DNA of 62,663 nt, taken from contig CAZKJF010000007.1 in the NCBI GenBank assembly GCA_964553025.1, forward strand, positions 1 to 62,663, in the 5' to 3' direction. Each line of letters begins with the position of its first letter. Positions within the stretch are counted from its first letter, which is position 1. The DNA comes from an uncultured Candidatus Saccharibacteria bacterium. GTDB taxonomy: Bacteria; Patescibacteriota; Minisyncoccia; 2-02-FULL-40-12; GWA2-44-9. The translations under genes were made by a program, and so were the position numbers. The notes below the pieces were generated by a model, which ran no database searches, had not been told where the DNA came from, and saw only the letters and a list, made by a program, of their open reading frames with translations. This document shows, one piece after another, positions 1 to 62,663 of the stretch.

Positions 1-228
1 CTGATAGGACCTAGGTTCCTCTCTGGGCGTCTTGCGACTTTACTCTTGCGAGACTATCGGGAATTAGCCAATCTTTCGACTGGTTGTGCCCGACCCAAAG
101 GCAGATACCAAGGTGTTACTAACTCGTTCGCCACTATGCAGAGGATTGCTCCCCTGCACCGTTCGACTTGCATGCCTTATCCACGCCGCCAGCGTTCATC
201 CTGAGCCAGAATCAAACTCTCTTAATAG
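1..228 (-). rRNA. rrs: 16S rRNA gene, 5' end only (continues beyond window start)
   Basis: Reverse complement of 201-220 is AGAGTTTGATTCTGGCTCAG, the universal 16S 5' site. It is followed by GATGAACGCTGGCGGCGTGGATAAGGCATGCAAGTCGAACGG. The mature 5' end is estimated to +/-5 nt. Confidence 0.95.
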
Positions 229-406
229 ATCTTCCGATGAATCGGAAGAATCGAAATTCGCTGGTTAACTACATGAAATTGACAAAGTTCTGTCCCTGGC
301 CCGACCGTTGAAAAATCTTCGTTTTTCAATAGCAGAACCACGATTATTCCCTGCGAACACGGAACAATCGTGGTTATACTACGTGTCTGGTTGTCGGACT
401 ACTTGA

Positions 407-1099
407 ATGAATGGTACCTCCATTATACTCATCCCGCCCGCCCCGTCAAGGGGCGGGCGGTTGCCAAAGGGCCCTCCCCGGGTGTATCGTAATCTCCGGT
501 ACATTCTCATGGCAATACGAGGCCGGTATGCGAGCGCGATTTCCGGCAGCCCGATCCTTCGGGCCGACACCACCCGAACTCTCTCGGTACCCGTTCTGAC
601 GAAACTCGGCCCGACCAAAAAGTCGCGGCTGATCGGCGAGATCCCGCTGGGTCCGGGCATCACCCTGAAGGCCTTCCACCTGACGACCGAACCGCTTCGC
701 CCGAACGGACCTACTGAATTCGTTCGGATAACCAAGACTGAACAGGTAGAGCGGGTACATCAAGGAACGCTTCAGCGGTTCGCGATTCCCGAATTGGTCA
801 CGATCCCCTTTCCGTTGATGCCGAATGTCGTTTCGGCCCTTCGGCGATTCACTCCGCTGGGACCGGACACCATGCTGGCGATTCTATCAGAACACCGGCT
901 TGCCGGCTGGCGCATTGCAATCCGGCGGGATCGTTCGCGGCTGATTATTCTCAAGGAAGTGACTGCCGCCAGTTCCCGGAGCATTGTCTCCGAGACGGGC
1001 CAAGGCGACACCAGCAGAGTGGTTGTACCGACAACCGCCGTCGAGCGGTTCCGGATCATTATGGAAACATGGAATACGCCGCTGCCGGCCGCCATCTGA
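407..1099 (+). CDS. hypothetical protein (GC-rich orphan; true start uncertain)
   Basis: 230-codon ORF with clear third-position G/C periodicity from about 590 onward and visibly higher GC than its neighbours. The first 50 or so codons overlap the divergent rRNA promoter, so an internal start (for example ATG 509) is possible. A hairpin follows at 1104-1128. No family recognised. Confidence 0.4.
   Translation: MNGTSIILIPPAPSRGGRLPKGPPRVYRNLRYILMAIRGRYASAISGSPILRADTTRTLSVPVLTKLGPTKKSRLIGEIPLGPGITLKAFHLTTEPLRPNGPTEFVRITKTEQVERVHQGTLQRFAIPELVTIPFPLMPNVVSALRRFTPLGPDTMLAILSEHRLAGWRIAIRRDRSRLIILKEVTAASSRSIVSETGQGDTSRVVVPTTAVERFRIIMETWNTPLPAAI
422..449 (-). promoter_or_regulatory. sigma70-type promoter reading toward the 16S gene (TTGACG-16 nt-TATAAT)
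   Basis: On the minus strand the -35 TTGACG is the complement of 444-449 and the -10 TATAAT is the complement of 422-427. This predicts a leader of about 190 nt to the 16S 5' end. The -35 sits in the loop of an 11-bp GC hairpin (434-460). Confidence 0.6.
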
Positions 1100-1103
1100 A
1101 CCG

Positions 1104-1128
1104 ACCGCCGCTCGTTCCGAGCGGCGGT
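1104..1128 (+). terminator. hairpin terminator between convergent ORF 407-1099 and trmD
   Basis: ACCGCCGCTC-gttcc-GAGCGGCGGT, a 10-bp stem, followed on the plus strand by TATTACTTTG. Confidence 0.55.
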
Positions 1129-1130
1129 TA

Positions 1131-1787
1131 TTACTTTGATCGAGAATATTTCCTGCGCCATTCGGCGATTTTCCGATGATCGCCCGAAAGCAATACTTTG
1201 GGGACGCGCAGTTTTTTCTTGTCCCAGACGATGACCTCTGGGCGCGTATAATGGGGATGCTCGCGCGTCGCGCCGTCGGAAAAACTTTCGTTGGCCGTCG
1301 ATTCTTCCTTGGCGACGGCGCCAGGCACCAGGCGCGTTACGGCTTCCATGACGACCATCGCCGGCACCTCGCCGCCAAAGAGCACATAATTGCCGATTGA
1401 GATTTCTTCATCGGCCAGTTCATCAATTACCCGCTGGTCAATGCCTTCGTAGCGGCCGCAAATCAGTACGAGCTGATCATACTTCGCCAAACGCCGCGCG
1501 TCGGCTTGGGTGAATGTTTTGCCCTTCGGGTTAAAAACGATAACGCGGGATTTCTTAGCCGGTTTTATCTTGGCCAGCGCCCGGGCGATCGGCGCAAACA
1601 AAAATACCATGCCCGCTCCGCCGCCATATGGCCGGCCGTCGATCGTCCCCCGCTCGTCGCCCGAATATTTCCGGAGATTGCAGGTTCGGATTGAGATCAA
1701 TTTCTTGGCCCGGGCGCGCGCAATCAGAGCTTCGTTCGCAAAGCTTTCAAAAAACTCGGGAAAGATGGTGACAATATCAAATTTCAT
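1131..1787 (-). CDS. trmD: tRNA (guanine37-N1)-methyltransferase
   Basis: 218 aa. MKFDIVTIFPEFF N-terminus plus RPYGGGAGMV and GRYEGIDQRV motifs typical of TrmD. Confidence 0.95.
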   Translation of the reverse strand: MKFDIVTIFPEFFESFANEALIARARAKKLISIRTCNLRKYSGDERGTIDGRPYGGGAGMVFLFAPIARALAKIKPAKKSRVIVFNPKGKTFTQADARRLAKYDQLVLICGRYEGIDQRVIDELADEEISIGNYVLFGGEVPAMVVMEAVTRLVPGAVAKEESTANESFSDGATREHPHYTRPEVIVWDKKKLRVPKVLLSGDHRKIAEWRRKYSRSK

Positions 1788-1812
1788 TCTACATATTGTA
1801 CAATAAAATTAA

Positions 1813-1834
1813 GCGGCCCGCAAGAGCGGGCCGC
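1813..1834 (-). terminator. rho-independent terminator
   Basis: GCGGCCCGC-aaga-GCGGGCCGC, followed on the minus strand by a T-rich TTAATTTTATT. Confidence 0.75.
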
Positions 1835-1837
1835 AAG

Positions 1838-2299
1838 TTACGGCAACGCGATTTTGAAATCTTCCCTATCAAAACGGAAAAACGGCACCGAGCGGAATCT
1901 CCGGCCGGCCCGCTCGCAATTCACCTCGTCCCACTTGAGCGGCTTCATCGCCTTCACATATCCATCCCGCTCAATGATTCGGATCCACTGGACAATGTGC
2001 TTGAGCTCATGAGCAACGGTGTGGCTCAATTCCTCACGATCTTTCAAGACATACTCTGCGATATATATCTGGAAAGAATACGACGGAACAAGCGACGGTT
2101 TTGGCTGCCCCGCCGCCCCATTCGGCACGATTCCCTTGATATACACCTGGATCGTGGTCTGATTTAGAATTGCACCGGAGACGCCCATCTGGCGAAGCAC
2201 ATATTCAAATGCGCTGGTCCGAACTCCGCGCGGAAGTACGGTATCGGAAAACAATTTTTTCCGCTGCTCCGGCGTGGGCTTTCTGTAAAGAACCTTCAT
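1838..2299 (-). CDS. hypothetical protein with HExxH zinc-metallopeptidase-type motif
   Basis: 153 aa containing HELKH. Has its own terminator. No further family assignment possible. Confidence 0.6.
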   Translation of the reverse strand: MKVLYRKPTPEQRKKLFSDTVLPRGVRTSAFEYVLRQMGVSGAILNQTTIQVYIKGIVPNGAAGQPKPSLVPSYSFQIYIAEYVLKDREELSHTVAHELKHIVQWIRIIERDGYVKAMKPLKWDEVNCERAGRRFRSVPFFRFDREDFKIALP

Positions 2300-2339
2300 A
2301 CTGACCTGTCTGTTTGTATCACATCAAAGAAAAAAGGAG

Positions 2340-2358
2340 AAGCCCGCAATGCGGGCTT
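2340..2358 (-). terminator. rho-independent terminator
   Basis: AAGCCCGC-aat-GCGGGCTT, followed on the minus strand by CTCCTTTTTTCTTT. Confidence 0.75.
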
Positions 2359-2363
2359 GATGA

Positions 2364-2738
2364 TCAGAGTTTAACGCGAGAATTTTTATATACAGAGGGG
2401 TGCATCTTTGATATTCTCCAAGAACTGGCAGAATTATACACGGCCAACATGACAAATGCCGCGATAACGCCTGCCGGGAAAAACATAATCCTGTTGATTC
2501 GGACAACAATAGCCAGCAAGGCAAACAGTAAAACAATAAAAATAACGAGCGACACATTCAGCCTCCGCCGATATATACGGTTCGAGGCAACCAGCGTATC
2601 CCAAAGTTCTGCAACCTCAATAAGGTTAAAGGCATGACCGCAGCTTGAACAAAATACGACTTGGCCGCATTCAATATTCTTGAATTCAAGGCACGCCGCA
2701 CACTGGATTTTCATAGAACCGCCGAAACTATACATCAA
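2364..2738 (-). CDS. zinc-ribbon membrane protein (hypothetical)
   Basis: 124 aa. N-terminal CxxC...CxxC (CAAC...CSSC) followed by two hydrophobic helices. Confidence 0.6.
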   Translation of the reverse strand: MMYSFGGSMKIQCAACLEFKNIECGQVVFCSSCGHAFNLIEVAELWDTLVASNRIYRRRLNVSLVIFIVLLFALLAIVVRINRIMFFPAGVIAAFVMLAVYNSASSWRISKMHPSVYKNSRVKL

Positions 2739-2740
2739 AC

Positions 2741-2766
2741 AAAACCGGCCCGCAAGGGCCGGTTTT
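2741..2766 (-). terminator. rho-independent terminator
   Basis: AAAACCGGCCC-gcaa-GGGCCGGTTTT; a T-run follows on both strands. Confidence 0.8.
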
Positions 2767-2767
2767 G

Positions 2768-3127
2768 TTACATATCGAATCCTTCCATCACGTCTTCCAC
2801 GGTCTTGGACTTGCCGCCGTCTGCAGCCGGAGTCATGCGGCCGCCTTCCGGTTCTTCAATGCGCAAGTTCACGCGCGCATTATTGCGCATACCGACGATG
2901 CGGGCCAGCGTACGTACGGCCTTGGCCGTCGTGCCGCTCCGACCGATCAGCAGTCCCATGTCTTCTCGGGAAACTTTCACCGACAGCAAAACGCCGAGCT
3001 CATCCACGGTTCGCGTTACCTGGACAGCATCAGGGTTGTTGACGATGGCTTTGATGATGTATTCCACAAAATCGCGATCTCGATCCACACTCATGACTTC
3101 AAACAGCCGCTGCGATAGAAGATTCAA
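2768..3127 (-). CDS. KH-domain RNA-binding protein (YlqC/UPF0109-like)
   Basis: GxxG loop LIGRSGTTAKAVRTL. Sits in the usual trmD neighbourhood. An alternative start at 3094 (MSVDRD...) is possible. Confidence 0.85.
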   Translation of the reverse strand: MNLLSQRLFEVMSVDRDRDFVEYIIKAIVNNPDAVQVTRTVDELGVLLSVKVSREDMGLLIGRSGTTAKAVRTLARIVGMRNNARVNLRIEEPEGGRMTPAADGGKSKTVEDVMEGFDM

Positions 3128-3245
3128 TCAAGGATAGAATCCTGCATCTCAACTGGGCTTCGTTAATTCGGTATTTCGCTAAAAAGCAATACGGACATAC
3201 TACCGGAAACATAACAATAGTCAACCAGCGACGCCTGTCCTCTCA

Positions 3246-5726
3246 TCACACGACGAAATTAATCAGCTTATCTGGCACAAATACGGTTTTTTTCACAGTT
3301 TGTCCGGCTAGATGGCGGACAATATTCTCATCAGCGCGGGCTAACGCATCAATTTCCGCCTCTGAACGGCCTGGAGTAACGGCCAATGCCCCACGAACCT
3401 TGCCGTTTATCTGGACAATGAACCGGACTTCCTGGCGGCCCAAGAGAGCTTGGTCATATTCCGGCCATGGTTGGTGATGGACCGACGGCTCGTTAGCCAA
3501 TACTTCGGCCCATAATTCTTCGGCGATATGCGGCGCAAACGGCGCCAGAAGTTTTACGATCACCTCATACTGCTCCTTGGCCAGTTTTTGCCCCGCCGAG
3601 GCGTCCTCCAGTTCATTCAGCAATTTCATGAGCCCGCTCACGCCCGTATTAAACCGGTGGAATTTAATATTCTCCCCCACCTCTTTGATTGCCCGGTGAA
3701 TCGCCACGGGAATATCCGCTGACCCGGTTTCCGAAAGCTTCGCGTCATTGTATCGCTCGAAAAAATTCCAGATACGATCCAAAAATCTCCGAATGCCCAG
3801 CACGCCGTTGAAATTCCACGCGTAGTTCTGATCATAGGGCCCGAGGAATGCGAAATACATGCGCACCGTATCAGCGCCGTATTTTGCAACTTCCTTGTCC
3901 GGGTCCACCACGTTGCCTTTTGATTTGGACATTTTCTGGCCGTCCGGGCCAAGAATCAGCCCGTGATTGCGCCGGCCGATGAACGGTTCGGGAAAATCAA
4001 CCAAATTCAAACTTCGAAGCGCTTTGGTAACAAAGCGCGAATACAAAAGGTGCATGGTGTTGTGTTCGGCGCCGCCGAAATACATCGGCACCGGCAGCCA
4101 TCTCGCCATAGTATCCTTCGCTGCAAACGTTTCCTCATTGGCAGGATCGGCGTAACGCATATAATACCATGACGAATCCACGAATGTGTCCATAGTATCC
4201 GTCTCGCGCTCGGCAGGCTTGCCGCACTGCGGGCATTTCACCTTCAGCCATTTCTCGGCTTTGGCCAGCGGCGAGCGGCCGTCGTCGGCAGGCAAGAAAT
4301 TATCCAGCGACGGCAGTTTGACCGGTAATTTGTCTTCTGGGACCGGCACATAGCCGCAATCGGCGCAATGGATCATCGGAATCGGCACGCCCCAATACCG
4401 CTGGCGCGACAGCACCCAATCGTGGAGCCGATAGTTTTTCTTCTCTTCGCCCAGGCCCTTCTCTTTTAAAACTTCTAATATTTTTCTTGTTGCAGCAAAT
4501 TGAATTAAGCCATTGAGATTTCCTGAATTTATAAGCTGACCTGAACCAAGATAGGGTTTTTCTCCTCTTAAAAATTTATTTTTCTCATTTTGAATAGCCA
4601 CTTCATCATCTGGCCGAGCAATAATATTTAGCTCCTGTGGCTCTATTACCACTCGGACCGGCAAGTCGTATTTCTTTGCGAATTCAAAATCACGCTCGTC
4701 ATGCGCGGGTACGGCCATAATTTGGCCGGTACCATAGTGGCCCAGCACATAGTCGGCGACCCACACGGGAATTTCTTCTCCGGTCATAGGGTTGATCGCC
4801 TTCACCCCGGTATCGACGCCCGTCTTTTCTTTGTTCTCCTGGCGTTCAAGTTCCGTTTTCTTGAGACTGGCAGCCACGTAGTCCCTCACCTCCGCCGAGG
4901 CATCGCCTTTCGAATCTATCCATTTTTGGGCCATCTCCGGCGAAATAACGAGAAAGGTAACGCCGAAAATAGTATCGAGGCGGGTCGTAAAGACTTTGAT
5001 ATGCGCTTTTTCCATGCCCTTGATCGGAAACGTGATCACAGCGCCTTCGCTGCGGCCAATCCAATTCTCTTGGGCTTTCTTGGTCGCATCCGGCCAATCC
5101 AGGTCTTTCATGTCATCCACGAGCCGGTCGGCAAACGACGTGATCTTGAACATCCATTGCGACAGCTCGCGCTGCTGAACGGCCGTCCCGCACCGCTCGC
5201 ACTTTCCGTCCACGACTTGCTCGTTGGCCAGGACCGTCTTGTCCTGGGAGCACCAGTTTACCGCCGTCTTGGCGCGGTAGGCCAGGCCGGCCTTATGGAG
5301 TTGGAGAAAGATCCATTGCGTCCAGCGATAGTACTCGGGTTCAATCGTTGAAACAGCGCGCGACCAATCGAACCGCGCGCCCATCGACTGCAGCTGCTTC
5401 GTCATCGTCTTGATGTTTTTCTTGGTCCAGTCGCGCGGATGAATGTTGCGCTTAATGGCCGCGTTCTCGGCGGGCAGACCAAATGCGTCAAAGCCGATCG
5501 GATACATGACATTGTATCCGATCATCGAAAGATAGCGGCCATAGATGTCGGGCACGGCAAACGCGTACCAATGGCCGGTATGCAAATCGCCCGAAGGATA
5601 CGGAAACTCGACCAGAAGCATGAAATTCCGTTTTCCATCCGAGAAATCGGCGGCCTGATGCAGTTTATTGGCATCCCAATATTTCTGCCATTTCTTTTCG
5701 ATCTTTGCGGGGTTGTATATGGCCAT
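3246..5726 (-). CDS. leuS: leucyl-tRNA synthetase
   Basis: 826 aa. The HIGH-type motif is PYPSGDLHTGH and the KMSKS motif is present (QKMSKSKGN). Confidence 0.97.
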   Translation of the reverse strand: MAIYNPAKIEKKWQKYWDANKLHQAADFSDGKRNFMLLVEFPYPSGDLHTGHWYAFAVPDIYGRYLSMIGYNVMYPIGFDAFGLPAENAAIKRNIHPRDWTKKNIKTMTKQLQSMGARFDWSRAVSTIEPEYYRWTQWIFLQLHKAGLAYRAKTAVNWCSQDKTVLANEQVVDGKCERCGTAVQQRELSQWMFKITSFADRLVDDMKDLDWPDATKKAQENWIGRSEGAVITFPIKGMEKAHIKVFTTRLDTIFGVTFLVISPEMAQKWIDSKGDASAEVRDYVAASLKKTELERQENKEKTGVDTGVKAINPMTGEEIPVWVADYVLGHYGTGQIMAVPAHDERDFEFAKKYDLPVRVVIEPQELNIIARPDDEVAIQNEKNKFLRGEKPYLGSGQLINSGNLNGLIQFAATRKILEVLKEKGLGEEKKNYRLHDWVLSRQRYWGVPIPMIHCADCGYVPVPEDKLPVKLPSLDNFLPADDGRSPLAKAEKWLKVKCPQCGKPAERETDTMDTFVDSSWYYMRYADPANEETFAAKDTMARWLPVPMYFGGAEHNTMHLLYSRFVTKALRSLNLVDFPEPFIGRRNHGLILGPDGQKMSKSKGNVVDPDKEVAKYGADTVRMYFAFLGPYDQNYAWNFNGVLGIRRFLDRIWNFFERYNDAKLSETGSADIPVAIHRAIKEVGENIKFHRFNTGVSGLMKLLNELEDASAGQKLAKEQYEVIVKLLAPFAPHIAEELWAEVLANEPSVHHQPWPEYDQALLGRQEVRFIVQINGKVRGALAVTPGRSEAEIDALARADENIVRHLAGQTVKKTVFVPDKLINFVV

Positions 5727-5775
5727 AAAGTAACCTCACTATATCTGAAATCTTCTTTTTTATCAAAACCTAAAC

Positions 5776-6567
5776 CTAAATTTGAAAAACTTTTCGAGTA
5801 TTTTCAGTGGTTTGAACAATGATTTTTTCAAGCGGTTCGTCTTTGAGTTCGGCCAATTTTCGAGCCACTTCCATGACATATACCGGCTCATTGCGCTGGC
5901 CGCGATGCGGCTCCGGCGCCAAGAATGGCGCGTCGGTTTCAAGAAGAATCCGATCGAGTGGAATAAATTTCACCATTTCATCATATTGGCGTGCAAAGGT
6001 GAGAATCCCGTTGAAGCCAATATAAAATCCGAGATCAAGATACTGCCGAACTTCATCGATACTGCCGGTGAATGAATGGGCAATGCCGCCGCGAAGCGGC
6101 GGATTGTTTTTTAAAATCGCAATCATGTCGGCATGGACTCGGCCTGTAGAACCTTTCGCCGCATCACGCGAATGCAATACAATCGGCATATTCATACGAA
6201 CACCTAAAGCCAATTGTTCCTCAAATCGTTTCTTCTGAACAGCTTGATCGTTTGAATCGGGAGTTCGATAATAGTCCAAACCAATCTCCCCCATGCCGAC
6301 AACTTTCGGCATTTTTAAAAGAGCCTCGTACTGCGTGGGATCAAACACTTCATTCAGATTATCATTCGGGTGGAGCCCGACCGCTGCCCACATGCGTTCA
6401 TGCTTCTGGGCAAGCTCAATTCCCTGCCGCGAAGTTTCGAAATCAACGCCGATACAGATCATGCCGACGCCCGCGCCGAAGGCGCGGGCGATCATTTCGT
6501 CCCGATCAGCGTCATACTGCGCCAACTGGGGATGGCAATGCGAATCGATAATTTGCATATCGTCCAT
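5776..6567 (-). CDS. tatD: TatD-family metal-dependent hydrolase
   Basis: 263 aa. IDSHCHP N-terminal metal motif and TatD-like layout (LETDAPFL). Confidence 0.9.
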   Translation of the reverse strand: MDDMQIIDSHCHPQLAQYDADRDEMIARAFGAGVGMICIGVDFETSRQGIELAQKHERMWAAVGLHPNDNLNEVFDPTQYEALLKMPKVVGMGEIGLDYYRTPDSNDQAVQKKRFEEQLALGVRMNMPIVLHSRDAAKGSTGRVHADMIAILKNNPPLRGGIAHSFTGSIDEVRQYLDLGFYIGFNGILTFARQYDEMVKFIPLDRILLETDAPFLAPEPHRGQRNEPVYVMEVARKLAELKDEPLEKIIVQTTENTRKVFQI

Positions 6568-6576
6568 TTCGGCCGT

Positions 6577-8088
6577 CTACAGGCGCGGAAATAATCCCGC
6601 GCCTTTTTTAATAAGAAACTTGTAGCCGTCGATCTGCGAAATCACCGGCTCGGCTCCAAATGTTTCCCGAATTTTATCCACCGTATCCGGCATAAACGGT
6701 TCGAGCATGTTTCCAATGCGATACAAAAGAAACACAGCATTGGTCATAACCGTCAAAAATTCCGACGCATTTTCTTTAACCAACGACCACGGTTTTTTAT
6801 CGTTAATATAGCCATTCGCCGTTCCAATCAATGCCCACACGTCCGCAAGCGCCTCGTGAAGCTTGAAAGAAGCGATATGCTCGTCGTATTTTTTCTGAAT
6901 TATTTCAACATTCCCGATGAGTTCTCGCTCAACAATCGAAGCGTTATAGATCAATTCGCCGTCCATATTGCCGTCGATCAGCGTGGCTACGCGCTGGACG
7001 AGATTGCCAAGGCCGTTTGCCAGATCGCCGTTATAGCGCTCGATTAATTTTTTCTCGGAAAAATCACCGTCCTCGCCCGATGGGATTTCTCGGAGCAAGA
7101 AATAGCGGACGGCGTCCAGGCCATATTTCTGGACGATAAGGAACGGATCTACGATGTTCCCGAGCGATTTGGATATTTTTTGGCCGTCGACGCCGACAAA
7201 ACCATGAATGAGAATCTGCTTGGAGTTCGGCAAGCCTGCAGACATGAGCATCGCCTGCCAAATGGCGGACTGCTGGCGGAGATTATCTTTGCCGGCAATT
7301 TGGACCGCTTTTAATTCGGCTGGCGTACCCCAAAAATCCTCGAAGTGTTTCTCGTTTTCGGGCCAGCCAAGCGTGGAGATATAGTTGACAAGCGCGTCGA
7401 ACCAGACATACATTACCTGCTTCTCGTCGCCCGGCACCGGCACGCCCCAGGGCATTTTTTCTTTAAGCCGCGAGATGCTGAAATCGCGGAGACCTGATTC
7501 GACGAAACTCTTGATTTCATTGAAACGGAATTCCGGCAGCACGAAATCAGGATGTTCTTTGTAGAACTTCAGGAGCGGTTTTTGGAATTTTGAGAATTTA
7601 AAGAAATAGTTTTCTTCTTCGATTTCCTCGATGGGCAGATTCGGGTGCAGAACGCAGCGGCCATTTTCCAGTTCGGAATCAGTTTTTTCGAGCTCGCAGC
7701 CGACGCAATATTTCGTCTTATATACAGCAGTATAGATGTCGCCGTTTTTGAGACAGCGATCCCAGAACTCCCGAGCCGCGGCTTGATGCCGCGGCTCGGT
7801 CGTGCGGATAAAATTCGTCGCGCTGATATTGAGCGTTTTTAAAAGTTTCTCGAATTTTGCCGCATATTCATTAACGTAAGCCTGCGGATCCTGGCCGGCT
7901 TCTAACGCCTTGCGATATATCTTGATGCCATGCTCGTCGGTACCCATATTGAAGACAACCTCCTCCCCGCGCGCCCGGTGAAAGCGGGCAACCACGTCAG
8001 CCTGAACCAATTCCAACGCAAACCCGATATGCGGATCAGCATTCACATACGGTAATGTCGTGGTGATGTAGAAAGTTTTTTTGTCCAT
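6577..8088 (-). CDS. metG: methionyl-tRNA synthetase (short form)
   Basis: 503 aa. TTTLPYVNADPHIGF (HIGH) and KISKSLGN (KMSKS) motifs, plus a CxxC zinc knuckle. Confidence 0.97.
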   Translation of the reverse strand: MDKKTFYITTTLPYVNADPHIGFALELVQADVVARFHRARGEEVVFNMGTDEHGIKIYRKALEAGQDPQAYVNEYAAKFEKLLKTLNISATNFIRTTEPRHQAAAREFWDRCLKNGDIYTAVYKTKYCVGCELEKTDSELENGRCVLHPNLPIEEIEEENYFFKFSKFQKPLLKFYKEHPDFVLPEFRFNEIKSFVESGLRDFSISRLKEKMPWGVPVPGDEKQVMYVWFDALVNYISTLGWPENEKHFEDFWGTPAELKAVQIAGKDNLRQQSAIWQAMLMSAGLPNSKQILIHGFVGVDGQKISKSLGNIVDPFLIVQKYGLDAVRYFLLREIPSGEDGDFSEKKLIERYNGDLANGLGNLVQRVATLIDGNMDGELIYNASIVERELIGNVEIIQKKYDEHIASFKLHEALADVWALIGTANGYINDKKPWSLVKENASEFLTVMTNAVFLLYRIGNMLEPFMPDTVDKIRETFGAEPVISQIDGYKFLIKKGAGLFPRL

Positions 8089-8765
8089 TATTGCGGTGCG
8101 ATAACAACGACGAATTCCCCAAGCAGGTTGTTCTTGTTGGCCTGGATTTTGGCATCGATATCGGCGAGCGTGCCCCGATACACGGTTTCGAACTGCTTGG
8201 TCAGCTCCCGAGCGACGATCAGCTTCCGATGGCCGATCTTGGCGATCGCATCCAATTCTTTCAAAGCTTTCAGGACGCGGTGCTTGGATTCGTAGAATAC
8301 CACGGTTTCCTCGGTCGCGCCAACCCGTTCGAAGAACGTTTTACGGCCTTTTTTGTGGGGTGGAAAACCGAGAAATAAAAACCGGTCGCTCGGAAAACCA
8401 CTGATCGAAAGCGCGGCGATAGCCGCGTTCGGCCCCGGAATCGGCAAAATCGTCTCATGCGGCAACTCCTTTAAAATTTCCTGGATCAGATAGTTACCTG
8501 GATCATTCACGCCAGGCGTACCCGCATCCGAGACCAAGGCCACTTTTTTGCCCGATTGCAGGAGAGCGATAATTTTTTCAATGGTTTGCTCGCCGGAATG
8601 CTGGTGATACGAGATAATTTCTTTCTTAATATTGTAGTGATCAAGAAGCTGGCGCGTAACCCGGGTATCCTCGGCCAGGATCACATCTGCATTGGTGAGG
8701 ACGTGCACAGCCCGAAGCGTAATGTCCGAGAGATTGCCGATTGGCGTCGCAACGATGGAGAGCAT
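8088..8765 (-). CDS. rsmI: 16S rRNA (cytidine1402-2'-O)-methyltransferase
   Basis: 225 aa. VATPIGNLSDIT N-terminus and the tetrapyrrole-methylase fold typical of RsmI. Confidence 0.92.
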   Translation of the reverse strand: MLSIVATPIGNLSDITLRAVHVLTNADVILAEDTRVTRQLLDHYNIKKEIISYHQHSGEQTIEKIIALLQSGKKVALVSDAGTPGVNDPGNYLIQEILKELPHETILPIPGPNAAIAALSISGFPSDRFLFLGFPPHKKGRKTFFERVGATEETVVFYESKHRVLKALKELDAIAKIGHRKLIVARELTKQFETVYRGTLADIDAKIQANKNNLLGEFVVVIAPQ

Positions 8766-8768
8766 GGC

Positions 8769-9815
8769 TTAAGAGCTGCTGCGGCGGGATTCTTTCTGCC
8801 GCGCAACGTCATCAAGCATTTCGACGATAATCGTGGCCACCGGTACCGCCAAAATCATGCCCGGAATGCCCGCCAGCGTCTGGCCGACAAGCAATGCGAT
8901 GATAACCACGACGGGATTGAGATTGAGCGTTTTGCCGAGAATCAGCGGCACCAAGATATGATTTTCAAGCTGCTGAACGACGACGTACAGAATGATCACC
9001 CACAAACCTAGGGATGGCGATTGGAGAAAGGCCAAAAATGCTGCTGGAATGGCGCCGAGTACGGGACCTACCATGGGCACTAATTCCAGCACCATCATCA
9101 AGAGGCTCAAAATCAAGGCGAATTTAATATTTAGCAGCGACAGCCCGATATATACCATCAAGCCGACGATAAGACCCAGGAGCAGCTGGCCCTGGAACCA
9201 TTTGCCGACTTTCTTTTCGACGCGTTTCCAGAGGCCGGTGACATAGCTTTCATACTGCTCCGGCACTACGGATCCCAAAAAAGTTTCGATGCCCTTGCGC
9301 GTCACCGACAGATAGAACGAGATGACAAGAATCGCAAAAAACGAGAAGACGCCGCCGAACACGCTGACGATCAAACCGACAATAGACTGCGAGGCCTGCT
9401 GAAGATATGAAGAAAATCCTTCCAGGATATTCTCGATCTCGTTCAAAAAATCAAAATATTGGGGCGAAGAGTTTTGGACGTGCTCCAGCGAACCGACTAC
9501 TTTCTGAACGAACTCCGGCAGCGCCGTCGTGAGCCGGCTGATGTCATCGGAAATATAGGGCACGATCAGCGACGAAACGAACACCGCCAGACCCAGCACG
9601 GACAGGTACAGGAGCAGAACGCCCAGAATGCGCGGAAATCTTTTTTCATCAAGCCAATTTGCAAAGGGCGAAATTGCCGACGCGAGCACGAGCGCGAAAA
9701 GAAAGATAATAATTACTTCTTTCAGGGCATAGAGGAACACAAAGAGCAGCACAATGAGAATCGTGCGGAGAATGCTGCTGGTCGAGATGTCGAGCTGAAG
9801 ACGTTCGGATGCCAT
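8769..9815 (-). CDS. AI-2E family transporter (PerM-like permease)
   Basis: 348 aa polytopic membrane protein with the C-terminal GxPG..LAVP pattern of the family. Confidence 0.8.
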   Translation of the reverse strand: MASERLQLDISTSSILRTILIVLLFVFLYALKEVIIIFLFALVLASAISPFANWLDEKRFPRILGVLLLYLSVLGLAVFVSSLIVPYISDDISRLTTALPEFVQKVVGSLEHVQNSSPQYFDFLNEIENILEGFSSYLQQASQSIVGLIVSVFGGVFSFFAILVISFYLSVTRKGIETFLGSVVPEQYESYVTGLWKRVEKKVGKWFQGQLLLGLIVGLMVYIGLSLLNIKFALILSLLMMVLELVPMVGPVLGAIPAAFLAFLQSPSLGLWVIILYVVVQQLENHILVPLILGKTLNLNPVVVIIALLVGQTLAGIPGMILAVPVATIIVEMLDDVARQKESRRSSS

Positions 9816-11108
9816 TTAGGAAAGCGTTAGCAATTTCTTGAACGGTTCGGAATCTTTGAACGGGCCGATCAAGGCGAGATTCAGGCGGTCATCACGGAAT
9901 ACTTCGCCAGCAATGGTCTTAATTTCCTCGGCCGTAATTGCTTTAATTTTATCCAATTCTTCTTCGGGGGTCAAAACACGGCCCTCAAACAAAACCGGGC
10001 CGGCGTAGGCCTGGGCCACTGAACGGGAGTTTTCAAGCATGATGGCAAGGCTGCCTTCGGTTTTGTCCTTGGCTTTCTGCAGTTCTTCGTCGGTCACCCC
10101 CCCATCCCGGATCTTCTTGATTTCTTCGATGATGACTTTGATTGCGTCGAAGACTTTCTCGTTGTTGACGCCGGCATTGCAGGTAAACAATCCTGTATCG
10201 GTATATTCATCGGCTGACGCGCCGACGTAGTAGGCCAAGCCGCGCTTATCGCGGACTTCCTGAAAAAGCCGCGAGCTCATGCCGCCGCCGAGAATGGAAG
10301 CCAGCACACCCAGGGGATATTTCCGGCTGTCATGCATGTGAACCCCCCGGAAGCCGAGAATGAAATGGGTCTGATCGGTTTGCTTGAATTGGATCTTGAG
10401 CTGGGGTTCGGATTGCTGCTCCACCACCGATAATTTGGAAACTTTTTCGGCTTGGCGGATAGTTTTGAAATATGATTCGGTTTTGGTTTTGATCTCTTCG
10501 GGATCAATGTTGCCCGCGACCGCAACCACCGTGTTGGAAGCGATATAGTGGGTCGTGAAATAGTCAGCGAATTGCTGGCGGGTCAGTTTTTTGATGACCT
10601 CTTTTTCTCCCGCGATGCCCCAGCCGGCCGGCTGGTCGCCGTACAGCAAATGCTCGAACACTTCTTCGACATGGCGCTGCGGCAAATCCTGATACATATT
10701 GATTTCTTCGATGATGACGCCGCGTTCGCGATCAATTTCTTCCTGATCCAGACGCGAATTCAAGAAAATATCAAAGACGACATCCATGACTTCGGAGAGT
10801 TTTGACGAGCTGGCCCGGGCATAGTAGCCGGTATATTCCTTGCCAGTGAAGGCATTGAAGTCGGCGCCGATGCCTTCAAGCTCTTTGGCGATTTGGAGCT
10901 TGTCGGGACGCTTGGCTGTCCCCTTGAACATCATATGCTCAAGGAAGTGGGAGATGCCGTTAATGTCTTTCGTCTCGTATTTAGAGCCCGTACCGACGAG
11001 CACCAAAACCGTAACGGTTTTGGTGCTCTCCATCGGCACTGCCACCAGGCGCAAGCCGGAGTCGAAGGTATAGAGTTTATGCGGGAATACGGAGGTAATG
11101 GAAGTCAT
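9816..11108 (-). CDS. M16-family zinc peptidase (pitrilysin-like)
   Basis: 430 aa with the inverted zinc motif HFLEHMMFKGT. Confidence 0.9.
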   Translation of the reverse strand: MTSITSVFPHKLYTFDSGLRLVAVPMESTKTVTVLVLVGTGSKYETKDINGISHFLEHMMFKGTAKRPDKLQIAKELEGIGADFNAFTGKEYTGYYARASSSKLSEVMDVVFDIFLNSRLDQEEIDRERGVIIEEINMYQDLPQRHVEEVFEHLLYGDQPAGWGIAGEKEVIKKLTRQQFADYFTTHYIASNTVVAVAGNIDPEEIKTKTESYFKTIRQAEKVSKLSVVEQQSEPQLKIQFKQTDQTHFILGFRGVHMHDSRKYPLGVLASILGGGMSSRLFQEVRDKRGLAYYVGASADEYTDTGLFTCNAGVNNEKVFDAIKVIIEEIKKIRDGGVTDEELQKAKDKTEGSLAIMLENSRSVAQAYAGPVLFEGRVLTPEEELDKIKAITAEEIKTIAGEVFRDDRLNLALIGPFKDSEPFKKLLTLS

Positions 11109-11152
11109 CGGTGGGTTAATTATATAGTATAGCCGAAATGGGAACCATCGTG

Positions 11153-11225
11153 TGTCGGCGGGTGGATTTGAACCACCGACCTGAGCGTTATGAATGCTCC
11201 GCTCTAACCCCTGAGCTACGCCGAC
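11153..11225 (-). tRNA. tRNA-Met or tRNA-Ile2 (anticodon CAU), elongator type
   Basis: Cloverleaf GTCGGCG/CGCCGAC, anticodon loop TTCATAA, T-loop TTCAAAT. No initiator signatures. Confidence 0.9.
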
Positions 11226-11300
11226 ATATCAATCCGAAACCATTTTACGCCATTTTCTTGATTATTTCAATAATTCTGATACAATACAATCACATTCGAT

Positions 11301-11372
11301 CGCGGGGTAGCGCAGCGGTAGCGTGCTGGGCTCATAACCCAGAGGTCGTGGGTTCGAATCCCACCCCCGCAA
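11301..11372 (+). tRNA. initiator tRNA-fMet (CAU)
   Basis: C1xA72 mismatch and three G-C pairs closing the anticodon stem (CTGGG-CTCATAA-CCCAG). Confidence 0.9.
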
Positions 11373-11380
11373 CAAGAAAT

Positions 11381-11416
11381 AAAAACAAGCGACTCATCGC
11401 TTGTTTTTATTTTTCC
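11381..11416 (+). terminator. rho-independent terminator after tRNA-fMet
   Basis: AAAAACAAGCGA-ctca-TCGCTTGTTTTT followed by ATTTTT. Confidence 0.85.
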
Positions 11417-11463
11417 TAAGTTATTATCTCTTACTCCGGAAAGATTTATGCACTCCGAACGTA

Positions 11464-11492
11464 TTGAACAGTAGCTCCTCTTCAGGTAGATT
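11464..11492 (+). promoter_or_regulatory. candidate promoter TTGAAC-17-TAGATT
   Basis: Hexamers and spacing read directly from the sequence, about 55 nt upstream of ATG 11551. Confidence 0.4.
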
Positions 11493-11550
11493 TTAGGAAA
11501 CGCTAATTTCGTATGTCGTACCCTCGCGCGCGAGATACGATCTGTGCCTG

Positions 11551-12018
11551 ATGAACAAAAAACTCTGGTGGGTCATTGGCGCCATTATCGTGGTCGTCAT
11601 AGCCGTGTGGGCAGTACGATGGAATCGGTCCGGCAAGACGGAAGAATCACCGTCCCCGTCGCCGTCATTAATCAGCGAAGTGCCGGTGGAAAGTCCAGCC
11701 AGCGGCATCGGTCCTTCGGGTTCGGCTGCCGGCAGCTCCAGCTACACCAACCTCGTCGCTCAATACAAAGACGCCCGAATCCAATTTGACGCTCATTGCC
11801 AAGCCATTCCCGCAACGGTTTCGATCAAGAACGGAACTAAGATTATGTTCGACAACCGGTCCGGCGATACGCGCTTCATCACCATCAACGGCGTCAGCTA
11901 CCGGTTCCCGGGCTATGGATACTGGATTATCCCGTTGACCAGCACCGCGCTGCCAAAGACTCTGACCCTCAATTGCGGCTCGGCCGTAAACGTCGGGACG
12001 ATCATGATCCAGAAATAG
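11551..12018 (+). CDS. secreted/membrane-anchored hypothetical protein (paralog A)
   Basis: 155 aa: N-terminal TM/signal anchor, Ser/Pro-rich linker, then a Cys-containing C-domain. That domain is about 45% identical to the product of 12086-12565 (RIQFDAxCQA...DNRS...YGY...NCGxAVNV). Confidence 0.7.
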   Translation: MNKKLWWVIGAIIVVVIAVWAVRWNRSGKTEESPSPSPSLISEVPVESPASGIGPSGSAAGSSSYTNLVAQYKDARIQFDAHCQAIPATVSIKNGTKIMFDNRSGDTRFITINGVSYRFPGYGYWIIPLTSTALPKTLTLNCGSAVNVGTIMIQK

Positions 12019-12027
12019 CAGGAAGAG

Positions 12028-12072
12028 TTCTCCATCCAAAAGCGGGCCAAAGGCCCGCTTTTGGATGGAGAA
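12028..12072. terminator. bidirectional terminator, 21-bp perfect stem
   Basis: TTCTCCATCCAAAAGCGGGCC-aaa-GGCCCGCTTTTGGATGGAGAA, lying between the convergent paralogs. Confidence 0.8.
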
Positions 12073-12085
12073 CAAACGCGCTTCC

Positions 12086-12565
12086 CTACTGGCCGGAGAT
12101 GTTCGCCTGCAAATTGATGGTCGAAACGTTCACCGCCGGACCGCAATTCACGCCCACCGTGCGCGGCAGCGTGCCGCCCGAGATGGTAATGAGCTGGTAC
12201 CCGTAGGCGCCAAGATTGTACGTCTTGCCGTCTACGACAATCGCGCGCGCTTGATTCGAACGGTTATCAAGCAAGACCTGCGAGCCTGACTTCAGCGCAA
12301 ACGAAGCCGGAGCAGCCTGACAGTTGGCATCGAACTGGATGCGGCTGTTGGCGTAGTCTTTGACCAGCTGGTCATATGAGCGGCCAACGCCGGTCGGCGT
12401 TACCTTCGGCGAAGTTGACGTCTTTGGCGTGGCAGTCGTACCGTGAGCGCTTGATGTCGGAGAAGCGCTCGTACTGGGTGACGGTGCACCCGAATCTCGG
12501 CGGATAAACACCACGGCGGCAATGACAACCACGGCAATGATCACTAGAATCCAAGTATTTTTCAT
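12086..12565 (-). CDS. secreted/membrane-anchored hypothetical protein (paralog B)
   Basis: 159 aa with the same architecture and conserved motifs as the product of 11551-12018. Confidence 0.7.
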   Translation of the reverse strand: MKNTWILVIIAVVVIAAVVFIRRDSGAPSPSTSASPTSSAHGTTATPKTSTSPKVTPTGVGRSYDQLVKDYANSRIQFDANCQAAPASFALKSGSQVLLDNRSNQARAIVVDGKTYNLGAYGYQLITISGGTLPRTVGVNCGPAVNVSTINLQANISGQ

Positions 12566-12645
12566 AGAAAGTTTTTGAGAGTTAAGTTTCTCTATCGACC
12601 TGGTGCCTTGAGTATATCATCTCCGCAGCTCTTAGATATGCACAA

Positions 12646-12675
12646 TTGACAAACTGCTATTCTAAGTGGTAATGT
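12646..12675 (+). promoter_or_regulatory. candidate promoter TTGACA-18-TAATGT (TG-extended)
   Basis: Perfect -35 at 12646-12651; the -10 region reads TGGTAATGT. Lies about 80 nt upstream of ATG 12756. Confidence 0.5.
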
Positions 12676-12755
12676 ATATGTTCGTTCCTTCCATCAAAAA
12701 CAACCCCCTCCCGGGGTCTGATCAACCTCGGGATTCCTGAAAGGTCGTCTGGGAT

Positions 12756-13211
12756 ATGACATACGTTGAATGGCGAAGCAGGCTGGAGGCTCACCGGCTT
12801 AACATCAAGAACCGATTGGCCGGCGCTACACAGTTGCCGCAGGCAAATCTCCACGGCGCGCCCTCGGACCTTCCCGATAAGGCGACGGACGCAGTGGAGA
12901 TCAGCATGTCGGCAACAACTCGCATGGTCTTGTCGCGGATCGCGCAGAAAATTGACGAACTTCTCGCCAGCAAGCACGAGGAGAACTTCAACCTCTGCGA
13001 TAACATGATTCTCGACGAGGAGTGCGGCCAGGAAATTGGGCCGCAGCGATTGCGAGCACTCCTGGATTCTTCTCAATTCGTAGAGATTCCGACGGGCATC
13101 CTGACTCTCGGAATCTGCTTCGACTGCAAGAAGGCCCAGGAAGCCGAGCAACAGGATCGACGGAGACGCAGGGCAGCGCCCCTTACTCTGCCGACCTGGA
13201 ACTCCATCTAG
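12756..13211 (+). CDS. divergent DksA/TraR-family zinc-finger protein
   Basis: 151 aa. The C-terminal half reads LCDNMILDEECGQEIGPQRLRAL...ICFDCKK, which resembles the DksA/TraR C4 finger with atypical spacing. Flanked by its own promoter and terminator. Confidence 0.6.
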   Translation: MTYVEWRSRLEAHRLNIKNRLAGATQLPQANLHGAPSDLPDKATDAVEISMSATTRMVLSRIAQKIDELLASKHEENFNLCDNMILDEECGQEIGPQRLRALLDSSQFVEIPTGILTLGICFDCKKAQEAEQQDRRRRRAAPLTLPTWNSI

Positions 13212-13268
13212 CGAAGCCGCCGTCAAGGGGTTGTAGGCCCATGTGTCCCAGCATGAGCCGGCTCCCCG

Positions 13269-13316
13269 CACCGATGACAAGGTCCCACCTCGTGATGCCT
13301 TGTCATCGGTGTTTTT
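13269..13316 (+). terminator. rho-independent terminator
   Basis: CACCGATGACAAGG-15 nt-CCTTGTCATCGGTG followed by TTTTTATTTT. Confidence 0.8.
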
Positions 13317-13367
13317 ATTTTCCCTGTTTTTGTATAGAATATGGATAGATATGCGTCTTTAATTATT

Positions 13368-13667
13368 ATGGAAAAACCAAACATCCTTAGCGCCGGACAA
13401 ATCCAGACCGAGCTCAAAACGTTGCCTGGCTGGAACTATGCGAACGAAAAAATCTCCAAAGAATTTTCGTTTAACGATTTTTTGGATGCGCTGGGATTCA
13501 TCAACAAACTGGCCCCCTACTTCGAAGAAATGGACCATCATCCCGACATGCACATCATGTACAGCAAGGCCATGTTTGAATTGCAGCGATTCGACATCGG
13601 CGGCAAGGTAACCGACCGCGACATTACGGTCGCCCGCAAGATTGAAGCCGAATATGACAGCCGTTAA
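13368..13667 (+). CDS. pterin-4-alpha-carbinolamine dehydratase (PCD/PhhB family)
   Basis: 99 aa with the DHHPD motif (EEMDHHPDMHIMYSK). The track ORF opens at 13341; ATG 13368 (MEKPN...) is preferred. Confidence 0.85.
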   Translation: MEKPNILSAGQIQTELKTLPGWNYANEKISKEFSFNDFLDALGFINKLAPYFEEMDHHPDMHIMYSKAMFELQRFDIGGKVTDRDITVARKIEAEYDSR

Positions 13668-13714
13668 CCCAATCAAAAAAAGAGGCGGCCGCCTCTTTTT
13701 TTGATTGGGTTAAC
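13663..13714. terminator. perfect 52-bp palindrome / bidirectional terminator
   Basis: GTTAACCCAATCAAAAAAAGAGGCGG|CCGCCTCTTTTTTTGATTGGGTTAAC. It overlaps the PCD stop codon. Confidence 0.8.
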
Positions 13715-13733
13715 GTGGTATTATGCACCCGCC

Positions 13734-13820
13734 GGAAGCGTGCCAGAGTGGTTGAATGGGCCTGACTCGAAATCAGGTATATCCGCAAGGGTATCGGAGG
13801 TTCGAATCCTCCCGCTTCCG
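13734..13820 (+). tRNA. tRNA-Ser (CGA)
   Basis: Type II tRNA with a long variable arm. Anticodon stem-loop CCTGA-CTCGAAA-TCAGG. No encoded CCA. Confidence 0.93.
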
Positions 13821-13823
13821 CAC

Positions 13824-13913
13824 GGTGGGGTGCTCGAGTGGTTTAAGAGGACAGTCTTGAAAACTGTTGTACGGGAAACCGTACCGTGGGTTCGAATCCC
13901 ACCCCCACCGCCA
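13824..13913 (+). tRNA. tRNA-Ser (UGA)
   Basis: Type II tRNA. Anticodon stem-loop ACAGT-CTTGAAA-ACTGT. CCA is encoded. Confidence 0.93.
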
Positions 13914-13954
13914 GTCAAGAAAAACAGTTTTATAGTCTTTCCTTCAATAAATTT

Positions 13955-14260
13955 ATGAGCGCAAAAATTTCAGGCGGCGTCGCCCATGAGTTGCCGACAG
14001 ATTTGCGAAAAGCCCTGTCTTCTGACGCCAAAGCATTGGCGGCGTGGCAAGATATTACCCCGCTTTCCCGCAATGAATGGATTTGCTGGGCTATTTCGGT
14101 TAAAACGTCAGAGAAAAGAAAGGAACATATCGAGAGAGCCGTCTCGGAATTGAAGGAAGGAATGCGTCGCCCGTGCTGCTGGTACGGCTGCGTCCACCGG
14201 AAGGATAAGGCGTTAAGCCCTTCCCAGAAGCTTGTCATCCAGAGAAGAGGCGGGAAATAA
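13955..14260 (+). CDS. YdeI/OmpD-associated-family-like protein
   Basis: 101 aa. PLSRNEWICWAISVKTSEKRKEHIERA resembles that family. Start taken at ATG 13955; the 5' part of the track ORF overlaps a tRNA. Confidence 0.6.
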   Translation: MSAKISGGVAHELPTDLRKALSSDAKALAAWQDITPLSRNEWICWAISVKTSEKRKEHIERAVSELKEGMRRPCCWYGCVHRKDKALSPSQKLVIQRRGGK

Positions 14261-14270
14261 TAATCACGGA

Positions 14271-14474
14271 CTACTTTTTGTACTCTAAAATGTCGCCGGG
14301 CTGGCAGTCTAGAGCTTTGCAAATCGCCTCCAGCGTCGATAATCGGACCGCTTTCGCTTTGCCGTTTTTCAAAACGGAAATGTTTGCCATTGTGATGCCG
14401 ACTTTCTCGGCGAGCTCGGTCACACTCATCTTCCGCTTCGCCAGCACGACGTCGATGTTGATGATGATTGCCAT
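14271..14474 (-). CDS. XRE-family HTH transcriptional regulator (YozG-like)
   Basis: 67 aa: MAIIINIDVVLAKRKMSVTELAEKVGITMANISVLKNGK... Start at the internal ATG, immediately after the stop of the upstream gene. Confidence 0.85.
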   Translation of the reverse strand: MAIIINIDVVLAKRKMSVTELAEKVGITMANISVLKNGKAKAVRLSTLEAICKALDCQPGDILEYKK

Positions 14475-14476
14475 GG

Positions 14477-14959
14477 CTAGATGGTTAATTCGTTCTCCGA
14501 TTGCAGGCCGATCGCATTGTGGAGCAATTTTTGAAGAACGGCGGCAAAGACTGCGATAATGACAGGAGAACACGCCGCGGCAAACCCGATGAAGATCGCG
14601 CCCGGCGCGTCATCGGCTTCCGCAATGAGGAATATAACCGGCATGCCGATCATGTACAGGCCGCTCATGGCGAGCGCGCAGTATTTGATGTATTTCAACG
14701 CTTTCACCGACAATTCCGAGAATGCGGTGCCCCGGTCGATATAATTCAAGAGCTGAAATGCATAATAGAGTGCAAAGAGGAACGGAACTGCCGTCAGGTA
14801 GAGACCGAACAAGATAGCCTCCTGGAGCGGAGCAATAACCGGCCATTCCAGGGCTGCGCCTTTCATAATCGACGGTAAGGCAAAGATACACAGGGCCAAT
14901 ACTGCTATTCCTATAAGGCATAGAACAACCTTGAGAAATAATGTGGATGCTTGTTTCAT
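14477..14959 (-). CDS. DUF2975-like 4-TM membrane protein
   Basis: 160 aa with four hydrophobic helices, paired with a YozG-type regulator as is usual for this family. Paralog of 14969-15445 (shared C-terminal SENELT). Confidence 0.65.
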   Translation of the reverse strand: MKQASTLFLKVVLCLIGIAVLALCIFALPSIMKGAALEWPVIAPLQEAILFGLYLTAVPFLFALYYAFQLLNYIDRGTAFSELSVKALKYIKYCALAMSGLYMIGMPVIFLIAEADDAPGAIFIGFAAACSPVIIAVFAAVLQKLLHNAIGLQSENELTI

Positions 14960-14968
14960 GTTTGAATT

Positions 14969-15445
14969 TTACACAGTTAATTCGTTCTCCGACTTCATCT
15001 CCACGGCATTCTGCAAAATCCGCTCAAACATCGCCGCGGCCGCGGCGATCACAATCGAGCCGAAAGCGATGAAGACCCCCATCATGATGCCGCCGGCGGC
15101 ATCATCGCTACTATGGTTTAACATGATAACTATTTCTTCCGCCATGACAAAACCGATAATGGTTACGGCACAGTATTTGATTGTCCGCAAAGCCTTCACT
15201 GCCGCCGGTGAGAACACTTTGTTTTTTCCGACATACCCCACTACTTTGAATGCCTGAAAAAGCGCCACGAAAAACGGAATCGATCCGGCGTAGACAAGGG
15301 CTATGAACGGATCAAGATACACCTCAAAGAATGCGGCATTCGCGTTCACGCCCTCGACATGGGGCTCCCACAGCAATAAAACAAGGGCGACGATGCCGAT
15401 AAGCACGATGACCGCCTGAAGAAATATTGTTGAGCTTCTTTTCAT
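14969..15445 (-). CDS. DUF2975-like 4-TM membrane protein (paralog)
   Basis: 158 aa with the same topology and the C-terminal motif KSENELTV. Confidence 0.65.
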   Translation of the reverse strand: MKRSSTIFLQAVIVLIGIVALVLLLWEPHVEGVNANAAFFEVYLDPFIALVYAGSIPFFVALFQAFKVVGYVGKNKVFSPAAVKALRTIKYCAVTIIGFVMAEEIVIMLNHSSDDAAGGIMMGVFIAFGSIVIAAAAAMFERILQNAVEMKSENELTV

Positions 15446-15492
15446 GGATGGGTTTATGCGGATTTTATATATTCCTAATCTTACTCTATTGA

Positions 15493-15535
15493 TTATCGTT
15501 TGTCAATATATATTTATCGTTATCTGTGGATAACG
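15493..15535. promoter_or_regulatory. candidate operator: TTATCGTT x2 plus palindrome CGTTATC-tgtg-GATAACG
   Basis: Direct repeats at 15493-15500 and 15514-15521, and a 7-bp inverted repeat at 15518-15535. They lie in the divergent intergenic region upstream of the DUF2975/XRE operon. Confidence 0.35.
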
Positions 15536-15590
15536 GAGATTCTTCAAAAAAGCGGATTGCGAATTCTTTGATTGGCGCTACAATACATGT

Positions 15591-16616
15591 ATGCATCGAC
15601 TCAAACTTTTGCTGTTCGCAATCGGCGGTTTTCTCGTTTCGGGCGGCATCGCCCGGGCTCATGAAGCATATGTTCTTCCCTACGACACGTTTTGGGGCGA
15701 CCTGAAACAGCCATTTAATCCTGAAGCCTTCACCGCCCTGAAAAATCCGCAGAATATTCATTTAACGATAACCGTCATCTTGTGCGTTCTGGCCGGGCTT
15801 GCTTTGAATTTTTTGTTTCGGCGTACTGTCCTCGGCCAGAAAACGAATGCTTTTATCGAACGCTTCGCTCATCTCGGCAGACATTTTATTCGCATCACCA
15901 TTGCCATTGCGCTGTTTTTCTCGGCCGCAAGCAACACATTCTTAGGCCCGGAACTTCATGGAAGCTTCTTTCCCTATCCCCGCCTGATACAAATCGCTCT
16001 CTTTGCGATAAGCATCATGATCGCGACGGGATTCCTGACCGAACTCGCCGCATTGGCAAGTATCGCCATCTACATCAGCAGCATGTTTGTATTCGGCCCC
16101 TATGTTTTTACGTACTTAAATTACTTCGGCGAGTTTATCGTCTTGCTGCTGTTTGGAATGCGGGTATTCTCGGTAGACCGATATATATTCGGCCCCCTTC
16201 GCCGGCTCGGTTCACTAAAGAAATACGAAACCGTGATCGTTCGGATATTCTACGGTTTTGCGCTTATCTATGCCGCCATTACCGTCAAACTGCTTCATCC
16301 TGAATTGACGGTTACCGTCGTAAATACCTGGCATTTGACGAAATTCCATTGGCTCTTTCCCTCCGATCCTTTGCTGATAACATTCGGGGCGGGAGTCGTG
16401 GAAACGGTTATCGGACTTTTCATCATTTTCGGCTTTGAAATGCGCCTGACCGTTCTGGTAAGTCTCTTCTACATAACTCTTTCATTGCTGTATTTCCGGG
16501 AGCTGGTGTGGCCTCATCTGCTTCTATACGGCATTTCTTTTAACTTAATCGTGCAGCCGGAGAGATTCACTCTTGACCATATATTCTTCAGAAAGAAACG
16601 AATATCAAAACCATGA
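15591..16616 (+). CDS. polytopic membrane protein (hypothetical)
   Basis: 341 aa with an N-terminal signal-like helix and at least 7 further hydrophobic segments. TACAAT lies 6 nt upstream of the ATG. Confidence 0.7.
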   Translation: MHRLKLLLFAIGGFLVSGGIARAHEAYVLPYDTFWGDLKQPFNPEAFTALKNPQNIHLTITVILCVLAGLALNFLFRRTVLGQKTNAFIERFAHLGRHFIRITIAIALFFSAASNTFLGPELHGSFFPYPRLIQIALFAISIMIATGFLTELAALASIAIYISSMFVFGPYVFTYLNYFGEFIVLLLFGMRVFSVDRYIFGPLRRLGSLKKYETVIVRIFYGFALIYAAITVKLLHPELTVTVVNTWHLTKFHWLFPSDPLLITFGAGVVETVIGLFIIFGFEMRLTVLVSLFYITLSLLYFRELVWPHLLLYGISFNLIVQPERFTLDHIFFRKKRISKP

Positions 16617-17191
16617 CCCAAACTCTTGATTTGAGGAAAAAGCCGGAATCCGAATCAAAGCCGGCGCCGAAGGCGCCGGCACTTGAGACTGTCCAATCCT
16701 CCGCCACGCCGTCTCAGGCAGCGTCCGAGCCCGCTCCGACTGAAATTTCTTGGGAGAGCATCCTGGACACTGCTCCCGCCAAAACCACAGCGTGGTATCT
16801 ATTTCTTGCCCTCGCTATCGGTGCCGGCGCGCTAGTGTGGTTCCGGCACGACTTTTTATTTTCTCTCGTTCTCGTCTTGGCCGGCATCGTCGTCGTCCTC
16901 CGTTCCTATACGATTCCTCAAAAAACCCGCATCATCGTGAACGGCTCTGGAATTACCGTCGGACCCGAGACGTATTACTATCATGAACTGAAATCATTCT
17001 GGCTTGACTATCGCCCGCCCTATGTACGCGAGTTGAGTTTGGAATTCAAGCGAGCATATCGGCCCATGATCCGTCTGCCCATCGAAGCAGGCAACCCCTT
17101 GGAAATCCGTACAATTATGGTACCATATATACCCGAGAAGGAGCATGAGCTGTCATTCCTCGATCAGCTCTCCCGGCGGATCGGGTTTTAA
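16613..17191 (+). CDS. membrane protein (hypothetical)
   Basis: 192 aa: a low-complexity N-terminus, two TM helices, then a small C-terminal domain. There is a 4-nt ATGA overlap with the upstream gene. Confidence 0.7.
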   Translation: MTQTLDLRKKPESESKPAPKAPALETVQSSATPSQAASEPAPTEISWESILDTAPAKTTAWYLFLALAIGAGALVWFRHDFLFSLVLVLAGIVVVLRSYTIPQKTRIIVNGSGITVGPETYYYHELKSFWLDYRPPYVRELSLEFKRAYRPMIRLPIEAGNPLEIRTIMVPYIPEKEHELSFLDQLSRRIGF

Positions 17192-17199
17192 AAATATCT

Positions 17200-17271
17200 G
17201 CACTCGTCGTTCAACGGATAGGACGCAGGCTTGCGGAGCCTGTAATAGAGGTTCGATTCCTCTCGAGTGCA
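17200..17271 (+). tRNA. tRNA-Arg (GCG)
   Basis: Acceptor GCACTCG/CGAGTGC; anticodon stem-loop CAGGC-TTGCGGA-GCCTG. Confidence 0.9.
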
Positions 17272-17325
17272 CCGCGAAGTGGACAACTTTTCTCTGGAAG
17301 CATGCTACAATAAGGCCGTTTAACA

Positions 17326-19473
17326 ATGGCCCTCGACCTTTCCTCTCCCATCGAAGCCCTGGCGTCCGTGGGCGGACGCAATATTCCCCGGCTCAAGAAG
17401 CTCGGGATCAAAACCGTGCGCGATCTTTTGTGGCATATTCCCGCCCGCTATGAGGATTACAGCCAGATGATGCCGATCGGCGATCTGGATGCCGGACAGA
17501 AGGTTCATATTGAAGGCGAGATCGTCAAAATAGACAGCCGCCGGATATTTCCCCGCCGATTGACCATCACCACCGCTATCGTCAAAGACGATAGCGGTGC
17601 GATCAAAGTGGTCTGGTTCAATCAGCCCTATCTGGTCAACACGTTACCTGAAGGCACCCGTGTCAGCTTGGCCGGAACCGTGAAGCTCGACAAACACGGC
17701 TTGTATCTCGCCAGCCCCACCCACGAAAAGGCCGGCGAGGGCTCCGCGCAGCTGACGCACACCGAAGGCCTGGTCGCCGTGTACCCGGAAACAGAAGGCA
17801 TCACTTCCAAATATTTACGCTTCCTCATCAAACCGCTCCTGGAAACCGTCGAGATCGCCGATCCGCTCCCGGAAGATCTCCTGGTCGCCAACGGCTTACC
17901 TGCGCTCCGCGACGCGCTCCACGCCATCCACCATCCCCACACGCTCGGCGAAGCCGAGCAGGCTAAAAAACGATTGGCGTTCGACGATCTGCTGCTCTTC
18001 CAGATGAAAGCGCTTCTGGAACGGAGGAAAATAAACCAGCTTAAATCGATTCCTATCGCTTTCGACCAAGAATATATTTCTTCATTCATTGAACAATTGC
18101 CGTTTCCGCTGACAAAAGACCAGAAGATCGCAGCCTGGGAAATTTTAAAGGACTTGGAAAAACCTCATCCCATGAACCGTCTTATGGAAGGCGATGTGGG
18201 CAGCGGCAAGACCGTGGTCGCGCTGATCGCGGCGATGCAGGTAGCCCAGAAGGGCTCGCAGGCTGTTTTTTTGGCGCCGACCGAAGTGCTGGCAAATCAA
18301 CATTTTGAAACTATCAGAGCGCTGGCTGGCCGCCATAATCTGGAAATTGCGCTCCTGACCGGCTCGACCGGCATTACTACGCACTCGCTCGGCAAGAAGG
18401 CTGAAATCAAAAAACGCATCGCCCGGGGCGATGTGAAAATCGTTGTCGGCACGCATGCCTTAATCCAAAAAGACGTTTCTTTTGATGATCTGGCGCTGGT
18501 AGTGATTGACGAACAGCATCGGTTCGGCGTGCGCCAGCGTGCGGCACTCGTCAAAAACCAGGCCTTCGTCCCCCATTTGCTTTCCATGACCGCCACGCCG
18601 ATCCCCCGCACGCTGGCGCTCTCCATTTACGGCGACTTGGATATTTCCATCATCAAAGAAAAGCCGAGGAATCGGCAGAAAATTATCACCAAAGTCATTC
18701 CGCCTTCCCAGCGAAGCGCAGCCTATGAATTTATCCGATCCGAAGTCAAAGCCGGGCGCCAAGTGTTCGTCGTCTGCCCTCGCATTGAAATCAGCGACAA
18801 GCCAAAGGAAGATCCTGCCGGCGCGCTGGCCGCCGCCAAGACTGAAAAAGAATACAAAGCCAAGCAGCTCAAGATGGCCTGGGCCGAAGCCAAAGCCGTA
18901 AAAGACGAGTACGAGCGGCTATCCAAAGAAATATTCCCCGATCTAAAGGTCGGCATGCTGCACGGCAAACTCAAACCTAGAGAGAAACAAGCGGTGATGA
19001 CGCGCTTTAAGGAGGGATTTATCGACATTCTCGTCTCGACCTCGGTGATCGAAGTCGGCGTGGACGTCCCGAACGCCACGATCATGATGATCGAGAACGC
19101 TGACCGCTTCGGCCTGGCCCAGCTGCACCAATTCCGCGGCCGAATCGGCCGCGGAATCTATCAGTCTACGTGTCTCTTGTTCGCCACCAGTGCGGAAAAA
19201 TACATCAACCAGCGCCTGAAGGCGCTGGTTGATTGCGACGATGGATTTCTCTTGGCTGAAAAAGATATGGCCATTCGCGGTCCCGGCGAGTTCTTCGGCA
19301 GCCAGCAATCGGGCCTTCCCGACCTGGCCATGACCGCTCTGGCCGACACCGAACTTATCAAAAAAGCCCGCGCCCAAGCCCGGGCTATTCTCAAGGATGA
19401 CGTGAACCTTACCCATCATCCGATCTTAAAACAGCGCCTGGCTGAATTCCAATCCCTCACCCATTTTGAATAG
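17326..19473 (+). CDS. recG: ATP-dependent DNA helicase RecG
   Basis: 715 aa: OB-fold wedge N-terminus, GDVGSGKT Walker A, DEQHRFG, and helicase C motifs. Confidence 0.97.
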   Translation: MALDLSSPIEALASVGGRNIPRLKKLGIKTVRDLLWHIPARYEDYSQMMPIGDLDAGQKVHIEGEIVKIDSRRIFPRRLTITTAIVKDDSGAIKVVWFNQPYLVNTLPEGTRVSLAGTVKLDKHGLYLASPTHEKAGEGSAQLTHTEGLVAVYPETEGITSKYLRFLIKPLLETVEIADPLPEDLLVANGLPALRDALHAIHHPHTLGEAEQAKKRLAFDDLLLFQMKALLERRKINQLKSIPIAFDQEYISSFIEQLPFPLTKDQKIAAWEILKDLEKPHPMNRLMEGDVGSGKTVVALIAAMQVAQKGSQAVFLAPTEVLANQHFETIRALAGRHNLEIALLTGSTGITTHSLGKKAEIKKRIARGDVKIVVGTHALIQKDVSFDDLALVVIDEQHRFGVRQRAALVKNQAFVPHLLSMTATPIPRTLALSIYGDLDISIIKEKPRNRQKIITKVIPPSQRSAAYEFIRSEVKAGRQVFVVCPRIEISDKPKEDPAGALAAAKTEKEYKAKQLKMAWAEAKAVKDEYERLSKEIFPDLKVGMLHGKLKPREKQAVMTRFKEGFIDILVSTSVIEVGVDVPNATIMMIENADRFGLAQLHQFRGRIGRGIYQSTCLLFATSAEKYINQRLKALVDCDDGFLLAEKDMAIRGPGEFFGSQQSGLPDLAMTALADTELIKKARAQARAILKDDVNLTHHPILKQRLAEFQSLTHFE

Positions 19474-19480
19474 CTAACCG

Positions 19481-21037
19481 CTACTTCCCCGCGCGGCCTT
19501 TGGGCGTAACCCAGAATCCCATGTAGCGGCCCAGCATCAGGCGCGTTTGAGCGTCCAAAGCCGGGATGGCGCCGAAGAGTACAAAATTTACGGGAAACAA
19601 AACCCATTGCGCCACCATGAAGATCCATTTGAAGCGGCCGTACTGCGGCGGCCGCGGCGGGAGCATCAAGATGCTCAATGCCGCAGACGTAATTAAGCCG
19701 AGCATGGCGATATCGAGAATATAGCTGGTGATCTTGGGCAGGTTATATGACAGGATCGTAGTGCCGAAGTGCGCGCCGCCGACCAGAATCGGCAGCCAGC
19801 TTAAGAGAAAGATGATGAGAGCGTTGGTCGGACTGGAATGCGTGCGTTCCAGCTGAATGAACGTCTGGTGCCACTTCGTGCTGATCGGAATTTTCTTGTT
19901 CTTCCAGAAACCGAACATAAGATATGGGTTGTTCTCGGCGCCCCAATGCCAGCGACGAATCTGTTTGTATTGGTTTTTGATGGTCTGCCAGAATGTCGGT
20001 GCGACATTCGCATCCATATAGACGGGATAGTATAGAGGGACGGTTTCCCAGTCGCCGTCGTAGCGAAGCAGACACTGCCAAAAAATACGCGAATCCTCGC
20101 TGACGACATTCTTTTGCCAGAAACCGATGTCGACGAGGGCTTGAAAGCCGATGGACTGGGAAGAAAACGTAACCAACTGCTCGCGGCGAGCCTGCTGGAT
20201 CATCTGCCAAAAGGTCGTCGAGAATGCGAATACCCGGGCAAACGACGTCGCTTCCCTGATGTTATTGGTAAACAGCGGGATTGGCTGGAACGAAGAATGC
20301 ATCGGATCCCGCGCGGTCAGATAGTGCCAGGCCAGGCAGGCGAAAAATTGCTCTGGCACGACGGTATCGATATCGAATACCGATACGATCACGCGGCTGT
20401 ACGGAATCGCCAGCTGATCAACAATTTCCCGTTTCACCTGCTCTCCCGCCCAGGCTACATTGGCGCCTTTGCCAAGAATTTCGCCCGGCAAACCGGAGGG
20501 ATGCGCGGTAACGATAAATTTAAAAAATGAAGAACCGAACTCTTCAGCGGCGCGTTGAGACAGCTCGGCGCCATGCGCGCCGGCCCGTTCTTCGGTGGCC
20601 AAAACAACGATAAATTTATCATGCGGATATGCGTTGCGTACGATTGAATGGAGGCCGGCGCGCACGATCGCATAGGGCTCATTGTAGACGGGCAAGATGA
20701 TCAGATGATACAGATCTTGCCAGCGGACGCCGGGTAAAATCGGATTCTCGCCGACCGTCTCCAGACGCGCGGTCCAGTCGACTTTCAGATGCCGGCGCAT
20801 ATGCGTAAACGATGTGCGCGTCAGCAGCGAAAGATAGATGGTTTTGATGAGCCAATAGATATCGAAGATGATGATGAAAAACGCCGCAAATACCGGCGCC
20901 CAAAAAGAAATCGCCACCACTGCTGCCAGCGTCAGCCACGCCAAAAGACCCGGCAGGATCTCAAAAAAACGATATAGCCGTCGTTCCGACGGCTTTGAAA
21001 GGTCGCTGGCCCTTCCGACAGAGAGATAATACTCCAT
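19481..21037 (-). CDS. membrane-bound family-2 glycosyltransferase (processive type)
   Basis: 518 aa with N- and C-terminal TM bundles, a DxD-like FDIDT motif and the QxxRW-type motif QIRRWHWG. Confidence 0.85.
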   Translation of the reverse strand: MEYYLSVGRASDLSKPSERRLYRFFEILPGLLAWLTLAAVVAISFWAPVFAAFFIIIFDIYWLIKTIYLSLLTRTSFTHMRRHLKVDWTARLETVGENPILPGVRWQDLYHLIILPVYNEPYAIVRAGLHSIVRNAYPHDKFIVVLATEERAGAHGAELSQRAAEEFGSSFFKFIVTAHPSGLPGEILGKGANVAWAGEQVKREIVDQLAIPYSRVIVSVFDIDTVVPEQFFACLAWHYLTARDPMHSSFQPIPLFTNNIREATSFARVFAFSTTFWQMIQQARREQLVTFSSQSIGFQALVDIGFWQKNVVSEDSRIFWQCLLRYDGDWETVPLYYPVYMDANVAPTFWQTIKNQYKQIRRWHWGAENNPYLMFGFWKNKKIPISTKWHQTFIQLERTHSSPTNALIIFLLSWLPILVGGAHFGTTILSYNLPKITSYILDIAMLGLITSAALSILMLPPRPPQYGRFKWIFMVAQWVLFPVNFVLFGAIPALDAQTRLMLGRYMGFWVTPKGRAGK

Positions 21038-21072
21038 GGGTATATTAAACCACGTTTTTCCTTTATTTTCAA

Positions 21073-22023
21073 CTATCGGAGAATGAATGCATAGAGAGCG
21101 TCCGTCAGATCAACGAGGCCGTTTTTAGCGGCAATCTCAAGGTCAGCCAGATGCTGAAAATCCCCGCGCAATGAGGCCAGAGAACGCGAGGCAACCGCGG
21201 GGATCATTTTTTTAGCGACGAACGGATGCACTCCGGCGGTCGCGGCGACCGCCGGAGTGGCGGCTGCCCGGGCCGTCGCGTCTTTGACGGCTAGCATCGT
21301 TCGAACTTGATAGGCGAGCATTGAAGCAACGTAGTAAGGATCGCGGCCTTGAGCAAGTTCAGCATACAGCAGCTCCAGCGCCCGGGCAGTCTTGCCCGCA
21401 CCGACTGCATCGACAAATTCAAAAATATTGGTTTCCTGTTCTGTTCGAATTAAAGCCGAAATGGCCTCGGCTGTGATGGGACCGCGCGCATAATTGGCCA
21501 CTTTCTCAAGATTTTCGATTCGCTGCCAGCTGTCGGTTCCCGCCACTGCCAGAAACTTCTGCAGCGCGCCGGGCGCAAACGAAACGTTGCGCCCGGCCGC
21601 TTCAGCCCTGATCCATTGTTCCAGCTTGGCGCCGGCCAATGGTGAAAATTCACGAACGAGATGCGGTTTGCCGGCAAAAAAATCAAAGGCGGCCTTCGGC
21701 TTTGCCTCGGCCGCCGAACCCGGATGTATTGCCATCACCACGCGCTGGGGATCTTCAGAAACCTTGAATCGCTCCAGAATTTCTTGAATCTGGACCGCGC
21801 AGTCTGCCGAGGCAAACGCGTTGGCCAGTACGATGAGCTGGACTTCCTGAAAAAAGGAATTAGTCTTGAGCGCATTCTCAAGCGCTGCAGCTCCTTCATC
21901 TGCCGCCGCATCCGCAAAAAACAAGTTCATTCCGCTTGAATGCTTGGCGCGATAGCTCGCCAAAACCGTTTCACGGTTTTGGCGAAGCCGATAGCCGTCA
22001 GTTCCGTACAGAAAAATAATCAT
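21073..22023 (-). CDS. holA: DNA polymerase III delta subunit
   Basis: 316 aa. The MIIFLYGTDGYRL N-terminus and overall pattern are typical of HolA. Confidence 0.8.
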   Translation of the reverse strand: MIIFLYGTDGYRLRQNRETVLASYRAKHSSGMNLFFADAAADEGAAALENALKTNSFFQEVQLIVLANAFASADCAVQIQEILERFKVSEDPQRVVMAIHPGSAAEAKPKAAFDFFAGKPHLVREFSPLAGAKLEQWIRAEAAGRNVSFAPGALQKFLAVAGTDSWQRIENLEKVANYARGPITAEAISALIRTEQETNIFEFVDAVGAGKTARALELLYAELAQGRDPYYVASMLAYQVRTMLAVKDATARAAATPAVAATAGVHPFVAKKMIPAVASRSLASLRGDFQHLADLEIAAKNGLVDLTDALYAFILR

Positions 22024-23057
22024 GAGGAGGTAACGATCTCAATCCAAATCGGACCAGGGACGAATTTAATTTCTTTGTGCTGATTATCGAAAAATCGCAG
22101 CGGGCTGTCCAGGGCGGCCGGATCTTTCTGCCACGTTCCGGAAATCACAATACCATTCTGATAGATGTCGGCCGGGCCGCCACCCGTTGTCCGAACCACA
22201 ATATATTGATCCCCTTCCCGAAGGACATGCGAATCGGTATGCATGAGCACTACCGCCGAGGCTGCAACTTGCTCGCCCGTATTCTTATCAATCTCGCTCG
22301 CATGGCCGCGCAATCGAAGATATGCATTATTGGCGGCATCATATGTCCACTCGACATTATCCAAGCCCGAATAGCCGGCGTATGGAATGGCGATGGAGGA
22401 AGCGACATTTGAAAGATTTTTTGCCGGCGCGTCAGTAGAATGGAGGTAACCGGGAAAATTTTTGGTTAAATCATAACCGAGCTTGGTTGCTTGGCCTCGG
22501 AGTAAGTCTAGTGTGGTAAAGCCATTGTGGGGCGCCGGAATGCCGGGCTTGCGATAAAAGATAGTGCCGTCATAGTACAACGCATTGACGTTATCGATAA
22601 CGTGCTGGTTTAGCTCATCCAGCGCTCCATGTTCTCCGCCCCAGTGAGCGTAAACGGAATCAAGCCCGGCTGCGAGCGGGATGAAATCCTCTCGAGCAGA
22701 ACGAACTGATCCGATTTCTTTGGGCGTTTGGCATTGAAACACAGTCATAAAACGGGTAATGCCGTCGGGGGTAACCGGCATTTCGACAACGAGATCGGCT
22801 TGGCCGATGCCCGAAAGGGGCCGGGCTTCCGGATCCGAAGCCAGCATAACGGCAATCGGCCGCTGGGCCGCATTATCGCACGGCAAGCCGGCAATAGGGC
22901 TTGTCGGCTGGCTTTGGACGCTATGACCGATGATGTTGAATTGAATGGAACGGCTAAGCCAGACACCCAGAAAAACCAGGCCGGCAATACTGGCGATCCC
23001 CAGCGCCAGCCACCATTTGCGGCGCAGGAGCGCCGAGAAGAAAGGTTTCCAATGCAT
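22020..23057 (-). CDS. DUF3048-domain protein (YerB-like)
   Basis: TM anchor followed by RPIAVMLASDPEARPLSGIGQADLVVEMPV. Start taken at MHWKPFF (23057); the track ORF extends to 23153. Confidence 0.75.
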   Translation of the reverse strand: MHWKPFFSALLRRKWWLALGIASIAGLVFLGVWLSRSIQFNIIGHSVQSQPTSPIAGLPCDNAAQRPIAVMLASDPEARPLSGIGQADLVVEMPVTPDGITRFMTVFQCQTPKEIGSVRSAREDFIPLAAGLDSVYAHWGGEHGALDELNQHVIDNVNALYYDGTIFYRKPGIPAPHNGFTTLDLLRGQATKLGYDLTKNFPGYLHSTDAPAKNLSNVASSIAIPYAGYSGLDNVEWTYDAANNAYLRLRGHASEIDKNTGEQVAASAVVLMHTDSHVLREGDQYIVVRTTGGGPADIYQNGIVISGTWQKDPAALDSPLRFFDNQHKEIKFVPGPIWIEIVTSS

Positions 23058-23062
23058 GACTT

Positions 23063-23941
23063 TTATTTTACCACTTGATGGACAGGACAGAAATGGGCCG
23101 AGCGGCCGCCGATGACCAGCCGAGCAATAACGCCGCCGTCTTTTTTCAAACACGGCTGGCCGGTGCGATGGTATGCTTTATGGATATTCTGATAGCTCCC
23201 CTTTTCGCCCGACGGAGTCCGATAATCATCTAGACTTGAACCTTTTAACTCAATAGACTTTTGAAGGATTTTTTTCATTGCCGCGTAGATATGCCGGATG
23301 TCAGTTTCCGTTAAATGCTCAACTCGTGAGAGCGGATGCAGCCCGACCGTCCACAAGATTTCATCGGCGTAGATGTTGCCGATACCGACAATGAAGAACG
23401 GGTCCATGAGCACCTGCTTGATCCGGCCACGCTTTTTCTCGAATAATTTTTTGAAATCAGGAAAAGAAACATCAAGCGGCTCGGGGCCAAGCCGGGTAAT
23501 TTCTTTCTGCACGCCGATCGAATCGTCACTCACGAGAATCACGCGGGCAAAGCGCCGCAAATCGGACATCGCCAGCTGATAGCCGTTATCCAAGGAAAAT
23601 ACGAAACGGAGGTATTTGTTTTTCGGATCATCCCGGATGGGGCCCCGCTCATTGCTCCGCCACACGCCGTCTTTCTGGATCAGCTTGCCGTATAGTAAGT
23701 GCCCTGAAATTTTCTGATGGATAAAAAGGCTTTGGGGACCCTCAATGTCAATCACGATGAACTTGGCCCGCCTCCAGACTTTGAGAATTTTCTTGCCCAC
23801 GATGGCTTTCTTAAGCGCCGTCGCGCCGCCTGCCTGTCGAAACGGTTTTTCCCGATCCGCCCAGACGTCAACAAATCGAAGCCCGACAAGCTTCTTCCGC
23901 AAGCCTCGTACGGTTGTTTCGACTTCAGGTAATTCCGGCAT
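23063..23941 (-). CDS. mutM: formamidopyrimidine-DNA glycosylase
   Basis: N-terminal MPELPEVE with the catalytic Pro2, and an H2TH domain. The start overlaps the polA stop by 1 nt. Confidence 0.92.
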   Translation of the reverse strand: MPELPEVETTVRGLRKKLVGLRFVDVWADREKPFRQAGGATALKKAIVGKKILKVWRRAKFIVIDIEGPQSLFIHQKISGHLLYGKLIQKDGVWRSNERGPIRDDPKNKYLRFVFSLDNGYQLAMSDLRRFARVILVSDDSIGVQKEITRLGPEPLDVSFPDFKKLFEKKRGRIKQVLMDPFFIVGIGNIYADEILWTVGLHPLSRVEHLTETDIRHIYAAMKKILQKSIELKGSSLDDYRTPSGEKGSYQNIHKAYHRTGQPCLKKDGGVIARLVIGGRSAHFCPVHQVVK

Positions 23942-26577
23942 TAGAGTTTTTCCATCTCCGCCCAATTAGCCCCGATTTTGGCATCTACCACAATCGGTAC
24001 TTTAAATTCCCGGACCGACTGCATAATCTCGACTATCTTGGGCGTAATCTCGGCAACCATATCCTGTTTTACTTCAAAGAGCAGCTCATCGTGGACTTGG
24101 AGCAGCATAGCCGCTTGTCCGGCATACGCAGCATCGATAAGTTTCTGGATTTCGATCATGGCGAGTTTAATCAGATCGGCAGAGGTGCCCTGAACCGGCA
24201 TATTGATCGCCATGCGTTCGGCCGCCGCCTGGACGGCCGGCATGGTTGAATGGATGTCGGGCAAGAGTCGGCGGCGGCCGAAGACGGTTTCCACCCAGCC
24301 CTGGCGGCGGGCAAGGGCCTTCGTGTCTTCCATATAGCGGGCCAGGCCCGCAAATTCATGCATATAGTTTTGAATAAACAACCGCGCTTCGTCCCGGCCC
24401 ACGCCCGCCGCCCGCTGGAACCCGAGAATGCCCATGCCGTACAGCACGCCGAAATTCAGCACCTTCGCCTGACGGCGCATTTCTTTGGTCACCAATTCGG
24501 GCTTAACTCGAAACACGTCGGCGGCGGTACGCGTGTGAATATCTTCTCCCCGCCGGAACGCTTCGGTCATTTCCTTATCGCCGGAAATATGGGCGGCAAT
24601 GCGCAATTCGAGTTGTGAATAGTCGCAGGAAACCAATTTCCAGCCTGGTCGAGCGATAAACGCTTTCCGAAATTCTTGGCCCAGCTCGGTCCGAATCGGG
24701 ATATTTTGAAGGTTAGGATCTTGGCTTGAGAGTCGTCCTGTCGTTGCACCGGTCTGATTATAGGTGGTATGGATGCGATGATCGGCTGGATCAATAAGAG
24801 ATGGCAACGGATCGATATACGTAGTCTTTAATTTTTGAAGTTCCCGGTATTTCAGAATCAGGGCCACGATCGGATGTTCATCAACAAGTTTTTCCAATTC
24901 GCCGGCTGCCGTGGACTTGGCGCCTTTGCCGGTTTTCTTGACTTTCCCGCGCAAACCCAGCGTGTCGAACAGTATACCTGAAAGCTGCTGGGGTGAATTA
25001 ATATTAAATGCGGAACCGGCCATGCCATGAATCTGGGTCTCCAGAATCGAGATTTCCGCGGCAACCTTGGCGCCGAGGCCGGTGGCAATTTTATCGTCGA
25101 CGAGAATGCCGATGGCCTCCATCCGAGCCAGCACCGGCGACAGCGGCAACTCAATATCGGTTAAGACTGAGGCCGTATGAAGATTCTTGAGGCGCTCCCG
25201 ATACCGCTGGGCAAGTTTCGCCAGATGATCGGCTCGAGCAGAAAAACCGCCTGAAACATCCTGATTGAATTCGGCAAAATACAGGCGTTCTAAGGCATAA
25301 TCACGCGTGTCGGAATTGAGAACATAGGCTGCCAGCTTCACATCAAAAACAAAGCCGGTCGGCATCCAGCCGCGTTTCAATCCCCAGCGGACGATTGCCT
25401 TGGTATCATGAACGAGCTTGCCGATATCAGGATCGGTCAAAATCTCGGCCAGCCCCGCGCCGATAGCTTTGTCGCCTGCCGCCATCTCTGAAACCGCGAT
25501 CGGGTTTTCTGAGTTGGCGGCGACCACGATCACCTCTTGGGTTATGTCGAAAACTATTTCCCGTGCCTTTTTGAGAGCCGTGAGATGTGCCAGGATTTCA
25601 CGCTCGTCGGCAACCAAAGTTGATGGCACAGAGGCCTCAAACAAAGTCGCCGGCGCAGCCGGCGACTTTGTTTGAGCGCCGGCCTCCTCAATCTCCGCAA
25701 GCCGCTTCACGGTGCTATACAGCGCCAAGTCCTTCAGCATCCCCTCGAGCCCAGACCGATCCAGATGGCTTCGCCACTGGGCTTCATCGAGAGAAAAATG
25801 GATATCCACGTCGCGGATAATTGTCGCCAGCTTTTTTGAAAAAAACGCCTGATCCTTGTTATCAATCAACTTCTGGCTCAATTTTTCGGTCAGTATTTTA
25901 GGCTTTTTCCCTTTTTTCTCAAGCGCCCGATACAAATCATCGAGACTGCCGAATTCCTTAATTAAAGCTGACGCGGTTTTTTCGCCGATCCCGGGCACCC
26001 CGGGAATATTATCCGAGGGATCGCCTTTCAGACCTTTAAAATCAATTAACTGTTCCGGCGACAAGCCATATCGTTTCTCGACTTCTGATTCATCATACGT
26101 CACCGTATCAGTTACGCCTTTGCGCAGCGTCCAGACAACGACTTTCTTGCCCTCGACCAGTTGCAAGGTGTCCAAATCGCCGGTCATAATGATCGTCTGA
26201 AGATTCTTGTGTTCCTTCGCTTGTTCCGATAATGCTCCGATTACGTCATCAGCTTCGAATCCCGCCTTTTCAAAAATGGGAATTCCAAATGCGGCCAAAA
26301 GTTCCTTAATGTACGGAACTTGAGCATGCAACTCATCAGGCGCTTTGACCCGATGGCTTTTGTACTCGGCAAATTCCTCATGGCGAAACGTCGGGCCGGC
26401 TAAATCAAATGCAGCCGCAATATATTCCGGCTGCACGTCTTTGATCATTTTGATGAGCACGGACATGAAGCCGAAGACAGCATTTGTCGGCACGCCGCTC
26501 GACGTGGCAAGCGGCGGCAAAGCGTGAAATGCCCGATGAACCAGCGCATGGCCGTCAATGAGAACAAGTTTTTTCAT
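23941..26577 (-). CDS. polA: DNA polymerase I
   Basis: 878 aa from MKKLVLIDG. 5'-3' exonuclease N-domain and family A motifs (DYSQLELRI, QVHDELLFE). ATGA overlap with tsaE. Confidence 0.97.
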   Translation of the reverse strand: MKKLVLIDGHALVHRAFHALPPLATSSGVPTNAVFGFMSVLIKMIKDVQPEYIAAAFDLAGPTFRHEEFAEYKSHRVKAPDELHAQVPYIKELLAAFGIPIFEKAGFEADDVIGALSEQAKEHKNLQTIIMTGDLDTLQLVEGKKVVVWTLRKGVTDTVTYDESEVEKRYGLSPEQLIDFKGLKGDPSDNIPGVPGIGEKTASALIKEFGSLDDLYRALEKKGKKPKILTEKLSQKLIDNKDQAFFSKKLATIIRDVDIHFSLDEAQWRSHLDRSGLEGMLKDLALYSTVKRLAEIEEAGAQTKSPAAPATLFEASVPSTLVADEREILAHLTALKKAREIVFDITQEVIVVAANSENPIAVSEMAAGDKAIGAGLAEILTDPDIGKLVHDTKAIVRWGLKRGWMPTGFVFDVKLAAYVLNSDTRDYALERLYFAEFNQDVSGGFSARADHLAKLAQRYRERLKNLHTASVLTDIELPLSPVLARMEAIGILVDDKIATGLGAKVAAEISILETQIHGMAGSAFNINSPQQLSGILFDTLGLRGKVKKTGKGAKSTAAGELEKLVDEHPIVALILKYRELQKLKTTYIDPLPSLIDPADHRIHTTYNQTGATTGRLSSQDPNLQNIPIRTELGQEFRKAFIARPGWKLVSCDYSQLELRIAAHISGDKEMTEAFRRGEDIHTRTAADVFRVKPELVTKEMRRQAKVLNFGVLYGMGILGFQRAAGVGRDEARLFIQNYMHEFAGLARYMEDTKALARRQGWVETVFGRRRLLPDIHSTMPAVQAAAERMAINMPVQGTSADLIKLAMIEIQKLIDAAYAGQAAMLLQVHDELLFEVKQDMVAEITPKIVEIMQSVREFKVPIVVDAKIGANWAEMEKL

Positions 26578-27014
26578 GAGATAATGATTCTTCGTTTCTG
26601 TTCCGCCACATGATCGATGTGGATCGTGATTCGTTTCGCCGGCAGGATGTCCGCTACCCGCTCGGGCCATTCGATCAGAATAACAGCATCGGGCTGGCGC
26701 AGAATTTCTTCGATTCCTAAGGCTTTCAGATCGCCAGAATCTCGCAAGCGGTAGCAGTCAATGTGATAGAGATGAGTAAACGGCCCGGCGGCAATTTTAT
26801 ATTTCTTTAAAATAGTAAATGTAGGGCTTTTGAGTTTTTCGGAAATGCCGAGCGCGGCGGCGAAGGCCTGCACAAAGGTTGTTTTGCCCGCTCCTAGTTC
26901 CCCTTCCAAACCTACGACGACCGGTCCGTTTACCAATTCTTCTACGACCGCCTTGGCGTATGTTTGAGCAATCACGGCTGTCTCGCTGATCCCCTCCGAA
27001 ACGTATTCGCGCAT
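26574..27014 (-). CDS. tsaE: tRNA t6A37 biosynthesis ATPase TsaE
   Basis: 146 aa with P-loop GELGAGKTT and an HIDCYRL motif. Confidence 0.9.
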   Translation of the reverse strand: MREYVSEGISETAVIAQTYAKAVVEELVNGPVVVGLEGELGAGKTTFVQAFAAALGISEKLKSPTFTILKKYKIAAGPFTHLYHIDCYRLRDSGDLKALGIEEILRQPDAVILIEWPERVADILPAKRITIHIDHVAEQKRRIIIS

Positions 27015-27068
27015 GGTCCCATCATAGCCGTTTAATTGGCTTTTTTCAAGGATTTTTTGTAATTGAAA

Positions 27069-27109
27069 AGCCCGAGTTCGAAGTCGCCTGACGGCGACGA
27101 ACTCGGGCT
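27069..27109 (-). terminator. rho-independent terminator (nested hairpin)
   Basis: AGCCCGAGTTCG...CGAACTCGGGCT with an inner GTCGCC/GGCGAC stem. Followed on the minus strand by TTTTCAATT. Confidence 0.7.
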
Positions 27110-27152
27110 GTCGGTCCGCGCGACCGCGGACTGATGAAAGAACAGGAAAGAA

Positions 27153-27974
27153 CTACTTTGGGCCACATAGCTTTTGGGTCCGTTCCGATTCCCGACTCCA
27201 GCCATACTCGTTGTAGAGTCGACTGAAGCACTCATCGGCATCCTCTCCCAGCCGGCGGCCCTCGATTGGCGCTGGCGCCGCTGACAGAGGAGTCTGTGAC
27301 TGTGGCGCCGGATTATCGGGAACATAGCTGAAATTCCCGCCAACCCGGTCACCAACCTGCGGCGCCCGGAAACCCTTGGGAACGGTTTCACGGTACAACC
27401 GCTGGCCTTCGCTTAGGAACCGCGGCGACGCCTCCACAAATCCAGAGAGGAGCACAAGGATCGCCAGTCCTGCAACCACCCAGCGGCCCCAGCGCGGCGC
27501 TTTGGACCAGATACCGGTCCAGAACACCACAATGAGGAGGCCGATCCCAATGAGAATTCGGCTTTCCGCGGAGAGCAGCCAGAACTGGCGCCAGAGCTCC
27601 AGATAGAGTGCCCCAATGATCACCAGCGCCGTAAGGATACGGAACCAGTAAACTTCAAGGAACCTCTGGAACCTTGACCAATGGTTGGTCATCGCCCAGC
27701 CGGCGGCCACCACGGCTCCAACCAGCAATGCTTCTTCGGTCCAGGCGCGAGCCAAGATGAAGATGATGACCACGCCAGTCAGTACCGCTGCCGCAAACCA
27801 AGCATGGCGGCCGCGGCCAGCACTCCAGGTACGGAGTACCAGGTGGTTGTGAGGCCAGGTCTTCACCATAGCAATGATGAAGATAATGACCGCCACCGCC
27901 AAGGTGAAGGTCCATTTGTATTCCATACGCATTCTCCAATCTCTGTAAGGAGAGCGCCCTATGCGCACTCCCAT
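27153..27974 (-). CDS. polytopic membrane protein (hypothetical, GC-rich)
   Basis: 273 aa with about 6 TM helices and a Pro-rich C-terminal tail. Contiguous with the upstream gene (stop and start are adjacent). Confidence 0.65.
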   Translation of the reverse strand: MGVRIGRSPYRDWRMRMEYKWTFTLAVAVIIFIIAMVKTWPHNHLVLRTWSAGRGRHAWFAAAVLTGVVIIFILARAWTEEALLVGAVVAAGWAMTNHWSRFQRFLEVYWFRILTALVIIGALYLELWRQFWLLSAESRILIGIGLLIVVFWTGIWSKAPRWGRWVVAGLAILVLLSGFVEASPRFLSEGQRLYRETVPKGFRAPQVGDRVGGNFSYVPDNPAPQSQTPLSAAPAPIEGRRLGEDADECFSRLYNEYGWSRESERTQKLCGPK

Positions 27975-28823
27975 CTACTGGGTGCAGGAATTCCGCAGAT
28001 GCACAATTCCTGCTTTGTCGCGCTCCACGCACAGATCAGTGTACTCCATCATCAGTACACCGTCGATCTTGGCATTGGAGCCAGTGTTCTGCTTGCGGAA
28101 CCGGTATTCTGTTTCCGCCCATGGCACACATGCCGTCCGACCGGAACCAATGGTCAGGTCGCTTCCGTCCATGGCGATCATGGCTTCCGTATCATTCCGG
28201 ACACGAACCGAACCCGGCGTGCAGACGGAAGACTGCGGCATGGAGTACGAAACTTCTGATCCGGCTTCAGCAGCAACAGATCCTACCGAAGCCAATGCCG
28301 CACGTTGTGCGGCGGCTTCTTCAGCGAGAAGCTGAAGCTGCCGAGTGGCGGCTGTTTGAGCCACCATCATGTCAACATCCGGACGCGAGATGTTCATCGC
28401 CGTTGGAACCATGCGTTCCGTATTCTGGCGACGATGGCCGGCAATAGAATCCGCAATGATGCCCGCAACGGCGCCGATCGCGGCTCCCTTCAAGGTTCCG
28501 GAGACCCGACCATTACTGGCCATCGCTCCGATGACGGCACCGGCACCGGCCCCAAGGGCCGTACCGCCGCCGATTCTGATCCGAAGGGGACTGCCGAGGC
28601 GACGGCCGCTCAAAAGGGCCATAGCCATGAATGTCCCATCCTGAAGATAGTATCCGCGATATCCGCCGTAGACGGCGGAATACATCGCAAATTCCGCGGG
28701 GGAGATCTGCGACCGCGCTGCCAGGATTCGAGCCTGGTTGATCGCGATCGAGACGTTATCCTGGGCAGCCGCCGGAACGGCGGCTGCCAGAAACAAACAG
28801 AGAACTGCGAGTACAGGTTTCAT
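27975..28823 (-). CDS. secreted glycine-zipper protein (hypothetical, GC-rich)
   Basis: 282 aa: signal peptide MKPVLAVLCLFLAAAVPAAAQ, a glycine-zipper segment GGGTALGAGAGAVIGAM...GAAIGAVAGII, and a Cys-containing C-domain. Confidence 0.7.
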   Translation of the reverse strand: MKPVLAVLCLFLAAAVPAAAQDNVSIAINQARILAARSQISPAEFAMYSAVYGGYRGYYLQDGTFMAMALLSGRRLGSPLRIRIGGGTALGAGAGAVIGAMASNGRVSGTLKGAAIGAVAGIIADSIAGHRRQNTERMVPTAMNISRPDVDMMVAQTAATRQLQLLAEEAAAQRAALASVGSVAAEAGSEVSYSMPQSSVCTPGSVRVRNDTEAMIAMDGSDLTIGSGRTACVPWAETEYRFRKQNTGSNAKIDGVLMMEYTDLCVERDKAGIVHLRNSCTQ

Positions 28824-28876
28824 GCATCACCTCGTGAAAGCTCGCGCTCGCGCGTCGAGCGGGAAAAATGTCCAAG

Positions 28877-29108
28877 GGTGTCACCGGTGACATGTCACCA
28901 GTGACACCATCCAATTGTGAACGTGCTGTCACCTTGCTATGGCTACATTATATCAAATTTATACTGTTTTGTAAAGTGGTATAATATAGCCTAAAAACAC
29001 CGTTTTCAGGGGTGACGGGGTAACACACTGTAGTGTCATGGTGTCACCTGTCACCTCTGGCACTGGTGACACCTATTTTGACACCAGTGTCACCTATTCA
29101 GTGTCACC
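28877..29108. repeat. array of GTSAC cores (GGTGACA/TGTCACC heptamers), left array
   Basis: 11 exact GTGAC/GTCAC sites starting at 28880, 28887, 28894, 28901, 28928, 29012, 29043, 29050, 29066, 29089 and 29103. Includes a 32-bp near-palindrome at 28877-28908 and an AT-rich core at 28940-29000. Confidence 0.9.
28947..28975 (-). promoter_or_regulatory. candidate promoter TTTACA-17-TGaTATAAT for the glycine-zipper operon
   Basis: On the minus strand the -10 is the complement of 28947-52 with an extended TG, and the -35 is the complement of 28970-75. The 32-bp palindrome lies in the predicted 5' UTR. A plus-strand TGgTATAAT (28977-28985) sits back to back with it. Confidence 0.5.
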
Positions 29109-29110
29109 CC

Positions 29111-29482
29111 TTACTCAATATTTTTATAGTGTCGAATCTTTGCTACTTTATGCTTAAGATCAAGGGTAACCGCGACTACATCCATTTGCCACAGAGTTTC
29201 TTCTCCTAGACGATATTCGATCAGAAAAGTCCGGGCGATTCGTTCCATCCGAACCTGCTTGGCATGATTAACGCGAAGCTCCGGTTCAAATCCTGCCATC
29301 TCTCGGCTATTGGTTTTTACTTCAACCAGAACAACAACCCCTTCTTTTGACGCAATAATATCTGCCTCGCCCCACGGTTTTCGGTAGTTTTGAGCCAATA
29401 TACGATATCCCTTTTGGCTTAAATAGCGAGCCGCGTATCTCTCTCCCACCGCCCCGATAAAGATATGTCTATTTTGCGTCAT
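29111..29482 (-). CDS. yraN: YraN-family (UPF0102) endonuclease-like protein
   Basis: 123 aa. GERYAARYLSQKGYRILAQNYR...GEADIIA...VLVEVK is typical of the family. Confidence 0.85.
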   Translation of the reverse strand: MTQNRHIFIGAVGERYAARYLSQKGYRILAQNYRKPWGEADIIASKEGVVVLVEVKTNSREMAGFEPELRVNHAKQVRMERIARTFLIEYRLGEETLWQMDVVAVTLDLKHKVAKIRHYKNIE

Positions 29483-29524
29483 TCCCCCTTACTCTACCAC
29501 CAGAAAATCTATCCACAAACCCGA

Positions 29525-29553
29525 TTGACCAAGGGCTAGTTTTGTGATACCCT
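29525..29553 (+). promoter_or_regulatory. candidate promoter TTGACC-17-TGaTACCCT
   Basis: Read directly from the sequence. The same TGATACCCT 9-mer recurs upstream of gatC (54820-54828). Confidence 0.4.
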
Positions 29554-29580
29554 TAGAGCACGTTCTCGTCCAGAGAACTT

Positions 29581-30720
29581 TTGTCTTTGTTAAGGCCAAA
29601 TCCCATTTTTACAGACCTCAAAAAATCGTTGCGTCGCTTGCGCATTTCCGGTTCTACCGGCTATGCTGGCTTTAAAAAAGCAGCCACTCATAAAGGAGTC
29701 CAGTTGTATGCCACTATCGGTCTTGCACTTATCCTGATCGTCTTAAAAAGCCAAACCGGCGACGAATCAGGATTTTTTAATTCGGTTGTCCATCATTACA
29801 TCGAAGAGACATCAGCTGCCATCAATGCTTCGGGCCCCGATGACCAGTTAGCTGATATTAGCGGGTTGGCAGTCCAGCAAGATACTTCCGGCCGCGGATC
29901 GGATATTAACCTCCTCTCTTCTTCAATCCAGGAGAATTCAATCGTAGCTTCCGATCCGAGCTCAACCGATTACCTGACAAGTTTTTTGCCCAACAAAATA
30001 ATCGAATATACCGTACAGCCAGGCGACGCTATTTCATTTATTGCATCCGACTTCGGCGTGAGCGTGAATTCAATTATTTGGGCCAATAATTTAAAGAGTG
30101 CTGATGCAATTAGTCCTGGTCAAGTACTTAAAATCCCTCCAATTTCCGGAGTTATTCATACGGTTGCAAAAGGCGATACGGTTTCCAGTATTGCCAAAAA
30201 ATACAATGCAGATGCGGACAAAATTGTCGCTTTTAATGACATCAATGATAATCAATTAACGATCGGTAATGATATTGTAGTTCCTGCAGGAACTCCGGCC
30301 GGTTCCTCTAAAGTTTCTTCTTCATCAATCGTTGTCTCTACCGCTCAAAATTTTTCTCACCTCCCTGATCTTGGCGATTATTTCCTTATTCCGACAACCG
30401 GCTATGATTGGGGGATTATCCATGATCGAAACGGTGTAGATATAGCCAACTCTTGCGGTACGCCGATTCACGCGGCAGCTGACGGATCAGTCGCAATTGC
30501 ACTCTCTAGCGGCTGGAATGGCGGTTTCGGTGAATACATCAAATTGATCCACGGAAATGGCACTGAAACATTGTACGCTCACTTAAGTAAACTTTTTGTC
30601 AGTGCAGGAGAAACTGTCACCAAAGGTGAGACTATTGCGCTCATGGGCACAACTGGCCATTCAACAGGATGTCATCTCCATTTCGAAGTTCATGGCGCCA
30701 AGAATCCGCTTGCAAAATAG
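29581..30720 (+). CDS. LysM-domain M23 family metallopeptidase
   Basis: Two LysM repeats (YTVQPGDAISFIASDFGV, HTVAKGDTVSSIAKKYN) and a C-terminal M23 domain (HxxxD-type GVDIA..., GHSTGCHLHFEV). An alternative TTG start at 29704 is preceded by AAAGGAG. Confidence 0.9.
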   Translation: MSLLRPNPIFTDLKKSLRRLRISGSTGYAGFKKAATHKGVQLYATIGLALILIVLKSQTGDESGFFNSVVHHYIEETSAAINASGPDDQLADISGLAVQQDTSGRGSDINLLSSSIQENSIVASDPSSTDYLTSFLPNKIIEYTVQPGDAISFIASDFGVSVNSIIWANNLKSADAISPGQVLKIPPISGVIHTVAKGDTVSSIAKKYNADADKIVAFNDINDNQLTIGNDIVVPAGTPAGSSKVSSSSIVVSTAQNFSHLPDLGDYFLIPTTGYDWGIIHDRNGVDIANSCGTPIHAAADGSVAIALSSGWNGGFGEYIKLIHGNGTETLYAHLSKLFVSAGETVTKGETIALMGTTGHSTGCHLHFEVHGAKNPLAK

Positions 30721-32268
30721 TTAAACAGCTCCGGAAGCCACTTTTTCGTTGATTTTTAAACTCATCGCTTCGGCAATATGCTTTTCTCCAACATACTGAG
30801 AAGCGTCAAGATCGGCTATTGTACGGCCGATCTTTTTGATTTTATGGTATGTGCGCAATGATACATTCTTGGCTGAAATAAATTGCCTCAAGAGCGATTC
30901 GGCAGATGGAGTAAGGATACAGAATAAGTCTATGTTTTTGTAGCTAATTTCAGCATTATTTAAAATATCAGTTCCCAAAAAGCGCTTCTCTTGAATGGCT
31001 CGAGCTGCCGCTACCAAGTGTCTTACTTTTTTAAACTCCTCAAGGGGCATAAGATCGTTTGTTTTTTCGAACAGAGAGGTTTCTCGAGGGACGAGAACTT
31101 GGATATCAATACGATCCAAGAGGGGGCCTGATATTTTCTTTCGATAGCGAGTGATGTTAATCGGGGAACAGACGCATTCTTCACTGGAATTTCCCAAATT
31201 ACCGCATGGGCATGGATTCATAGCCCCTATAAGCATAGATTTGGCCGGTAGACGCACGGAACCCGCTGCACGTGAGACTGTGATCATTCCTTCTTCCAGC
31301 GGCTCTCTAAGGCCCTCTAAAACGTTTCTGGAGAATTCGGGTAATTCGTCGAGGAAAAGTACGCCACGATGGGCTAAGCTAATTTCGCCGGGCCGAGGAC
31401 TGCTTCCGCCGCCGACAATAGCGGCGGCGGAAGCAGTATGGTGAGGATTTCGGAAGGGCCGCTGATGGGGAAATACGCCGTTTTTAAGTAATCCAAGCGC
31501 GCTATATATCCGAGCAACTTCGATTGCTTCAGAAAATAACAGGGGAGGCAGTAAATCCATTAAAGACTTAGCCAAAAGCGTTTTTCCTGTTCCCGGCGGC
31601 CCGCTCATCAAGAGATTGTGGCCGCCGGAGGCGGCCACAATCAACGCTCTTTTAGCTGCATATTGACCCTTAATCATGCGAAACGAATCGCCGCCGCCCT
31701 GCTCATCTTCCAAGGAAGGCAGGAGAGTTCGCTCAGCTGGGGTAATAAGCAACTTTCCGGAAAGGTGAGAAATAACAGCAGTAATACTAGATACGCCAAA
31801 TATGGAAACACCTTCAACGACAGCTGCTTCGGCTTGATTGGCTGCAGGGACGAAGATTTCTTTAAAGCCGGCGTTTCGAGCCATTAAAGCGGCTGAAAGA
31901 ACACCATTTACGGCTTTTACTGAACCGTCCAAGGATAATTCTCCCAAAAAGAGTTTGTCCGAAGTCTGGAAAGAGACCTGCCGAGTCTCCAGGAGATACC
32001 CTACAGCAATGGGAAGATCATATGACGGCCCCTCTTTTCGAATATCAGCCGGCGCGAGGTTGATAATAATCTTTTTGTGTTTTGCGCTCGGAGGAGCGAG
32101 GCGGTTGGCCCGGATTGCCGAAGCAATCCGCTCTTTTGACTCTTGAACTGCCTTATCGGGCAACCCCACGATGCTGAAAGCATGCAAACCCGGCGTAGAG
32201 TCAACCTCAACCTCGATTAATTGAGCATCAATCCCGGTTATGGCGGCCGAAAACAATCGTACAGACAT
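30721..32268 (-). CDS. comM: Mg-chelatase-like ATPase ComM/YifB
   Basis: 515 aa: Lon-protease-like N-domain, Walker A GPPGTGKT, and a C-terminal Mg-chelatase subunit ChlI-like region. Confidence 0.95.
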   Translation of the reverse strand: MSVRLFSAAITGIDAQLIEVEVDSTPGLHAFSIVGLPDKAVQESKERIASAIRANRLAPPSAKHKKIIINLAPADIRKEGPSYDLPIAVGYLLETRQVSFQTSDKLFLGELSLDGSVKAVNGVLSAALMARNAGFKEIFVPAANQAEAAVVEGVSIFGVSSITAVISHLSGKLLITPAERTLLPSLEDEQGGGDSFRMIKGQYAAKRALIVAASGGHNLLMSGPPGTGKTLLAKSLMDLLPPLLFSEAIEVARIYSALGLLKNGVFPHQRPFRNPHHTASAAAIVGGGSSPRPGEISLAHRGVLFLDELPEFSRNVLEGLREPLEEGMITVSRAAGSVRLPAKSMLIGAMNPCPCGNLGNSSEECVCSPINITRYRKKISGPLLDRIDIQVLVPRETSLFEKTNDLMPLEEFKKVRHLVAAARAIQEKRFLGTDILNNAEISYKNIDLFCILTPSAESLLRQFISAKNVSLRTYHKIKKIGRTIADLDASQYVGEKHIAEAMSLKINEKVASGAV

Positions 32269-32307
32269 GTCAGGAATACAGCAGTTAAATCAAACAGGAA
32301 TACTGAC

Positions 32308-32337
32308 AGTATATATCAGATTACAAAAAACTGTCAT
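32308..32337 (-). promoter_or_regulatory. candidate proximal comM promoter ATGACA-18-TATACT overlapped by a 7-bp inverted repeat
   Basis: The -10 is the complement of 32308-13 and the -35 is the complement of 32332-37. The inverted repeat TGACAGT (32304-10) / ACTGTCA (32330-36) spans both boxes. Confidence 0.45.
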
Positions 32338-32343
32338 TTTTCA

Positions 32344-32487
32344 GAAAAAAAAGCAGCGCAGGTAGCGCTCTTTCGGTCAAAAATGAAAAGGGTAGAGAAA
32401 AAGCGACATCTGCGCTGTCTATTGTATGGCTGCCGGCGATCCGCAGCTAATTTCGAAACCGCTAGACAGCAATCATTACGAGGTACT
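32344..32487 (-). ncRNA. candidate ~140-nt small RNA or attenuating leader upstream of comM
   Basis: Starts just downstream of the distal promoter (32494-32522). Contains an 8-9 bp helix GCTGTCTA/TAGACAGC enclosing further stems. Ends in hairpin AGCGC-N5-GCGCT plus U8, where the U-run is the complement of the A-run at 32344-32351. Confidence 0.35.
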
Positions 32488-32493
32488 GAATAA

Positions 32494-32522
32494 AGTATAG
32501 AGTGAGAGGTGACAGGTGTCAA
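32494..32522 (-). promoter_or_regulatory. near-consensus promoter TTGACA-17-TATACT
   Basis: The -35 is the complement of 32517-22 and overlaps one GGTGTCA repeat. The -10 is the complement of 32494-99. Confidence 0.55.
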
Positions 32523-32681
32523 TGTAATTTGTGGATAAGGTGTCATTGGTGTCATGTGTCACCAATGACACCTCTGTCACCATAATTTTTTGGCTTTAAT
32601 TCTTAACTATTTTAGGTGACATAGTGACAGGTGACACTGTCACTATGTCATGGTGACAACAGTGCCATGTCACCTTGTCAC
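32509..32681. repeat. array of GTSAC cores (GGTGACA/TGTCACC heptamers), right array
   Basis: 10 exact GTGAC/GTCAC sites starting at 32509, 32558, 32576, 32616, 32624, 32631, 32639, 32653, 32669 and 32677, plus at least 4 GTCAT/GTCAA variants. Perfect inverted repeats of 13 bp (32539-51/32560-72) and 14 bp (32617-30/32637-50). AT-rich core at 32583-32613. Confidence 0.9.
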
Positions 32682-32688
32682 CATCCTA

Positions 32689-32729
32689 TCCACACCACCG
32701 CCCCGGTATAACCGGGGCGGTGGTGTGGA
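32689..32729 (-). terminator. 18-bp perfect GC-rich hairpin downstream of 32754-34100
   Basis: TCCACACCACCGCCCCGG-tataa-CCGGGGCGGTGGTGTGGA. No clear U-tract on either strand. Confidence 0.55.
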
Positions 32730-32753
32730 CGAACAACATATCTTTTTGTTCCT

Positions 32754-34100
32754 CTAAGACCCTACGGTTTGAGAGAAGAGCCGGATGGCATCAATTGCCG
32801 CAAACATTGCTTCCCTTGACCCGGCCATGATCAAGTATGACTTGCCTTGATACGATAAGATTCCATAATCAATCGAGGCATCGGGGAATGCAAAATTCTT
32901 GTAGCGAACCGAGGTGCCCTGATAATCGGTACTCAAGAAAGGATCAACATTTTTACTGGGTGTAATAGCAAAAAGGGAAGCAAGATCATTGGACATCGTT
33001 GGTTCCCAACTCTGCAGGGTTCCATAGGCCGGACTCGTTAATTCAGTAATGAAGACAAGGCGTTTTGCTCCTGTCGATGCTTGTGCTATCTTGCCGGCGC
33101 TGGTAAATGCTTCTTGCTGTCCGTAGACCAGAACAACCGAATCGCTGCCAATCAGATTGTTAATATCAGCCGGATAGTTGACGAGGAATCGGGAAAGAAG
33201 CTGAAAGGGCGTTAATGCAATCGTAGCATTGGCATCCGTAACCGTAATCTGCCCAAATAGCCCTAAAGAAGGAGTCACGCTGGTCTTATACGAGCTTAGG
33301 AATGCCTGAAGCGCATCCCCAGTAGCCGGCAATGCAATCGTGGCGGCCCGAGACGGAAAAATATCGCTTAACCGTACATTTACTGGCGTAGGTGTCGGCG
33401 TAACGGTTGGAGTCGGTGTTTCAACGACAACTTCTTCAGTATCACGAATAAAGAAGTACCAATACCCTCCGCCCAAAACGAGGGCAGCAGCTAAAATACT
33501 TAACAAAACAATAAGTGGACGGCGGGAAGTTCCACCGCCCAGGCCGGCTTCAGGCACTGAAAACTGACTCTTTGCTTCAGGAGCAGCAGGTTGGGGAGCG
33601 GGCGGCGTTTGACCAGGAATACGCGGCAAGAAAGGTGCCGGCGGAGACGACTGGGTGGGTCCTAGTGTGGCTGTAGGACCGGACGAGCGAGCTACTGGAG
33701 CAACCGGAACAGAATGTTGAGGGGTCGGTGTCGGCGTGGCAGGCATCGTAGGGGCCGTGGGGACCCTTCGCGGAGTAGTTATTCCCTGAAGCGGCTGTCC
33801 CGCTTTTAGCTTGCTAACATCATCATTCATGGTACGAATGTTCGATTGATATTCCCGAGGCTGAACTTGGGGTGCCGGAGAACCGGGAATAGTCGGCGCC
33901 GGTGAAGGAGCTGGTTTGGGAGCGGCAGGCGCGGGCCGAGAAACTGGCGCGGGTGATGGGGTATTGGGAGCCGTAGGAACAGACTGAGAAGGAGCGCTAG
34001 AAGTCGTTCCTCCGCCTTGCGGACGGCTCAATTCTTTAACCAATTCATCAATATTTACTTGCGGATTTGTCGGTGGATTCTGGCCCGGAACATCTGCCAT
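32754..34100 (-). CDS. proline-rich membrane-anchored protein (hypothetical)
   Basis: 448 aa: a roughly 190-aa Pro/Ala/Thr-rich low-complexity N-region, one TM helix (LIVLLSILAAALVLGGGYWYFFI), then a globular C-domain. Confidence 0.75.
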   Translation of the reverse strand: MADVPGQNPPTNPQVNIDELVKELSRPQGGGTTSSAPSQSVPTAPNTPSPAPVSRPAPAAPKPAPSPAPTIPGSPAPQVQPREYQSNIRTMNDDVSKLKAGQPLQGITTPRRVPTAPTMPATPTPTPQHSVPVAPVARSSGPTATLGPTQSSPPAPFLPRIPGQTPPAPQPAAPEAKSQFSVPEAGLGGGTSRRPLIVLLSILAAALVLGGGYWYFFIRDTEEVVVETPTPTVTPTPTPVNVRLSDIFPSRAATIALPATGDALQAFLSSYKTSVTPSLGLFGQITVTDANATIALTPFQLLSRFLVNYPADINNLIGSDSVVLVYGQQEAFTSAGKIAQASTGAKRLVFITELTSPAYGTLQSWEPTMSNDLASLFAITPSKNVDPFLSTDYQGTSVRYKNFAFPDASIDYGILSYQGKSYLIMAGSREAMFAAIDAIRLFSQTVGS

Positions 34101-34193
34101 AGTGAGGGAGATCTGGAATCGCGAAAGGCAATTCTAAATCTTTTAAATAATTGCCTTTATTGTAGCATAGCCGAAAATAATTTTGTACAGATA

Positions 34194-36308
34194 CTACTTC
34201 CGCTGTCCTTTCATGGTCAGATTCAAGCGGCCGAGTTCATCGACGTTCTTCACCCAGACATGGACTTTCTGGCCTTCGGCAAGGATATCGCTGGGGTGCC
34301 GGACTCGCTCACGACTCATTTCTGAAACATGGACTAGCCCGTCAATTCCCGGCAAAATCTCTACGAAAGCCCCGAAATCCATAATTTTCACGACAGTTCC
34401 ATCAAATTCGTCGCCCGGATTCGGTTCGTAGGTCAATTCATTAATCAAGTCGAGAGCGAGTTTCATGCCGTCGGCGGTGTTGCAAGTGATAAATACCGAT
34501 CCATCATCTTCAATATCGATCTCAGCGCCGGTTCGTTCGATAATTTCATTGATCGTTTTGCCGCCGCTGCCGATAACTGCTCCGATTTTCTTGGGATTAA
34601 TCTTGATGACCTTCACGCGAGGAGCATGAGATGACAGTTCGGGACGGACAGACGGCAGAGCGGATGCAATCACATCCAGAATCTCCAATCGGGCTTTTTT
34701 GGCTTGGATCAACGCTTCATGAAGAATCTTGGGAGTAATACCTTCAATCTTAACATCCATCTGCATACCGGTAATACCGTCTCGGGTGCCGGCGACTTTC
34801 AAGTCCATATCGCCGTGGTGGTCTTCAGGGCCCTGAATATCCGTCAGAATCTTGTATTTCTCGCCTTTTTCATCAAACATCAAACCCATCGCGATGCCGG
34901 CGGCCGGCGCCTTGATCGGCACACCGCCGTCCATGAGGGCAAGCGTCGAACCGCAAACCGAGGCCATCGAGGATGAACCATTGGAAGACAAAATCTCCGA
35001 TACAACGCGGATTGTGTACGGAAACTCATCTTTGGTTGGAATAATCGGCTCAAGAGAACGTTCGGCGAGATAGCCGTGGCCGATTTCCCGGCGGCCGAGG
35101 CCGCCGATTCGCTTTACTTCGCCGGTGCTGTAGCCGGGGAAAACATAATGATGCATGAAACGCTTTTTGGTCAGATCGATCTCCATGGTTTCAAGCCATT
35201 GTTCGGCACCCGGAGCAGCCAACGTTAAAATGGACAAGGCCTGGGTTGAGCCGCGATTAAATAACCCGGAACCATGCGTGTGCGGCAATAGTCCCGCATC
35301 GGCAGAGATCGCCCGTAATTCATCAGTTTTACGGCCATCAGGTCGTTTTTCTTCTTCCAAAACATTTTTATGCACCATTCGGTCGATTTCCTCTTCAAAA
35401 ATAACGCTTGCCTCGTTCATTTTTTTTCCCAGGTCGGGATTCTCGGCGAATTGCTGTTTGATATGCTCCATCAATTCAGCCTTAATTTGACCCAATCCTT
35501 CGTAGAGTTCATTCTTGCCTTTTCCGGGTAAATACAAAGCCGTACGCAGCTTACTCTCCGAAAAAGTGCGGACCACGGCAATCAGGGAAGCGTCATGCTC
35601 CGCGATATTAAGAATTTTCTTGGGTTTGCCGATCTCGGCAACGATTTTCTTCTGAAATTCAATGAGGGCTTGAAGCTCGTCAAAACCTTTGGCAATAGCG
35701 TTAGCCATGTCATTTTCGCCGATAATATTGGCGCCGGCTTCGATCATGTTGATACGGCTGGCTGTCCCTGCAACAATAACGTCAAAGTCGCTTTCCTGAC
35801 GCTGTTTATAGCTCGGATTGATAACAAGGTTGCCGCCGATACGACCCACGCGTGCACCGGCAACCGGCCCATTAAAGGGAATATCCGAAATCATCAGGGC
35901 GATTGAAGCGCCGAAAAGAGCCGGCATGTCCGGATCGTTCACGCCATCAAAGGAGAGAACCGTCGCAACCACCTGAATCTCGTTGCGGATATTAGAGTTG
36001 AATCGAGGCCGGATCGTGCGATCAATCACTCGGCCTGTTAAAATGGCTTCCTCCGAGGGCTTACCTTCCCGTTTAATCCACTTAGAGCCTTTAATTTTGC
36101 CGGCGGCATAGTATTTCTCTTCGTATTCAACCGTCAGCGGCAGGTAATCGACTGCTTTCTCGCTTGCTGACATGGTAGCATTGATGAGAACCGTGGTTTC
36201 ACCGTATTGAACGCGGACGGTGGCATTGGCCTGGCCGCCCAAACGGCCGGTTTCAACCGTCAGCGGTTGACCGGCAAATTCTGTCTTATATGTTTTAATT
36301 TCCGCCAT
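34194..36308 (-). CDS. pnp: polyribonucleotide nucleotidyltransferase (PNPase)
   Basis: 704 aa from MAEIKTYK, with two RNase PH domains followed by KH and S1 domains. Confidence 0.97.
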   Translation of the reverse strand: MAEIKTYKTEFAGQPLTVETGRLGGQANATVRVQYGETTVLINATMSASEKAVDYLPLTVEYEEKYYAAGKIKGSKWIKREGKPSEEAILTGRVIDRTIRPRFNSNIRNEIQVVATVLSFDGVNDPDMPALFGASIALMISDIPFNGPVAGARVGRIGGNLVINPSYKQRQESDFDVIVAGTASRINMIEAGANIIGENDMANAIAKGFDELQALIEFQKKIVAEIGKPKKILNIAEHDASLIAVVRTFSESKLRTALYLPGKGKNELYEGLGQIKAELMEHIKQQFAENPDLGKKMNEASVIFEEEIDRMVHKNVLEEEKRPDGRKTDELRAISADAGLLPHTHGSGLFNRGSTQALSILTLAAPGAEQWLETMEIDLTKKRFMHHYVFPGYSTGEVKRIGGLGRREIGHGYLAERSLEPIIPTKDEFPYTIRVVSEILSSNGSSSMASVCGSTLALMDGGVPIKAPAAGIAMGLMFDEKGEKYKILTDIQGPEDHHGDMDLKVAGTRDGITGMQMDVKIEGITPKILHEALIQAKKARLEILDVIASALPSVRPELSSHAPRVKVIKINPKKIGAVIGSGGKTINEIIERTGAEIDIEDDGSVFITCNTADGMKLALDLINELTYEPNPGDEFDGTVVKIMDFGAFVEILPGIDGLVHVSEMSRERVRHPSDILAEGQKVHVWVKNVDELGRLNLTMKGQRK

Positions 36309-36362
36309 GAAAACGAACAAAAGAGGAGAGCGGTCTCATGATGAGTGAGGCCCGAGCAATGC

Positions 36363-36404
36363 TAGCCAATCAGCGAAACCGCTTGCGGTTTCGCTGATTG
36401 GCTA
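36363..36404 (-). promoter_or_regulatory. ~18-20-bp perfect hairpin in the pnp 5' leader
   Basis: TAGCCAATCAGCGAAACCGC-tt-GCGGTTTCGCTGATTGGCTA. Lies between a TGgTATATT -10 (complement of 36463-71) and the pnp ATG (36308). Confidence 0.5.
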
Positions 36405-36484
36405 ATTCAGCCCTGATGCCTTGCCGTGTTCTTCGCTTTTGTTATAAATAATTGCTGGCGTTAATATACCACGTCCGACCCGGA

Positions 36485-36519
36485 TTGAAAAGGCCCGCGC
36501 AAAGCGCGGGCCTTTTCAA
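36485..36519 (-). terminator. rho-independent terminator after the NYN gene
   Basis: TTGAAAAGGCCCGCGC-aaa-GCGCGGGCCTTTTCAA. Confidence 0.8.
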
Positions 36520-36526
36520 TCCTCCG

Positions 36527-37045
36527 CTATTTCAGGAGTATTTTTTCTTTCAGCTCATCTAAATCCGTAAAGTTATGGGCGGCGTTGATCAGCCGCGCAC
36601 TCGTTGAGCGGCCAAATCCTGCCACTTCAACGACCTGGCCGTTGAATTTGAGATACTCCACCAACGGCTCGTAATCGCCATCCCCGGAGACAAGAACGAT
36701 AACATCGACAAGCTTGGACAAAGTAATCGCATCAATAGCGATTGCCACATCCCAGTCGCCTTTTTTCATGCCGCCCGGAAAAATCTGGAGATCCTTTGAC
36801 TTCAGTTCATAGCCGGCTTTTTCTAAAGCGCTAAAGAACGCCTTTTCTTCTTCGGTATCAGATTTGACCACGTAGGCAACAGCTCGGACAAGTTCGCGGT
36901 TCGCCGTAACCAGTTTGAGCAATTCTTTGAAATTAACCCGGTTGTGATAGAGATTCTTGGCCGAATGATACATATTCGACACGTCGACAAACACCCCGAT
37001 GCGATGATTTTTTCGCTGGGGTACTGTTATTTTTGAGTTAGCCAT
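36527..37045 (-). CDS. NYN-domain (LabA/DUF88-like) putative RNase
   Basis: 172 aa. IGVFVDVSNMY...VLVSGDGDYEPLV are hallmarks of NYN/LabA. Confidence 0.85.
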   Translation of the reverse strand: MANSKITVPQRKNHRIGVFVDVSNMYHSAKNLYHNRVNFKELLKLVTANRELVRAVAYVVKSDTEEEKAFFSALEKAGYELKSKDLQIFPGGMKKGDWDVAIAIDAITLSKLVDVIVLVSGDGDYEPLVEYLKFNGQVVEVAGFGRSTSARLINAAHNFTDLDELKEKILLK

Positions 37046-37062
37046 CTGTTTTTTGCTTAAAA

Positions 37063-37332
37063 TTACTTTCCTAAATCGAGTTTTTTGACCAGCACGGAAT
37101 GACGCTTGGCGTCAGTACGCTTGAGATAATCAAGCAAGCGCTTGCGCTTGGCAACCATCTTCAAAAGACCGAGACGGGAACTGTTGTCTTTCTGATGTTT
37201 TTTCAAATGCTTCGCCAAAGAGTCAATTTCTTTAGTAAATAAAGCAATTTGAGCTTCGGCAGAACCGGTATCTTTGTCATGAATTCGGACGCCTTCCAAA
37301 ATTTTTGATTTTTGCTGGGTCGTTAAAGCCAT
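37063..37332 (-). CDS. rpsO: 30S ribosomal protein S15
   Basis: 89 aa from MALTTQQKSKI, with GSAEAQIALFT and HLKKHQKDNSSRLGLLKMV motifs. The track ORF is over-extended to 37542. Confidence 0.95.
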   Translation of the reverse strand: MALTTQQKSKILEGVRIHDKDTGSAEAQIALFTKEIDSLAKHLKKHQKDNSSRLGLLKMVAKRKRLLDYLKRTDAKRHSVLVKKLDLGK

Positions 37333-37431
37333 GGGTATATGAAATTTAGGACAAATCAATTCTATCACAAACTCGGCCAAATTACAAGACCCCGGTTCCC
37401 ATCGATTCCTGTACATCGTATAATGATACTT

Positions 37432-38343
37432 ATGGACGTAAAGACTCTCAAACAGCAGTATCTCGAGTACCTGGAGATCGAAAAAAACCGATCGCCAAAA
37501 ACCCTTGAGAACTATAACCGATACTTGGATCGGTTCCTGCAATTCGCCAAAATCTCCAGCCCTGTCCAGTTGGATGAAGAGAAGGTCCGGATGTTTCGGC
37601 TATGGCTGAATCGCCAGACCGACCGCGACGGCCAGCCGCTCAAGCGTATCACTCAAAACTACCACATCATTGCCATCCGCAATTTCTTAAAATATCTGGC
37701 TAAGCGCGGCGTGAAGAGCGTCTCGCCGGAAAAGATTGAACTTGGCAAACAAGAAGACCGCCATGTTACGTTTCTTGAAAATGAGGAATTGAACCGACTG
37801 CTTGATTCGCCGAAGGGGAACGACCTGGACGCATTGCGGGACAAAGCCATTTTGAGCATGCTCTTTAGCACCGGCATGCGCGTCTCCGAACTCTGCTCGC
37901 TGAACCGGGATAAAGTCGACCTGAAACGCGGAGAATTGTCGGTCTTAGGAAAAGGTCGCAAAATCCGTCTCGTGTTCATTTCTGACCAAGCGCGCGACCA
38001 CATCGGGAACTACCTGGATAAACGAAAAGACGCCGACGAAGCGCTCTTCATCCGGATCCCCAAAACCGGCACCTACACCAAGGATAGCGACCTGCGTCTG
38101 ACGCCGCGCAGCATCCAGCGAATCGTTAAAAAGCATGCCGTTCAAGCGGGAATTATGGGCAAAAAGGTTTCCCCGCACACGCTTCGGCACTCATATGCTA
38201 CCGATCTGCTCCGCAACGGTGCCGATATCCGTTCTGTTCAGGCTATGCTCGGCCACTCATCCGTCACCACGACTCAAATTTATACCCACGTCACCGATAC
38301 CCAGCTCCGCGAAGTCCACAAAAAATATCACGGGAAAAAATAA
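37432..38343 (+). CDS. tyrosine recombinase, XerC/XerD-like
   Basis: 303 aa from MDVKTLKQ: SAM-like N-domain, then catalytic R...HxxR...Y (HTLRHSYATDLL...TQIYTHV). TATAAT lies 7 nt upstream of the ATG. Confidence 0.9.
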   Translation: MDVKTLKQQYLEYLEIEKNRSPKTLENYNRYLDRFLQFAKISSPVQLDEEKVRMFRLWLNRQTDRDGQPLKRITQNYHIIAIRNFLKYLAKRGVKSVSPEKIELGKQEDRHVTFLENEELNRLLDSPKGNDLDALRDKAILSMLFSTGMRVSELCSLNRDKVDLKRGELSVLGKGRKIRLVFISDQARDHIGNYLDKRKDADEALFIRIPKTGTYTKDSDLRLTPRSIQRIVKKHAVQAGIMGKKVSPHTLRHSYATDLLRNGADIRSVQAMLGHSSVTTTQIYTHVTDTQLREVHKKYHGKK

Positions 38344-38344
38344 T

Positions 38345-38367
38345 AACGGCCCGCGAAGCGGGCCGTT
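38345..38367. terminator. bidirectional terminator
   Basis: AACGGCCCGC-gaa-GCGGGCCGTT, between convergent genes. Confidence 0.8.
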
Positions 38368-38393
38368 AGGCGGTAACTTCCAGCTGTAGCGGA

Positions 38394-39044
38394 TCAAATG
38401 AAATATCGCTTATCGTTTTTTGCCTCGATAATGCGATGGACCCAAAGCAACAGGCGAGCTTGATGGATTCTAATCGTTCTTTGAGCCGTAGAAACTCGAT
38501 ATGCTCCCGATGAAATTCCAAGTTCAGAGAATCCCGGACCTGTGACCAGGCTATTCAGCAGAGGGAATCTCATGCGGAAATAGGTTTTCGGGCCGGTCTT
38601 CATGGGATAGGTTCTAACCCGACCCTGGGCCAGTTCGTACTCATAAACCGAATACAGGAGCCCGGCTGGGACTAGATATGCGACCTTGGTATGAGCAACT
38701 AAGAATTCTTCCAAGCCGCGGCCGCCGCGGGCTTTGAAAATACGCAAAGGCAAATTCTTCAATTCGCCGCGCCAGGAACCCCGGTTGGTATAGCAAATGA
38801 AGATATAGTTCTTACCGGCAGGATGAGAATCTTCCAAACTTCTGATAAGCTGGCCCTCTTCGATGATTGGCCCGTTGGAAAGGCCGGACATTTTGACTTC
38901 GGAATAACTGCCGGAAGAGTGTCGGAGGTCGCCGTTTCGGTGGCTATGGTGCAAAATCATACCGCCTTCCAGATGCTGGGCAACTGTAACGCCGAAGGTA
39001 TCAATTGTCTCCAGACATCGCCGATACACAGCTGATGTTCGCAT
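38394..39044 (-). CDS. hypothetical protein (orphan)
   Basis: 216-codon ORF with no recognised motif. Start uncertain; internal Met codons at MILHHSH and MSGLSNG are alternatives. Confidence 0.5.
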   Translation of the reverse strand: MRTSAVYRRCLETIDTFGVTVAQHLEGGMILHHSHRNGDLRHSSGSYSEVKMSGLSNGPIIEEGQLIRSLEDSHPAGKNYIFICYTNRGSWRGELKNLPLRIFKARGGRGLEEFLVAHTKVAYLVPAGLLYSVYEYELAQGRVRTYPMKTGPKTYFRMRFPLLNSLVTGPGFSELGISSGAYRVSTAQRTIRIHQARLLLWVHRIIEAKNDKRYFI

Positions 39045-39111
39045 ACGTTTAAAAGGTCTGTTCTTTTTATAACACTGACGCCGATAGGAGCAAGCAGCTG
39101 ACGGGGGATAA

Positions 39112-39152
39112 CCCTAATCAAAAATTCCGCTTTGCGGAATTTTTGATTAGGG
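39112..39152 (-). terminator. 18-bp hairpin abutting the 3' end of tRNA-Leu
   Basis: CCCTAATCAAAAATTCCG-ctttg-CGGAATTTTTGATTAGGG. Confidence 0.7.
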
Positions 39153-39234
39153 TGCCTGGGGCCGGACTCGAACCGGCAAGCCTTGCGGCAAGCGATTTTA
39201 AGTCGCTCGTGTATACCAATTCCACCACCCAGGC
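39153..39234 (-). tRNA. tRNA-Leu (UAA)
   Basis: Type II tRNA. Acceptor GCCTGGG/CCCAGGC; anticodon loop CTTAAAA. Confidence 0.93.
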
Positions 39235-39248
39235 ATGATACAGACCGG

Positions 39249-39320
39249 AGGCGCAGGCGGGAATCGAACCCGCGTATAAGAGTTTTGCAGACTCATGCCT
39301 TACCACTTGGCTACTGCGCC
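39249..39320 (-). tRNA. tRNA-Cys (GCA)
   Basis: Acceptor GGCGCAG/CTGCGCC; anticodon loop CTGCAAA. Its 5' end lies 2 nt from the infB stop codon. Confidence 0.93.
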
Positions 39321-39322
39321 CT

Positions 39323-40846
39323 TTATAACGTTCTGGCGATCTTTTCCTCTTCGTACACTTCCAGTATATCACCAACGCGGACATCGGGATTCTTTTTGGG
39401 ATCGACTTCAAGGCGAATGCCACCTTCCACGCCTTCGTGGACTTCGGAAACGTCTTCTTTGTTCTGCTGGACTTGAGTAATCTTGCCGGTCAGGACCGTA
39501 TTCCCATCCCGAACAATCTCGCCCAGAGCGCCGCGAACCAGCGTTCCAGAAGTGACGCGGCCGCCGATGACCTGGAATCGAGCGTCTTTTTTGAATACGC
39601 CCAGGATTTTAACTTTGCCGAGCGGAATCCGGCGAACTTCCGGCTCGAGCAGGTTCGCCATTTCTTTGCGGACATATTCGATGAGTTCATAGATAATATC
39701 GAACGTGGCGGCAGGAACACTGTCCTGTTCGGCGAGCTTGCGAGCCGAAGATTCAATCGGGACGCGGAAACCAACGATACATCCTTTACCGGCTACGGCG
39801 GCACGGACATCAACATCGGTCACGGGACCAATATCATGAGAGATGACGGTGTAGCCGACTTCGTCGGACTTAATTTGGCGCAACGCCGTATCGATCGCTT
39901 CCAGCGAACTGGCAACATCGGTTTTCAAGACTAAACGCACATATTTCTTGTTGGAATCGCCGTTCGTCGGCATGCCGCGAAAGAACGAAAACAAGGGAGT
40001 AAGATTCACGTTCGCCGCGGATAAATCCATCGCTTCGTCTTTAGAATACGCCGCCCGAAATTGGCGGCCAATTTCGGGGGCAGCCGGCCAACCGATGATG
40101 ACCACGGGTTGAGACGGCTCGGCTTTGGGAATCGGCTCGCCGATAAAATTCTCCATGGATTTGATTTTGCCGACCACGGTCCCGGCCACGATCCAATCAG
40201 CCAGAGACAGGAGGCCTTTTTGAACTAAAGCGGTGGCGACATAGCCACGGCGCTTGTCTAAGTGCGATTCGATGATTACGCCTTCGGCAGGCAGCGTGCG
40301 ATCTTCTTTCAAGTCTTCCAGTTCGGCAACCAGCAAAATCATATCCAGCAGATCGGGGATATTGCGCTTTTCCTTGGCGGAAACCTCAACCACCGGCACA
40401 GTGCCGCCCCAATCCTCAACCAAAACATCCAATCCGGCCAAATCCTGTTTCACTTTTTGGACATTTGCGCCTCCTTTGTCGATCTTGTTAATGGCGACGA
40501 TAAAGGGGATTTCTTCTTCCTTGATGATTCGAATCGCTTCAGCCGTCTGGGGTTTCACGCTCTCATCGGCCGCGACAACCAAAATCGCCACATCGGCAAC
40601 TTTGGTGCCGCGCGAACGAATTGCCGTAAAGGCCTCATGGCCCGGCGTATCCAAAAAGGTGATCATCTTGCCGGCATGGGTAACCTGGTAGGCACCGATA
40701 TGCTGGGTAATGCCTCCCGATTCGGTAGCGACCACGTTGGACTGGCGGATCACATCCAGGAGAGAAGTCTTGCCGTGATCAACATGGCCCAGAACAACCA
40801 CGATCGGCGGACGATGAGTATTCGATTGTGGCTGTATTTCGGGCAT
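39323..40846 (-). CDS. infB: translation initiation factor IF-2 (short form lacking N-terminal domains)
   Basis: 507 aa from MPEIQPQ. The G domain starts at about residue 12 (VVVLGHVDHGKTSLLD, DTPGH, NKID). Confidence 0.95.
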   Translation of the reverse strand: MPEIQPQSNTHRPPIVVVLGHVDHGKTSLLDVIRQSNVVATESGGITQHIGAYQVTHAGKMITFLDTPGHEAFTAIRSRGTKVADVAILVVAADESVKPQTAEAIRIIKEEEIPFIVAINKIDKGGANVQKVKQDLAGLDVLVEDWGGTVPVVEVSAKEKRNIPDLLDMILLVAELEDLKEDRTLPAEGVIIESHLDKRRGYVATALVQKGLLSLADWIVAGTVVGKIKSMENFIGEPIPKAEPSQPVVIIGWPAAPEIGRQFRAAYSKDEAMDLSAANVNLTPLFSFFRGMPTNGDSNKKYVRLVLKTDVASSLEAIDTALRQIKSDEVGYTVISHDIGPVTDVDVRAAVAGKGCIVGFRVPIESSARKLAEQDSVPAATFDIIYELIEYVRKEMANLLEPEVRRIPLGKVKILGVFKKDARFQVIGGRVTSGTLVRGALGEIVRDGNTVLTGKITQVQQNKEDVSEVHEGVEGGIRLEVDPKKNPDVRVGDILEVYEEEKIARTL

Positions 40847-40869
40847 GAAAGTGAAGGTGAATGCCCAAA

Positions 40870-40898
40870 ATTCTATCATTTTTTCGGCATTTGGTCAA
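40870..40898 (-). promoter_or_regulatory. candidate infB promoter TTGACC-17-TGaTAGAAT
   Basis: The -10 is the complement of 40870-75 and the -35 is the complement of 40893-98. This predicts a 5' UTR of about 17 nt. Confidence 0.55.
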
Positions 40899-40934
40899 AG
40901 CCCGGAAGCCAAAAGGGGGTGAGATTCATAAACC

Positions 40935-41462
40935 CTACTCTTTCTGCATATCTTCGTACGATAATCGCAATTTCTCGACCATCTCATCCGTTACGTCTTG
41001 TACTCCGTACTTCTGTAAAAATTGTTTGCCATATCCAGGCCCAAGATTATATTGCAAACTCCAAATCGCGGCAGCAAAATCTACTTGTGGCTTAGCTACC
41101 ATCAAGTCTCCCAAATCGATATAACCAGAAAATTCTTCTCCTTGGAATATAAAATTCGGCAAACAAGCATCGCCATGAACTAAGACTTTTCCTTCCTTGA
41201 AAGCACCAAAAGGACATTCTTTTATGTCTACTGCATGAAATTTATGGAGCGCGTCTATCAATGCGTCAACAACTTTTTCCTTCGACCATTCTTTACTTAA
41301 GGCCGCCAAGTTTTTACCCTCAATAGCTGACAGCAAAAGAACATCTTCGCCATCATATGTGGTAGAGCCCAGGACTTTTGGTACAGGCAATTTGTCAGCA
41401 AGCCAATCTAGATGAGTACGTTCTTTTTCAAGCCCTTTTCCTATTTTCGCAAAATAGTTTGC
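40935..41462 (-). pseudogene. decayed aminoglycoside-phosphotransferase (APH(3')-like) kinase gene
   Basis: The open frame of 175 codons begins directly after an ATG-TAA pair (41463-41468). Its translation ANYFAKIGKGLEKERTHLDWLADKLPVPKVL...HGDACLPNF...IDLGDL matches the APH(3') core. The N-terminal nucleotide-binding region (about 40 aa) is missing, and about 50 aa are missing between the HxxD-box region and HGD. Confidence 0.6.
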
Positions 41463-41554
41463 TTACATAAAAATTTACACAAAAAACCGACTTCGTAATG
41501 AAATCGGCTTTTCAATCGTTAAAAACCCTTATTTTGCTTGGGTTCAAACTTGGT

Positions 41555-41649
<95 letters not shown>

Positions 41650-41668
41650 GGAGAGAGCGGCCTCAATG

Positions 41669-41757
41669 CGGAGACGGGAGGATTCGAACCTCCGGTCCGG
41701 TTTTACCCGAACACCTCTTTAGCAAAGAGGTACATTAGACCACTCTGACACGTCTCC
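41669..41757 (-). tRNA. tRNA-Ser (GCU)
   Basis: Type II tRNA. Anticodon stem-loop CCTCT-TTGCTAA-AGAGG. No encoded CCA. Confidence 0.93.
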
Positions 41758-41783
41758 AAATTTCCTTGATTTTAGCATTTTTC

Positions 41784-42491
41784 CTAGCCCCTGGCAATGA
41801 CAAGCGCGGAGACGGAAGCGGCGCCGGCCGCTTTCAGAACGGCGGCGCATTCATTCAGCGTCGCCCCGGTCGTACAGACATCGTCAACAATGAGCACATT
41901 GCGGCCGGCGCCGATTTTGCTGATGCAGGCAAACTGGCCGCGGGCGTTCTTGAACCGTTCAGACCGGTCGGATATTCGCGCTTGCGGCATTGCACGGACG
42001 GACCGCTCAAGCAGGGAACCAAAATCGGTTCGCAGCTGGCCGGAAATTCTTCGAGCAATAAGCTCCGACTGGTTAAACCCGCGCCAATTCTCGCGGCGGA
42101 CGTGCAAGGGAACATTGGTAAGAAGAAAACCCTCGCCGGCAAACGAAATCCGATGGAGCGCTGATTGGTTTCGAATGTATGTTACCGCCCAATCCCCAAG
42201 CGGATCGGCCAATTCCGGCAGAAATTTATACTTAAACCCATGGATCGCGGCATGCACGACCGGATGACGATAATCGCTCGCGACGAAAAATCGAGTGATG
42301 GCGCACTCCGCTTTGCAGCCCGAACAGGTAAACCCGCCGGGTGAACTCTGGCGGCAGCCAATGCATTCAAGACGGAATTGAAGCGGCACGCTCCGAAAGC
42401 AGGCAGAGCAGAGGTATGCACGCTCGAGAAACGCACCGCAGCCCAGGCAGCGATAGGGGAATATCAGGTCGGCAATTCGGCGAATCAGCAT
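41784..42491 (-). CDS. comFC: ComF-family protein (ComFC, phosphoribosyltransferase fold)
   Basis: 235 aa. N-terminal 4-Cys zinc motif (CLGCG...CSAC) and a C-terminal PRT motif LIVDDVCTTGATL. Confidence 0.85.
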   Translation of the reverse strand: MLIRRIADLIFPYRCLGCGAFLERAYLCSACFRSVPLQFRLECIGCRQSSPGGFTCSGCKAECAITRFFVASDYRHPVVHAAIHGFKYKFLPELADPLGDWAVTYIRNQSALHRISFAGEGFLLTNVPLHVRRENWRGFNQSELIARRISGQLRTDFGSLLERSVRAMPQARISDRSERFKNARGQFACISKIGAGRNVLIVDDVCTTGATLNECAAVLKAAGAASVSALVIARG

Positions 42492-42582
42492 ATGGGGATA
42501 ATTCAGCGCACCGGAATTTCTGTTCTGTGATATACTCTATTGTATACAAATCGGCTCCGTGACGCTACGGACGCATTCATCA

Positions 42583-43626
42583 ATGGCTCTATTCGGTCCC
42601 AGCAGCACAATCGGCATCGATATCGGCACTGCCGCCATCAAAATCATCGAGCTTACCAAGAAAAGCAACCGCTTTCATTTGAAAAATTACGGCCTCTTTG
42701 AAATCAAAAGCATTTCTGGCGCGAGCACCGATCAAAGCATTTTGAAGCTGCCGGATGATGAAATCGCCTGGGGCATTAAAGAACTTCTCAAAAAATCAAA
42801 GATCGGCGGCCATAACGTGGTGGCATCGATTCCATCTTTCTCGACATTTGCCACTGTCATTGAAATGCCATACCTCTCCGAAGCGGAACTTGCTAAGGCG
42901 CTTCCGTTTGAAGCCCGCAGATACGTACCGATTCCTCTGGATGAAGTCGTACTCGATTGGTCAATCATCGGCATCACCGGCCAAGGCCCCAAACCGACGG
43001 TTGAAGTGTTCGTTGCGGCAGTGCCGAAAGACGAAACCGTCCGCTATCAGACGATCATGGCCAAAGCCGGCCTCACGCTCAAAGCTTTAGAACTAGAAAA
43101 TTCAGCTCTTGCCCGCGCCGTAATCGGCAACGATCTTTCGCCGACTGCGGTAATCAACATCGGCGGACGCAGTACTTCAATCATTATCATTAACAAAGGA
43201 TACGAACGGCTTTCTCATAACTATGAGGTTGGGGGCTTTGAGATTACGAAGTCTATCGCTCGCTCTTTGAATGTCAGCATCGAGAAGGCCGAAGAACTCA
43301 AAAAAACGCTGGGACTCAAGCAGATTGACGAAAATATCATTAACGAAGCCATGTCGTCGCTCATTGATATGATGGCCTTTGAGACTCGAAAAACCATCAC
43401 TGCCTACGAAACTTCAAAAAACCAGAAAATTTCGCGAATCATACTGGTCGGCGGGATGGCCAACATGCCAAACTTCCTCGAATATTTCAAGCAAAAACTC
43501 GGCCAAGACGTGATAATCGGCAATCCCTTCACCCGCATCGTCTACCCCCAGGCACTCGGCCCGGTAATCGGCGAACTGGCCAGTACGTTTTCAGTTGCTA
43601 CCGGCCTGGCTATGCGCGATATTTAG
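42583..43626 (+). CDS. pilM: type IV pilus assembly ATPase-fold protein PilM
   Basis: Actin-like fold N-terminus IGIDIGTAAIKIIEL. The track ORF opens at GTG 42559; ATG 42583 is preferred. Confidence 0.85.
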   Translation: MALFGPSSTIGIDIGTAAIKIIELTKKSNRFHLKNYGLFEIKSISGASTDQSILKLPDDEIAWGIKELLKKSKIGGHNVVASIPSFSTFATVIEMPYLSEAELAKALPFEARRYVPIPLDEVVLDWSIIGITGQGPKPTVEVFVAAVPKDETVRYQTIMAKAGLTLKALELENSALARAVIGNDLSPTAVINIGGRSTSIIIINKGYERLSHNYEVGGFEITKSIARSLNVSIEKAEELKKTLGLKQIDENIINEAMSSLIDMMAFETRKTITAYETSKNQKISRIILVGGMANMPNFLEYFKQKLGQDVIIGNPFTRIVYPQALGPVIGELASTFSVATGLAMRDI

Positions 43627-43680
43627 AAATTGTTGATAAAGCCCTAACCTCAACGCTCAATACGTTGTATACTATATAGT

Positions 43681-44244
43681 ATGGCTGATAAAGGAGGTAT
43701 CCAGCTTCTTCCGGAGACACGCAAAAGCATTGTCGTTACCACTCCGGGAGAGAACAAGATTATTTATTTCGGAATCGCAGTATTGGCGATCGTTTTGGCC
43801 GTGTACGGGGGAGTATGGTGGTATGGTAATCGCCTTGATCAAAAGCTTGATGCCGCCAACGCGGCACTCGTCAATTTGGAAAACGAACGTAACCTGCAAA
43901 CAGAAGGCGCCCTCTTGACCTTATCCCAGCAAATGAATACTGCCACTCAAATCGTTAAAAATCACACGTATTGGTCTCAAGGCCTCTCCAAAATTGAAGC
44001 AGCCCTTCAAAACAAAGTACAATTCGTAAATTTTTCCGGTCAAACTGAAGATAACACGTTCCGTTTTGAGGCTATTACGGATTCTTATTCGACGCTTGCC
44101 CGCCAACTTGCGGCATTCGTTGTCGATGATTCCGTTGAAGATATTACGCTGGATAACGTCAGCATTCAAACGACGGGCAAACTTGATGTGACTGCGCACG
44201 TCAAGTTTAAACCTGAAAAATTCTTAAAGAAGGAATTAAAATAA
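43681..44244 (+). CDS. pilN: PilN-like pilus assembly protein
   Basis: 187 aa with a single TM helix (IIYFGIAVLAIVLAVYGGVWWY) followed by a coiled coil. Position follows pilM. Confidence 0.7.
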   Translation: MADKGGIQLLPETRKSIVVTTPGENKIIYFGIAVLAIVLAVYGGVWWYGNRLDQKLDAANAALVNLENERNLQTEGALLTLSQQMNTATQIVKNHTYWSQGLSKIEAALQNKVQFVNFSGQTEDNTFRFEAITDSYSTLARQLAAFVVDDSVEDITLDNVSIQTTGKLDVTAHVKFKPEKFLKKELK

Positions 44245-44245
44245 C

Positions 44246-44770
44246 ATGAAGGCCTATCTTGGAGCATTGATCGTTGTCGCCGCCGCATTTATTTTTTGGT
44301 CTTTTGTTATGCCTGGGTATGATCACATCTCTGCGGCCCGCGAAGCCGTGTCCGCCCGAGAGGCGGAATTGACGCAACGAACCTCATTGATTGATCAGAT
44401 CAATGACTGGGCGCAACAATATTCGCAGCGCTCTGCAGACGTCTCTCGTTTTTCCTATATAGTTCCGGAGAATAAAAGCTCGGCGGAATTAGTCTCAATG
44501 CTCGAAACTATCGTACGCCAAAGCGGTTTGACTCTCAATGGCATTTCCCTGGGGAATATTGACCCCAACAATCAAGGCGCGGCCTACCAGACACAAGGAA
44601 TTGACCTGACGATAACCGGCACCTACTCTGCTTTCCGATCATTTCTTTCCGCCCTTGAACAGAACATCAGAATTATTGATATTACTTCGATAAACGGCGC
44701 TCCTGTCGGCGCTGAAAGTTCGGATATCCAATTCCGCCTTAAGGCAAATACATATTTCTTGAATCAATAA
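44246..44770 (+). CDS. pilO: PilO-like pilus assembly protein
   Basis: 174 aa with an N-terminal TM helix, a coiled coil and a C-terminal alpha/beta domain. Called from gene order. Confidence 0.7.
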   Translation: MKAYLGALIVVAAAFIFWSFVMPGYDHISAAREAVSAREAELTQRTSLIDQINDWAQQYSQRSADVSRFSYIVPENKSSAELVSMLETIVRQSGLTLNGISLGNIDPNNQGAAYQTQGIDLTITGTYSAFRSFLSALEQNIRIIDITSINGAPVGAESSDIQFRLKANTYFLNQ

Positions 44771-44771
44771 C

Positions 44772-45053
44772 ATGCCATCTCCCGTATCTTCAACAAACCG
44801 CCTCTATGTCTTACTGATCATGATTCTTGGTATTGTGCTTGGTTATATCTATTACAACCAATATGTACAGCCCAATGAAGTTCCCGTTGCCGCTTCGCCA
44901 GTCAAAGAGACTGATACTTTGAAAGATTTTCAGAATATCCGACTTGATTTCTCGGTTCTTGATGCTGCTGTTTACAAGAACCTCCAAATCTTCGGCGAGG
45001 TTCCTGTCGTGCCGGGAGCGACTGGCAAGCGCGACATTTTTGCTCCATTCTAA
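44772..45053 (+). CDS. small membrane protein of the pilus operon (PilP-position)
   Basis: 93 aa with one TM helix, tightly packed between pilO and pilB. Confidence 0.6.
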   Translation: MPSPVSSTNRLYVLLIMILGIVLGYIYYNQYVQPNEVPVAASPVKETDTLKDFQNIRLDFSVLDAAVYKNLQIFGEVPVVPGATGKRDIFAPF

Positions 45054-45068
45054 TATGGCCTGTTTCGT

Positions 45069-46829
45069 ATGCCACAATTTTTGCCCACAACTCTTCTGGA
45101 CGAACTTGTCCGGACAAATGTAATCTCCCAATCCCAAGCCGACTCTTTCGTCGCCGCGGCCCAAAAAGACGAGAAAGACGTCGGCCAAGTTCTTATTGAT
45201 CAAGGCATCCTAACCGATGAAGGCCTTGCCGAATTCAAATCAAATCTTTACCATCTCCCGATCGTTAAACTCGAAGAGATTGAACTGAATCGAGACGTTC
45301 TCAAAGAAATCGCGGATAATGTCGTTTCCTTTTACAAAGTAGTACCGTTTGCCAAAGAAGACAACGTCTTGAAGGTCGGCATCATCAATCCCGAAAACGT
45401 CGAAGCGCTGGAAGCGCTTAAATTCATCGCCGCCAACAAGGGCCTGTCGCTCGAGAAATATATTATCAGCTACAAAGATTTTAATGCGATCACCCGCAAC
45501 TATCGGACTCTCTCGGGGGAGGTGAGCCAGGCCCTGGAATCCCTCAATGAAGAATTCCAGAAAAAGAGCACTCAAAATGTTCAGACGCTTGAAGAAATTA
45601 CCGCCGAAGCTCCGATTACGCGCATTGTGGCGGTCATCATCCGCCACGCCGTTGACTCGCGCGCATCCGATATTCACATCGAGCCCTTTGAAGATCGCGT
45701 CCGAGTCCGCTTCCGCATTGACGGTGTTTTGACGATCGCGCTTACGCTTCCCAAGAACCTCCAATCGGCCGTTTCCACCCGCATCAAAATTTTATCTGAT
45801 TTGAAAATTGACGAAACCCGGCTTGCCCAAGACGGTCGTTTTGCCACACGGATCAACGATCGAAAAGTCGACTTCCGTGTCTCAACATTCCCGACGAAAG
45901 GCGGCGAGAAGGTCGTCATGCGTATTTTGGATCCGCTCTCGGGAAGCACGACCCTGACGGACCTGGGCCTGGAAGGGCGCTCCATGGAAGTCCTAGAGCG
46001 AGCAATCGCCAAACCGTTCGGCTCGATCCTCATCACTGGTCCGACAGGGTCGGGTAAATCAACGACCTTGGCCGGCATGCTTAAACGCATAAACACGGAT
46101 GACGTAAATATTGTTACGCTTGAAGACCCGATCGAATATTTCGTGGACGGCGTGAACCAGTCGCAAGTCCACGAGGAGATCGGCTATACGTTCGCTTCCG
46201 GTTTGCGCCACATCCTTCGCCAAGACCCTGACATTATCATGGTCGGCGAAATCCGCGACAGTGAGACCGCCGGTCTTGCCACGCAAGCTGCTTTGACCGG
46301 CCATATCGTACTTTCTACGCTCCACACCAACGATGCCATCGGCGTCGTGCCCCGCCTTATCGACATGGGTGTCGAGAAATACCTGATCCCGTCCACGCTC
46401 AACGTGGCTGCCGCCCAGCGTCTGTTGCGGCGCCTCTGCCCGGAGTGCAAACTTCAGCAAAAAGCCAATCAGGCCGAATCGAGCATTATCGAAGAAGCTC
46501 TGAAAGCTATGCCGGAGGAATACCAAAAACAATATCTCGCCAAAGACGGATACGCCATCTGCAAACCAAACGTCGGCCAAAAAGAAAACGTGTGCCGCCA
46601 TTGCGGCGGCAAAGCGTTCAAGGGCCGCATTGGCATCTTCGAAATGCTTGAAATGACGCCTGAATTTGAGAAAATCATCCTTGGTACCATCTCCGAAGCA
46701 GCCATGCGTCAAGAAGCTAAACGGCAAGGAATGATTACCATGTTCCAGGACGGCATTTTAAAAGTATTGAAAGGCATTGTATCATTAGAGGAGTTGCTTG
46801 AGGTCGCTCAAGCAGGAGATTCAGCATAA
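45069..46829 (+). CDS. pilB: type IV pilus assembly ATPase PilB (GspE family)
   Basis: 586 aa with Walker A GPTGSGKST, Asp and His boxes, and a tetracysteine motif CPEC...CRHCGG. Confidence 0.95.
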   Translation: MPQFLPTTLLDELVRTNVISQSQADSFVAAAQKDEKDVGQVLIDQGILTDEGLAEFKSNLYHLPIVKLEEIELNRDVLKEIADNVVSFYKVVPFAKEDNVLKVGIINPENVEALEALKFIAANKGLSLEKYIISYKDFNAITRNYRTLSGEVSQALESLNEEFQKKSTQNVQTLEEITAEAPITRIVAVIIRHAVDSRASDIHIEPFEDRVRVRFRIDGVLTIALTLPKNLQSAVSTRIKILSDLKIDETRLAQDGRFATRINDRKVDFRVSTFPTKGGEKVVMRILDPLSGSTTLTDLGLEGRSMEVLERAIAKPFGSILITGPTGSGKSTTLAGMLKRINTDDVNIVTLEDPIEYFVDGVNQSQVHEEIGYTFASGLRHILRQDPDIIMVGEIRDSETAGLATQAALTGHIVLSTLHTNDAIGVVPRLIDMGVEKYLIPSTLNVAAAQRLLRRLCPECKLQQKANQAESSIIEEALKAMPEEYQKQYLAKDGYAICKPNVGQKENVCRHCGGKAFKGRIGIFEMLEMTPEFEKIILGTISEAAMRQEAKRQGMITMFQDGILKVLKGIVSLEELLEVAQAGDSA

Positions 46830-46837
46830 TCACACCT

Positions 46838-47908
46838 ATGGATAATCCTAAAAAATATCTCGAAGAACTTTTGGTCGAAACCGCCCGCAGCAATGCCTCT
46901 GATTTGCATTTGTCGCCCGCATATTATCCGACACTCCGCATTGACGGCCGACTGGTGCCGCTCACCAACCGCGAAATTTTAAGCCAAGATATTCTCAGCG
47001 GGGTGATCAACGCCCTCTTGGGGGAGGAACGGGCAGCGCGCTTTGCAACCGAAAAAGAAGCTGACTTTTCCGTTTCCGCGCCTGGCGATATCCGGTTCCG
47101 AGTTAATGTCTACCAGACAAACGGCGGGCCTGCAGCAGCCCTGCGGCTGATTCCAAAGGACATAAAGAAAATCGAAGACTTGAATCTGCCGCCCGTCTTG
47201 CGGGTGTTTACGAAGCTCTCCCAAGGATTCGTTCTTGTCGTAGGTCCGAACGGCCACGGCAAATCAACAACCATGGCCAGCCTAATTGACGAGATCAACC
47301 ACGAGCGAGGAGACAAGATCGTTACGATCGAAGATCCGATCGAATATCTGTTCACGCCCGACAAAAGCATCATTGACCAGCGAGAGGTTCCCCAAGACAG
47401 CTTATCTTTCGACCGCGCATTGCGCTCTACCTTCCGCGAAAACGTAAACGTTGTCATGATCGGTGAAATGCGCGACCAAGAAACGATGAGCGCGGCGGTA
47501 AGTGCCGCTGAAACAGGCCACCTCGTTTTCGCATCCCTCCACACGAACAGCGCTTCGCAAACGATTGAGCGCATTATCGACAGTTTCCCGGCGAGCCAGC
47601 AATCTCAAATTAGAACTCAATTAGCCAGCACGCTTTCAGGCATCGTATCCCAACGCCTCATTCCACGCATCCAAGGCGGATTAATTCCGGCGGTAGAGGT
47701 GCTTATCGCGACGACGGCCGTTCGTACGCTTATTCGAGATAACCGTCCCCAGCAGCTTGATCTGGTTATTGAGACTAGCCAAGACGTGGGAATGATCTCA
47801 TTGGATAAATCATTGGCTGGATTAGTGAACCGAAAAGAAATCACCATGGAACAAGCCGAATTCTATTCGATCAACCCGAAAAACTTGAGAAACTATCATG
47901 GAGTTTAA
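46838..47908 (+). CDS. pilT: twitching-motility retraction ATPase PilT
   Basis: 356 aa with Walker A GPNGHGKST and IGEMRD, consistent with PilT size and layout. Confidence 0.93.
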   Translation: MDNPKKYLEELLVETARSNASDLHLSPAYYPTLRIDGRLVPLTNREILSQDILSGVINALLGEERAARFATEKEADFSVSAPGDIRFRVNVYQTNGGPAAALRLIPKDIKKIEDLNLPPVLRVFTKLSQGFVLVVGPNGHGKSTTMASLIDEINHERGDKIVTIEDPIEYLFTPDKSIIDQREVPQDSLSFDRALRSTFRENVNVVMIGEMRDQETMSAAVSAAETGHLVFASLHTNSASQTIERIIDSFPASQQSQIRTQLASTLSGIVSQRLIPRIQGGLIPAVEVLIATTAVRTLIRDNRPQQLDLVIETSQDVGMISLDKSLAGLVNRKEITMEQAEFYSINPKNLRNYHGV

Positions 47909-49109
47909 TTACCAAGCTAAAAATCCGGCAGGTCAGATCAGCGAAGGCGTTATTAACGCGCCCGATGAGAATACGGCTGTTTCGATTCTGCACAATAAAG
48001 GCCTCGTCGTGTTCTCGCTCAATCCGGTCAAAAAAGACCTTCTGAATGTCGATGTTAATCATCTCTTCGCTCACGTCAACAACAAAGACATCGTAGTTTT
48101 CACACGCCAGCTGGCCACGCTCGTCGAAGCCGACATGCCGATTGCCGAAGGCCTGCGCACGCTCGCCGCCCAAATCGAGAAACCGCCATTCAAAAAAGTC
48201 ATACTTGATGTCGCATCGCGCGTGGAAGCAGGCACCTCGCTGTCCGGCGCCTTGGCTGTCTATCCCAAATTCTTCTCTTCGTTCTACATCAAACTGACCC
48301 AAGCAGGGGAAGTATCCGGCAAACTCCAAGGTTCATTGTTGTATCTTGCCGATTATTTGGAACGCAGCCAAGGCATCAACTCGAAAATCCGCGGCGCATT
48401 AACATACCCGGCGTTCGTAGTGGCTGCCCTCATCATCGTAGCCGGTATCATGGGCGTCTACGTATTGCCCCAGCTGCTTTCCGTCTTTAAAGATTCAGGG
48501 ATTACCGATCTGCCGGTAACAACGAGGATCCTGATTGCAGTAACCAACTTCGTAAACGCTTACCTGTATTACATCTTGGGAATCGTTGTTATCGGCGGAT
48601 TTATTGTAGTCCGCTTCATACGAAGTGCCGAAGGGAAAGTTTGGCTTGACGATATCATGATCAAGGCGCCGGCAATCGGCATCGTCGTTCGCAACCTCTT
48701 CCTGGCCCGTATCGGCGAAAGTCTTTCCACGCTCGTAAAATCCGGCATCCCAATTCTGGATTCGCTTCAAATCACGGCAGACTTGGTTGGAAACACGAAT
48801 TATCGAAATATTATGCTGGCGGCTCAAGACCAAGTTCGCGGCGGCGGCAAAATATCCGAAATTCTGGTACAGCATACGATTGAAATACCCCCGCTCTTTG
48901 CGTCAATGGTTGCAATCGGCGAACGCACCGGCAAACTCGACTACATGCTTGAGCATGTCGCTAAATTCTACAAATCGGAATCTGAAAACACGATTAACAC
49001 CATTACCCAGCTCCTGGAACCAGTCATCGTGCTTATCCTCGGTTTTGCCGTCGCCATTCTCGTTTCGAGTATCCTTCTTCCGATTTACAGTTTGGTCGGC
49101 GGCTCATAG
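47898..49109 (+). CDS. pilC: type IV pilus platform protein PilC (GspF family)
   Basis: 403 aa with two GspF repeats and 3 TM segments. Confidence 0.93.
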   Translation: MEFNYQAKNPAGQISEGVINAPDENTAVSILHNKGLVVFSLNPVKKDLLNVDVNHLFAHVNNKDIVVFTRQLATLVEADMPIAEGLRTLAAQIEKPPFKKVILDVASRVEAGTSLSGALAVYPKFFSSFYIKLTQAGEVSGKLQGSLLYLADYLERSQGINSKIRGALTYPAFVVAALIIVAGIMGVYVLPQLLSVFKDSGITDLPVTTRILIAVTNFVNAYLYYILGIVVIGGFIVVRFIRSAEGKVWLDDIMIKAPAIGIVVRNLFLARIGESLSTLVKSGIPILDSLQITADLVGNTNYRNIMLAAQDQVRGGGKISEILVQHTIEIPPLFASMVAIGERTGKLDYMLEHVAKFYKSESENTINTITQLLEPVIVLILGFAVAILVSSILLPIYSLVGGS

Positions 49110-49241
49110 CCTACCTGTTGATATCTGTCGCTTGTGCTTCCAAGCAGGGGAATTATAATGGAGGTAAAGTAACTAAGATGCTTCTGGGCCGGAATTTCTT
49201 CGCTACGCAATCGGAGAATATTTTACCAGGGCTTTCCTACA

Positions 49242-49757
49242 GTGTTAACGTATAAACGATTGTCTCGAGGATTCACGCTAGTCGAGTTGTTGGTCGTGAT
49301 CGCTATTATCGGCGTCTTGGCCACCTTGCTCTTGCTCCAGCTCGGCGTCGCCCGCGCCAAAGCCCGTGATGCGAAGCGCATTGCCGACGTCAACCAGCTC
49401 CGCACAATGGCCGAGCTCTACTTTGACGACAACGGCGGTCACTATCCGACTGCGCTCAATATCACAAATCTTGGAAAGTATGTAACTTCAAGCGCCTTGC
49501 CAGTTGATCCTGTAACGGCGGCCGGTTACTTCTACGCCTATAACGGCAGCACGAATCCGACTCAATTCCATATCTGGACAGAACTTGAGCAGAAGAACGC
49601 TTCAGCGTTAGGTGCCGATGCTGACATTAACTCTACCGGCTGGTCCGGCGATGCTCTCAATGCCGGTGCAACAACTGGTACAGGGTCTGAAGTCTGTACT
49701 GCTGCATATGCTGCCGGTGCCGCTCGCGATTGCGTCTACGATCAAGGCCAGAAATAG
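49242..49757 (+). CDS. major type IV pilin
   Basis: Class III signal [10 protein letters not shown]|[20 protein letters not shown] start; strong terminator follows. Confidence 0.9.
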
Positions 49758-49767
49758 TCTTACATCA

Positions 49768-49806
49768 CAAACTCCCCGCCACATGGCGGGGAGTTTGTTT
49801 CTTTCG
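49768..49806 (+). terminator. rho-independent terminator after the pilin gene
   Basis: CAAACTCCCCGCC-acat-GGCGGGGAGTTTG followed by TTTCTTTCG. Confidence 0.85.
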
Positions 49807-49818
49807 TATAATACAGCT

Positions 49819-50571
49819 ATGCTGATTATCAGTATTATTGCGTTTGCGGGGGGGGCTATCTACGGCAGCTTCCTGAATGCGCTTCTCTGGCGGCTTCCGA
49901 CCGGCCGTTCCATGAACGGCCGGTCGGAGTGTCCGAACTGCCACCATACTCTGGGGTGGCTCGATTTGTTTCCGATTGCCAGTTATGCCTTCCTGGGCGG
50001 CCGGTGCCGCTACTGCCGCCATTCCATTAATCCACGGTATCTCTATATCGAGCTTGCTGCCGGATTACTGGGAACAGGCATTGTCTTTTTCCATATCCCC
50101 GGTACGCCCGTATTTCTCGCGCTCCAAATCATTGTTGCCTTTGCCTTATTAGCCCTCACGGTCTTTGATCTTCTCTACATGATCCTGCCGGATGCCATTA
50201 TCCTGCCGACGGTCCTTATCATTTCCGCGTACCATATCCTGTATACTCCGGCGGTGGCCGAATTTTTCCTCACCGGATTACTGATCGGGTCTTTTTTTGC
50301 TATACTGCACTTGGTATCCCGTGGGACATGGATCGGCTTCGGGGATGCCAAACTCGGCTTTTTGATCGGCCTTATGTTCGGGTATCCGCTTGGAGTGCTT
50401 GTTGTTATCGGCGGCATTTGGATCGGAGCCGCCTGGGCTCTGGCGCTCTTGGCAGCTCGTAAGGCCTCCATGAAAACATCGCTGCCGCTGGGAACCTTCC
50501 TGACAGGAGCAGGGATCGCTTGTCTATTGCTCTACCAACACATATTCTATGTTGCTGAATTATTCCGATAA
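49819..50571 (+). CDS. pilD: prepilin peptidase (A24 family)
   Basis: 250 aa from MLIISIIAF, with zinc motif CPNCHH...CRYCRH, a polytopic layout and GDAKL. TATAAT lies 6 nt upstream of the ATG. Confidence 0.9.
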   Translation: MLIISIIAFAGGAIYGSFLNALLWRLPTGRSMNGRSECPNCHHTLGWLDLFPIASYAFLGGRCRYCRHSINPRYLYIELAAGLLGTGIVFFHIPGTPVFLALQIIVAFALLALTVFDLLYMILPDAIILPTVLIISAYHILYTPAVAEFFLTGLLIGSFFAILHLVSRGTWIGFGDAKLGFLIGLMFGYPLGVLVVIGGIWIGAAWALALLAARKASMKTSLPLGTFLTGAGIACLLLYQHIFYVAELFR

Positions 50572-51094
50572 TCGCGGTTTTACGCTCATCGAGATGGTGG
50601 TGGTAATCGCCATAATCTCGATCATCAGCACGGCGCTTTTGAGTAATTTCTCGCGAAGCCGCGTCGACTTGACCACTGGTGCCAATCTCGTCGCCGCAAC
50701 AATTCGAAATGCCCAAGCCAATGCCATTGCCAGCGTAAAATACAACAACTACAATCCGTGCGGGTACGGTTTCCATTACATTGACGCAAGCCACTTCTCA
50801 ATCTACGCGGGACCGAATGCGGCAACGACCACCTGCTCAAGCACCAACAAAAACTATTCCGCAAGCGAGGACTCTTTGCTGGCGAGTCAAACGTTTACGG
50901 ATTCAAGGATTCAATTCGCAAGCTCGTTTTCTGACGTATATTTTGAGCCTCCTGATCCCAAAACGTATTTAAATAACGTATTTTCTTTGAGCCAATCGCC
51001 CGTAACCATTACGGTCCGGAAAACCGGTGGGACATGCCCCGGCGATTGCAAAACCATCAATGTCTATCCTTCAGGCAAAATCGAAGTTCAATAG
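50549..51094 (+). CDS. minor pilin / pseudopilin
   Basis: Prepilin signal ...DNRG|FTLIEMVVVIAIISII. Confidence 0.85.
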   Translation: MLLNYSDNRGFTLIEMVVVIAIISIISTALLSNFSRSRVDLTTGANLVAATIRNAQANAIASVKYNNYNPCGYGFHYIDASHFSIYAGPNAATTTCSSTNKNYSASEDSLLASQTFTDSRIQFASSFSDVYFEPPDPKTYLNNVFSLSQSPVTITVRKTGGTCPGDCKTINVYPSGKIEVQ

Positions 51095-51560
51095 CGAACA
51101 CGGGTTCACTCTTGTCGAAGCTATTGTCGCATTAGTGGTGTTGACCGTAGCTTTGATTCCCGTGCTGCAGCTGTCCGACAGCTCGCTTCGCGCCGCAACG
51201 GCAATCCGCGACGACATGATCGCGGCCGGCCTTGCCCAAGAGGGGATTGAAGTTGTGAGAACAATCCGCGACGCAAACTGGTTCAACAATCAGGCATTTA
51301 ACACCGGCCTTGCCAATGGTACGTATCGCGTCGAATGGAATTCAACCTCACTGACTGCGGTCGGTTCCAATCCGCCGCTGAAACTCAATAATGGGATTTA
51401 CAATTATACCACCGGCGCCGATACCCAGTTTTATCGCACCATAACGATTACCGGCATCAGCAGCAGCGAACTGAAAGTAACATCCCAAGTTTCCTGGACG
51501 GCGCGCGGCAACAACAGCAAATCAGTGCAAGCCGAAGAACATTTGTTTGACTGGAAATAA
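51060..51560 (+). CDS. minor pilin / pseudopilin
   Basis: Prepilin signal ...NSEHG|FTLVEAIVALVVL. Start taken at MSILQ (51060); the track ORF opens at 51027. Confidence 0.8.
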   Translation: MSILQAKSKFNSEHGFTLVEAIVALVVLTVALIPVLQLSDSSLRAATAIRDDMIAAGLAQEGIEVVRTIRDANWFNNQAFNTGLANGTYRVEWNSTSLTAVGSNPPLKLNNGIYNYTTGADTQFYRTITITGISSSELKVTSQVSWTARGNNSKSVQAEEHLFDWK

Positions 51561-51561
51561 C

Positions 51562-52080
51562 ATGAAAACATCGAACGCATCACAATCAGGATTCACGCTT
51601 GTTGAGGTCATGGTGGCCACATTCGTCTTCTCAATTATCGTGTTGGCGACAAGCGGATTGTTTACCCAAATATTAAATAACGAACGCCGCGCGTTTGCCG
51701 CTCAAAAAATCCAGGAGAATGGATTGTATGTCCTTGAGCTGCTGACGCGTGAAATTCGCGTCAGCAGCATCGTCAACCAGGACTCAACCGACTGCTCGGC
51801 CACCTCACTTACCATCAGCCACCCGCTCAACGGCACTGTTACGTATAGTCTTTCCAATGGCGTTTTGCGCCGAACAGCCGATGGAGTGGCGACTGATCTG
51901 ACTTCGTCGGATGTGCAACTTTCCCGCTTGAATTTCTGCGTATTGGGATCGGGAGCAAGCGACAACGCAACCCCGCGCGTCACGATTATCGGCACAATGC
52001 AAAACAGAACGGGAAAAGATATTGTAACTTTTAACCTGGAAACCACAGTTTCCTCACGCGACATTGGAAGCGAACTTTAA
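51562..52080 (+). CDS. minor pilin / pseudopilin
   Basis: Prepilin signal MKTSNASQSG|FTLVEVMVATFVF. Confidence 0.85.
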   Translation: MKTSNASQSGFTLVEVMVATFVFSIIVLATSGLFTQILNNERRAFAAQKIQENGLYVLELLTREIRVSSIVNQDSTDCSATSLTISHPLNGTVTYSLSNGVLRRTADGVATDLTSSDVQLSRLNFCVLGSGASDNATPRVTIIGTMQNRTGKDIVTFNLETTVSSRDIGSEL

Positions 52081-52813
52081 ACGACAATCAGGGTCGATTC
52101 TGCTATTTACGCTTTTAATCCTCGGCAGCATGCTGCTGATCAGTTTGACGCTTTCGGCCATCTTTCTTCCCAAGATCAAAAGCGCAACCAACGCATCGAG
52201 TTCGGTCAGCGCCATTTATGCGGCCGACAGCGGTATTGAATGGTGCCTATACACCAATCGAGGCAAGACGCCGGCCCGACCGACTCCCACGTTGACCAAC
52301 GGCGCCACCTATACCATTACGCCTTCCGATTGTATGATTGTACCGTTAAACCACCAAGCGGTCGGAACATATCATGGCGTAAGCCGCGCACTTCAGGTCC
52401 AAAGCGGCAGCGCGGCCCTGGTAAACCTGGCTCTCGGCAAACCGGTCAGCCAATCGATAGCCGATCACCAGCCCTGCAATTTTCCGGCCTCCAATATGAC
52501 TGACGGCGACCTGAATACGCTCGCATACCCTTGTTTCAGCAGCTTTTCGTACACGGTCGATCTGGGCTCGCTTCAGACCGTTACCGAAATCAACGCGGTC
52601 GTAAAGGGCTATGGCCACACGGACATATATGTATATATTACCAGCTGGCAGATTGAGGGCTACAACGGCTCGTCATGGACGACATTAGGCTCCGGCGGCA
52701 GCCCTGAAAGCGATACCATTACTATTTTCCCATCAGCGACAATCTCTCAAATACGGATTTCAGCCCAAAGTACAGCTCACCAGATCGGCATTTACGAGCT
52801 GCAGGCCTATTAG
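52064..52813 (+). CDS. PilX-like pilus protein with C-terminal F5/8 type C (discoidin) domain
   Basis: Hydrophobic N-terminus (SILLFTLLILGSMLLISL). The C-terminal ~130 aa match the discoidin pattern: NLALGKP...ASNMTDGDLNT...VDLG...I.GYNGSSW...IRISAQS...IYELQAY. Confidence 0.75.
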   Translation: MEANFKRQSGSILLFTLLILGSMLLISLTLSAIFLPKIKSATNASSSVSAIYAADSGIEWCLYTNRGKTPARPTPTLTNGATYTITPSDCMIVPLNHQAVGTYHGVSRALQVQSGSAALVNLALGKPVSQSIADHQPCNFPASNMTDGDLNTLAYPCFSSFSYTVDLGSLQTVTEINAVVKGYGHTDIYVYITSWQIEGYNGSSWTTLGSGGSPESDTITIFPSATISQIRISAQSTAHQIGIYELQAY

Positions 52814-52816
52814 CCC

Positions 52817-54817
52817 ATGGACAAAGCAGAGGCGCAAAAAAGAATAGCGAAGCTTCGCGAGGTGATAAATCGTCACCGCTATTTGTATCACGTCGAAAAC
52901 CGCCAAGAATTATCTGATGAGGCGGCAGACTCGCTCAAAAAGGAACTGTTTGATCTTGAACAGCAATATCCGGATTTAATCACGCCTGATTCTCCAACCC
53001 AGCGCGTCGCTGGCCAACCCGCCAAAGAATTCTCCAAAGTCCGCCATACCGTACGCGGCAAACCGCTGCGCATGAATTCGCTCAATGACGCATTCTCGGA
53101 ACAAGACATGAAAGACTGGCTCGAACGCCTTGAGAAAACTCTCGGTTCCGAACCCCGAGAATTTTATTGCGACCTAAAAATGGACGGCTTAGCCATTGAA
53201 CTTGTATATCGAGAGGGGATCCTTGCTCAAGCATCCACGCGAGGAGACGGCGATATCGGCGAAGATGTCACCCAAAACATCAAGACCGTGGAAAGCATAC
53301 CGCTGAAATTGCACGGCCGCGATATTCCAGAAGAAGTCGTCGTTCGAGGCGAAATATTCTTAACAAAAAAAGAATTTCATCGCATTAATAAAGGACAAGA
53401 GAAGGCGGGGGATAAAATATATGCCAATCCGCGCAATCTTGTGGCCGGTTCGGTCCGCCAATTAGATCCGAAGATTACCGCAAACCGCAATTTATCCTTC
53501 TATGCATATGCCTACGCCGATTCGGATGAACAGACCCATAAAGGCGAATACCGTAAACTCAACTCTTTTGGCATTCCGACCAATCCCGAAGGTGGAGTCT
53601 GCAAAAACATGAATGAAGTTTCTGCATTTTATAAGCATATCGGAGATATTCGAGAAAAATTGCCCTACGAGATAGACGGTATTGTGGTAAGCCTGAACGA
53701 CAATTCCCAGCTGGAAAAAGCCGGCGTCATTGGCAAAGCGCCACGCGGCATGATCGCATATAAATTCGCGCCGCAAGAAGCGGAGACAATCGTCGAAAAC
53801 ATATCCGTCCAGGTGGGCCGCACAGGCACGCTTACACCTGTTGCGTTCCTTCGTCCGACCACAGTAGGCGGGGTGGTCGTTTCCCGAGCCACGCTTCACA
53901 ACTTAGACGAGATTCGGCGCCTGGACGTTAAGATCGGAGACACAGTCATCATCGGCCGGGCAGGGGACGTAATACCTGATGTGAAGAAAGTCGTTGCCGG
54001 CATGCGGACCGGCAAAGAACGTGAATTCCGTATGCCAACCAAATGTCCGGTTTGCGGCGAAAAGATAGTCAAAATAGAAGGACAGGTTGCGTATAAATGC
54101 GTCAATCAAGATTGCCCAGCCATTCGCCGCGAAGCCATTTACCATTTCGTATCTCGTAAAGCATTGAACATGGACGGCATCGGACCTAAACTCATAGACC
54201 TGCTTATGGAAGCCGCTCTCATTAAGGATTCCGCTGATCTGTACGGCTTGACCGCCGAGGACTTCCTGAACCTGGACCGATTTGCCGAGATTTCAGCCGC
54301 CAATGCCTATCGGGCCATTCATGCCCGAAAAAGCGTACCGCTGTCGCGCTTTATCTATGCGCTTGGCATTCCGCATGTCGGCGAAGAAACCGCGTTCACT
54401 TTGGCGAAGCGTTTTGGCACTTTTGAAAGATTTCGCATGGCCAGCCCGGCTGAACTTCAGGCAATCCAAGATGTCGGACCAGTGGTCTCAAACAGCATCT
54501 CGAGCTGGTTCGAAAAACCGTATAATAAAAAGCTGCTTGAGAAATTTAAAAAATCGGGATTGCACATAGAACCAGAAAAATCCGGCTCGCAAAAGCTCGC
54601 CGGCAAAACATTCGTCCTCACGGGCACGCTGGAAACGTTAAGCCGCGAGCAAGCCAAAGCCATTATCCGGGACAACGGAGGGGATATCTCCTCATCAGTC
54701 TCGGCAGAAACAGACTATGTGGTTGCAGGCGCCGATCCCGGCTCTAAATACGACAAGGCTCAAAAACTCAATACTAAAATCCTTACTGAACAGGAATTTT
54801 TGCGCATGGTACAATAA
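52817..54817 (+). CDS. ligA: NAD-dependent DNA ligase
   Basis: 666 aa: KxDG adenylation motif (CDLKMDGLA), OB fold, Zn finger CPVCG...C, HhH repeats and a BRCT domain. Confidence 0.97.
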   Translation: MDKAEAQKRIAKLREVINRHRYLYHVENRQELSDEAADSLKKELFDLEQQYPDLITPDSPTQRVAGQPAKEFSKVRHTVRGKPLRMNSLNDAFSEQDMKDWLERLEKTLGSEPREFYCDLKMDGLAIELVYREGILAQASTRGDGDIGEDVTQNIKTVESIPLKLHGRDIPEEVVVRGEIFLTKKEFHRINKGQEKAGDKIYANPRNLVAGSVRQLDPKITANRNLSFYAYAYADSDEQTHKGEYRKLNSFGIPTNPEGGVCKNMNEVSAFYKHIGDIREKLPYEIDGIVVSLNDNSQLEKAGVIGKAPRGMIAYKFAPQEAETIVENISVQVGRTGTLTPVAFLRPTTVGGVVVSRATLHNLDEIRRLDVKIGDTVIIGRAGDVIPDVKKVVAGMRTGKEREFRMPTKCPVCGEKIVKIEGQVAYKCVNQDCPAIRREAIYHFVSRKALNMDGIGPKLIDLLMEAALIKDSADLYGLTAEDFLNLDRFAEISAANAYRAIHARKSVPLSRFIYALGIPHVGEETAFTLAKRFGTFERFRMASPAELQAIQDVGPVVSNSISSWFEKPYNKKLLEKFKKSGLHIEPEKSGSQKLAGKTFVLTGTLETLSREQAKAIIRDNGGDISSSVSAETDYVVAGADPGSKYDKAQKLNTKILTEQEFLRMVQ

Positions 54818-54835
54818 CATGATACCCTAACAGCC

Positions 54836-55141
54836 ATGTTAACCGACAAAGACGTTGAACATATCGCGGCCCTGGCTCGCATTCAGCTTACACCTGAAGA
54901 GCATGCGCGCCTGAAAAAAGATCTCGGTTCGATTTTGACGTACGTTGAAACTTTGAACGCCGTAGACACCTCCGGCGTCGCGCCTCTTTACCAAACTACT
55001 GGTTTGCTGAATTCGATCCGTTCTGATCAGGCGCGCGAAGAATTTCCGCCGTCATCCCGACGCGATACGCTTCTTATTGAGCAGGCCCCTGATCATGAGG
55101 GCCGATTCATCAAAGTAAAATCTATTTTAACCAAGAAATGA
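54836..55141 (+). CDS. gatC: Asp/Glu-tRNA amidotransferase subunit C
   Basis: 101 aa. [17 protein letters not shown]-terminus typical of GatC. ATGA overlap with gatA. Confidence 0.9.
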
Positions 55142-56541
55142 CCCTCGAAAAGCTCACCATTATGTCAGCGATTGAAGGCCTGAAACAGGGCGATTTTTCA
55201 GGCGCGGAGCTGTTCGGCCATTACCGCAAAAAAATAGAGAAAGAGAATCCGGATATGAACGCTTATATAACGGTTTTTGATTCCCCGGCGGACGTTTCGT
55301 CCGCCGGGGAATTTGCCGGCGTGCCTTGCGCCATCAAAGACAATATCCTGATCGAAGGCACTCGCACCACCGCCGCTTCCAAAATTCTCGAAAACTATAT
55401 CTCCGCATACGACGCCACGGTCATCAAAAAGCTTCGTGCCGCCGGAGTTTCTTTTCTCGGTAAAACAAATATGGACGAATTTGCAATGGGCGGATCGACT
55501 GAAAACTCGGCATTCGGACCAACCAAAAACCCGATCGATCGGACCCGCGTTCCCGGCGGTTCATCCGGCGGCTCGGCTGCCGCCGTCGCCGCCGATCTTT
55601 GCGTTTTCGCCTTGGGTTCGGATACCGGCGGCTCCATCCGCCAGCCGGCCGCACTCTGCGGCGTCGTCGGCTTGAAGCCCACCTACGGCCGCGTTTCCCG
55701 CCACGGCCTCATTGCCATGGCTTCCTCATTCGATCAGATCGGCCCGATTACAAAAACCGTGAAGGATGCGGCATTGGCGCTGAACATCATCAGCGGCTAT
55801 GATATCTTCGATTCTACGACAGTGCGCCGCGAGGTTCCTGATTTTGCCGCCGCTTTGAAGGGGAACATCCGCAGACTCCGGATCGGAGTACCCAAAGAAT
55901 TCTTTCGGGAAGGCCTTTCGCCGGAAGTGTCCGAGTGCATCAAGGAGGCAGTTGCCCAGCTTGAAAAACTGGGCGGCACAATCGTCGAAATATCGCTGCC
56001 CAACTTTGAGCATGCCTTGGCCGCCTATTATATCGCCGTGCCCAGCGAAATATCAGCCAACTTGAGCCGCTTTGATGGGATCCGCTATGGCTACTCAGCA
56101 CCGCAGAGCAACACGCTTCTTGATACTTACACCAAATCCCGTTCTCATGGTTTCGGCCCCGAGGTGAAGCGACGGATCATGCTCGGAGCATATGCGCTTT
56201 CTTCCGGCTATTATGACGCGTATTATTTAAAAGCCCAAAAAATCCGCGCACTCATCAAAAAAGATTTTGACGATGCTTTTAAAACCGTGGATGTTATCGT
56301 GGGGCCCACAACGCCCAACACCGCCTTTAAGCTGGGAGAGAAAGTTTCTGATCCGCTCACGCTGTACCTGGAAGATATCTATACCGTACCCCTGAATCTG
56401 GCTGGCGTTCCCGGTATTTCAATCCCATGCGGCCAAGGCCGAGACACCAACCTTCCCGTCGGACTGCAATTTATCGGTAAACCTTTTGACGAGGGCTCTC
56501 TGCTCAATGCCGCGTATACCTTTGAACAGTCCCGTTTATGA
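55138..56541 (+). CDS. gatA: Asp/Glu-tRNA amidotransferase subunit A
   Basis: 467 aa with the amidase signature [12 protein letters not shown] and a KDNI motif. Confidence 0.97.
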
Positions 56542-57125
56542 GCCAACTCTTCAATAATTTTATCGTTACGATCCTGACTGCCATCTATGAAGCAACGTCT
56601 TTGAAATTCGGTTCCTATGACCTGGCTGCCATCACCGAATCAGGCAATGACTACATCCTTCATTCCACAGCTATCCATTTCCTTGAATTCATCTTGGTTC
56701 CGGTCTGTGTTTTGTTTTTTATCGCTATTATTCGGACTTCGCGCAAATCGCACGAATTAAAGCGCACGCTGGCTACCGCAATTGAAACGCCTGCGCAAGC
56801 TTCTCCAACTACGGTTATGCATGACCGCTGGCAGGAAATACTTGCTCATCTTGATTCAAACAATGAAAGCGAATGGAAGGTGGCGATTATCGAAGCCGAT
56901 AAATTAGTGGACGATGTTTTGAAGAATTCGTTTGCCGGCGAGACGATGGGGGAACGGCTTATGAATATCGACAAAACCCAATTGCTTTCGATTGACGGCT
57001 TGTGGGAAGCCCATAAAATCCGGAATCGGCTGGCTCATGAAGTAAACTATTTTCTCCGCCACGCGGAAGCGGTAAAAGCAATCCGGTATTTTGAAGCCGC
57101 GCTGCATGAACTGGGCTCGCTCTAA
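56538..57125 (+). CDS. membrane protein (hypothetical)
   Basis: 195 aa with two N-terminal TM helices and a helical C-domain. 4-nt overlap with gatA. Confidence 0.65.
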
Positions 57126-57132
57126 ACAAAGA

Positions 57133-57176
57133 CGCCGGTGAGCGGTGACCTTCCTGGTCACGCTCACCGGCGTTGT
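57133..57176. terminator. long hairpin between convergent genes
   Basis: ACGCCGGTGAGCGGTGACC-ttcct-GGTCACGCTCACCGGCGT, with one bulge. Confidence 0.7.
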
Positions 57177-57202
57177 CGCTTGGCCGCTACACATAGCGCC
57201 TC

Positions 57203-57619
57203 CTAACCGATCAGATACCTCCGATCTTGATCGGCCTTTTCGAGGGCTTGCTCGAGCTGGCTGACGGCCCGATGCAAGTTCTCGCTCGCGGCGATAATGC
57301 CGCGGGGAGGGAAAGAACTCTCAGCCAGCTCGCGAAGCTCGCTGACTGGCCCGCGAACACGCGCCAGAACATCCAGCGCGTTCTTCCGGAGATGATCGCC
57401 CTCCGCGATCATGGCCTTCCGCGTAGCGGGCGCCGTACTTCGCGCCGTTGCAAAGATCCAATACAGGACCTTGCTCGAACGCTCGGCTAACCGCACGACG
57501 TTAGCCACTTCCGCCGGGACCGGCAATTCCTCGCCGGCCACGACGCGGCGAATCCACGAAACGACGCTCTTGAGCGCATCCCGAGACTCTGCCGTCTTCT
57601 GCTGGGCAGTCGCTAACAT
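57203..57619 (-). CDS. hypothetical protein (helical, GC-rich)
   Basis: 138 aa, no motif recognised. Coding-like periodicity. Confidence 0.55.
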   Translation of the reverse strand: MLATAQQKTAESRDALKSVVSWIRRVVAGEELPVPAEVANVVRLAERSSKVLYWIFATARSTAPATRKAMIAEGDHLRKNALDVLARVRGPVSELRELAESSFPPRGIIAASENLHRAVSQLEQALEKADQDRRYLIG

Positions 57620-57705
57620 GGCTCCCTTCCCGTCGCGAGATGGAAAGAACGAAAAACCGCGACTGGTTTAATTATAGCAAAAAATCGCAATCGGTCAAGA
57701 GTATG

Positions 57706-57733
57706 AAAAATCCGGCCCCTTCGGGGCCGGATT
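57706..57733 (-). terminator. rho-independent terminator
   Basis: AATCCGGCCCC-ttc-GGGGCCGGATT, followed on the minus strand by TTTTCAT. Confidence 0.85.
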
Positions 57734-57743
57734 CGTTGGCAGA

Positions 57744-59069
57744 CTACACCGAAAGCGCTTTTAATTCTGACAGGGCAGCGGGATCAAAGGATTGCACTCT
57801 CTCAATGATTGTCGGCTGATCTTTAAGATTGTCCAGTAGTTTGAGCCAAACGCTTTCGTCGGACGTAAGATGTTCCGATACTGCCACGGCCTCATCAAAT
57901 ACTGGCCCGGAGCCGGTGTGATTGCTTTTGGCAATCGCCAGCTGGGCCTTCATGATGTTGAAGTGGACCGAAGAATCGGTAGTGGTCAGTTCGGCGCTGT
58001 CGAACCATGCGACTGCCACCGGGACGACCTTGCCAGGGGAGAACTGAAGCGCGATCTTGGTCAGCAATTCGATGTCGAACGAAAAATCGAGGATCTGCAT
58101 GCCCGAAGAAATAACTTCGTTGAGAGCCGCGGCCGCAAAGGCCTTCGCGCCGCATTGAGTGTCCTTGGGCAACAGGCCTTTAAGCAAAAGCTCGCGGAAA
58201 TACCGGGCCGTGTTGGCGCGAAGATTCCGGGCCGCTTCAATCTCTAATATAGATTCAGGCAGCCGGCGCGAGCCGGCTGCTGCCATGGCAGCAGCGTTCA
58301 GAATTGGATTGGCCAAGTTGCCGAGCTGGCCGATGTCGACCGACAGATCGCAGTCGGTCAAAACAATTACGTGCGAATCAGCCGTGCCGTGTTTCTCGAT
58401 GGCTTTGGCAATACCGTAATAAACCGCGCCGGCTTTCTTGGTGTTCTTGGGATGCTCAACGCCAATCAGAGCACGAGCTACGATTGCATCGCCACGCTTC
58501 TCATTCCGAACGCCGTCTTCCAGGAACAGAACCTGGAAATGAGGAGTGTCCGCCTTCGCAATCACATCAGCGGCGGCTTGGCCGCTTGTCTCGGGATCAG
58601 GTTTCGACATATCATCCACGATCGTCACTTCATAAGTGCTGGGCGAACCCGCAAACAACCACTGAAGCTGCTTGCTTTTCTCAATGATGAAGTTTTCACC
58701 GTTGGGGTGCTGGCCCGGTCCGGTTCCGCGTTCTTTCATGCGGATATTCTCCCCATAGGCGGGGAGAATGATTGAGGCGTGGAAAGGCCGCGATCCAAGT
58801 ACAGACGCCCGGGAACGGGCAAGCTTTACGGCCAAGTGCAACAAGTTTGGAAGCGAAGATTTTAGATCCGAAGCTGTGGTCTGTTTCTCAAGCGCGACAA
58901 GTTCCTGAAAATCCGCAGCCGCGCGAATAAGCTCACTGGCGATGGTTCGAGCCAAAGCGAGAGTGGCGGGATCCTTGAAATCAGTTTTTACGGTCGTACC
59001 GATCTTCTGCCGATACTGTTGAAGAATATCGTGTGTGGTCATGGTATTGGTATGCATAATGTATGCCAT
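57744..59069 (-). CDS. family-2-like glycosyltransferase (soluble)
   Basis: 441 aa. SIILPAYGEN, a DxD-like TDCDLS motif and QCGAKAF are typical GT2 landmarks. Confidence 0.75.
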   Translation of the reverse strand: MAYIMHTNTMTTHDILQQYRQKIGTTVKTDFKDPATLALARTIASELIRAAADFQELVALEKQTTASDLKSSLPNLLHLAVKLARSRASVLGSRPFHASIILPAYGENIRMKERGTGPGQHPNGENFIIEKSKQLQWLFAGSPSTYEVTIVDDMSKPDPETSGQAAADVIAKADTPHFQVLFLEDGVRNEKRGDAIVARALIGVEHPKNTKKAGAVYYGIAKAIEKHGTADSHVIVLTDCDLSVDIGQLGNLANPILNAAAMAAAGSRRLPESILEIEAARNLRANTARYFRELLLKGLLPKDTQCGAKAFAAAALNEVISSGMQILDFSFDIELLTKIALQFSPGKVVPVAVAWFDSAELTTTDSSVHFNIMKAQLAIAKSNHTGSGPVFDEAVAVSEHLTSDESVWLKLLDNLKDQPTIIERVQSFDPAALSELKALSV

Positions 59070-59181
59070 TTTGAAAGGGCAGTTGTCTATGCTACCAGAA
59101 TTTTACACCAAACACAATGGGTGACGGAGACTGATGAATGACATCAAGACCTATGGTCAAATAGTACCCTACCAAAAAATA

Positions 59182-59210
59182 TCGACAGAAGAGTAGGTGG
59201 TAGGTAGTAT
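59182..59210 (+). promoter_or_regulatory. candidate promoter TCGACA-17-TAGTAT
   Basis: Hexamers and spacing read directly from the sequence, within a 425-bp gene-free gap. Confidence 0.35.
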
Positions 59211-59281
59211 TGTGTATAGGCAAAGCAGAACAGTTCTGCTTTGATGCGCACCTCAAACCGATCCGAAAGGAGGTGAAAAAG

Positions 59282-59398
59282 GTGGGTAAATGGACAGACC
59301 GCGACACGGCCAAACACAGCGGAGACTCTCAGTCGATTCGGAACGAACCCGCAGTTGTGGGACAAATCCGTCTCCATCTCATTTTGCCCACCGACTGA
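59282..59398 (+). CDS. candidate 38-aa microprotein
   Basis: GTG start 8 nt after a perfect AAAGGAGGTGA Shine-Dalgarno (GGAGG at 59269-59273). Product MGKWTDRDTAKHSGDSQSIRNEPAVVGQIRLHLILPTD. Hairpin CCGCGCC-gtc-GGCGCGG (59443-59459) lies downstream. Confidence 0.3.
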   Translation: MGKWTDRDTAKHSGDSQSIRNEPAVVGQIRLHLILPTD

Positions 59399-59494
59399 AT
59401 TCGCCCGAAAACAAAAGGCGGATTCCGTTCTTTCACCCTTTTCCGCGCCGTCGGCGCGGGGAGATTTTGGACTCAATTCCGATCAAGTTTCGTT

Positions 59495-59568
59495 TGGTGG
59501 ACCTACCGGGAGTCGAACCCGGACCTGATCCATGCCATGGATCCGTCATACCGCTAGACTATAGGCCC
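59495..59568 (-). tRNA. tRNA-Ala (GGC)
   Basis: G3:U70 identity pair (GGGCCTA/TAGGTCC). Anticodon stem-loop GATCC-ATGGCAT-GGATC. CCA is encoded. Confidence 0.9.
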
Positions 59569-59569
59569 G

Positions 59570-60235
59570 CTATTTACTGATCATCCTGCCAAGCGTAAGC
59601 AAGTCATAATACACGTTTGCTGAAAGATAATCTATCACACATACCCCCCTATAGTCCACTTTCCGAGATGGTTTGCCGATCGTTCGCGGATCCACGCGCG
59701 TCTTATAAAATTGTCGACGAGAAATACCTGTAACATTCGCCCAAAATCTTTCAAGCTTCTTTATATTTTGATCAGCCCGACACAGAACAGTACACCTAAA
59801 TCTTGGTTCTTCAATAGTATAGCAACGCTTCAATAACCCAAGAAAGAGTCTCACGACCCCAGGATCGGAATTTCCCAATCGCAGAGCGCCACGGGAAGTT
59901 TTTGATCCTTCTCCCAGATAGAGGGCGGCAAGAACCAGTTTTGAAGCGTACGGATTCTTGTTTAAAATATCTAACAAATGCGCATTTTTATTTTCAATAT
60001 TAATAAAATATTTTTGTCTTTTCTTTTTTCGGACAGCAAGAGATTTTAATCGTGCTCTGGCCAGTTTCACGCTGATACTTTTAGCTATTTTTTCTTTTTG
60101 GAAATGAGATAATTCGACACCTCTTAACCAGTAGGAGAGGGTGCTTTTCGATACTTTTGGTATTAACGATGCGATTTCGGAGTAGGTTTTTCCTGACTTT
60201 CTCAAGTCAATCGCTCTTTGCTTAAAATTATACAT
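59570..60235 (-). CDS. LAGLIDADG-type homing-endonuclease-like protein with N-terminal HTH
   Basis: 221 aa. HTH segment KSGKTYSEIASLIPKVSKSTLSYWLR. A single LAGLIDADG-like motif LAALYLGEGSK is followed by LRLGNSDPGVVRLFLGLLKR. The stop codon lies 1 nt from tRNA-Ala. Confidence 0.6.
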   Translation of the reverse strand: MYNFKQRAIDLRKSGKTYSEIASLIPKVSKSTLSYWLRGVELSHFQKEKIAKSISVKLARARLKSLAVRKKKRQKYFINIENKNAHLLDILNKNPYASKLVLAALYLGEGSKTSRGALRLGNSDPGVVRLFLGLLKRCYTIEEPRFRCTVLCRADQNIKKLERFWANVTGISRRQFYKTRVDPRTIGKPSRKVDYRGVCVIDYLSANVYYDLLTLGRMISK

Positions 60236-60241
60236 ATCATG

Positions 60242-60270
60242 ATTGTACTATAGACTTTATTCATGTTCAA
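60242..60270 (-). promoter_or_regulatory. candidate promoter TTGAAC-17-TACAAT, 6 nt upstream of ATG
   Basis: The -10 is the complement of 60242-47 and the -35 is the complement of 60265-70. The ATG is the complement of 60233-35. Confidence 0.45.
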
Positions 60271-60288
60271 CGAGTTCAATTTACTCTA

Positions 60289-60317
60289 TTGAGATTAGAA
60301 TATATTTGTGGCATAAT
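60289..60317 (+). promoter_or_regulatory. candidate promoter TTGAGA-17-TGgCATAAT for tRNA-Arg/cca/dut
   Basis: Read directly from the sequence, about 19 nt upstream of the tRNA 5' end. Confidence 0.5.
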
Positions 60318-60335
60318 TAATTCGTAACCAATCCG

Positions 60336-60411
60336 GTCCCCGTAGTTCAACGGATCAGAACTGGAGACTCCTAAGCTCCCGATCCAAGTTCGACTCTTGG
60401 CGGGGACACCA
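60336..60411 (+). tRNA. tRNA-Arg (CCU)
   Basis: Acceptor GTCCCCG/CGGGGAC; anticodon loop CTCCTAA, with an A31-G39 mismatch closing the stem. CCA is encoded. Confidence 0.88.
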
Positions 60412-60417
60412 ATACGC

Positions 60418-61860
60418 ATGACATTACCTTCTGAAGTTCTGACTGTATTGGAGACCCTGCGCGGGGGCGGTTTTGACGCGTATGCGGTCGGCGGATGCGT
60501 CCGCGATCTCCTTCGCGGCGAGGCGCCGAAAGATTGGGATGTCACCACCAATGCCCGGCCAGAAGAAATCCAAAAATTGTTTCCCGAACATGTCTACGAG
60601 AATACGTTCGGCACCGTCGGCGTTAAGACGGGTTCGGACGAACCAACGCGAGCAATCATTGAGGTGACGCCCTACCGCATCGAGGGGAAATACAGCGACA
60701 AGCGGCATCCGGACGAGATCCGCTTCGCTAAAACGCTCCGAGAAGACCTCTCGCGCCGCGATTTTACCGTCAACGCCATGGCTATGGATAAAGACGGGAA
60801 CATCATTGACGAATTCGGCGGAACGAAAGACCTGCAAAACAAAATCTTGCGGACCGTCGGCGATCCGAACCAGCGTTTTTCCGAAGACGCATTGCGAATT
60901 CTGCGCGCCGCGCGATTCGCCACGGTTCTGAATTTCGCGTTCGACGAGGCGACGCGCGCGGCAACGACCGCTACTGCCGCCTGGCTGGAAGCAATCTCAA
61001 AAGAACGAATCCGCGATGAATTTCTCAAGATCATCGAGTCGCCCCGCGCGTATCAGGGAGTTTTGCTTCTCGAAGAATTGGGTCTTTTGAAGTACATCGT
61101 ACCCGAGCTCCGCGAGGGGATCAGCGTAACCCAGAATCTTCACCACATCTATACGGTCTGGGAACACAATGCGCTGGCTTTGCAATATGCCGCTAATCAA
61201 GGATATTCGCTGGCCGTCCGCCTGGCGGCCCTCTTCCATGACATCGGCAAACCCCGCTCTAAGCGCGGCGAAGGCACATACGCCACCTTCTACGGCCATG
61301 AGGTCATCGGCGCGCGCATGGCCGCCGGCATCGCCGAACGCCTGAAGTTCTCCGGCGATCTGACCGATCGCCTCGTCAAACTCGTCCGCTACCACATGTT
61401 TTTCTATAACGTCGGCGAGGTGACAGAATCGTCGGTCCGGCGCCTGATTGCAAACGTAGGCAAAGAAAACGTCGAGGATCTTCTCAAGCTCCGGGAAGCC
61501 GACCGGATCGGGTCCGGTCGGCCCAAAGCCGTGCCGTACAAATTGCGGCATCTGAAATATATGATCGAGAAGGTATCTAAGGATCCGATCTCGGTTAAAA
61601 TGCTCAAGGTCGACGGCCATGACGTCATGAATGAGCTCAAGGACGGCCCGGGCCCGAAAGTCGGCTTGGTATTGAACATGCTCTTAGCCGAGGTGCTCGA
61701 CGAGCCCGGGTTGAACGTGCGTGAACGCCTTATCAGCCGCATCCACGAACTGGACAAAAGCACGCCCCAAGAACTCGCCGCCGCCCTGGAAAAGATACAA
61801 AACGCCCAGCAAGCAGAGGACCAAGCCATCGCCGAAAAACATCATGTCGAAACAAATTAA
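60418..61860 (+). CDS. cca: CCA-adding tRNA nucleotidyltransferase (with HD domain)
   Basis: 480 aa from MTLPSEVL, with nucleotidyltransferase motifs GGCVRDLL and DWD and the HD motif LFHDIGK. The track ORF start at 60397 overlaps the tRNA. Confidence 0.9.
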   Translation: MTLPSEVLTVLETLRGGGFDAYAVGGCVRDLLRGEAPKDWDVTTNARPEEIQKLFPEHVYENTFGTVGVKTGSDEPTRAIIEVTPYRIEGKYSDKRHPDEIRFAKTLREDLSRRDFTVNAMAMDKDGNIIDEFGGTKDLQNKILRTVGDPNQRFSEDALRILRAARFATVLNFAFDEATRAATTATAAWLEAISKERIRDEFLKIIESPRAYQGVLLLEELGLLKYIVPELREGISVTQNLHHIYTVWEHNALALQYAANQGYSLAVRLAALFHDIGKPRSKRGEGTYATFYGHEVIGARMAAGIAERLKFSGDLTDRLVKLVRYHMFFYNVGEVTESSVRRLIANVGKENVEDLLKLREADRIGSGRPKAVPYKLRHLKYMIEKVSKDPISVKMLKVDGHDVMNELKDGPGPKVGLVLNMLLAEVLDEPGLNVRERLISRIHELDKSTPQELAAALEKIQNAQQAEDQAIAEKHHVETN

Positions 61861-62281
61861 GCTCAAGCGTTTTGATAAGTCGCTCCCGCTTCCCGCATAC
61901 AAAACCAAGGGAGCGGCGGGCTTCGATCTGGCGGCGAGAGAAACCGTCACCATCACGCCCGCAACGGCCGCGATGGTGCCGCTCAATGTTGCAATCACCA
62001 TTCCCAAGGACCATTTCGTTATCCTTGCCGCCCGAAGTTCGCTTCACAAGCTCGGTCTTTTACCGATAAACGGGGTGGGGATTGTGGATTCGGATTATGC
62101 CGGCGAGGAAGATGAATATAAATTTCTCGCATATAATTTTACCAAGAAACCCGTGACTATCGAGAAAGGGACTCGCATCGCTCAGGGAATTTTTGTTAAG
62201 TTCACCCGGGCCACATGGAAAGAGGTTTCAAAAATGACCGCTAAAACGCGGGGCGGCTTTGGCAGTACCGGCGATCGCTAG
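61844..62281 (+). CDS. dut: dUTP diphosphatase
   Basis: 145 aa from MSKQIKLKRF, with AAGFDL, GIVDSDY and C-terminal RGGFGSTG motifs. Confidence 0.9.
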   Translation: MSKQIKLKRFDKSLPLPAYKTKGAAGFDLAARETVTITPATAAMVPLNVAITIPKDHFVILAARSSLHKLGLLPINGVGIVDSDYAGEEDEYKFLAYNFTKKPVTIEKGTRIAQGIFVKFTRATWKEVSKMTAKTRGGFGSTGDR

Positions 62282-62324
62282 GCCTGGTAAAAACCCTAAA
62301 ATCTGGTATTATTGACCCGATATT

Positions 62325-62395
62325 CGGGCTGGAGTATGCCGGTAGTACGCACGATTCGGGTTCGTGAAGACCGAGTTCGATTCTCGGCAGCCCGA
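62325..62395 (+). tRNA. tRNA-Pro (CGG)
   Basis: C1:G72 acceptor CGGGCTG/CAGCCCG; anticodon stem-loop CACGA-TTCGGGT-TCGTG. Confidence 0.88.
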
Positions 62396-62407
62396 CAGTT
62401 TGGCCAG

Positions 62408-62481
62408 GGGCCTGTAGTTAAGTGGTACAACGCCGCATTCGCATTGCGGAGGCGCGAGTTCGATTCTCGCCAGGTCCACCA
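62408..62481 (+). tRNA. tRNA-Ala (CGC)
   Basis: G3:U70 pair (GGGCCTG/CAGGTCC); anticodon stem-loop CCGCA-TTCGCAT-TGCGG. CCA is encoded. Confidence 0.9.
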
Positions 62482-62485
62482 TATT

Positions 62486-62657
62486 GAATTAGCCGCCTCG
62501 CTTCGCTCGCTGTTCCGCAAAAAAGTTTTCTTCGCATTTTTTGATTTGGCGTGCGATTTCTTTTTCTTCTAAAAGGAAAAGAAAACTTTTTTGCGGGACT
62601 CTGCTCTCAACGAGCAGGGCGGCGGGGCTTCGCTTCGGCTCGGGCGAGGCGGAATTC
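62486..62657. repeat. composite imperfect inverted repeat (~170 bp) downstream of tRNA-Ala
   Basis: The inner 18-bp arms CCGCAAAAAAGTTTTCTT (62515-32) and AAGAAAACTTTTTTGCGG (62579-96) match perfectly. The outer arms are GAATT..CCGCCTCGC (62486-501) and GCGAGGCGGAATTC (62644-57). The window ends 6 nt later. Confidence 0.7.
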
Positions 62658-62663
62658 CCCCCC

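Follow-up and report, generated by a model that had tools for sequence, protein, structure and literature searches.

Conserved arrays of the heptamer (T)GGTG[A/T]CA as a cis-element and candidate multi-site operators in a clade of Patescibacteria

Most Patescibacteria (Candidate Phyla Radiation) cannot be cultured, and for this reason, to our knowledge, the regulation of their genes is almost entirely unexplored. The locus studied here raises the question in a concrete form: why does the 287-bp gap (28824-29110) between the start of a glycine-zipper gene (28823) and the stop codon of yraN (29111) hold one short word so many times, and what might read it? The gap lies in the window, by which we mean the whole stretch of 62,663 nucleotides that was analyzed. 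The window is a complete contig from a MAG of an uncultivated, Yanofskybacteria-type member of the Patescibacteria, and it opens inside a 16S rRNA gene, of which only the 5′ end is present (1-227, minus strand) and which is usable for a finer taxonomic placement. The window also carries two adjacent tRNA-Ser genes (41559-41649 and 41668-41757, minus strand), to which ARAGORN assigned one ACT anticodon, unusual for bacteria, and one GCT anticodon. The literature offered nothing usable on the word as an iteron or operator, nor on regulatory motifs of Patescibacteria.

A first-pass annotation had given the size of the gap as 287 bp and reported 11 exact GTGAC/GTCAC pentamers in 28877-29108, and both the coordinates and our count agree with it. 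The pentamer, however, is not the real unit. The consensus of 152 sites from 15 arrays, in which both orientations are present, is the heptamer (T)GGTG[A/T]CA, with a central A in 119 sites and a central T in 33. Counted in this way, the region 28824-29110 contains 14 exact copies of GGTGWCA/TGWCACC and 7 copies with one mismatch. This density is far from that of a random sequence: when the window was simulated 300 times with a Markov-1 model, no 232-bp stretch contained more than 5 GTSAC or 3 heptamers, compared with the 11 and 14 observed. Outside this left array and the right array described below, the heptamer was at background in the window (6 observed against 3.7 expected), and the evenly high density that the first-pass annotation had set against its own interpretation is thus not seen there.

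The 152 sites also show how the word is arranged. Arrays hold 9-21 copies, and the spacing between neighbors peaks at 7-9 bp, although longer gaps also occur and contiguous 7-bp steps run at most 2-3 long. Pairs 7-9 bp apart are often direct or convergent and seldom divergent (3 of about 39), and about two thirds of the close neighbor pairs are direct repeats. Regular tandem repeats were considered as a description of the arrays and rejected, as TRF yielded only fragments of 2-3 copies. The packing at 7-9 bp, together with the frequent direct or convergent and the rare divergent pairs, points to small DNA readers that would cooperate side by side.

The right array (32508-32682; 12 exact and 5 one-mismatch heptamers) lies upstream of comM, just past the gene of a proline-rich membrane protein, and consists of two clusters (32508-32581 and 32615-32682) with an AT-rich spacer (32582-32614) between them. 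Its promoter-proximal end is intertwined with a sequence match to the promoter of a small RNA, TTGACA-17-TATACT (32494-32522, minus strand): the −35 element overlaps the heptamer at 32515-32521, and the heptamer at 32508-32514 fills the spacer between −35 and −10. A DnaA-box-like element, TTATCCACA (32530-32538, minus strand), lies between the proximal heptamers and the −35 element and is kept as TTATCCAC/TTATCAAC/TTGTCCAC in most of the relatives shown. The order of these parts is common to the right arrays. A distal cluster with 2-3 heptamers facing 2-3 inverted ones is followed by an AT-rich spacer of about 35-45 bp, which holds AAAGCCA or a close variant in many loci, and then by 2-3 proximal GGTGACA, the TTATCCACA/TTATCAAC element, TTGAC(A/G), the in-spacer TGTCACC, and TATAAT/TATACT. 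The arrangement TTGAC(A/G)-N1-4-TGTCACC-...-TATAAT/TATACT is kept in nearly all relatives. On the far side of the array, between it and the membrane-protein gene, there is a hairpin with a perfect 19-bp stem (32689-32729; TCCACACCACCGCCCCGGT/ACCGGGGCGGTGGTGTGGA), which is missing from L040, an 87% relative, and which may be a recent insertion or a lineage-specific terminator.

All 17 further related loci examined (L003/L040, L004, L005, L041-L047, L052, L194-L196, and, from metagenomes, the contigs L095 and L081) carry an orthologue of the right array in the corresponding syntenic place, so that the lack of conservation in relatives with the same gene order, which the first-pass annotation had held to be damaging, does not apply. 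The identity of ComM to that of the window is 57-87% where measured, and those relatives that carry a name are called Candidatus Yanofskybacteria or Paceibacterota. No GGTGWCA array was present in the three outgroup loci examined, two from Saccharibacteria and one from Eubacteriales (L048, L050, and L051). The gene order runs from PNPase through the membrane protein, the array, (zf-DksA/TraR), comM, the LysM peptidase, and yraN to variable small secreted or membrane proteins, tsaE, and polA; relatives largely keep this order from PNPase to polA, with local rearrangements in some. In L195, an inserted gene for an N6/N4 DNA methyltransferase (8211-9128) separates the membrane-protein gene from the array, and a heptamer lies in the 3′ end of this gene. 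When the window was compared with L040, heptamer positions were 96-98% identical and other intergenic positions 72-74%; flips of the central base between A and T preserve the motif, and sites are gained and lost while the word stays. Heptamers conserved far above their spacers, with sites turning over, argue for selection on the DNA word itself and not on a longer element or on base pairing.

The left array has a much narrower distribution and is confined to the window, to L002, a Logan contig identical to it, and to L003/L040, the relative at 87%. L041 and L042 have a few heptamers at the equivalent promoter downstream of yraN. In L045, a second array of 12 heptamers (5592-5748) follows just after comM, where the 3′ ends of this gene and of the LysM peptidase gene converge, and it has no recognisable promoter. 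Judged from these distributions, the left array is best regarded as a younger, lineage-specific copy and the right array as the ancestral, clade-wide one.

The ancestral array leads to a predicted transcript. Downstream of its promoter, a predicted structured RNA of about 150 nt (32333-32488, minus strand) has its own strong promoter and an intrinsic terminator, in the window a stem at 32355-32369 followed by U8. In the relatives aligned, the RNA lies between the array and the zf-DksA/comM genes (L005 5422-5578, L041 3359-3502, L042 3454-3594, L044 3412-3586, L047 3444-3582, and others), and the region is 130-200 nt long and ends in a strong intrinsic terminator. The central hairpin shows compensatory changes across 12 sequences, and the 5′ segment pairs with the region after the central hairpin in several members. 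The terminator loop holds the heptamer-like GUGUCACAC in several members. At the gathering score, Rfam 15 gave no match over the arrays or the adjacent RNA in the window and 11 relatives, and at E<10 the two arrays returned only miRNA-like hairpin noise. As comM has a separate promoter-like site of its own 3′ of the RNA terminator (32308-32337, minus strand; also in L040), the array would most directly govern the RNA and not comM. We suggest that this conserved, unannotated RNA next to comM is the core target of a small regulon.

The left array is likewise arranged around a promoter, and its two halves are mutually inverted around it. The promoter is a sequence match of the sigma-70 type, TTTACA-17-TG-TATAAT (28947-28975, minus strand), with a predicted start near 28940, and comparable promoters occur at the same position in L040, L003, L004, and L005. 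In L004 and L005, the glycine-zipper-type promoter is present without heptamers there. The presumed target is the minus-strand operon 27153-28823. Within it, 27975-28823 encodes a secreted protein with a glycine zipper and 27153-27974 a multi-pass membrane protein; yraN (29111-29482, minus strand) forms the other border of the gap. The region of this cassette (27000-29000) has a GC content of 57%, compared with 42-46% in the adjacent yraN-LysM region (29000-31000). The genes at the cassette position differ among relatives, from which the cassette looks variable, and it was possibly acquired.

Downstream of this promoter lie a single TGTCACC (28927-28933, minus strand; kept in L040 and L003), just 3′ of the −10 element at about +8 to +14, and a 32-bp near-palindrome (28877-28908) at about +33 to +64 of the predicted glycine-zipper transcript. 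The latter has 16-nt arms that are 94% complementary, is built of four to five overlapping heptamers (GGTGTCA/TGTCACC, GGTGACA, TGTCACC, and aGTGACA/TGACACC), and is perfect as a palindrome at this position in L040. The upstream block (29011-29108), with 8 exact heptamers and 5 that deviate at one position, most of them oriented as TGWCACC, covers about −71 to −168, reaches the yraN stop codon, and is kept with some site turnover in L040, L003, and L002. Between this block and the promoter, there is a short A/U-rich hairpin (28990-29010, minus strand), which is a possible, if weak, yraN terminator and is kept only in part in L040. The near-palindrome and the minus-strand promoter TTTACA-17-TGaTATAAT (28975-28947), with the palindrome inside the predicted transcript, had both been claimed in the first-pass annotation and were recovered here. 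Its description of back-to-back promoters stood only by half: the minus-strand promoter is conserved in L040, whereas the plus-strand match (28958-28985) is not. This match fits the consensus, yet it is doubtful that it is a real promoter.

The position of the palindrome suggests that the arrays might act as RNA, the inverted heptamers forming stacked hairpins in the 5′ UTR of the glycine-zipper mRNA and in the 3′ UTR of yraN and affecting stability, processing, or termination. On folding, the palindrome would form a 14-bp hairpin if transcribed, and the predicted 5′ UTR in which it lies has an MFE of −47.8 kcal/mol with z = −3.6; the upstream block, for its part, lies between the yraN stop codon and the weak hairpin. 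However, direct repeats, which make up about two thirds of the close pairs, cannot pair with each other, and the ancestral array lies upstream of its promoter. Moreover, each heptamer is kept whether or not it has a partner, no compensatory changes were seen between the window and L040, and there is no Rfam match. We therefore consider this reading very unlikely, and the RNA element with stacked hairpins, which the first-pass annotation had offered as well, is unsupported as the main explanation. The transcribed part would be limited to the 32-bp palindrome, which may have a secondary RNA-level effect on the glycine-zipper mRNA.

The arrays are real, non-random, and conserved, with their heptamers constrained and fixed relative to conserved promoter elements. 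We consider it probable, with considerable room for doubt, that both arrays are cooperative multi-site operators for one putative sequence-specific protein that reads (T)GGTG[A/T]CA. The same word is kept in related genomes, which makes docking sites for a putative DNA-binding regulator the most likely function of the arrays. The multi-site operator or nucleoprotein platform proposed at first pass is supported by the conservation of the arrays, by the constraint on heptamers above that on spacers, and by the heptamer within the conserved promoter spacer. We infer that a protein binds the arrays and represses transcription; of the possible kinds of protein, a ribbon-helix-helix or small winged-helix reader would be the most compatible with packing at 7-9 bp. 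With many copies at 7-9 bp in direct or convergent orientation, protein units could line up side by side and bind cooperatively, and DNA looping could join the two clusters that flank each promoter. The ancestral promoter is optimally spaced, with one heptamer on its −35 element and a further one in its spacer, so that bound protein would exclude RNA polymerase, which amounts to repression. At the left array, the sites at +8 to +64 and −71 to −168 could form a roadblock or a loop on the glycine-zipper promoter, and the array itself might mean that a second promoter has been drawn into the same regulon in this lineage. The extra heptamers at the L041 and L042 promoter and the second array of L045 fit such a small, evolving regulon.

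The binding protein is probably encoded elsewhere in the genome. Pfam scans of 30 neighboring or small ORFs from the window and relatives gave no ribbon-helix-helix and no fitting HTH domain, and the only hits of the regulator search were a protein with an HTH_23 domain, encoded 27 kb away, and, in a single relative, a gene of the TrmB family. No other array was present in the 62-kb window or in three 21-kb loci, and among the matches listed in a pattern scan of metagenomes, both Yanofskybacteria-type ones are the same orthologous locus. One locus per genome with nearby satellites is unusual for the regulon of a transcription factor and also fits a unique structural site. Furthermore, 14-21 sites are far beyond the need of a simple operator, which counts against the operator model, and the L045 array between convergent genes is unexplained by it. 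It is conceivable, but in our judgment unlikely, that a domesticated iteron- or centromere-binding protein of plasmid or phage origin builds a large nucleoprotein complex at a single clade-defining locus and gates the RNA next to comM, satellites such as the left array being captured by looping. If this were true, the complex would amount to a new system of Patescibacteria, regulatory or architectural, and not to an ordinary repressor-operator pair.

A quite different possibility is that the arrays are clusters of GTSAC targets for a restriction-modification system or methyltransferase, or remnants of a mobile or invertible element (MITE or inverton). GTSAC is about 1.3-1.9-fold under-represented outside the arrays, and the N6/N4 methyltransferase gene adjoins the array in one relative, L195. 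However, the conserved unit is an asymmetric 7-8-mer and not GTSAC. Inversion is suggested by the mutually inverted halves of the left array around the promoter and by a tyrosine recombinase gene 5 kb away, but only one orientation occurs in three independent assemblies (L002, L003, and L040; assemblies only), and the recombinase is a conserved XerC/D-like neighbor of rpsO in all relatives whose loci reach that far. As for a mobile element, the two arrays share nothing beyond the heptamers, and target-site duplications are lacking, as are further copies in the window. Taken together, we give these readings hardly any chance. MITE and transposon were rejected because only heptamers are shared and no other copies exist in the window, an inverton is disfavored by the same orientation in the independent assemblies, and GTSAC was rejected as a restriction target because its depletion is only mild and CTSAG is the strongly avoided word. 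CTGAG/CTCAG (CTSAG) is under-represented about 5-fold in the whole window (16 observed against about 81 expected), which suggests a restriction-modification system targeting CTSAG.

The cis-element formed by the arrays is real, is conserved in a clade of Patescibacteria, and had not been described before. The arrays provide a concrete word of 7-8 bases in 9-21 copies, in a fixed promoter register across a whole candidate family, and they point to a putative DNA-binding protein and to an unannotated structured RNA beside the gene of the competence helicase ComM. The left array suggests that, within a lineage, further promoters can come under the same control. The binding protein could be sought among candidates expressed from MAGs, with synthetic array DNA as bait.

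Several known systems can be compared with these arrays. A LexA motif of Patescibacteria was reportedly defined by Sanchez-Osuna et al. in 2017; however, none of the genes targeted here is of the SOS type, and with 14-21 sites per promoter the arrays do not resemble a LexA operator. Phage P4 is closer. Its type-1 iterons in ori and crr are bound by the alpha primase-helicase, a winged-helix-type initiator that reads a near-identical 8-mer, TGTTCACC, in paired arrays. TGTTCACC differs from the present word by one inserted base (TGT-T-CACC against TGTCACC), and the P4 iterons are 9-11 bp apart in both orientations and form two clusters a few kb apart, each split in two. In contrast to P4, there is no primase-helicase or initiator gene here, the neighbors are housekeeping genes (PNPase, comM, yraN, tsaE, and polA), and the arrays are locked onto promoter elements with no sign of an origin in skew, DnaA boxes, or adjacency to dnaA.

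The P4 comparison bears on the question of whether the arrays are replication-origin iterons, either of the chromosomal oriC or of the origin of an integrated element, like P4 ori/crr or the iterons in phage initiator genes. The iteron-like arrays, the AT-rich spacer, and the TTATCCACA box would all suit an origin, the right array containing one perfect and one 8/9 DnaA-like box, and P4 likewise has two TGTTCACC arrays, which are 4.7 kb apart. On the other hand, the GC skew does not change sign across the array, either in the window, with 30 kb to each side, or in L194-L196; the number of DnaA-box-like matches in the whole window stays at background (14 against 10 ± 3); and no dnaA or dnaN, initiator, primase, or other mobile-element gene lies nearby, where the housekeeping synteny is kept. 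An origin is therefore most improbable, and oriC in particular was rejected, as far as sequence tells, on the GC skew, the DnaA-box counts, and the lack of adjoining replication genes.

Viral sequences offer a second comparison with origins. The identical word GGTGWCA(CC) occurs in arrays of 8-12 copies in IMG/VR contigs, but those arrays are located within or next to genes for replication in GC-rich prophages and consist mostly of 9-mer palindromes. In viral and metagenome contigs, arrays of 8-19 GGTGWCA(CC) were observed inside lambda-O-like HTH_36 initiator genes or beside VapE/PriCT/Prim-Pol genes (L020 7574-8764, L007 1886-2542, L025 466-1323, and L013, L027, L030, L035, and L078/L083/L099), and they are probably phage replication origins. 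The presence of such arrays inside HTH_36 O-like initiator genes or beside VapE/PriCT primase-helicases would speak for an origin here as well, but the likeness is unspecific: the viral scan gave 34 array hits, about 20 of the 34 from one prophage family, and two permuted control heptamers gave 3 and 16. Since control heptamers also form viral arrays, shared ancestry is not implied and the phage arrays serve as an analogy only. Homology to phage iterons was rejected for these reasons, namely that permuted words match too and that one prophage family dominates.

Repeat operators read by ribbon-helix-helix proteins form a further group, to which ParG-parH and the metboxes of MetJ belong. The related omega protein (ParB-pSM) of pSM19035 binds as one ribbon-helix-helix dimer per WATCACW heptad, at sites of 7-10 heptads each that overlap promoters, and direct and convergent (inverted) heptad pairs give high-affinity binding (PMC9499535). 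The present arrays resemble these sites in several respects. They are composed of a non-palindromic 7-bp unit, in 9-21 copies against the 7-10 of omega and in mixed orientation; they overlap promoters, and several arrays occur within a few kb; direct and convergent pairs dominate the short spacing, which matches the high-affinity arrangements of omega; and the core TCAC is common to WATCACW and TGTCACC. The differences are equally clear. The omega system calls for four or more strictly contiguous heptads with no gaps (PMC9499535), whereas the heptads here are 7-9 bp or more apart. Furthermore, the word is TGTCACC and not WATCACW, the setting is a Patescibacteria chromosome, and no omega, ribbon-helix-helix, or ParA gene was found near the arrays among the ORFs tested in the window and neighboring loci.

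The omega arrays of pSM19035 are centromeres and operators both (PMC9499535), and the present arrays might likewise be centromere-like or architectural nucleoprotein sites, as type Ib/II parS/parC/parH, that serve in segregation or in the bridging of arrays, with effects on promoters being secondary. Essentially one conserved locus per genome with satellite arrays 1.8-3.4 kb away, and 9-21 short repeats of mixed orientation in two clusters around an AT-rich spacer, are what such a site could look like. However, no ParA-type or centromere-binding gene adjoins any locus, and the heptads lack the strict contiguity that the omega system needs for ParA activation (PMC9499535), while the fixed register with the −35 and −10 elements points to transcription; we regard a centromere-like role as improbable. 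For the arrays as multi-site operators, an omega-type mechanism would, by analogy, be the closest parallel: small protein units, each reading one short asymmetric word, side by side over a promoter.

Follow-up and report, generated by a model that had tools for sequence, protein, structure and literature searches.

Heptamer arrays around a conserved comM block in a Patescibacteria genome as possible operators of a competence-related regulon

Almost nothing is known of gene regulation in the Patescibacteria (CPR), which have tiny genomes with few recognizable regulators and are thought to rely on DNA and nucleotide uptake from other cells. What, then, are the two dense clusters of a short repeat that lie around a comM gene in the genome of an uncultured Paceibacteria-type (CPR) bacterium, and which protein might read them? 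The whole stretch of DNA analyzed, hereafter the window, spans 62.7 kb and contains 23 exact TGTCACC/GGTGACA heptamers counted on either strand, against 3.6±2.1 expected from 100 dinucleotide shuffles, none of which reached 23. Seventeen of the 23 fall in 409 bp made up of two intergenic stretches separated by 3.4 kb: A1 (28877-29110), with nine exact boxes and variants such as AGTGACA, TGACACC, and TGGCAC, and A2 (32508-32682), with eight exact boxes and TGTCACT/TGTCAT variants. The arrays are real clusters, far above the shuffle expectation, and as originally noted their density is special to them, no other 250-bp segment holding more than two GTCAC/GTGAC. The six remaining heptamers, spread over ~62 kb, represent the background level and argue against a DNA uptake sequence (DUS/USS), for which about one per kb would be expected. 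Both box orientations are found in A1 and in A2. The TGTCACC unit commonly recurs with a 7-8-bp pitch, many boxes being spaced rather than contiguous; four heptamers abut in a single run (28879-28906), the other boxes having an 8-bp or irregular pitch. Overall, there are 10-18 sites per cluster.

A1 is organized around a promoter. Its AT-rich center harbors a σ70-type promoter on the minus strand (28947-28975; TTTACA-17 nt-TATAAT with an extended TG, 11 of 12 matches), the hexamers of which are identical in the related locus L129. This promoter is directed at the gene at 27975-28823 (minus strand), which encodes a putative Gly-zipper exported protein (OsmB/YMGG-like, hits below curated cut-offs). 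Downstream of it, the cluster at 28877-28933, also kept in L129, occupies about +7 to +60, that is, the 5' UTR of the Gly-zipper gene, and consists of the four abutting heptamers in alternating orientation (TGTCACC, GGTGACA, TGTCACC, AGTGACA) and a further TGTCACC at 28927-28933. The upstream cluster (29012-29110), between the yraN stop codon and the promoter, has TGTCACC at 29042, 29049, 29088, and 29102 on the plus strand and at 29065 on the minus strand, with the variants GTGAC (29012), TGGCAC, and TGACACC. The arrays of the window and of L129 are 84-86% identical, and the adjacent terminator region is unalignable. Between the two, single-base changes flip the orientation of a box (GGTGACAC to GGTGTCAC), which is thereby retained.

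A2 exhibits a more elaborate module, followed here along the minus strand toward comM. The interval first put forward for the whole feature, 28877-32729, includes the terminator hairpin (32692-32730, minus strand) of the upstream gene at 32754-34100, which is not part of A2. The distal cluster (32615-32682), with boxes at 32615, 32630, and 32652 (minus) and at 32668 and 32676 (plus), as well as TGTCACT at 32624 and 32639, displays a conserved '>> ... <<' layout when read on the comM strand. It is followed by an AT-rich center (32586-32614) bearing the conserved word TTAAAGCCAA, as its reverse complement at 32590-32599, and by a promoter-proximal cluster (32538-32585) with TGTCACC at 32557 and 32575 (plus) and GTGTCA/TGACACC variants. 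A TTATCCACA element identical to the DnaA-box consensus (32530-32538, minus) immediately precedes the -35 hexamer of a near-consensus σ70-type promoter (32494-32522, minus; TTGACA-17 nt-TATACT), and its position is kept in relatives, as TTATCCACA or TTATCAAC. The layout '>> << / AT-rich / >> / TTATCCACA / -35' is seen across 13 aligned lineages. A further TGTCACC box (32508-32514) sits inside the promoter spacer, at about -20, and is present in 12 of these 13 lineages, the exception (L141) having no exact box there; in L005, boxes cover both the -35 and the spacer.

The A2 promoter would transcribe a structured RNA of ~150 nt (32346-32493, minus; 85.6 bits, E 5e-21), either an sRNA or a leader, ending in an intrinsic terminator and with predicted ends at about 32487 and 32346. 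Its predicted structure comprises a hairpin, P1, and a long terminator stem with a T8 run, and 15 of the 19 pairs covary. No known Rfam family was returned for it at gathering thresholds in the window and seven relatives, while an E-value scan of 28780-32800 reported only spurious miRNA-type hairpins over palindromic boxes; this putative ~150-nt RNA is previously undescribed. Downstream of its terminator is a second, comM-proximal promoter-like site (32308-32337, minus; ATGACA-18-TATACT), conserved in L001 and L129. Most relatives have a dksA/TraR-like gene between the RNA and comM; the lineage of the window has lost this gene, and its comM has the second promoter. The two arrays had been described as sitting at the very ends of a yraN/M23/comM block. 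They do bracket it, but A2 does not abut comM, because a promoter, the ~150-nt RNA gene, and the second promoter lie in between.

According to Pfam, the block itself encodes YraN (29111-29482, minus; UPF0102, nuclease fold), a LysM + M23 peptidase (29581-30720, plus), and ComM/YifB (30721-32268, minus; ChlI-N, Mg-chelatase AAA+, and C-terminal domains). A TATCCACA element (29510-29517) is located directly upstream of the putative -35 of the LysM-M23 gene. The conserved upstream gene at 32754-34100 (minus) encodes a Pro-rich surface protein with a single TM segment and not a transcription factor. Farther on, at 37339-38343 and 4.6 kb away, is a Xer-type recombinase gene (~300 aa, XerC/D type), the only recombinase gene at the locus. 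The arrays could accordingly be imagined as att-like or arm-type sites, delimiting a cassette that Xer inverts or excises, or as the ends of an island at comM. The bracketed block, the nearby tyrosine recombinase gene, the fall of GC from 0.57 to 0.44 at A1, and the presence in A2 of GTCACTAT, which resembles the core of the λ Int arm site, would all suit such a role, as would three contig ends found within arrays (L001 at both of its ends, L130 at one), although palindromic repeats such as GGTGTCACCGGTGACATGTCACCGGTGACACC account for contig breaks in arrays. In ~45 related Paceibacteria/Yanofskybacteria loci, however, the block is core, and its order and orientation are constant wherever spanned, the block being missing or inverted in none, and the Xer gene belongs to the same housekeeping synteny, in the order Xer-S15-NYN-PNPase-membrane protein-(dksA-like)-comM-M23-yraN-...-PolA. 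Moreover, most relatives possess one array, and the second shifts place, even into comM. Neither a target duplication nor direct repeats flanking the block beyond the heptamer were found at the locus. Recombination is thus already largely refuted and extremely unlikely as an explanation; for annotation purposes, the comM block here is not an island, despite its composition jump and flanking repeats.

Longer strings shared by the two arrays in direct orientation had also been adduced. The four quoted strings all occur in both arrays on the plus strand, yet they represent only the heptamer plus one to three flanking bases. With the boxes held fixed and the remaining positions shuffled, direct-orientation sharing does not exceed chance (five 9-mers against 6.9 expected, p=0.81; two 10-mers against 2.3, p=0.60), and such strings add no information over the heptamer itself. 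Inverted-orientation sharing does exceed it, with 15 9-mers against 6.7 (p=0.006) and 11 10-mers against 2.4 (p=0.0025), and takes in the 14-mer CACCTGTCACCTCT (29045 on the plus strand, 32505 on the minus strand).

The comparison of relatives, close ones of which occur in Hainich groundwater samples, separates the two arrays. A cluster upstream of the RNA and comM is present in 56 of 57 Paceibacteria-type loci (~45 distinct), down to 52-57% ComM identity, and is absent from the comM loci of Saccharibacteria, Eubacteriales, and Clostridium. The second array is lineage-specific, and many relatives have one array only. It follows yraN in the window, L129, and L130, lies directly after comM in L134/L338, and occupies the comM linker of L272, L357, and L283 in frame, leaving the ORF intact. 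As read from these alignments, A2 appears to be an ancient conserved control region and A1 a younger, lineage-specific second cluster around the promoter of the next operon. The arrays may instead be boundary or insulator elements that delimit the block, as their bracketing position suggested, but this bracket is not conserved, many relatives having one array and others a second one after or inside comM.

Arrays in frame within coding linkers, both in comM and in comEA-like genes, together with their internally inverted layout, also recall selfish palindromic repeats of the MITE, REP, or RPE kind, which would occasionally insert in frame and have no host function; Rickettsia palindromic elements likewise sit in frame inside other genes. 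Yet the arrays do not represent copies of a single element: box number, spacing, and order differ from array to array and change by point mutation. Furthermore, they are restricted to two locus types instead of being scattered, and the A2 module has a fixed position relative to its promoter, all of which leaves the selfish reading very improbable. The two locus types emerge from a complete metagenome scan that returned 103 stretches, using a search pattern biased towards one box arrangement: among the low-GC, CPR-like stretches, those with dense arrays fall into two kinds, comM-type loci and winged-helix gene loci.

Since boxes overlap σ70-type promoters in both arrays, transcriptional control is the reading that we favor. 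The same overlap is found in L005, and the sites are conserved at orthologous promoters across diverged species. The same motif also recurs at one further conserved locus type, where a winged-helix gene accompanies comEA-LTD and giant surface protein genes. Of the original suggestions, the best-supported one is co-regulation of a competence and cell-wall module by a single factor, given promoter overlap, A2 conservation, and the comEA-type locus. We consider it slightly more likely than not that the arrays are operator arrays of one clade-specific DNA-binding protein of the Paceibacteria/Yanofskybacteria, with a winged-helix protein as the candidate, acting on competence-related genes. The heptamer would then mark a small regulon of comM and comEA-type genes, the first for this clade. 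With boxes placed in a promoter spacer, over the -35, or between +7 and +60, cooperatively occupied arrays would occlude the promoters, and we infer a negative sign of regulation from this arrangement. A multimeric binder could in addition bridge paired arrays, which lie 0.6-3.6 kb apart around comM, and thereby loop out or silence the DNA between them. Not every array is at a promoter: the second array of L134 lies between the convergent comM and M23 genes, and others are within the coding linkers of comM and comEA-like genes. Such arrays fit a roadblock or bridging role, and equally a function unrelated to transcription. The in-frame linker arrays would be a clear case of coding DNA doubling as a dense protein-binding array.

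Similar to the looping operators lac O1/O2/O3, gal, deo, and λ OL-OR, a cluster at the promoter is accompanied by auxiliary clusters 0.6-3.6 kb away, and lac O2 lies within coding sequence as some auxiliary clusters do here. In contrast with those systems, the clusters described here contain far more sites (10-18), and looping would be our reading of their spacing. Fur boxes, for their part, can be viewed as arrays of GATAAT hexamers with units in either orientation, as here. MatP/matS (GTGACRNYGTCAC), CtsR (GGTCAAA repeats), WalR (TGTWAH-N5-TGTWAH), WhiA (GACAC), CRP/Rex, and the arm site of λ Int seem unlikely counterparts on grounds of spacing, repeat number, or taxonomy. A search of the literature on the TGTCACC motif and on CPR regulons returned nothing relevant.

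Which protein might occupy the arrays? Pfam analysis of 20 window proteins and a listing of all small ORFs give no RHH or HTH candidate near them, the only HTH protein of the window being a homing-endonuclease-like HTH_23 protein (59570-60235), and the 62.7-kb window holds no homologue of the winged-helix protein. The candidate comes from the second locus type, with the synteny DUF5671-FKBP-wHTH-ComEA/LTD-giant surface protein. In each of six winged-helix loci of 20 kb, picked without regard to arrays, a single array with 7-8 boxes lies downstream of the winged-helix gene, at 140-280 bp from it in four of the six, and no further array is present within the 20 kb. In all six, the array is in or beside comEA-like genes, often inside ComEA/LTD genes, and one of these loci resides on the same 330-kb contig as the comM locus L006. 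The link between gene and array may be inherited synteny rather than an independent association. The protein, of ~195 residues, is predicted to fold into a four-helix bundle at the N terminus and a BlaI/ArsR-like winged helix at the C terminus (AF2 model, pLDDT 89.8). Foldseek reports resemblances of the winged helix to MecI/BlaI, ArsR, and AspA with E-values of only about 0.007-0.07; the modeled domain superposes on the BlaI/MecI and ArsR/SmtB repressors with rmsd values of 0.9-1.9 Å over about 57-68 residues. The four-helix bundle, which sets the candidate apart from these repressors, returned no structural match. All Pfam and NCBIfam hits fall below their cut-offs, and the family is restricted to CPR-like sequences. 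From its adjacency to arrays and its modeled fold, this CPR-specific protein is probably the array binder, as far as a candidate can be named. An 8-bp pitch like that of the boxes would be uncommon for a winged-helix protein and is seen more typically with RHH proteins.

In DNA architecture, the nearest known counterpart belongs to an RHH system, the parS of plasmid pSM19035, in which 7-10 WATCACW heptads, direct or inverted and overlapping promoters, each bind one RHH dimer, at least four contiguous heptads being needed (PMC9499535). As in the ω operators of pSM19035 (parS/PcopS, Pδ, and Pω) and in ParG of TP228, about 7-10 short non-palindromic units occur in both orientations; as for the ω heptads, the units are 7 bp long with a TCAC core (WATCACW against TGTCACC), some abut, promoters are overlapped, and there are several arrays per replicon. 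The arrays might hence be centromere-like or chromosome-organizing sites that nucleate a partition or bridging complex in the manner of ω/ParG or AspA, promoter overlap being secondary. That arrays are few per genome region, that some are intragenic or between convergent genes, and that the centromere binder AspA is among the Foldseek matches would agree with this. Unlike those of ω and ParG, the present arrays are chromosomal, belong to a CPR clade, often have an 8-bp pitch or spaced boxes where the ω system requires at least four contiguous heptads, lie partly in coding regions, and have a winged-helix candidate binder; no RHH protein or ParA ATPase gene is encoded beside them in the window or in the 20-kb relatives, nor a ParB gene near any array. 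That one box keeps its place in the promoter spacer, and the whole module its place before a single RNA gene, across about 45 lineages argues for transcriptional control, and a partition function appears improbable.

Short repeats in both orientations that flank an AT-rich center beside a perfect TTATCCACA are also reminiscent of the iteron origins known from phages and satellites (P4 ori/crr with the α primase-helicase, λ O, SaPI ori), and the very same heptamer occurs in many IMG/VR contigs, where its arrays immediately follow primase-helicase genes or lie within O-like initiator genes. Replication or copy control would then involve a Rep-like winged-helix initiator with an origin-like site at the winged-helix locus, made up of a rep gene, iterons, a DnaA box, and AT-rich DNA, the comM arrays serving as additional iteron sets that titrate or handcuff the initiator, as crr does for the P4 ori and incA for P1. 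The ori and crr of P4 lie a few kb apart, which the 3.4 kb between A1 and A2 recalls. Whereas the architecture is indeed iteron-like, as had been proposed, the arrays reside in core chromosomal synteny with a fixed geometry to a promoter, and the locus encodes no initiator, primase, or helicase loader, its neighbors being yraN, M23, comM, a surface protein gene, and PNPase. Over the whole window the cumulative GC skew declines monotonically, without a switch at 29-33 kb, and DnaA boxes are not enriched in it (14 against 10.2 expected), which also speaks against an oriC. Genes flanking the winged-helix loci mostly run in the same direction on both sides. Two control heptamers of the same design form phage arrays too, though fewer (20 of 83 loci for one and 13 of 45 for the other; for TGTCACC, 48 of the first 120 listed), so the phage parallel reflects a general iteron phenomenon and is no evidence of homology. 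A replication role is accordingly about as improbable as a partition role.

A phage ancestry of the binder itself is a separate matter. The winged helix of the CPR protein bears a weak resemblance to those of phage initiators and helicases, which also lends something to the replication reading. A profile of this winged helix hits five viral ORFs, each of which overlaps TGTCACC iterons, against no hit in 1.13 Mb of control loci, a result that speaks for the protein as the candidate binder. A more specific version of the regulatory reading, speculative and decidedly less probable than its general form, is that a winged-helix protein descended from a phage initiator was domesticated as a CPR competence regulator acting on iteron-like arrays at comEA-like and comM genes, in frame in some lineages, that paired arrays bridge and silence the enclosed DNA, and that the RNA gates the dksA-like gene and comM. 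The locus offers a conserved cis-element, a candidate cognate protein, a putative new RNA, and a link from comM to comEA-type genes.

The heptamer TGTCACC, or GGTGACA on the opposite strand (the box), occurs 23 times in the window versus 3.6±2.1 times in dinucleotide shuffles, none of 100 of which reached 23. Seventeen of the 23 boxes lie in two intergenic stretches, arrays A1 (28877-29110) and A2 (32508-32682), and the remaining six represent background level; the two dense arrays of the original prediction are thus real and non-random. Both box orientations are present, an 8-bp pitch is frequent, and at 28879-28906 in A1 the motifs TGTCACC, GGTGACA, TGTCACC and AGTGACA abut. Pfam assigns the genes between the arrays as yraN (29111-29482, minus strand), LysM-M23 (29581-30720, plus strand) and comM (30721-32268, minus strand), and reports a XerC/D-type gene at 37339-38343. 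The ComM homologues point to Paceibacteria/Yanofskybacteria-type Patescibacteria (CPR), the nearest genome record being "Candidatus Paceibacterota bacterium SMAG_U6019" (87% ComM identity). The four strings said to be shared by the arrays in direct orientation do occur, but each is the heptamer plus 1-3 flanking bases, and 9-mers and 10-mers are shared in direct orientation no more often than expected by chance when the boxes are fixed and the other positions shuffled. Under the same shuffling, sharing in inverted orientation exceeds chance and includes the 14-mer CACCTGTCACCTCT, located at 29045-29058 (plus strand) in A1 and at 32505-32518 (minus strand) in A2, where it is the spacer box of the promoter of a structured RNA. 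As this 14-mer suggests, A1 may have originated as a partial inverted duplication of A2. The GC content drops sharply at A1 from 0.57 at 27-29 kb (glycine-zipper and 273-aa genes) to 0.44 at 29-31 kb; among relatives the high-GC side varies and the low-GC comM block is conserved.

The AT-rich centre of each array contains, on the minus strand, a σ70-type promoter close to consensus. That of A1 (TTTACA-17-TATAAT, 28975..28947) is directed at the glycine-zipper protein gene (27975-28823), with five boxes upstream of it and five more at about +7 to +60. The A2 promoter (TTGACA-17-TATACT, 32522..32494) has TGTCACC within its spacer and a perfect TTATCCACA immediately upstream; a hairpin plus T8 (32369..32355) follows ~140 nt downstream, then a second promoter-like site (32337..32308, minus strand) and comM. 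The upstream gene encodes a Pro-rich surface protein of 448 residues with a single TM. Among 57 Paceibacteria-type loci (about 45 distinct), 56 carry a cluster of at least four boxes between the membrane-protein gene and the RNA, dksA-like gene or comM, and no box cluster was found at the comM loci of Saccharibacteria, Eubacteriales and Clostridium. The exception is the Yanofskybacteria-lineage locus L132 (9600-9800), some boxes of which now read GGTGCCA/TGGCACC and not GGTGACA/TGTCACC, a variant of which the window has single copies at 29058 and 32662; it may reflect a co-evolving change in the specificity of the binder. Thirteen aligned lineages share one A2 layout which, read on the comM strand, comprises a distal unit of '>>' then '<<' boxes, an AT-rich stretch with TTAAAGCCAAT, a proximal pair GGTGACAtGGTGACA (the most frequent spacing, seen 9 times, is the 8-bp direct pair), cTTATC(C/A)ACA, the -35 (TTGAC), a '<' box near -20 that 12 of the lineages carry and L141 lacks in exact form, and the -10 TATA(C/A)T. 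The arrays of the window and of its 87% relative match at 84-86% identity, and the neighbouring terminator region is unalignable; some substitutions flip a box instead of losing it (GGTGACAC to GGTGTCAC). By these comparisons A2 represents an ancient module, unlike A1. The four TATCCACA sites of the window are all intergenic. Three of them (15525-15532 and 32530-32537, minus strand; 29510-29517, plus strand) lie immediately upstream of the putative -35 of a DUF2975 gene, the RNA and the M23 gene, respectively, and the fourth (32687-32694, plus strand) is at the distal A2 edge, next to the terminator of the upstream gene. In relatives (L350, L347, L326, L374, L379), TTATCCACA-N-TTTTGCTATTG-N17-TATAAT is found upstream of very large surface-protein genes; rather than acting as a DnaA box, TATCCACA/TTATCCACA may be a promoter-proximal element specific to the clade.

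Alignment of the 13 lineages indicates that the ~130-170-nt stretch past the conserved promoter forms a hairpin and a long terminator stem. The covariance model of this RNA reports a single copy in each comM-type locus (window 32346-32493, minus strand; L002 9450-9578; L130 9374-9501; about 45 other loci) and none elsewhere, winged-helix loci and non-Paceibacteria loci included. Over 35 distinct sequences, pairing holds in 97% of cells and compensatory changes occur at 15 of 19 pairs, a covariation that none of 500 shuffles and no slid control comes close to. The RNA has no Rfam match and is undescribed so far; it could act in trans as an sRNA or else serve the dksA-like gene as a riboswitch-like leader. 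In most relatives a DksA/TraR-type zinc-finger gene (118 aa) lies downstream of it. This gene is absent from the window (32269-32345, versus L002 9578-10000), L001/L129, L134 and L007; the window lineage has lost it and retained the RNA, and the comM promoter-like site occupies its place.

The gene order Xer-S15-NYN-PNPase-membrane protein-(dksA/TraR-like)-comM-M23 (opposite strand)-yraN-...-TsaE-PolA is shared by every relative that was retrieved, whether by way of ComM homologues, from the genome scan or from the metagenome scan. Since comM, M23 and yraN keep the same relative orientation in every locus spanning the block, and the block is missing from none of them, an island, an att-site or an invertible cassette at comM is ruled out at the evolutionary scale. 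The recombination reading of the original prediction was therefore wrong: the block is core, and the comparison of relatives for its absence or inversion returned neither. The syntenic Xer-type recombinase of L002-L004 (1987-4176) comprises 729 residues, with an intein bearing a LAGLIDADG domain. Independent assemblies break inside arrays in L001 (both ends) and L130 (end at 13413), probably owing to palindromic repeats such as GGTGTCACCGGTGACATGTCACCGGTGACACC or to strain microdiversity in box number. Elsewhere in the window, ARAGORN reports a tRNA-Ser with anticodon ACT (41559-41649, minus strand) adjoining tRNA-Ser(GCT); A34 would be unusual in a Ser tRNA, and the call may be wrong.

The bracketing of the block by two arrays holds in the window but is lineage-specific. 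The second array follows yraN in the window, its near relative L129 and L130; in L005 it consists of three boxes overlying the promoter of the next gene, and in L134/L338 it separates the convergent comM and M23 genes, right behind the comM terminator. It is in frame within the comM inter-domain linker in L272 (2770-2841), L357 (3524-3662) and L283 (4411-4457), and absent from L002, L006, L008, L135 and others. In these loci the second array is facultative and shifts position between lineages, so that the bracket is one of several ways to place two arrays around comM at a distance of 0.6-3.6 kb. In-frame arrays are also found in ComEA/HHH_3/LTD linkers (L374 10844-10921; L376 13204-13317; L377 10866-10964; L378 10746-10832; L375 16904-16987). 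The intragenic arrays contain boxes in both orientations, leave the ORFs intact and translate into GD., VT and MSP repeats; such DNA would serve coding and binding at once.

In the metagenomes, a complete scan for GGTGACATGGTGACA-N0-30-TGTCACC yielded 103 stretches; about 45 are comM-type loci, and most others are high-GC contigs. In the low-GC CPR-like contigs L350, L347, L326/L358 and L308, an array lies directly 3' of the stop codon in the gene of a ~195-aa protein; next in line are a promoter of the TTATCCACA type and the gene of a giant surface protein. A profile search identifies 74 homologues of this protein, none encoded in the window; the few source-named ones are Yanofskybacteria or unclassified "bacterium". 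Its AF2 model (pLDDT 89.8) combines a four-helix bundle with a winged helix that superposes on MecI/BlaI, ArsR/SmtB and AspA, and every database family match is below cut-off. Six homologues picked without regard to arrays all have one 3' of the gene, with 7-8 boxes and the typical layout '< >>>> <<<', and no second one within each 20 kb. The array is 140-280 bp from the gene in four of these loci and 2.6 and 6.3 kb away in the two others, with intervening genes that include an IS200-type transposase gene. Usually the array lies in a linker-coding stretch of a gene for a ComEA (TIGR00426 match above the cut-off), HHH_3 or LTD protein, and the winged-helix locus L374 shares one 330-kb contig with the comM locus L006. 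Adjacency and predicted fold make this protein a candidate box binder.

The reading with the best support takes the arrays as operator-type binding-site clusters of one clade-specific protein, because the promoter overlap is conserved, selection keeps the boxes, and the arrays are restricted to two locus types. Both types hold competence-related genes (comM; comEA-like), and co-regulation by one factor, as originally proposed, is essentially right if incomplete. From the geometry, array-bound protein would occlude the promoter and thereby repress it, and paired arrays would be bridged to each other. As some arrays lie between convergent genes or inside ORFs, their function is not simply that of a promoter element; these positions fit roadblock or bridging roles, and also leave a low probability to centromere-like or iteron-titration sites. 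Among described DNA architectures, the ω-protein heptad arrays of pSM19035 (PMC9499535) come closest to these arrays. The locus falls with multi-site operator or iteron-like arrays, an already known kind, its unusual features being the novel RNA target, the arrays within coding linkers and the candidate CPR-specific regulator.

Dense TGTCACC arrays also occur in many IMG/VR contigs (GC 0.40 to 0.71), which come from viruses whose hosts differ widely in GC content. They lie just 3' of primase-helicase genes (Prim-Pol, PriCT_2, D5_N, VapE) or inside O-like initiator genes and are therefore assigned as ori iterons (among L009-L128, for example, L076 1287-1560; L118 12025-12330; L014 6622-6790; L099 6918-7092). 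Among the matches listed, such arrays are found at 48 of the first 120 loci, and two control heptamers built on the same near-palindromic plan form them less often (20/83 and 13/45 loci). This phage parallel is architectural. The CPR winged-helix profile has no match in 1.13 Mb of control loci and matches five viral ORFs, three of them near-identical, so that the independent count is below five; all five overlap TGTCACC iterons, a weak link between the CPR protein and iteron-bearing phages.

Follow-up and report, generated by a model that had tools for sequence, protein, structure and literature searches.

A conserved GGTGACA array upstream of comM in an uncultured CPR bacterium overlaps the predicted promoter of a structured small RNA

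The gap upstream of comM in a contig from an uncultured Candidatus Saccharibacteria bacterium (CAZKJF010000007.1) contains an array of short repeats, and our data support it as a genuine, position-specific element that is conserved in relatives. Having analyzed 62,663 nucleotides of this contig (the window), we hold with moderate confidence that the array is a conserved multi-site operator for a cooperative DNA-binding protein, with DnaA input, on the promoter of a small RNA. CPR bacteria (Patescibacteria) are a large and almost uncultured part of bacterial diversity with minimal genomes, and we know of almost no cis-regulatory elements or regulators that have been defined experimentally in this group. 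Narrow literature queries on the motif or on CPR origins returned nothing relevant. As a control region, the array appears to be of unusual complexity and deep conservation; it has a precise word and layout, a putative DnaA-box input, and a new structured small RNA beside competence genes. It offers a testable link between cell-cycle signaling by DnaA and the DNA-uptake and recombination genes on which CPR organisms are thought to depend. Array DNA also provides a specific bait with which to search for the binding protein, and the sequence a signature by which the module can be located in new genomes.

A previous sequence-only reading of the window had described the array by its GTSAC cores, and each feature that it listed was found at the position it gave. 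Since GTSAC alone is not enriched in the window (56 copies vs 67 expected) and the conserved word is t-GGTGACA, we can rule out the palindromic pentamer as the unit. In contrast, GGTGACA occurs 23 times in the window vs 3.8 ± 2.0 times in shuffled sequences, and none of 100 shuffles reached 23. Two arrays hold 17 of these copies; the six strays are close to the chance expectation. Apart from its overlapping shifts, no word but GGTGACA has five or more copies within any 300-bp stretch of the window. It is the clustering of this longer word that makes the signal, not GTSAC by itself. Among 150 cores, G was found at position -1 in 133 and at position -2 in 112, and the unit is better given as the 7/8-mer t-GGTG(A/T)CA. 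The most common direct spacing between copies is 8 bp, within an overall irregular range from 6 to >30 bp. Copies occur in both orientations and also as direct repeats without a partner; therefore, it is the sequence that is conserved, not a hairpin. In relative L004, part of the copies have changed to GGTGCCAC.

The gene downstream of the array, comM (30721-32268, minus strand), encodes a ChlI N-terminal domain, a Mg-chelatase AAA+ domain, and a C-terminal domain. As the sequence-only reading had stated, 485 bp separate it from the upstream open reading frame (32754-34100, minus strand), and this gap contains ten exact GTSAC cores (starts 32509, 32558, 32576, 32616, 32624, 32631, 32639, 32653, 32669, and 32677). 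The primary (right) array at 32508-32682 comprises, in both orientations, eight exact copies of GGTGACA/TGTCACC and seven further TGACA/TGTCA cores, or 15 cores in total. Its promoter-proximal cluster (32539-32581) consists of five GGTG(T/A)CA units with an exact 9-bp period (starts 32539, 32548, 32557, 32566, and 32575). The AT-rich core that was said to divide the array was borne out (32582-32614, 33 bp, 15% GC) and carries a conserved AAAGCCA word on the minus strand. The promoter-distal cluster (32615-32682) is in a convergent arrangement and includes the proposed 14-nt perfect inverted repeat (arms 32617-32630 and 32637-32650, 100% match, 6 nt between). The 13-nt perfect arms are also present, within 17-nt arms of 94% match (32538-32554 and 32557-32573), as is the GGTGACA-9-TGTCACC unit (32652-32674). 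Such inverted repeats arise automatically when one asymmetric word occurs in both orientations, and only a few complementary spacer bases exceed this effect. A perfect 19-bp hairpin at 32689-32729 probably terminates transcription of the membrane-protein gene upstream (32754-34100).

The window comes from a CPR bacterium of Paceibacterota/Yanofskybacteria-like affinity. For comparison, we used relatives that were picked solely by ComM similarity (56-91% identity), each seen over about 11-13 kb. Wherever a locus extends about 900 bp or more upstream (28 distinct loci), the array is found at the same syntenic place, with 4-12 exact copies per locus within 45-270 bp. Copy density is 217 in 4458 bp (49/kb) inside the arrays vs 38 in 228870 bp (0.17/kb) outside, and secondary arrays account for 23 of these 38 outside copies. 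The gene order NYN, PNPase, membrane protein, array, small RNA, comM, M23, and yraN, followed further on by tsaE and polA, is collinear in all relatives. The surrounding intergenic DNA is otherwise not alignable, while the word, the copy number, and the layout persist, and this is the pattern expected of selection on binding sites. The shared layout begins with an inverted DnaA-like box, followed by a >> << cluster, the AT-rich core, and a >> > cluster; it continues with TTATC(C/A)AC and the -35, which a spacer with one or two copies of TGTCACC separates from the -10. Most relatives have a core with AAGCCA, which is palindromic (TGGCTT..AAGCCA) in L270 and L281. The sequence-only reading had named lack of conservation in relatives, or a generic repeat without positional bias, as findings that would speak against it. 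We found the array conserved upstream of comM and not spread as a genome-wide filler.

The array overlaps a predicted sigma-70-type promoter, and we could confirm its near-consensus character (TTGACA-17-TATACT, 32494-32522, minus strand, 11/12 consensus). One TGTCACC copy (32508-32514) lies within the spacer of this promoter and forms an inverted pair with the -35 (TTGACA-cc-TGTCACC). A spacer copy is present in 25 of the 28 distinct promoters from relatives (window excluded), as exact TGTCAC in 24 cases and as a variant in L274; among these 28 promoters, only those of L013, L258, and L271 contain no such copy. A second copy often abuts the -10 in relatives. Only five predicted promoters in the 62.6 kb reach 11/12, which puts the array promoter among the strongest of the window; each array contains one of the five, and another is found ahead of the 16S rRNA gene. 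This rRNA promoter (449..422) contains no GGTGACA copies. The array word requires GG where a -35 has TT; therefore, RNA polymerase is not the reader, and we can eliminate a sigma factor that recognizes the word as a -35. An invertible promoter can also be excluded, given that near-identical contigs show no inverted variants and that the closest inverted pair encloses only about 30 bp.

The near-consensus promoter had been assigned to comM, but it does not serve that gene in any straightforward way: a structured RNA and a terminator follow it. In most relatives, a DksA/TraR-type gene also precedes comM. The predicted transcript is a conserved structured small RNA of about 145 nt (32344-32488, minus strand) with a helix 1, a variable middle, and a terminator helix. 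The intrinsic terminator (32344-32369, minus strand) has a GC-rich stem followed by 8 T. Across the loci, the RNA measures 110-195 nt. A covariance model matches the window at 32350-32488 with 48.9 bits and also detects loci that were left out of model building. In the alignment, 94.8% of cells are paired vs 35-53% in slid controls, and 14 pairs show double changes vs 7.0 ± 1.5 in shuffles, of which none in 500 reached 14. A search of Rfam 15 gave no RNA match in the window, whether at the gathering threshold or with E ≤ 10, nor any in 15 relatives, so that no known RNA family could be assigned to this transcript. The covariance model found no paralogous RNA after the second arrays. Judging from pairing and covariation, the structured RNA downstream of the array is real, with predicted transcription and ends, and the array promoter would drive this previously undescribed small RNA rather than comM directly.

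By the same kind of promoter matching, comM has a separate predicted promoter that is weaker than the array promoter (ATGACA-18-TATACT, 32308-32337, minus strand, 10/12) and is also found in L001. The TGACAGT/ACTGTCA repeat at this proximal promoter had been taken as a site for the factor that reads the array. However, it is without the GG that defines the word, is broken in L001 (87% identical), and is absent from L004 and L006. This repeat is probably nothing other than the -35 and -10 region.

The secondary (left) array at 28877-29108 is lineage-specific and contains nine exact copies, including four contiguous heptads at 28879-28906. These two arrays come from the 62 kb seen of this genome, and arrays elsewhere in it are possible. 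The AT-rich core of the left array contains a predicted promoter with TG (TTTACA-17-TATAAT, 28947-28975, minus strand, 11/12) that reads into a Gly-zipper gene (27975-28823). A palindromic four-copy block lies downstream of the predicted start site, and a distal cluster is situated in the 3' region of yraN, before a terminator-like hairpin. In L003, a copy again falls within the spacer of the left-array promoter. The left array is found only in the window and in L001; it is weak in L002 and L003, and it is displaced to just after comM in L006 (= L257). The idea that one factor acts at two places holds for the left and right arrays but not for the proximal comM promoter: the most economical reading is that one sequence-specific factor would read the TGACA-containing word in both arrays.

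DnaA-box-like 9-mers that bracket the array had been missed by the sequence-only reading. A perfect DnaA-box 9-mer, TTATCCACA, is located 8 nt upstream of the -35 (32530-32538, minus strand), and TTATC(C/A)AC occurs at the same position, 8-11 nt upstream of the -35, in every relative examined. The distal DnaA-box-like 9-mer CTATCCACA (32686-32694, plus strand) is inverted relative to the proximal box and has one mismatch. In roughly half the relatives, similar elements (TGTGGATA or TGTTTATAACCTGT) are found at the distal edge. DnaA boxes are not enriched across the window (14 vs 10.2 expected), and it is one perfect and one single-mismatch box that bracket the array and its AT-rich core. Known non-origin loci with DnaA boxes are datA and DARS in E. 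coli and the DnaA-box clusters in B. subtilis. The array resembles promoters controlled by DnaA boxes in that the consensus TTATCCACA is fixed just upstream of the -35, off the origin, and conserved across relatives. It differs from DnaA-box loci in having only one or two boxes, to which DnaA binding is putative, while most of the element is made up of another word. By inspection, this word fits the box at only 5/9 positions, with mismatches in the CCACA part, and we can dismiss the idea that the array copies are low-affinity DnaA sites.

The operator reading combines these elements as follows. About 15 copies of t-GGTG(A/T)CA would be putative sites of one sequence-specific protein, and packing at 7-9 bp suggests a small protein that binds cooperatively. 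The word lies within or overlaps the -35/-10 region, an arrangement that is conserved in 25 of 28 relatives and marks putative binding sites of a repressor. Since copies lie within the spacer and the -35 serves as a degenerate pair partner, occupancy of the spacer copy or of this inverted pair should exclude RNA polymerase. It is from this position that we infer a repressive rather than an activating sign. The upstream clusters would provide cooperativity, or wrapping, around the AT-rich core, and the DnaA box near the -35 together with the inverted box at the far edge would probably add DnaA (cell-cycle) input. The controlled output would be the structured small RNA (about 145 nt), which has a terminator to itself, with comM transcribed from its separate, weaker promoter. 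In the lineage of the window, the same protein may have gained a second target, namely the left-array promoter that reads into the Gly-zipper gene.

Pfam scans of neighboring genes found no transcription factor gene adjoining the array in the window or in relatives. We considered several locally encoded candidates for the binder and rejected all of them: the 448-aa product of the upstream gene is a membrane protein rich in proline, no DksA/TraR protein is encoded in the window, ComM has its usual length and domains, and the sole helix-turn-helix protein in the window is encoded 27 kb away.

The same putative protein could instead bring RNA polymerase to the promoter of a stable RNA or stimulate it there, which would make the array an enhancer and not an operator. 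Fis sites at rRNA promoters are an example of such upstream activation. Consistent with this reading, most copies are located upstream of the -35 over about 170 bp and beside an AT-rich tract, the promoter belongs to the strength class of the rRNA promoter, and the predicted transcript is non-coding and probably abundant. We nevertheless consider activation unlikely, given that the spacer copy in 25 of 28 relatives, often with a second one abutting the -10, is in a position that normally blocks the polymerase. An 11/12 promoter also needs little activation, the four-copy block of the left array occupies a roadblock position downstream of the start, and the rRNA promoter of the window carries no copies.

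Ten to 15 sites over 175-270 bp, an AT-rich core, and inverted DnaA-like boxes speak against a plain operator and resemble an iteron origin. The array might accordingly be an origin-like unwinding or replication-control element, that is, a secondary or specialized origin or a DnaA-titrating locus of the datA/DARS type, although we judge this improbable. The ori and crr of phage P4, whose origin is of the self-loading helicase-initiator kind, carry TGTTCACC octamers that are bound by the alpha protein. In some lineages, as in P4, a second array lies a few kb off with a helicase gene between: the distance is at most 3.4 kb in the window, L001, and L006, and comM, which encodes a hexameric AAA+ helicase, is thus flanked. 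The perfect, positionally invariant DnaA box and its inverted distal counterpart also fit an origin, and IMG/VR contigs carry GGTGACA arrays of the same layout beside VapE/D5/Prim-Pol primase-helicase genes. An ori of self-loading helicase-initiators contains 6-12 short iterons and a central AT-rich region with at least two opposed iterons on each side (PMC9371898), and the layout of the array agrees with this description. Like the SaPI Rep ori, it has short repeats in two opposed groups around an AT-rich stretch (PMC9371898).

Unlike SaPI and P4 origins, the array resides in the core chromosome, collinear in relatives and not on a mobile element; its repeat occurs in a promoter spacer, and no switch of skew or orientation accompanies it. 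The lack of a switch in GC skew and in gene orientation disfavors an origin-like role. Left and right flanks have GC skews of -0.043 and -0.047, respectively, without a switch over 62 kb, and cumulative GC skew falls monotonically except for a 4-kb blip. Around the array, most genes share one orientation over a 22-kb block, with synteny that is collinear in all relatives. Pfam scans of the window and relatives revealed no dnaA, dnaN, Rep, or primase-helicase gene nearby, and the second array is missing from most relatives. Searches with phmmer and with an HMM of the VapE C-terminus, for which the window and 13 loci were translated in six frames, gave nothing better than E = 2, so that no homologue of this origin-binding domain was found in any CPR locus. 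In viral contigs, 50 of 120 loci contained at least six copies of the control word GTGGACA vs 41 of 120 for GGTGACA; therefore, the word shared with mobile-element origins is a product of the search and not a sign of homology. With this control and the missing origin-binding-domain homologue, we can eliminate homology with mobile-element origins and speak only of an architectural analogy. A BLAST search of the array against plasmids and phages gave no match, and we reject oriC on skew, gene orientation, and gene content.

It is also quite unlikely that the array is a host-domesticated chromosomal origin-like element, at which an initiator-like protein and DnaA would open or titrate the DNA at the inverted DnaA boxes, the GGTGACA iterons (about 10-15), and the AT-rich core, with comM bracketed by a second array in some lineages, and which would couple the cell cycle or the DNA-uptake state to the small RNA and the competence helicase. 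If the origin-like reading were true, this locus for replication control or helicase loading would have no described counterpart on any bacterial chromosome and would be a new class of chromosomal element.

Omega/ParB of pSM19035, ParG, and ParR are proteins that coat contiguous short repeats. The omega heptad is the 7-bp WATCACW, and clusters flank the promoter core in R1 parC. An analogous centromere-like or chromosome-organizing site, where a small ribbon-helix-helix-type protein would coat the 7-9 bp repeats for segregation or nucleoid organization plus repression, is a very unlikely explanation for the array. Pointing toward it are contiguous runs of mixed orientation (the four heptads at 28879-28906 and the five 9-bp-period units at 32539-32581), the prevalent 8-bp direct spacing, the TCAC core that the array word has in common with the omega heptad, and left-array clusters that flank a promoter core as in R1 parC. 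The functional unit of the omega system is at least four contiguous heptads in any orientation (PMC9499535), a contiguity that is found here. Like the arrays of omega, ParG, ParR-parC, and the MetJ metboxes, the element has units of 7-9 bp, direct and inverted and partly contiguous, at strong promoters (PMC9499535). Unlike them, it is not uniformly contiguous: its spacing is irregular, from 6 to >30 bp, where omega needs gap-free heptads, and a 33-50 bp AT-rich core splits it. The module also includes DnaA-like boxes and targets a small RNA gene, and no ParA-type ATPase or ribbon-helix-helix gene is adjacent in the window or relatives or present in the operon. The array thus does not control an operon for a ribbon-helix-helix protein or ParA ATPase: the products encoded downstream are a non-coding RNA, ComM, and, in some relatives, a DksA/TraR zinc-finger protein.

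Sites of matS are single and dispersed over the terminus domain in enterobacteria and vibrios. The GTSAC cores of the array recall matS half-sites, and one exact matS-type 13-mer (GTGACRNYGTCAC) is present at 32631-32643. This single 13-mer arises merely where two copies adjoin, pairs of copies are usually spaced differently, and we can exclude a MatP/matS system.

The operator reading takes the copies as binding sites; they could also act through structure, where read-through transcripts from the upstream gene would involve RNA or DNA hairpins that serve as terminators, processing sites, or cruciforms. The perfect 13-14 nt inverted repeats with short loops in the window would suit such a role, as would palindromes that extend past the word in L265, L270, L281, and L260, and the left-array distal cluster before the terminator-like hairpin in the yraN 3' region. 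This explanation is highly improbable in view of the same 7-mer in every copy and lineage without arm-by-arm covariation, the many direct repeats without a partner, the strong terminator hairpin (32689-32729) that already follows the upstream gene, and an Rfam output of only spurious miRNA-hairpin matches. A selfish, dispersed REP/BIME- or MITE-type repeat that serves as intergenic filler is suggested by the short, palindrome-prone word clustered in intergenic DNA, but this idea is barely credible and already contradicted by only two clusters in 62.6 kb with six strays near chance, by essentially empty flanks in 28 relatives, and by one syntenic position that is kept across 56-91% ComM identity.

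We could locate all ten exact GTSAC cores, the word by which the sequence-only reading had described the arrays, in the 485-bp gap that separates comM (30721-32268, minus strand; ChlI N-terminal, Mg-chelatase AAA+ and C-terminal domains) from a gene for a 448-aa proline-rich membrane protein (32754-34100, minus). The inverted repeats (13/17 nt and 14 nt), the GGTGACA-9-TGTCACC unit, the AT-rich core that splits the array (33 bp, 15% GC) and the minus-strand TTGACA-17-TATACT promoter (32522..32494, 11/12) noted in that reading were likewise found; a promoter ATGACA-18-TATACT (10/12) lies at 32337..32308 on the minus strand. GTSAC itself, however, is not enriched in the window, and the true unit is longer. 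In an alignment of 150 TGACA cores from 15 arrays, the core is preceded by G in 133 cases, by a second G in 112 and before that by T in 84, which defines the recognised word as the asymmetric t-GGTGACA. The window contains 23 copies of GGTGACA (3.8 ± 2.0 in shuffles), of which the left array (28877-29108) accounts for nine and the right array (32508-32682) for eight. Apart from GGTGACA and overlapping shifts of it, no word occurs five or more times within any 300 bp of the window. The right array comprises 15 cores, including five GGTG(T/A)CA units with an exact 9-bp period (32539-32581). Since one word is present in both orientations, the inverted repeats are largely automatic, and just a few complementary spacer bases go beyond this pairing. 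A matS-type match in the array is a by-product, and identity with matS was rejected.

Among species-representative genomes, ComM relatives occur in Candidatus Paceibacterota/Yanofskybacteria MAGs (87-57% identity) and, farther away, in Saccharibacteria and Eubacteriales. The GGTGACA cluster precedes comM in 9/9 close relatives and in none of the distant ones. In a second sample of metagenome contigs, picked by ComM similarity alone (56-91%), the array appears, 450-1250 bp before comM, in every locus that has some 900 bp or more of upstream sequence. All of these loci share a collinear gene order (NYN - PNPase - membrane protein - array - ... - comM - M23/LysM peptidase - yraN - ... - tsaE - polA), placing the array at the same syntenic position. 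The primary arrays of 28 distinct relatives hold 217 exact copies in 4458 bp, compared with 38 in 228,870 bp outside, of which 23 fall in the secondary arrays of two comM loci (L001 and L006). From this distribution and the collinear gene order it follows that the array is conserved upstream of comM and is not generic filler. The window is core chromosome, with the 16S rRNA 5' end, 13 tRNA genes, polA, tsaE, fpg, holA, recG, pnp, rpsO, infB, a comFC-like gene and type IV pilus genes.

Read towards comM, the module has a conserved layout. About half of the loci carry an inverted DnaA-box-like element at the distal edge (TGTGGATAg at 32686-32694 in the window, TGTTTATAACCTGT or a similar sequence in the others of this half). 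One to three right-pointing copies follow, then one to five left-pointing ones, an AT-rich core of 33-50 bp that contains AAGCCA (palindromic, TGGCTT..AAGCCA, in loci L270 and L281), and two to four mostly right-pointing copies. The last copy is touched by TTATC(C/A)AC(A), present in every locus and represented in the window by the perfect DnaA box TTATCCACA (32530-32538). Eight to eleven A/T-rich bases separate this box from a TTGAC(A) -35 hexamer, and a 17-18 bp spacer leads on to a TATAAT or TATACT -10 hexamer; in 25 of the 28 relatives TGTCACC, or a variant of it, lies once or twice within this spacer. Because the remaining intergenic DNA is unalignable between relatives, the array copies are maintained individually.

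The near-consensus array promoter had been proposed to serve comM, but it can do so indirectly at best. Downstream of it comes conserved non-coding sequence, 110-195 nt long and closed by a GC-rich stem with a T run, and comM of the window and of L001 is preceded by a separate promoter beyond this terminator; the array promoter is therefore that of a predicted small RNA (32344-32488, minus) with its own intrinsic terminator, and we infer transcription from it. Homologues include L281 4245-4374, L270 3966-4095, L002 5379-5497 and L276 9-133. An alignment of 22 homologues resolves a 13-bp helix 1, a variable middle hairpin and a terminator helix. Helix 1 covaries at one pair as GC 11 : AU 10 and at another as CG 10 : UA 7 : AU 3; 94.8% of cells are paired, compared with 35-53% when the partners are slid, and 14 pairs show double-sided changes (7.0 ± 1.5 in shuffles, with 0/500 reaching 14). 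The derived covariance model finds one copy per locus, including loci outside the training set (L276 with 88.7 bits, L275, L005, L261, L268 and L271), and none in distant relatives or in L004 (identical to L255). Several array copies in L004 (5600-5880) are changed to GGTGCCAC/GTGGCACC, a form of the site that may have co-evolved with a putative binder. There was no match in Rfam 15 at any threshold tried. Between the small RNA and comM, most relatives encode a DksA/TraR protein (about 118 aa, C4 zinc finger) from a gene that has a TACCAT/TACTAT-type promoter of its own and a very short leader (L002 5632-5988, L005 5623-5979, L007 5545-5898; equivalents in L003 and L008). The window, L001, L004 and L006 lack this gene at that place, and none was found elsewhere in the 62-kb window. 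The predicted transcript is a new structured small RNA adjoining comM and a DksA/TraR gene in a CPR clade.

On this small-RNA promoter, the array resembles an operator that is deeply conserved and unusually elaborate, with a DnaA-box input; it is a variation on known multi-copy operator or iteron arrays. A specific word kept in both orientations, many direct repeats without a partner and a packing of 7-9 bp point to one protein that would read the word in double-stranded DNA. The spacer copy paired with the -35 (TTGACA-cc-TGTCACC) would occupy an operator position, such that binding may repress by promoter occlusion, probably reinforced by cooperative binding at the upstream clusters. With a DnaA-box 9-mer fixed beside the -35, DnaA may provide a further input. 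No candidate binder gene was found among neighbouring genes in the window or relatives; ribbon-helix-helix proteins (omega, ParG, MetJ) and winged-helix domains of helicase-initiators, which tolerate similarly tight packing, serve as leads. That the array activates instead is unlikely, given the copies in the promoter spacer and leader.

A rival reading is an origin-like or DnaA-control element: DnaA boxes bracket the array, and the layout strikingly resembles iteron origins of self-loading helicases, with 6-12 short iterons in opposite orientation on either side of a central AT-rich region (PMC9371898). When viral contigs were scanned, many GGTGACA arrays of the same layout were also found immediately next to VapE/D5/Prim-Pol primase-helicase genes. 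However, a control word was equally array-forming there (six or more copies in 50/120 loci, compared with 41/120 for GGTGACA), so the shared word proves nothing. Moreover, no origin-binding-domain homologue or Rep gene was found in the CPR loci, GC skew does not switch at the array (-0.043 left, -0.047 right), and the array lies within a co-oriented, collinear gene block. We consider this explanation improbable, and its narrower version, a host-domesticated chromosomal origin-like element of CPR bacteria, slightly less probable still. In seven IMG/VR viral/mobile contigs (46-70% GC), arrays split by an AT-rich core directly adjoin VapE/D5/Prim-Pol/Toprim primase-helicase genes (L114 8533-8806, L100 9438-9703, L076 1168-1386, L065 4482-4727, L098 1479-1735, L042 3396-3662, L123 3046-3289); these elements presumably use the IMG/VR arrays as their origins. 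Several prophage-like contigs (L034, L043) share a 42-bp GGTGACA-N4-TGTCACC-N5-GGTGACA-N5-TGTCACC unit.

A centromere-like site would share contiguous repeats with the omega system (PMC9499535), but no ParA or ribbon-helix-helix gene neighbours the array in the window or relatives, which leaves this reading with little credit. A hairpin-driven element is very improbable, since conservation lies in the word and not in pairing, and REP/MITE filler, contradicted by the copy distribution, hardly deserves consideration.

The left array is not ancestral. Strong versions occur only in the window (28877-29108) and L001 (7376-7604), after yraN, and in L006 (= L257; 7592-7748), directly after comM; L002 (9351-9381) and L003 (9296-9327) have weak ones and the remaining relatives none. 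The secondary arrays are lineage-specific and position-mobile, which suggests that the regulon of the putative binder has expanded in some lineages. The AT-rich core of the window's left array holds a yraN terminator-like hairpin and a TTTACA-17-TATAAT promoter with TG (28975..28947, 11/12) reading into a gene for a secreted Gly-zipper protein; copies lie upstream of this promoter, and the 5' leader contains a palindromic block of four heptads (28877-28908). The whole window contains only five 11/12 promoter matches, of which two lie in arrays and one precedes the 16S rRNA gene. At two loci the array word is thus associated with exceptionally strong promoters. Back to back with the minus-strand left-array promoter, a plus-strand TTTATA-16-TATAAT with TG (28958-28985, 10/12) overlaps it in the core, antisense into yraN. 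The likely rRNA promoter, TTGACG-16-TATAAT (449..422, minus, 11/12), some 200 bp before the 5' end of the 16S rRNA, has zero GGTGACA copies.

GC content is 51-52% in the flanks but 45.7% in the segment between the arrays (28877-32682), which comprises comM, yraN and the M23/LysM peptidase gene. The neighbourhood of comM is rich in DNA-uptake genes: a plus-strand block 9-25 kb away (41784-57125) holds the comFC-like gene and clustered type IV pilus genes (pilM, pilO, a pilB-type ATPase and others). Its negative GC skew does not differ from that of the minus-strand genes around it. Finally, ARAGORN predicts a tRNA-Ser whose anticodon, ACT, is unusual (41559-41649, minus) beside tRNA-Ser(GCT) (41668-41757).
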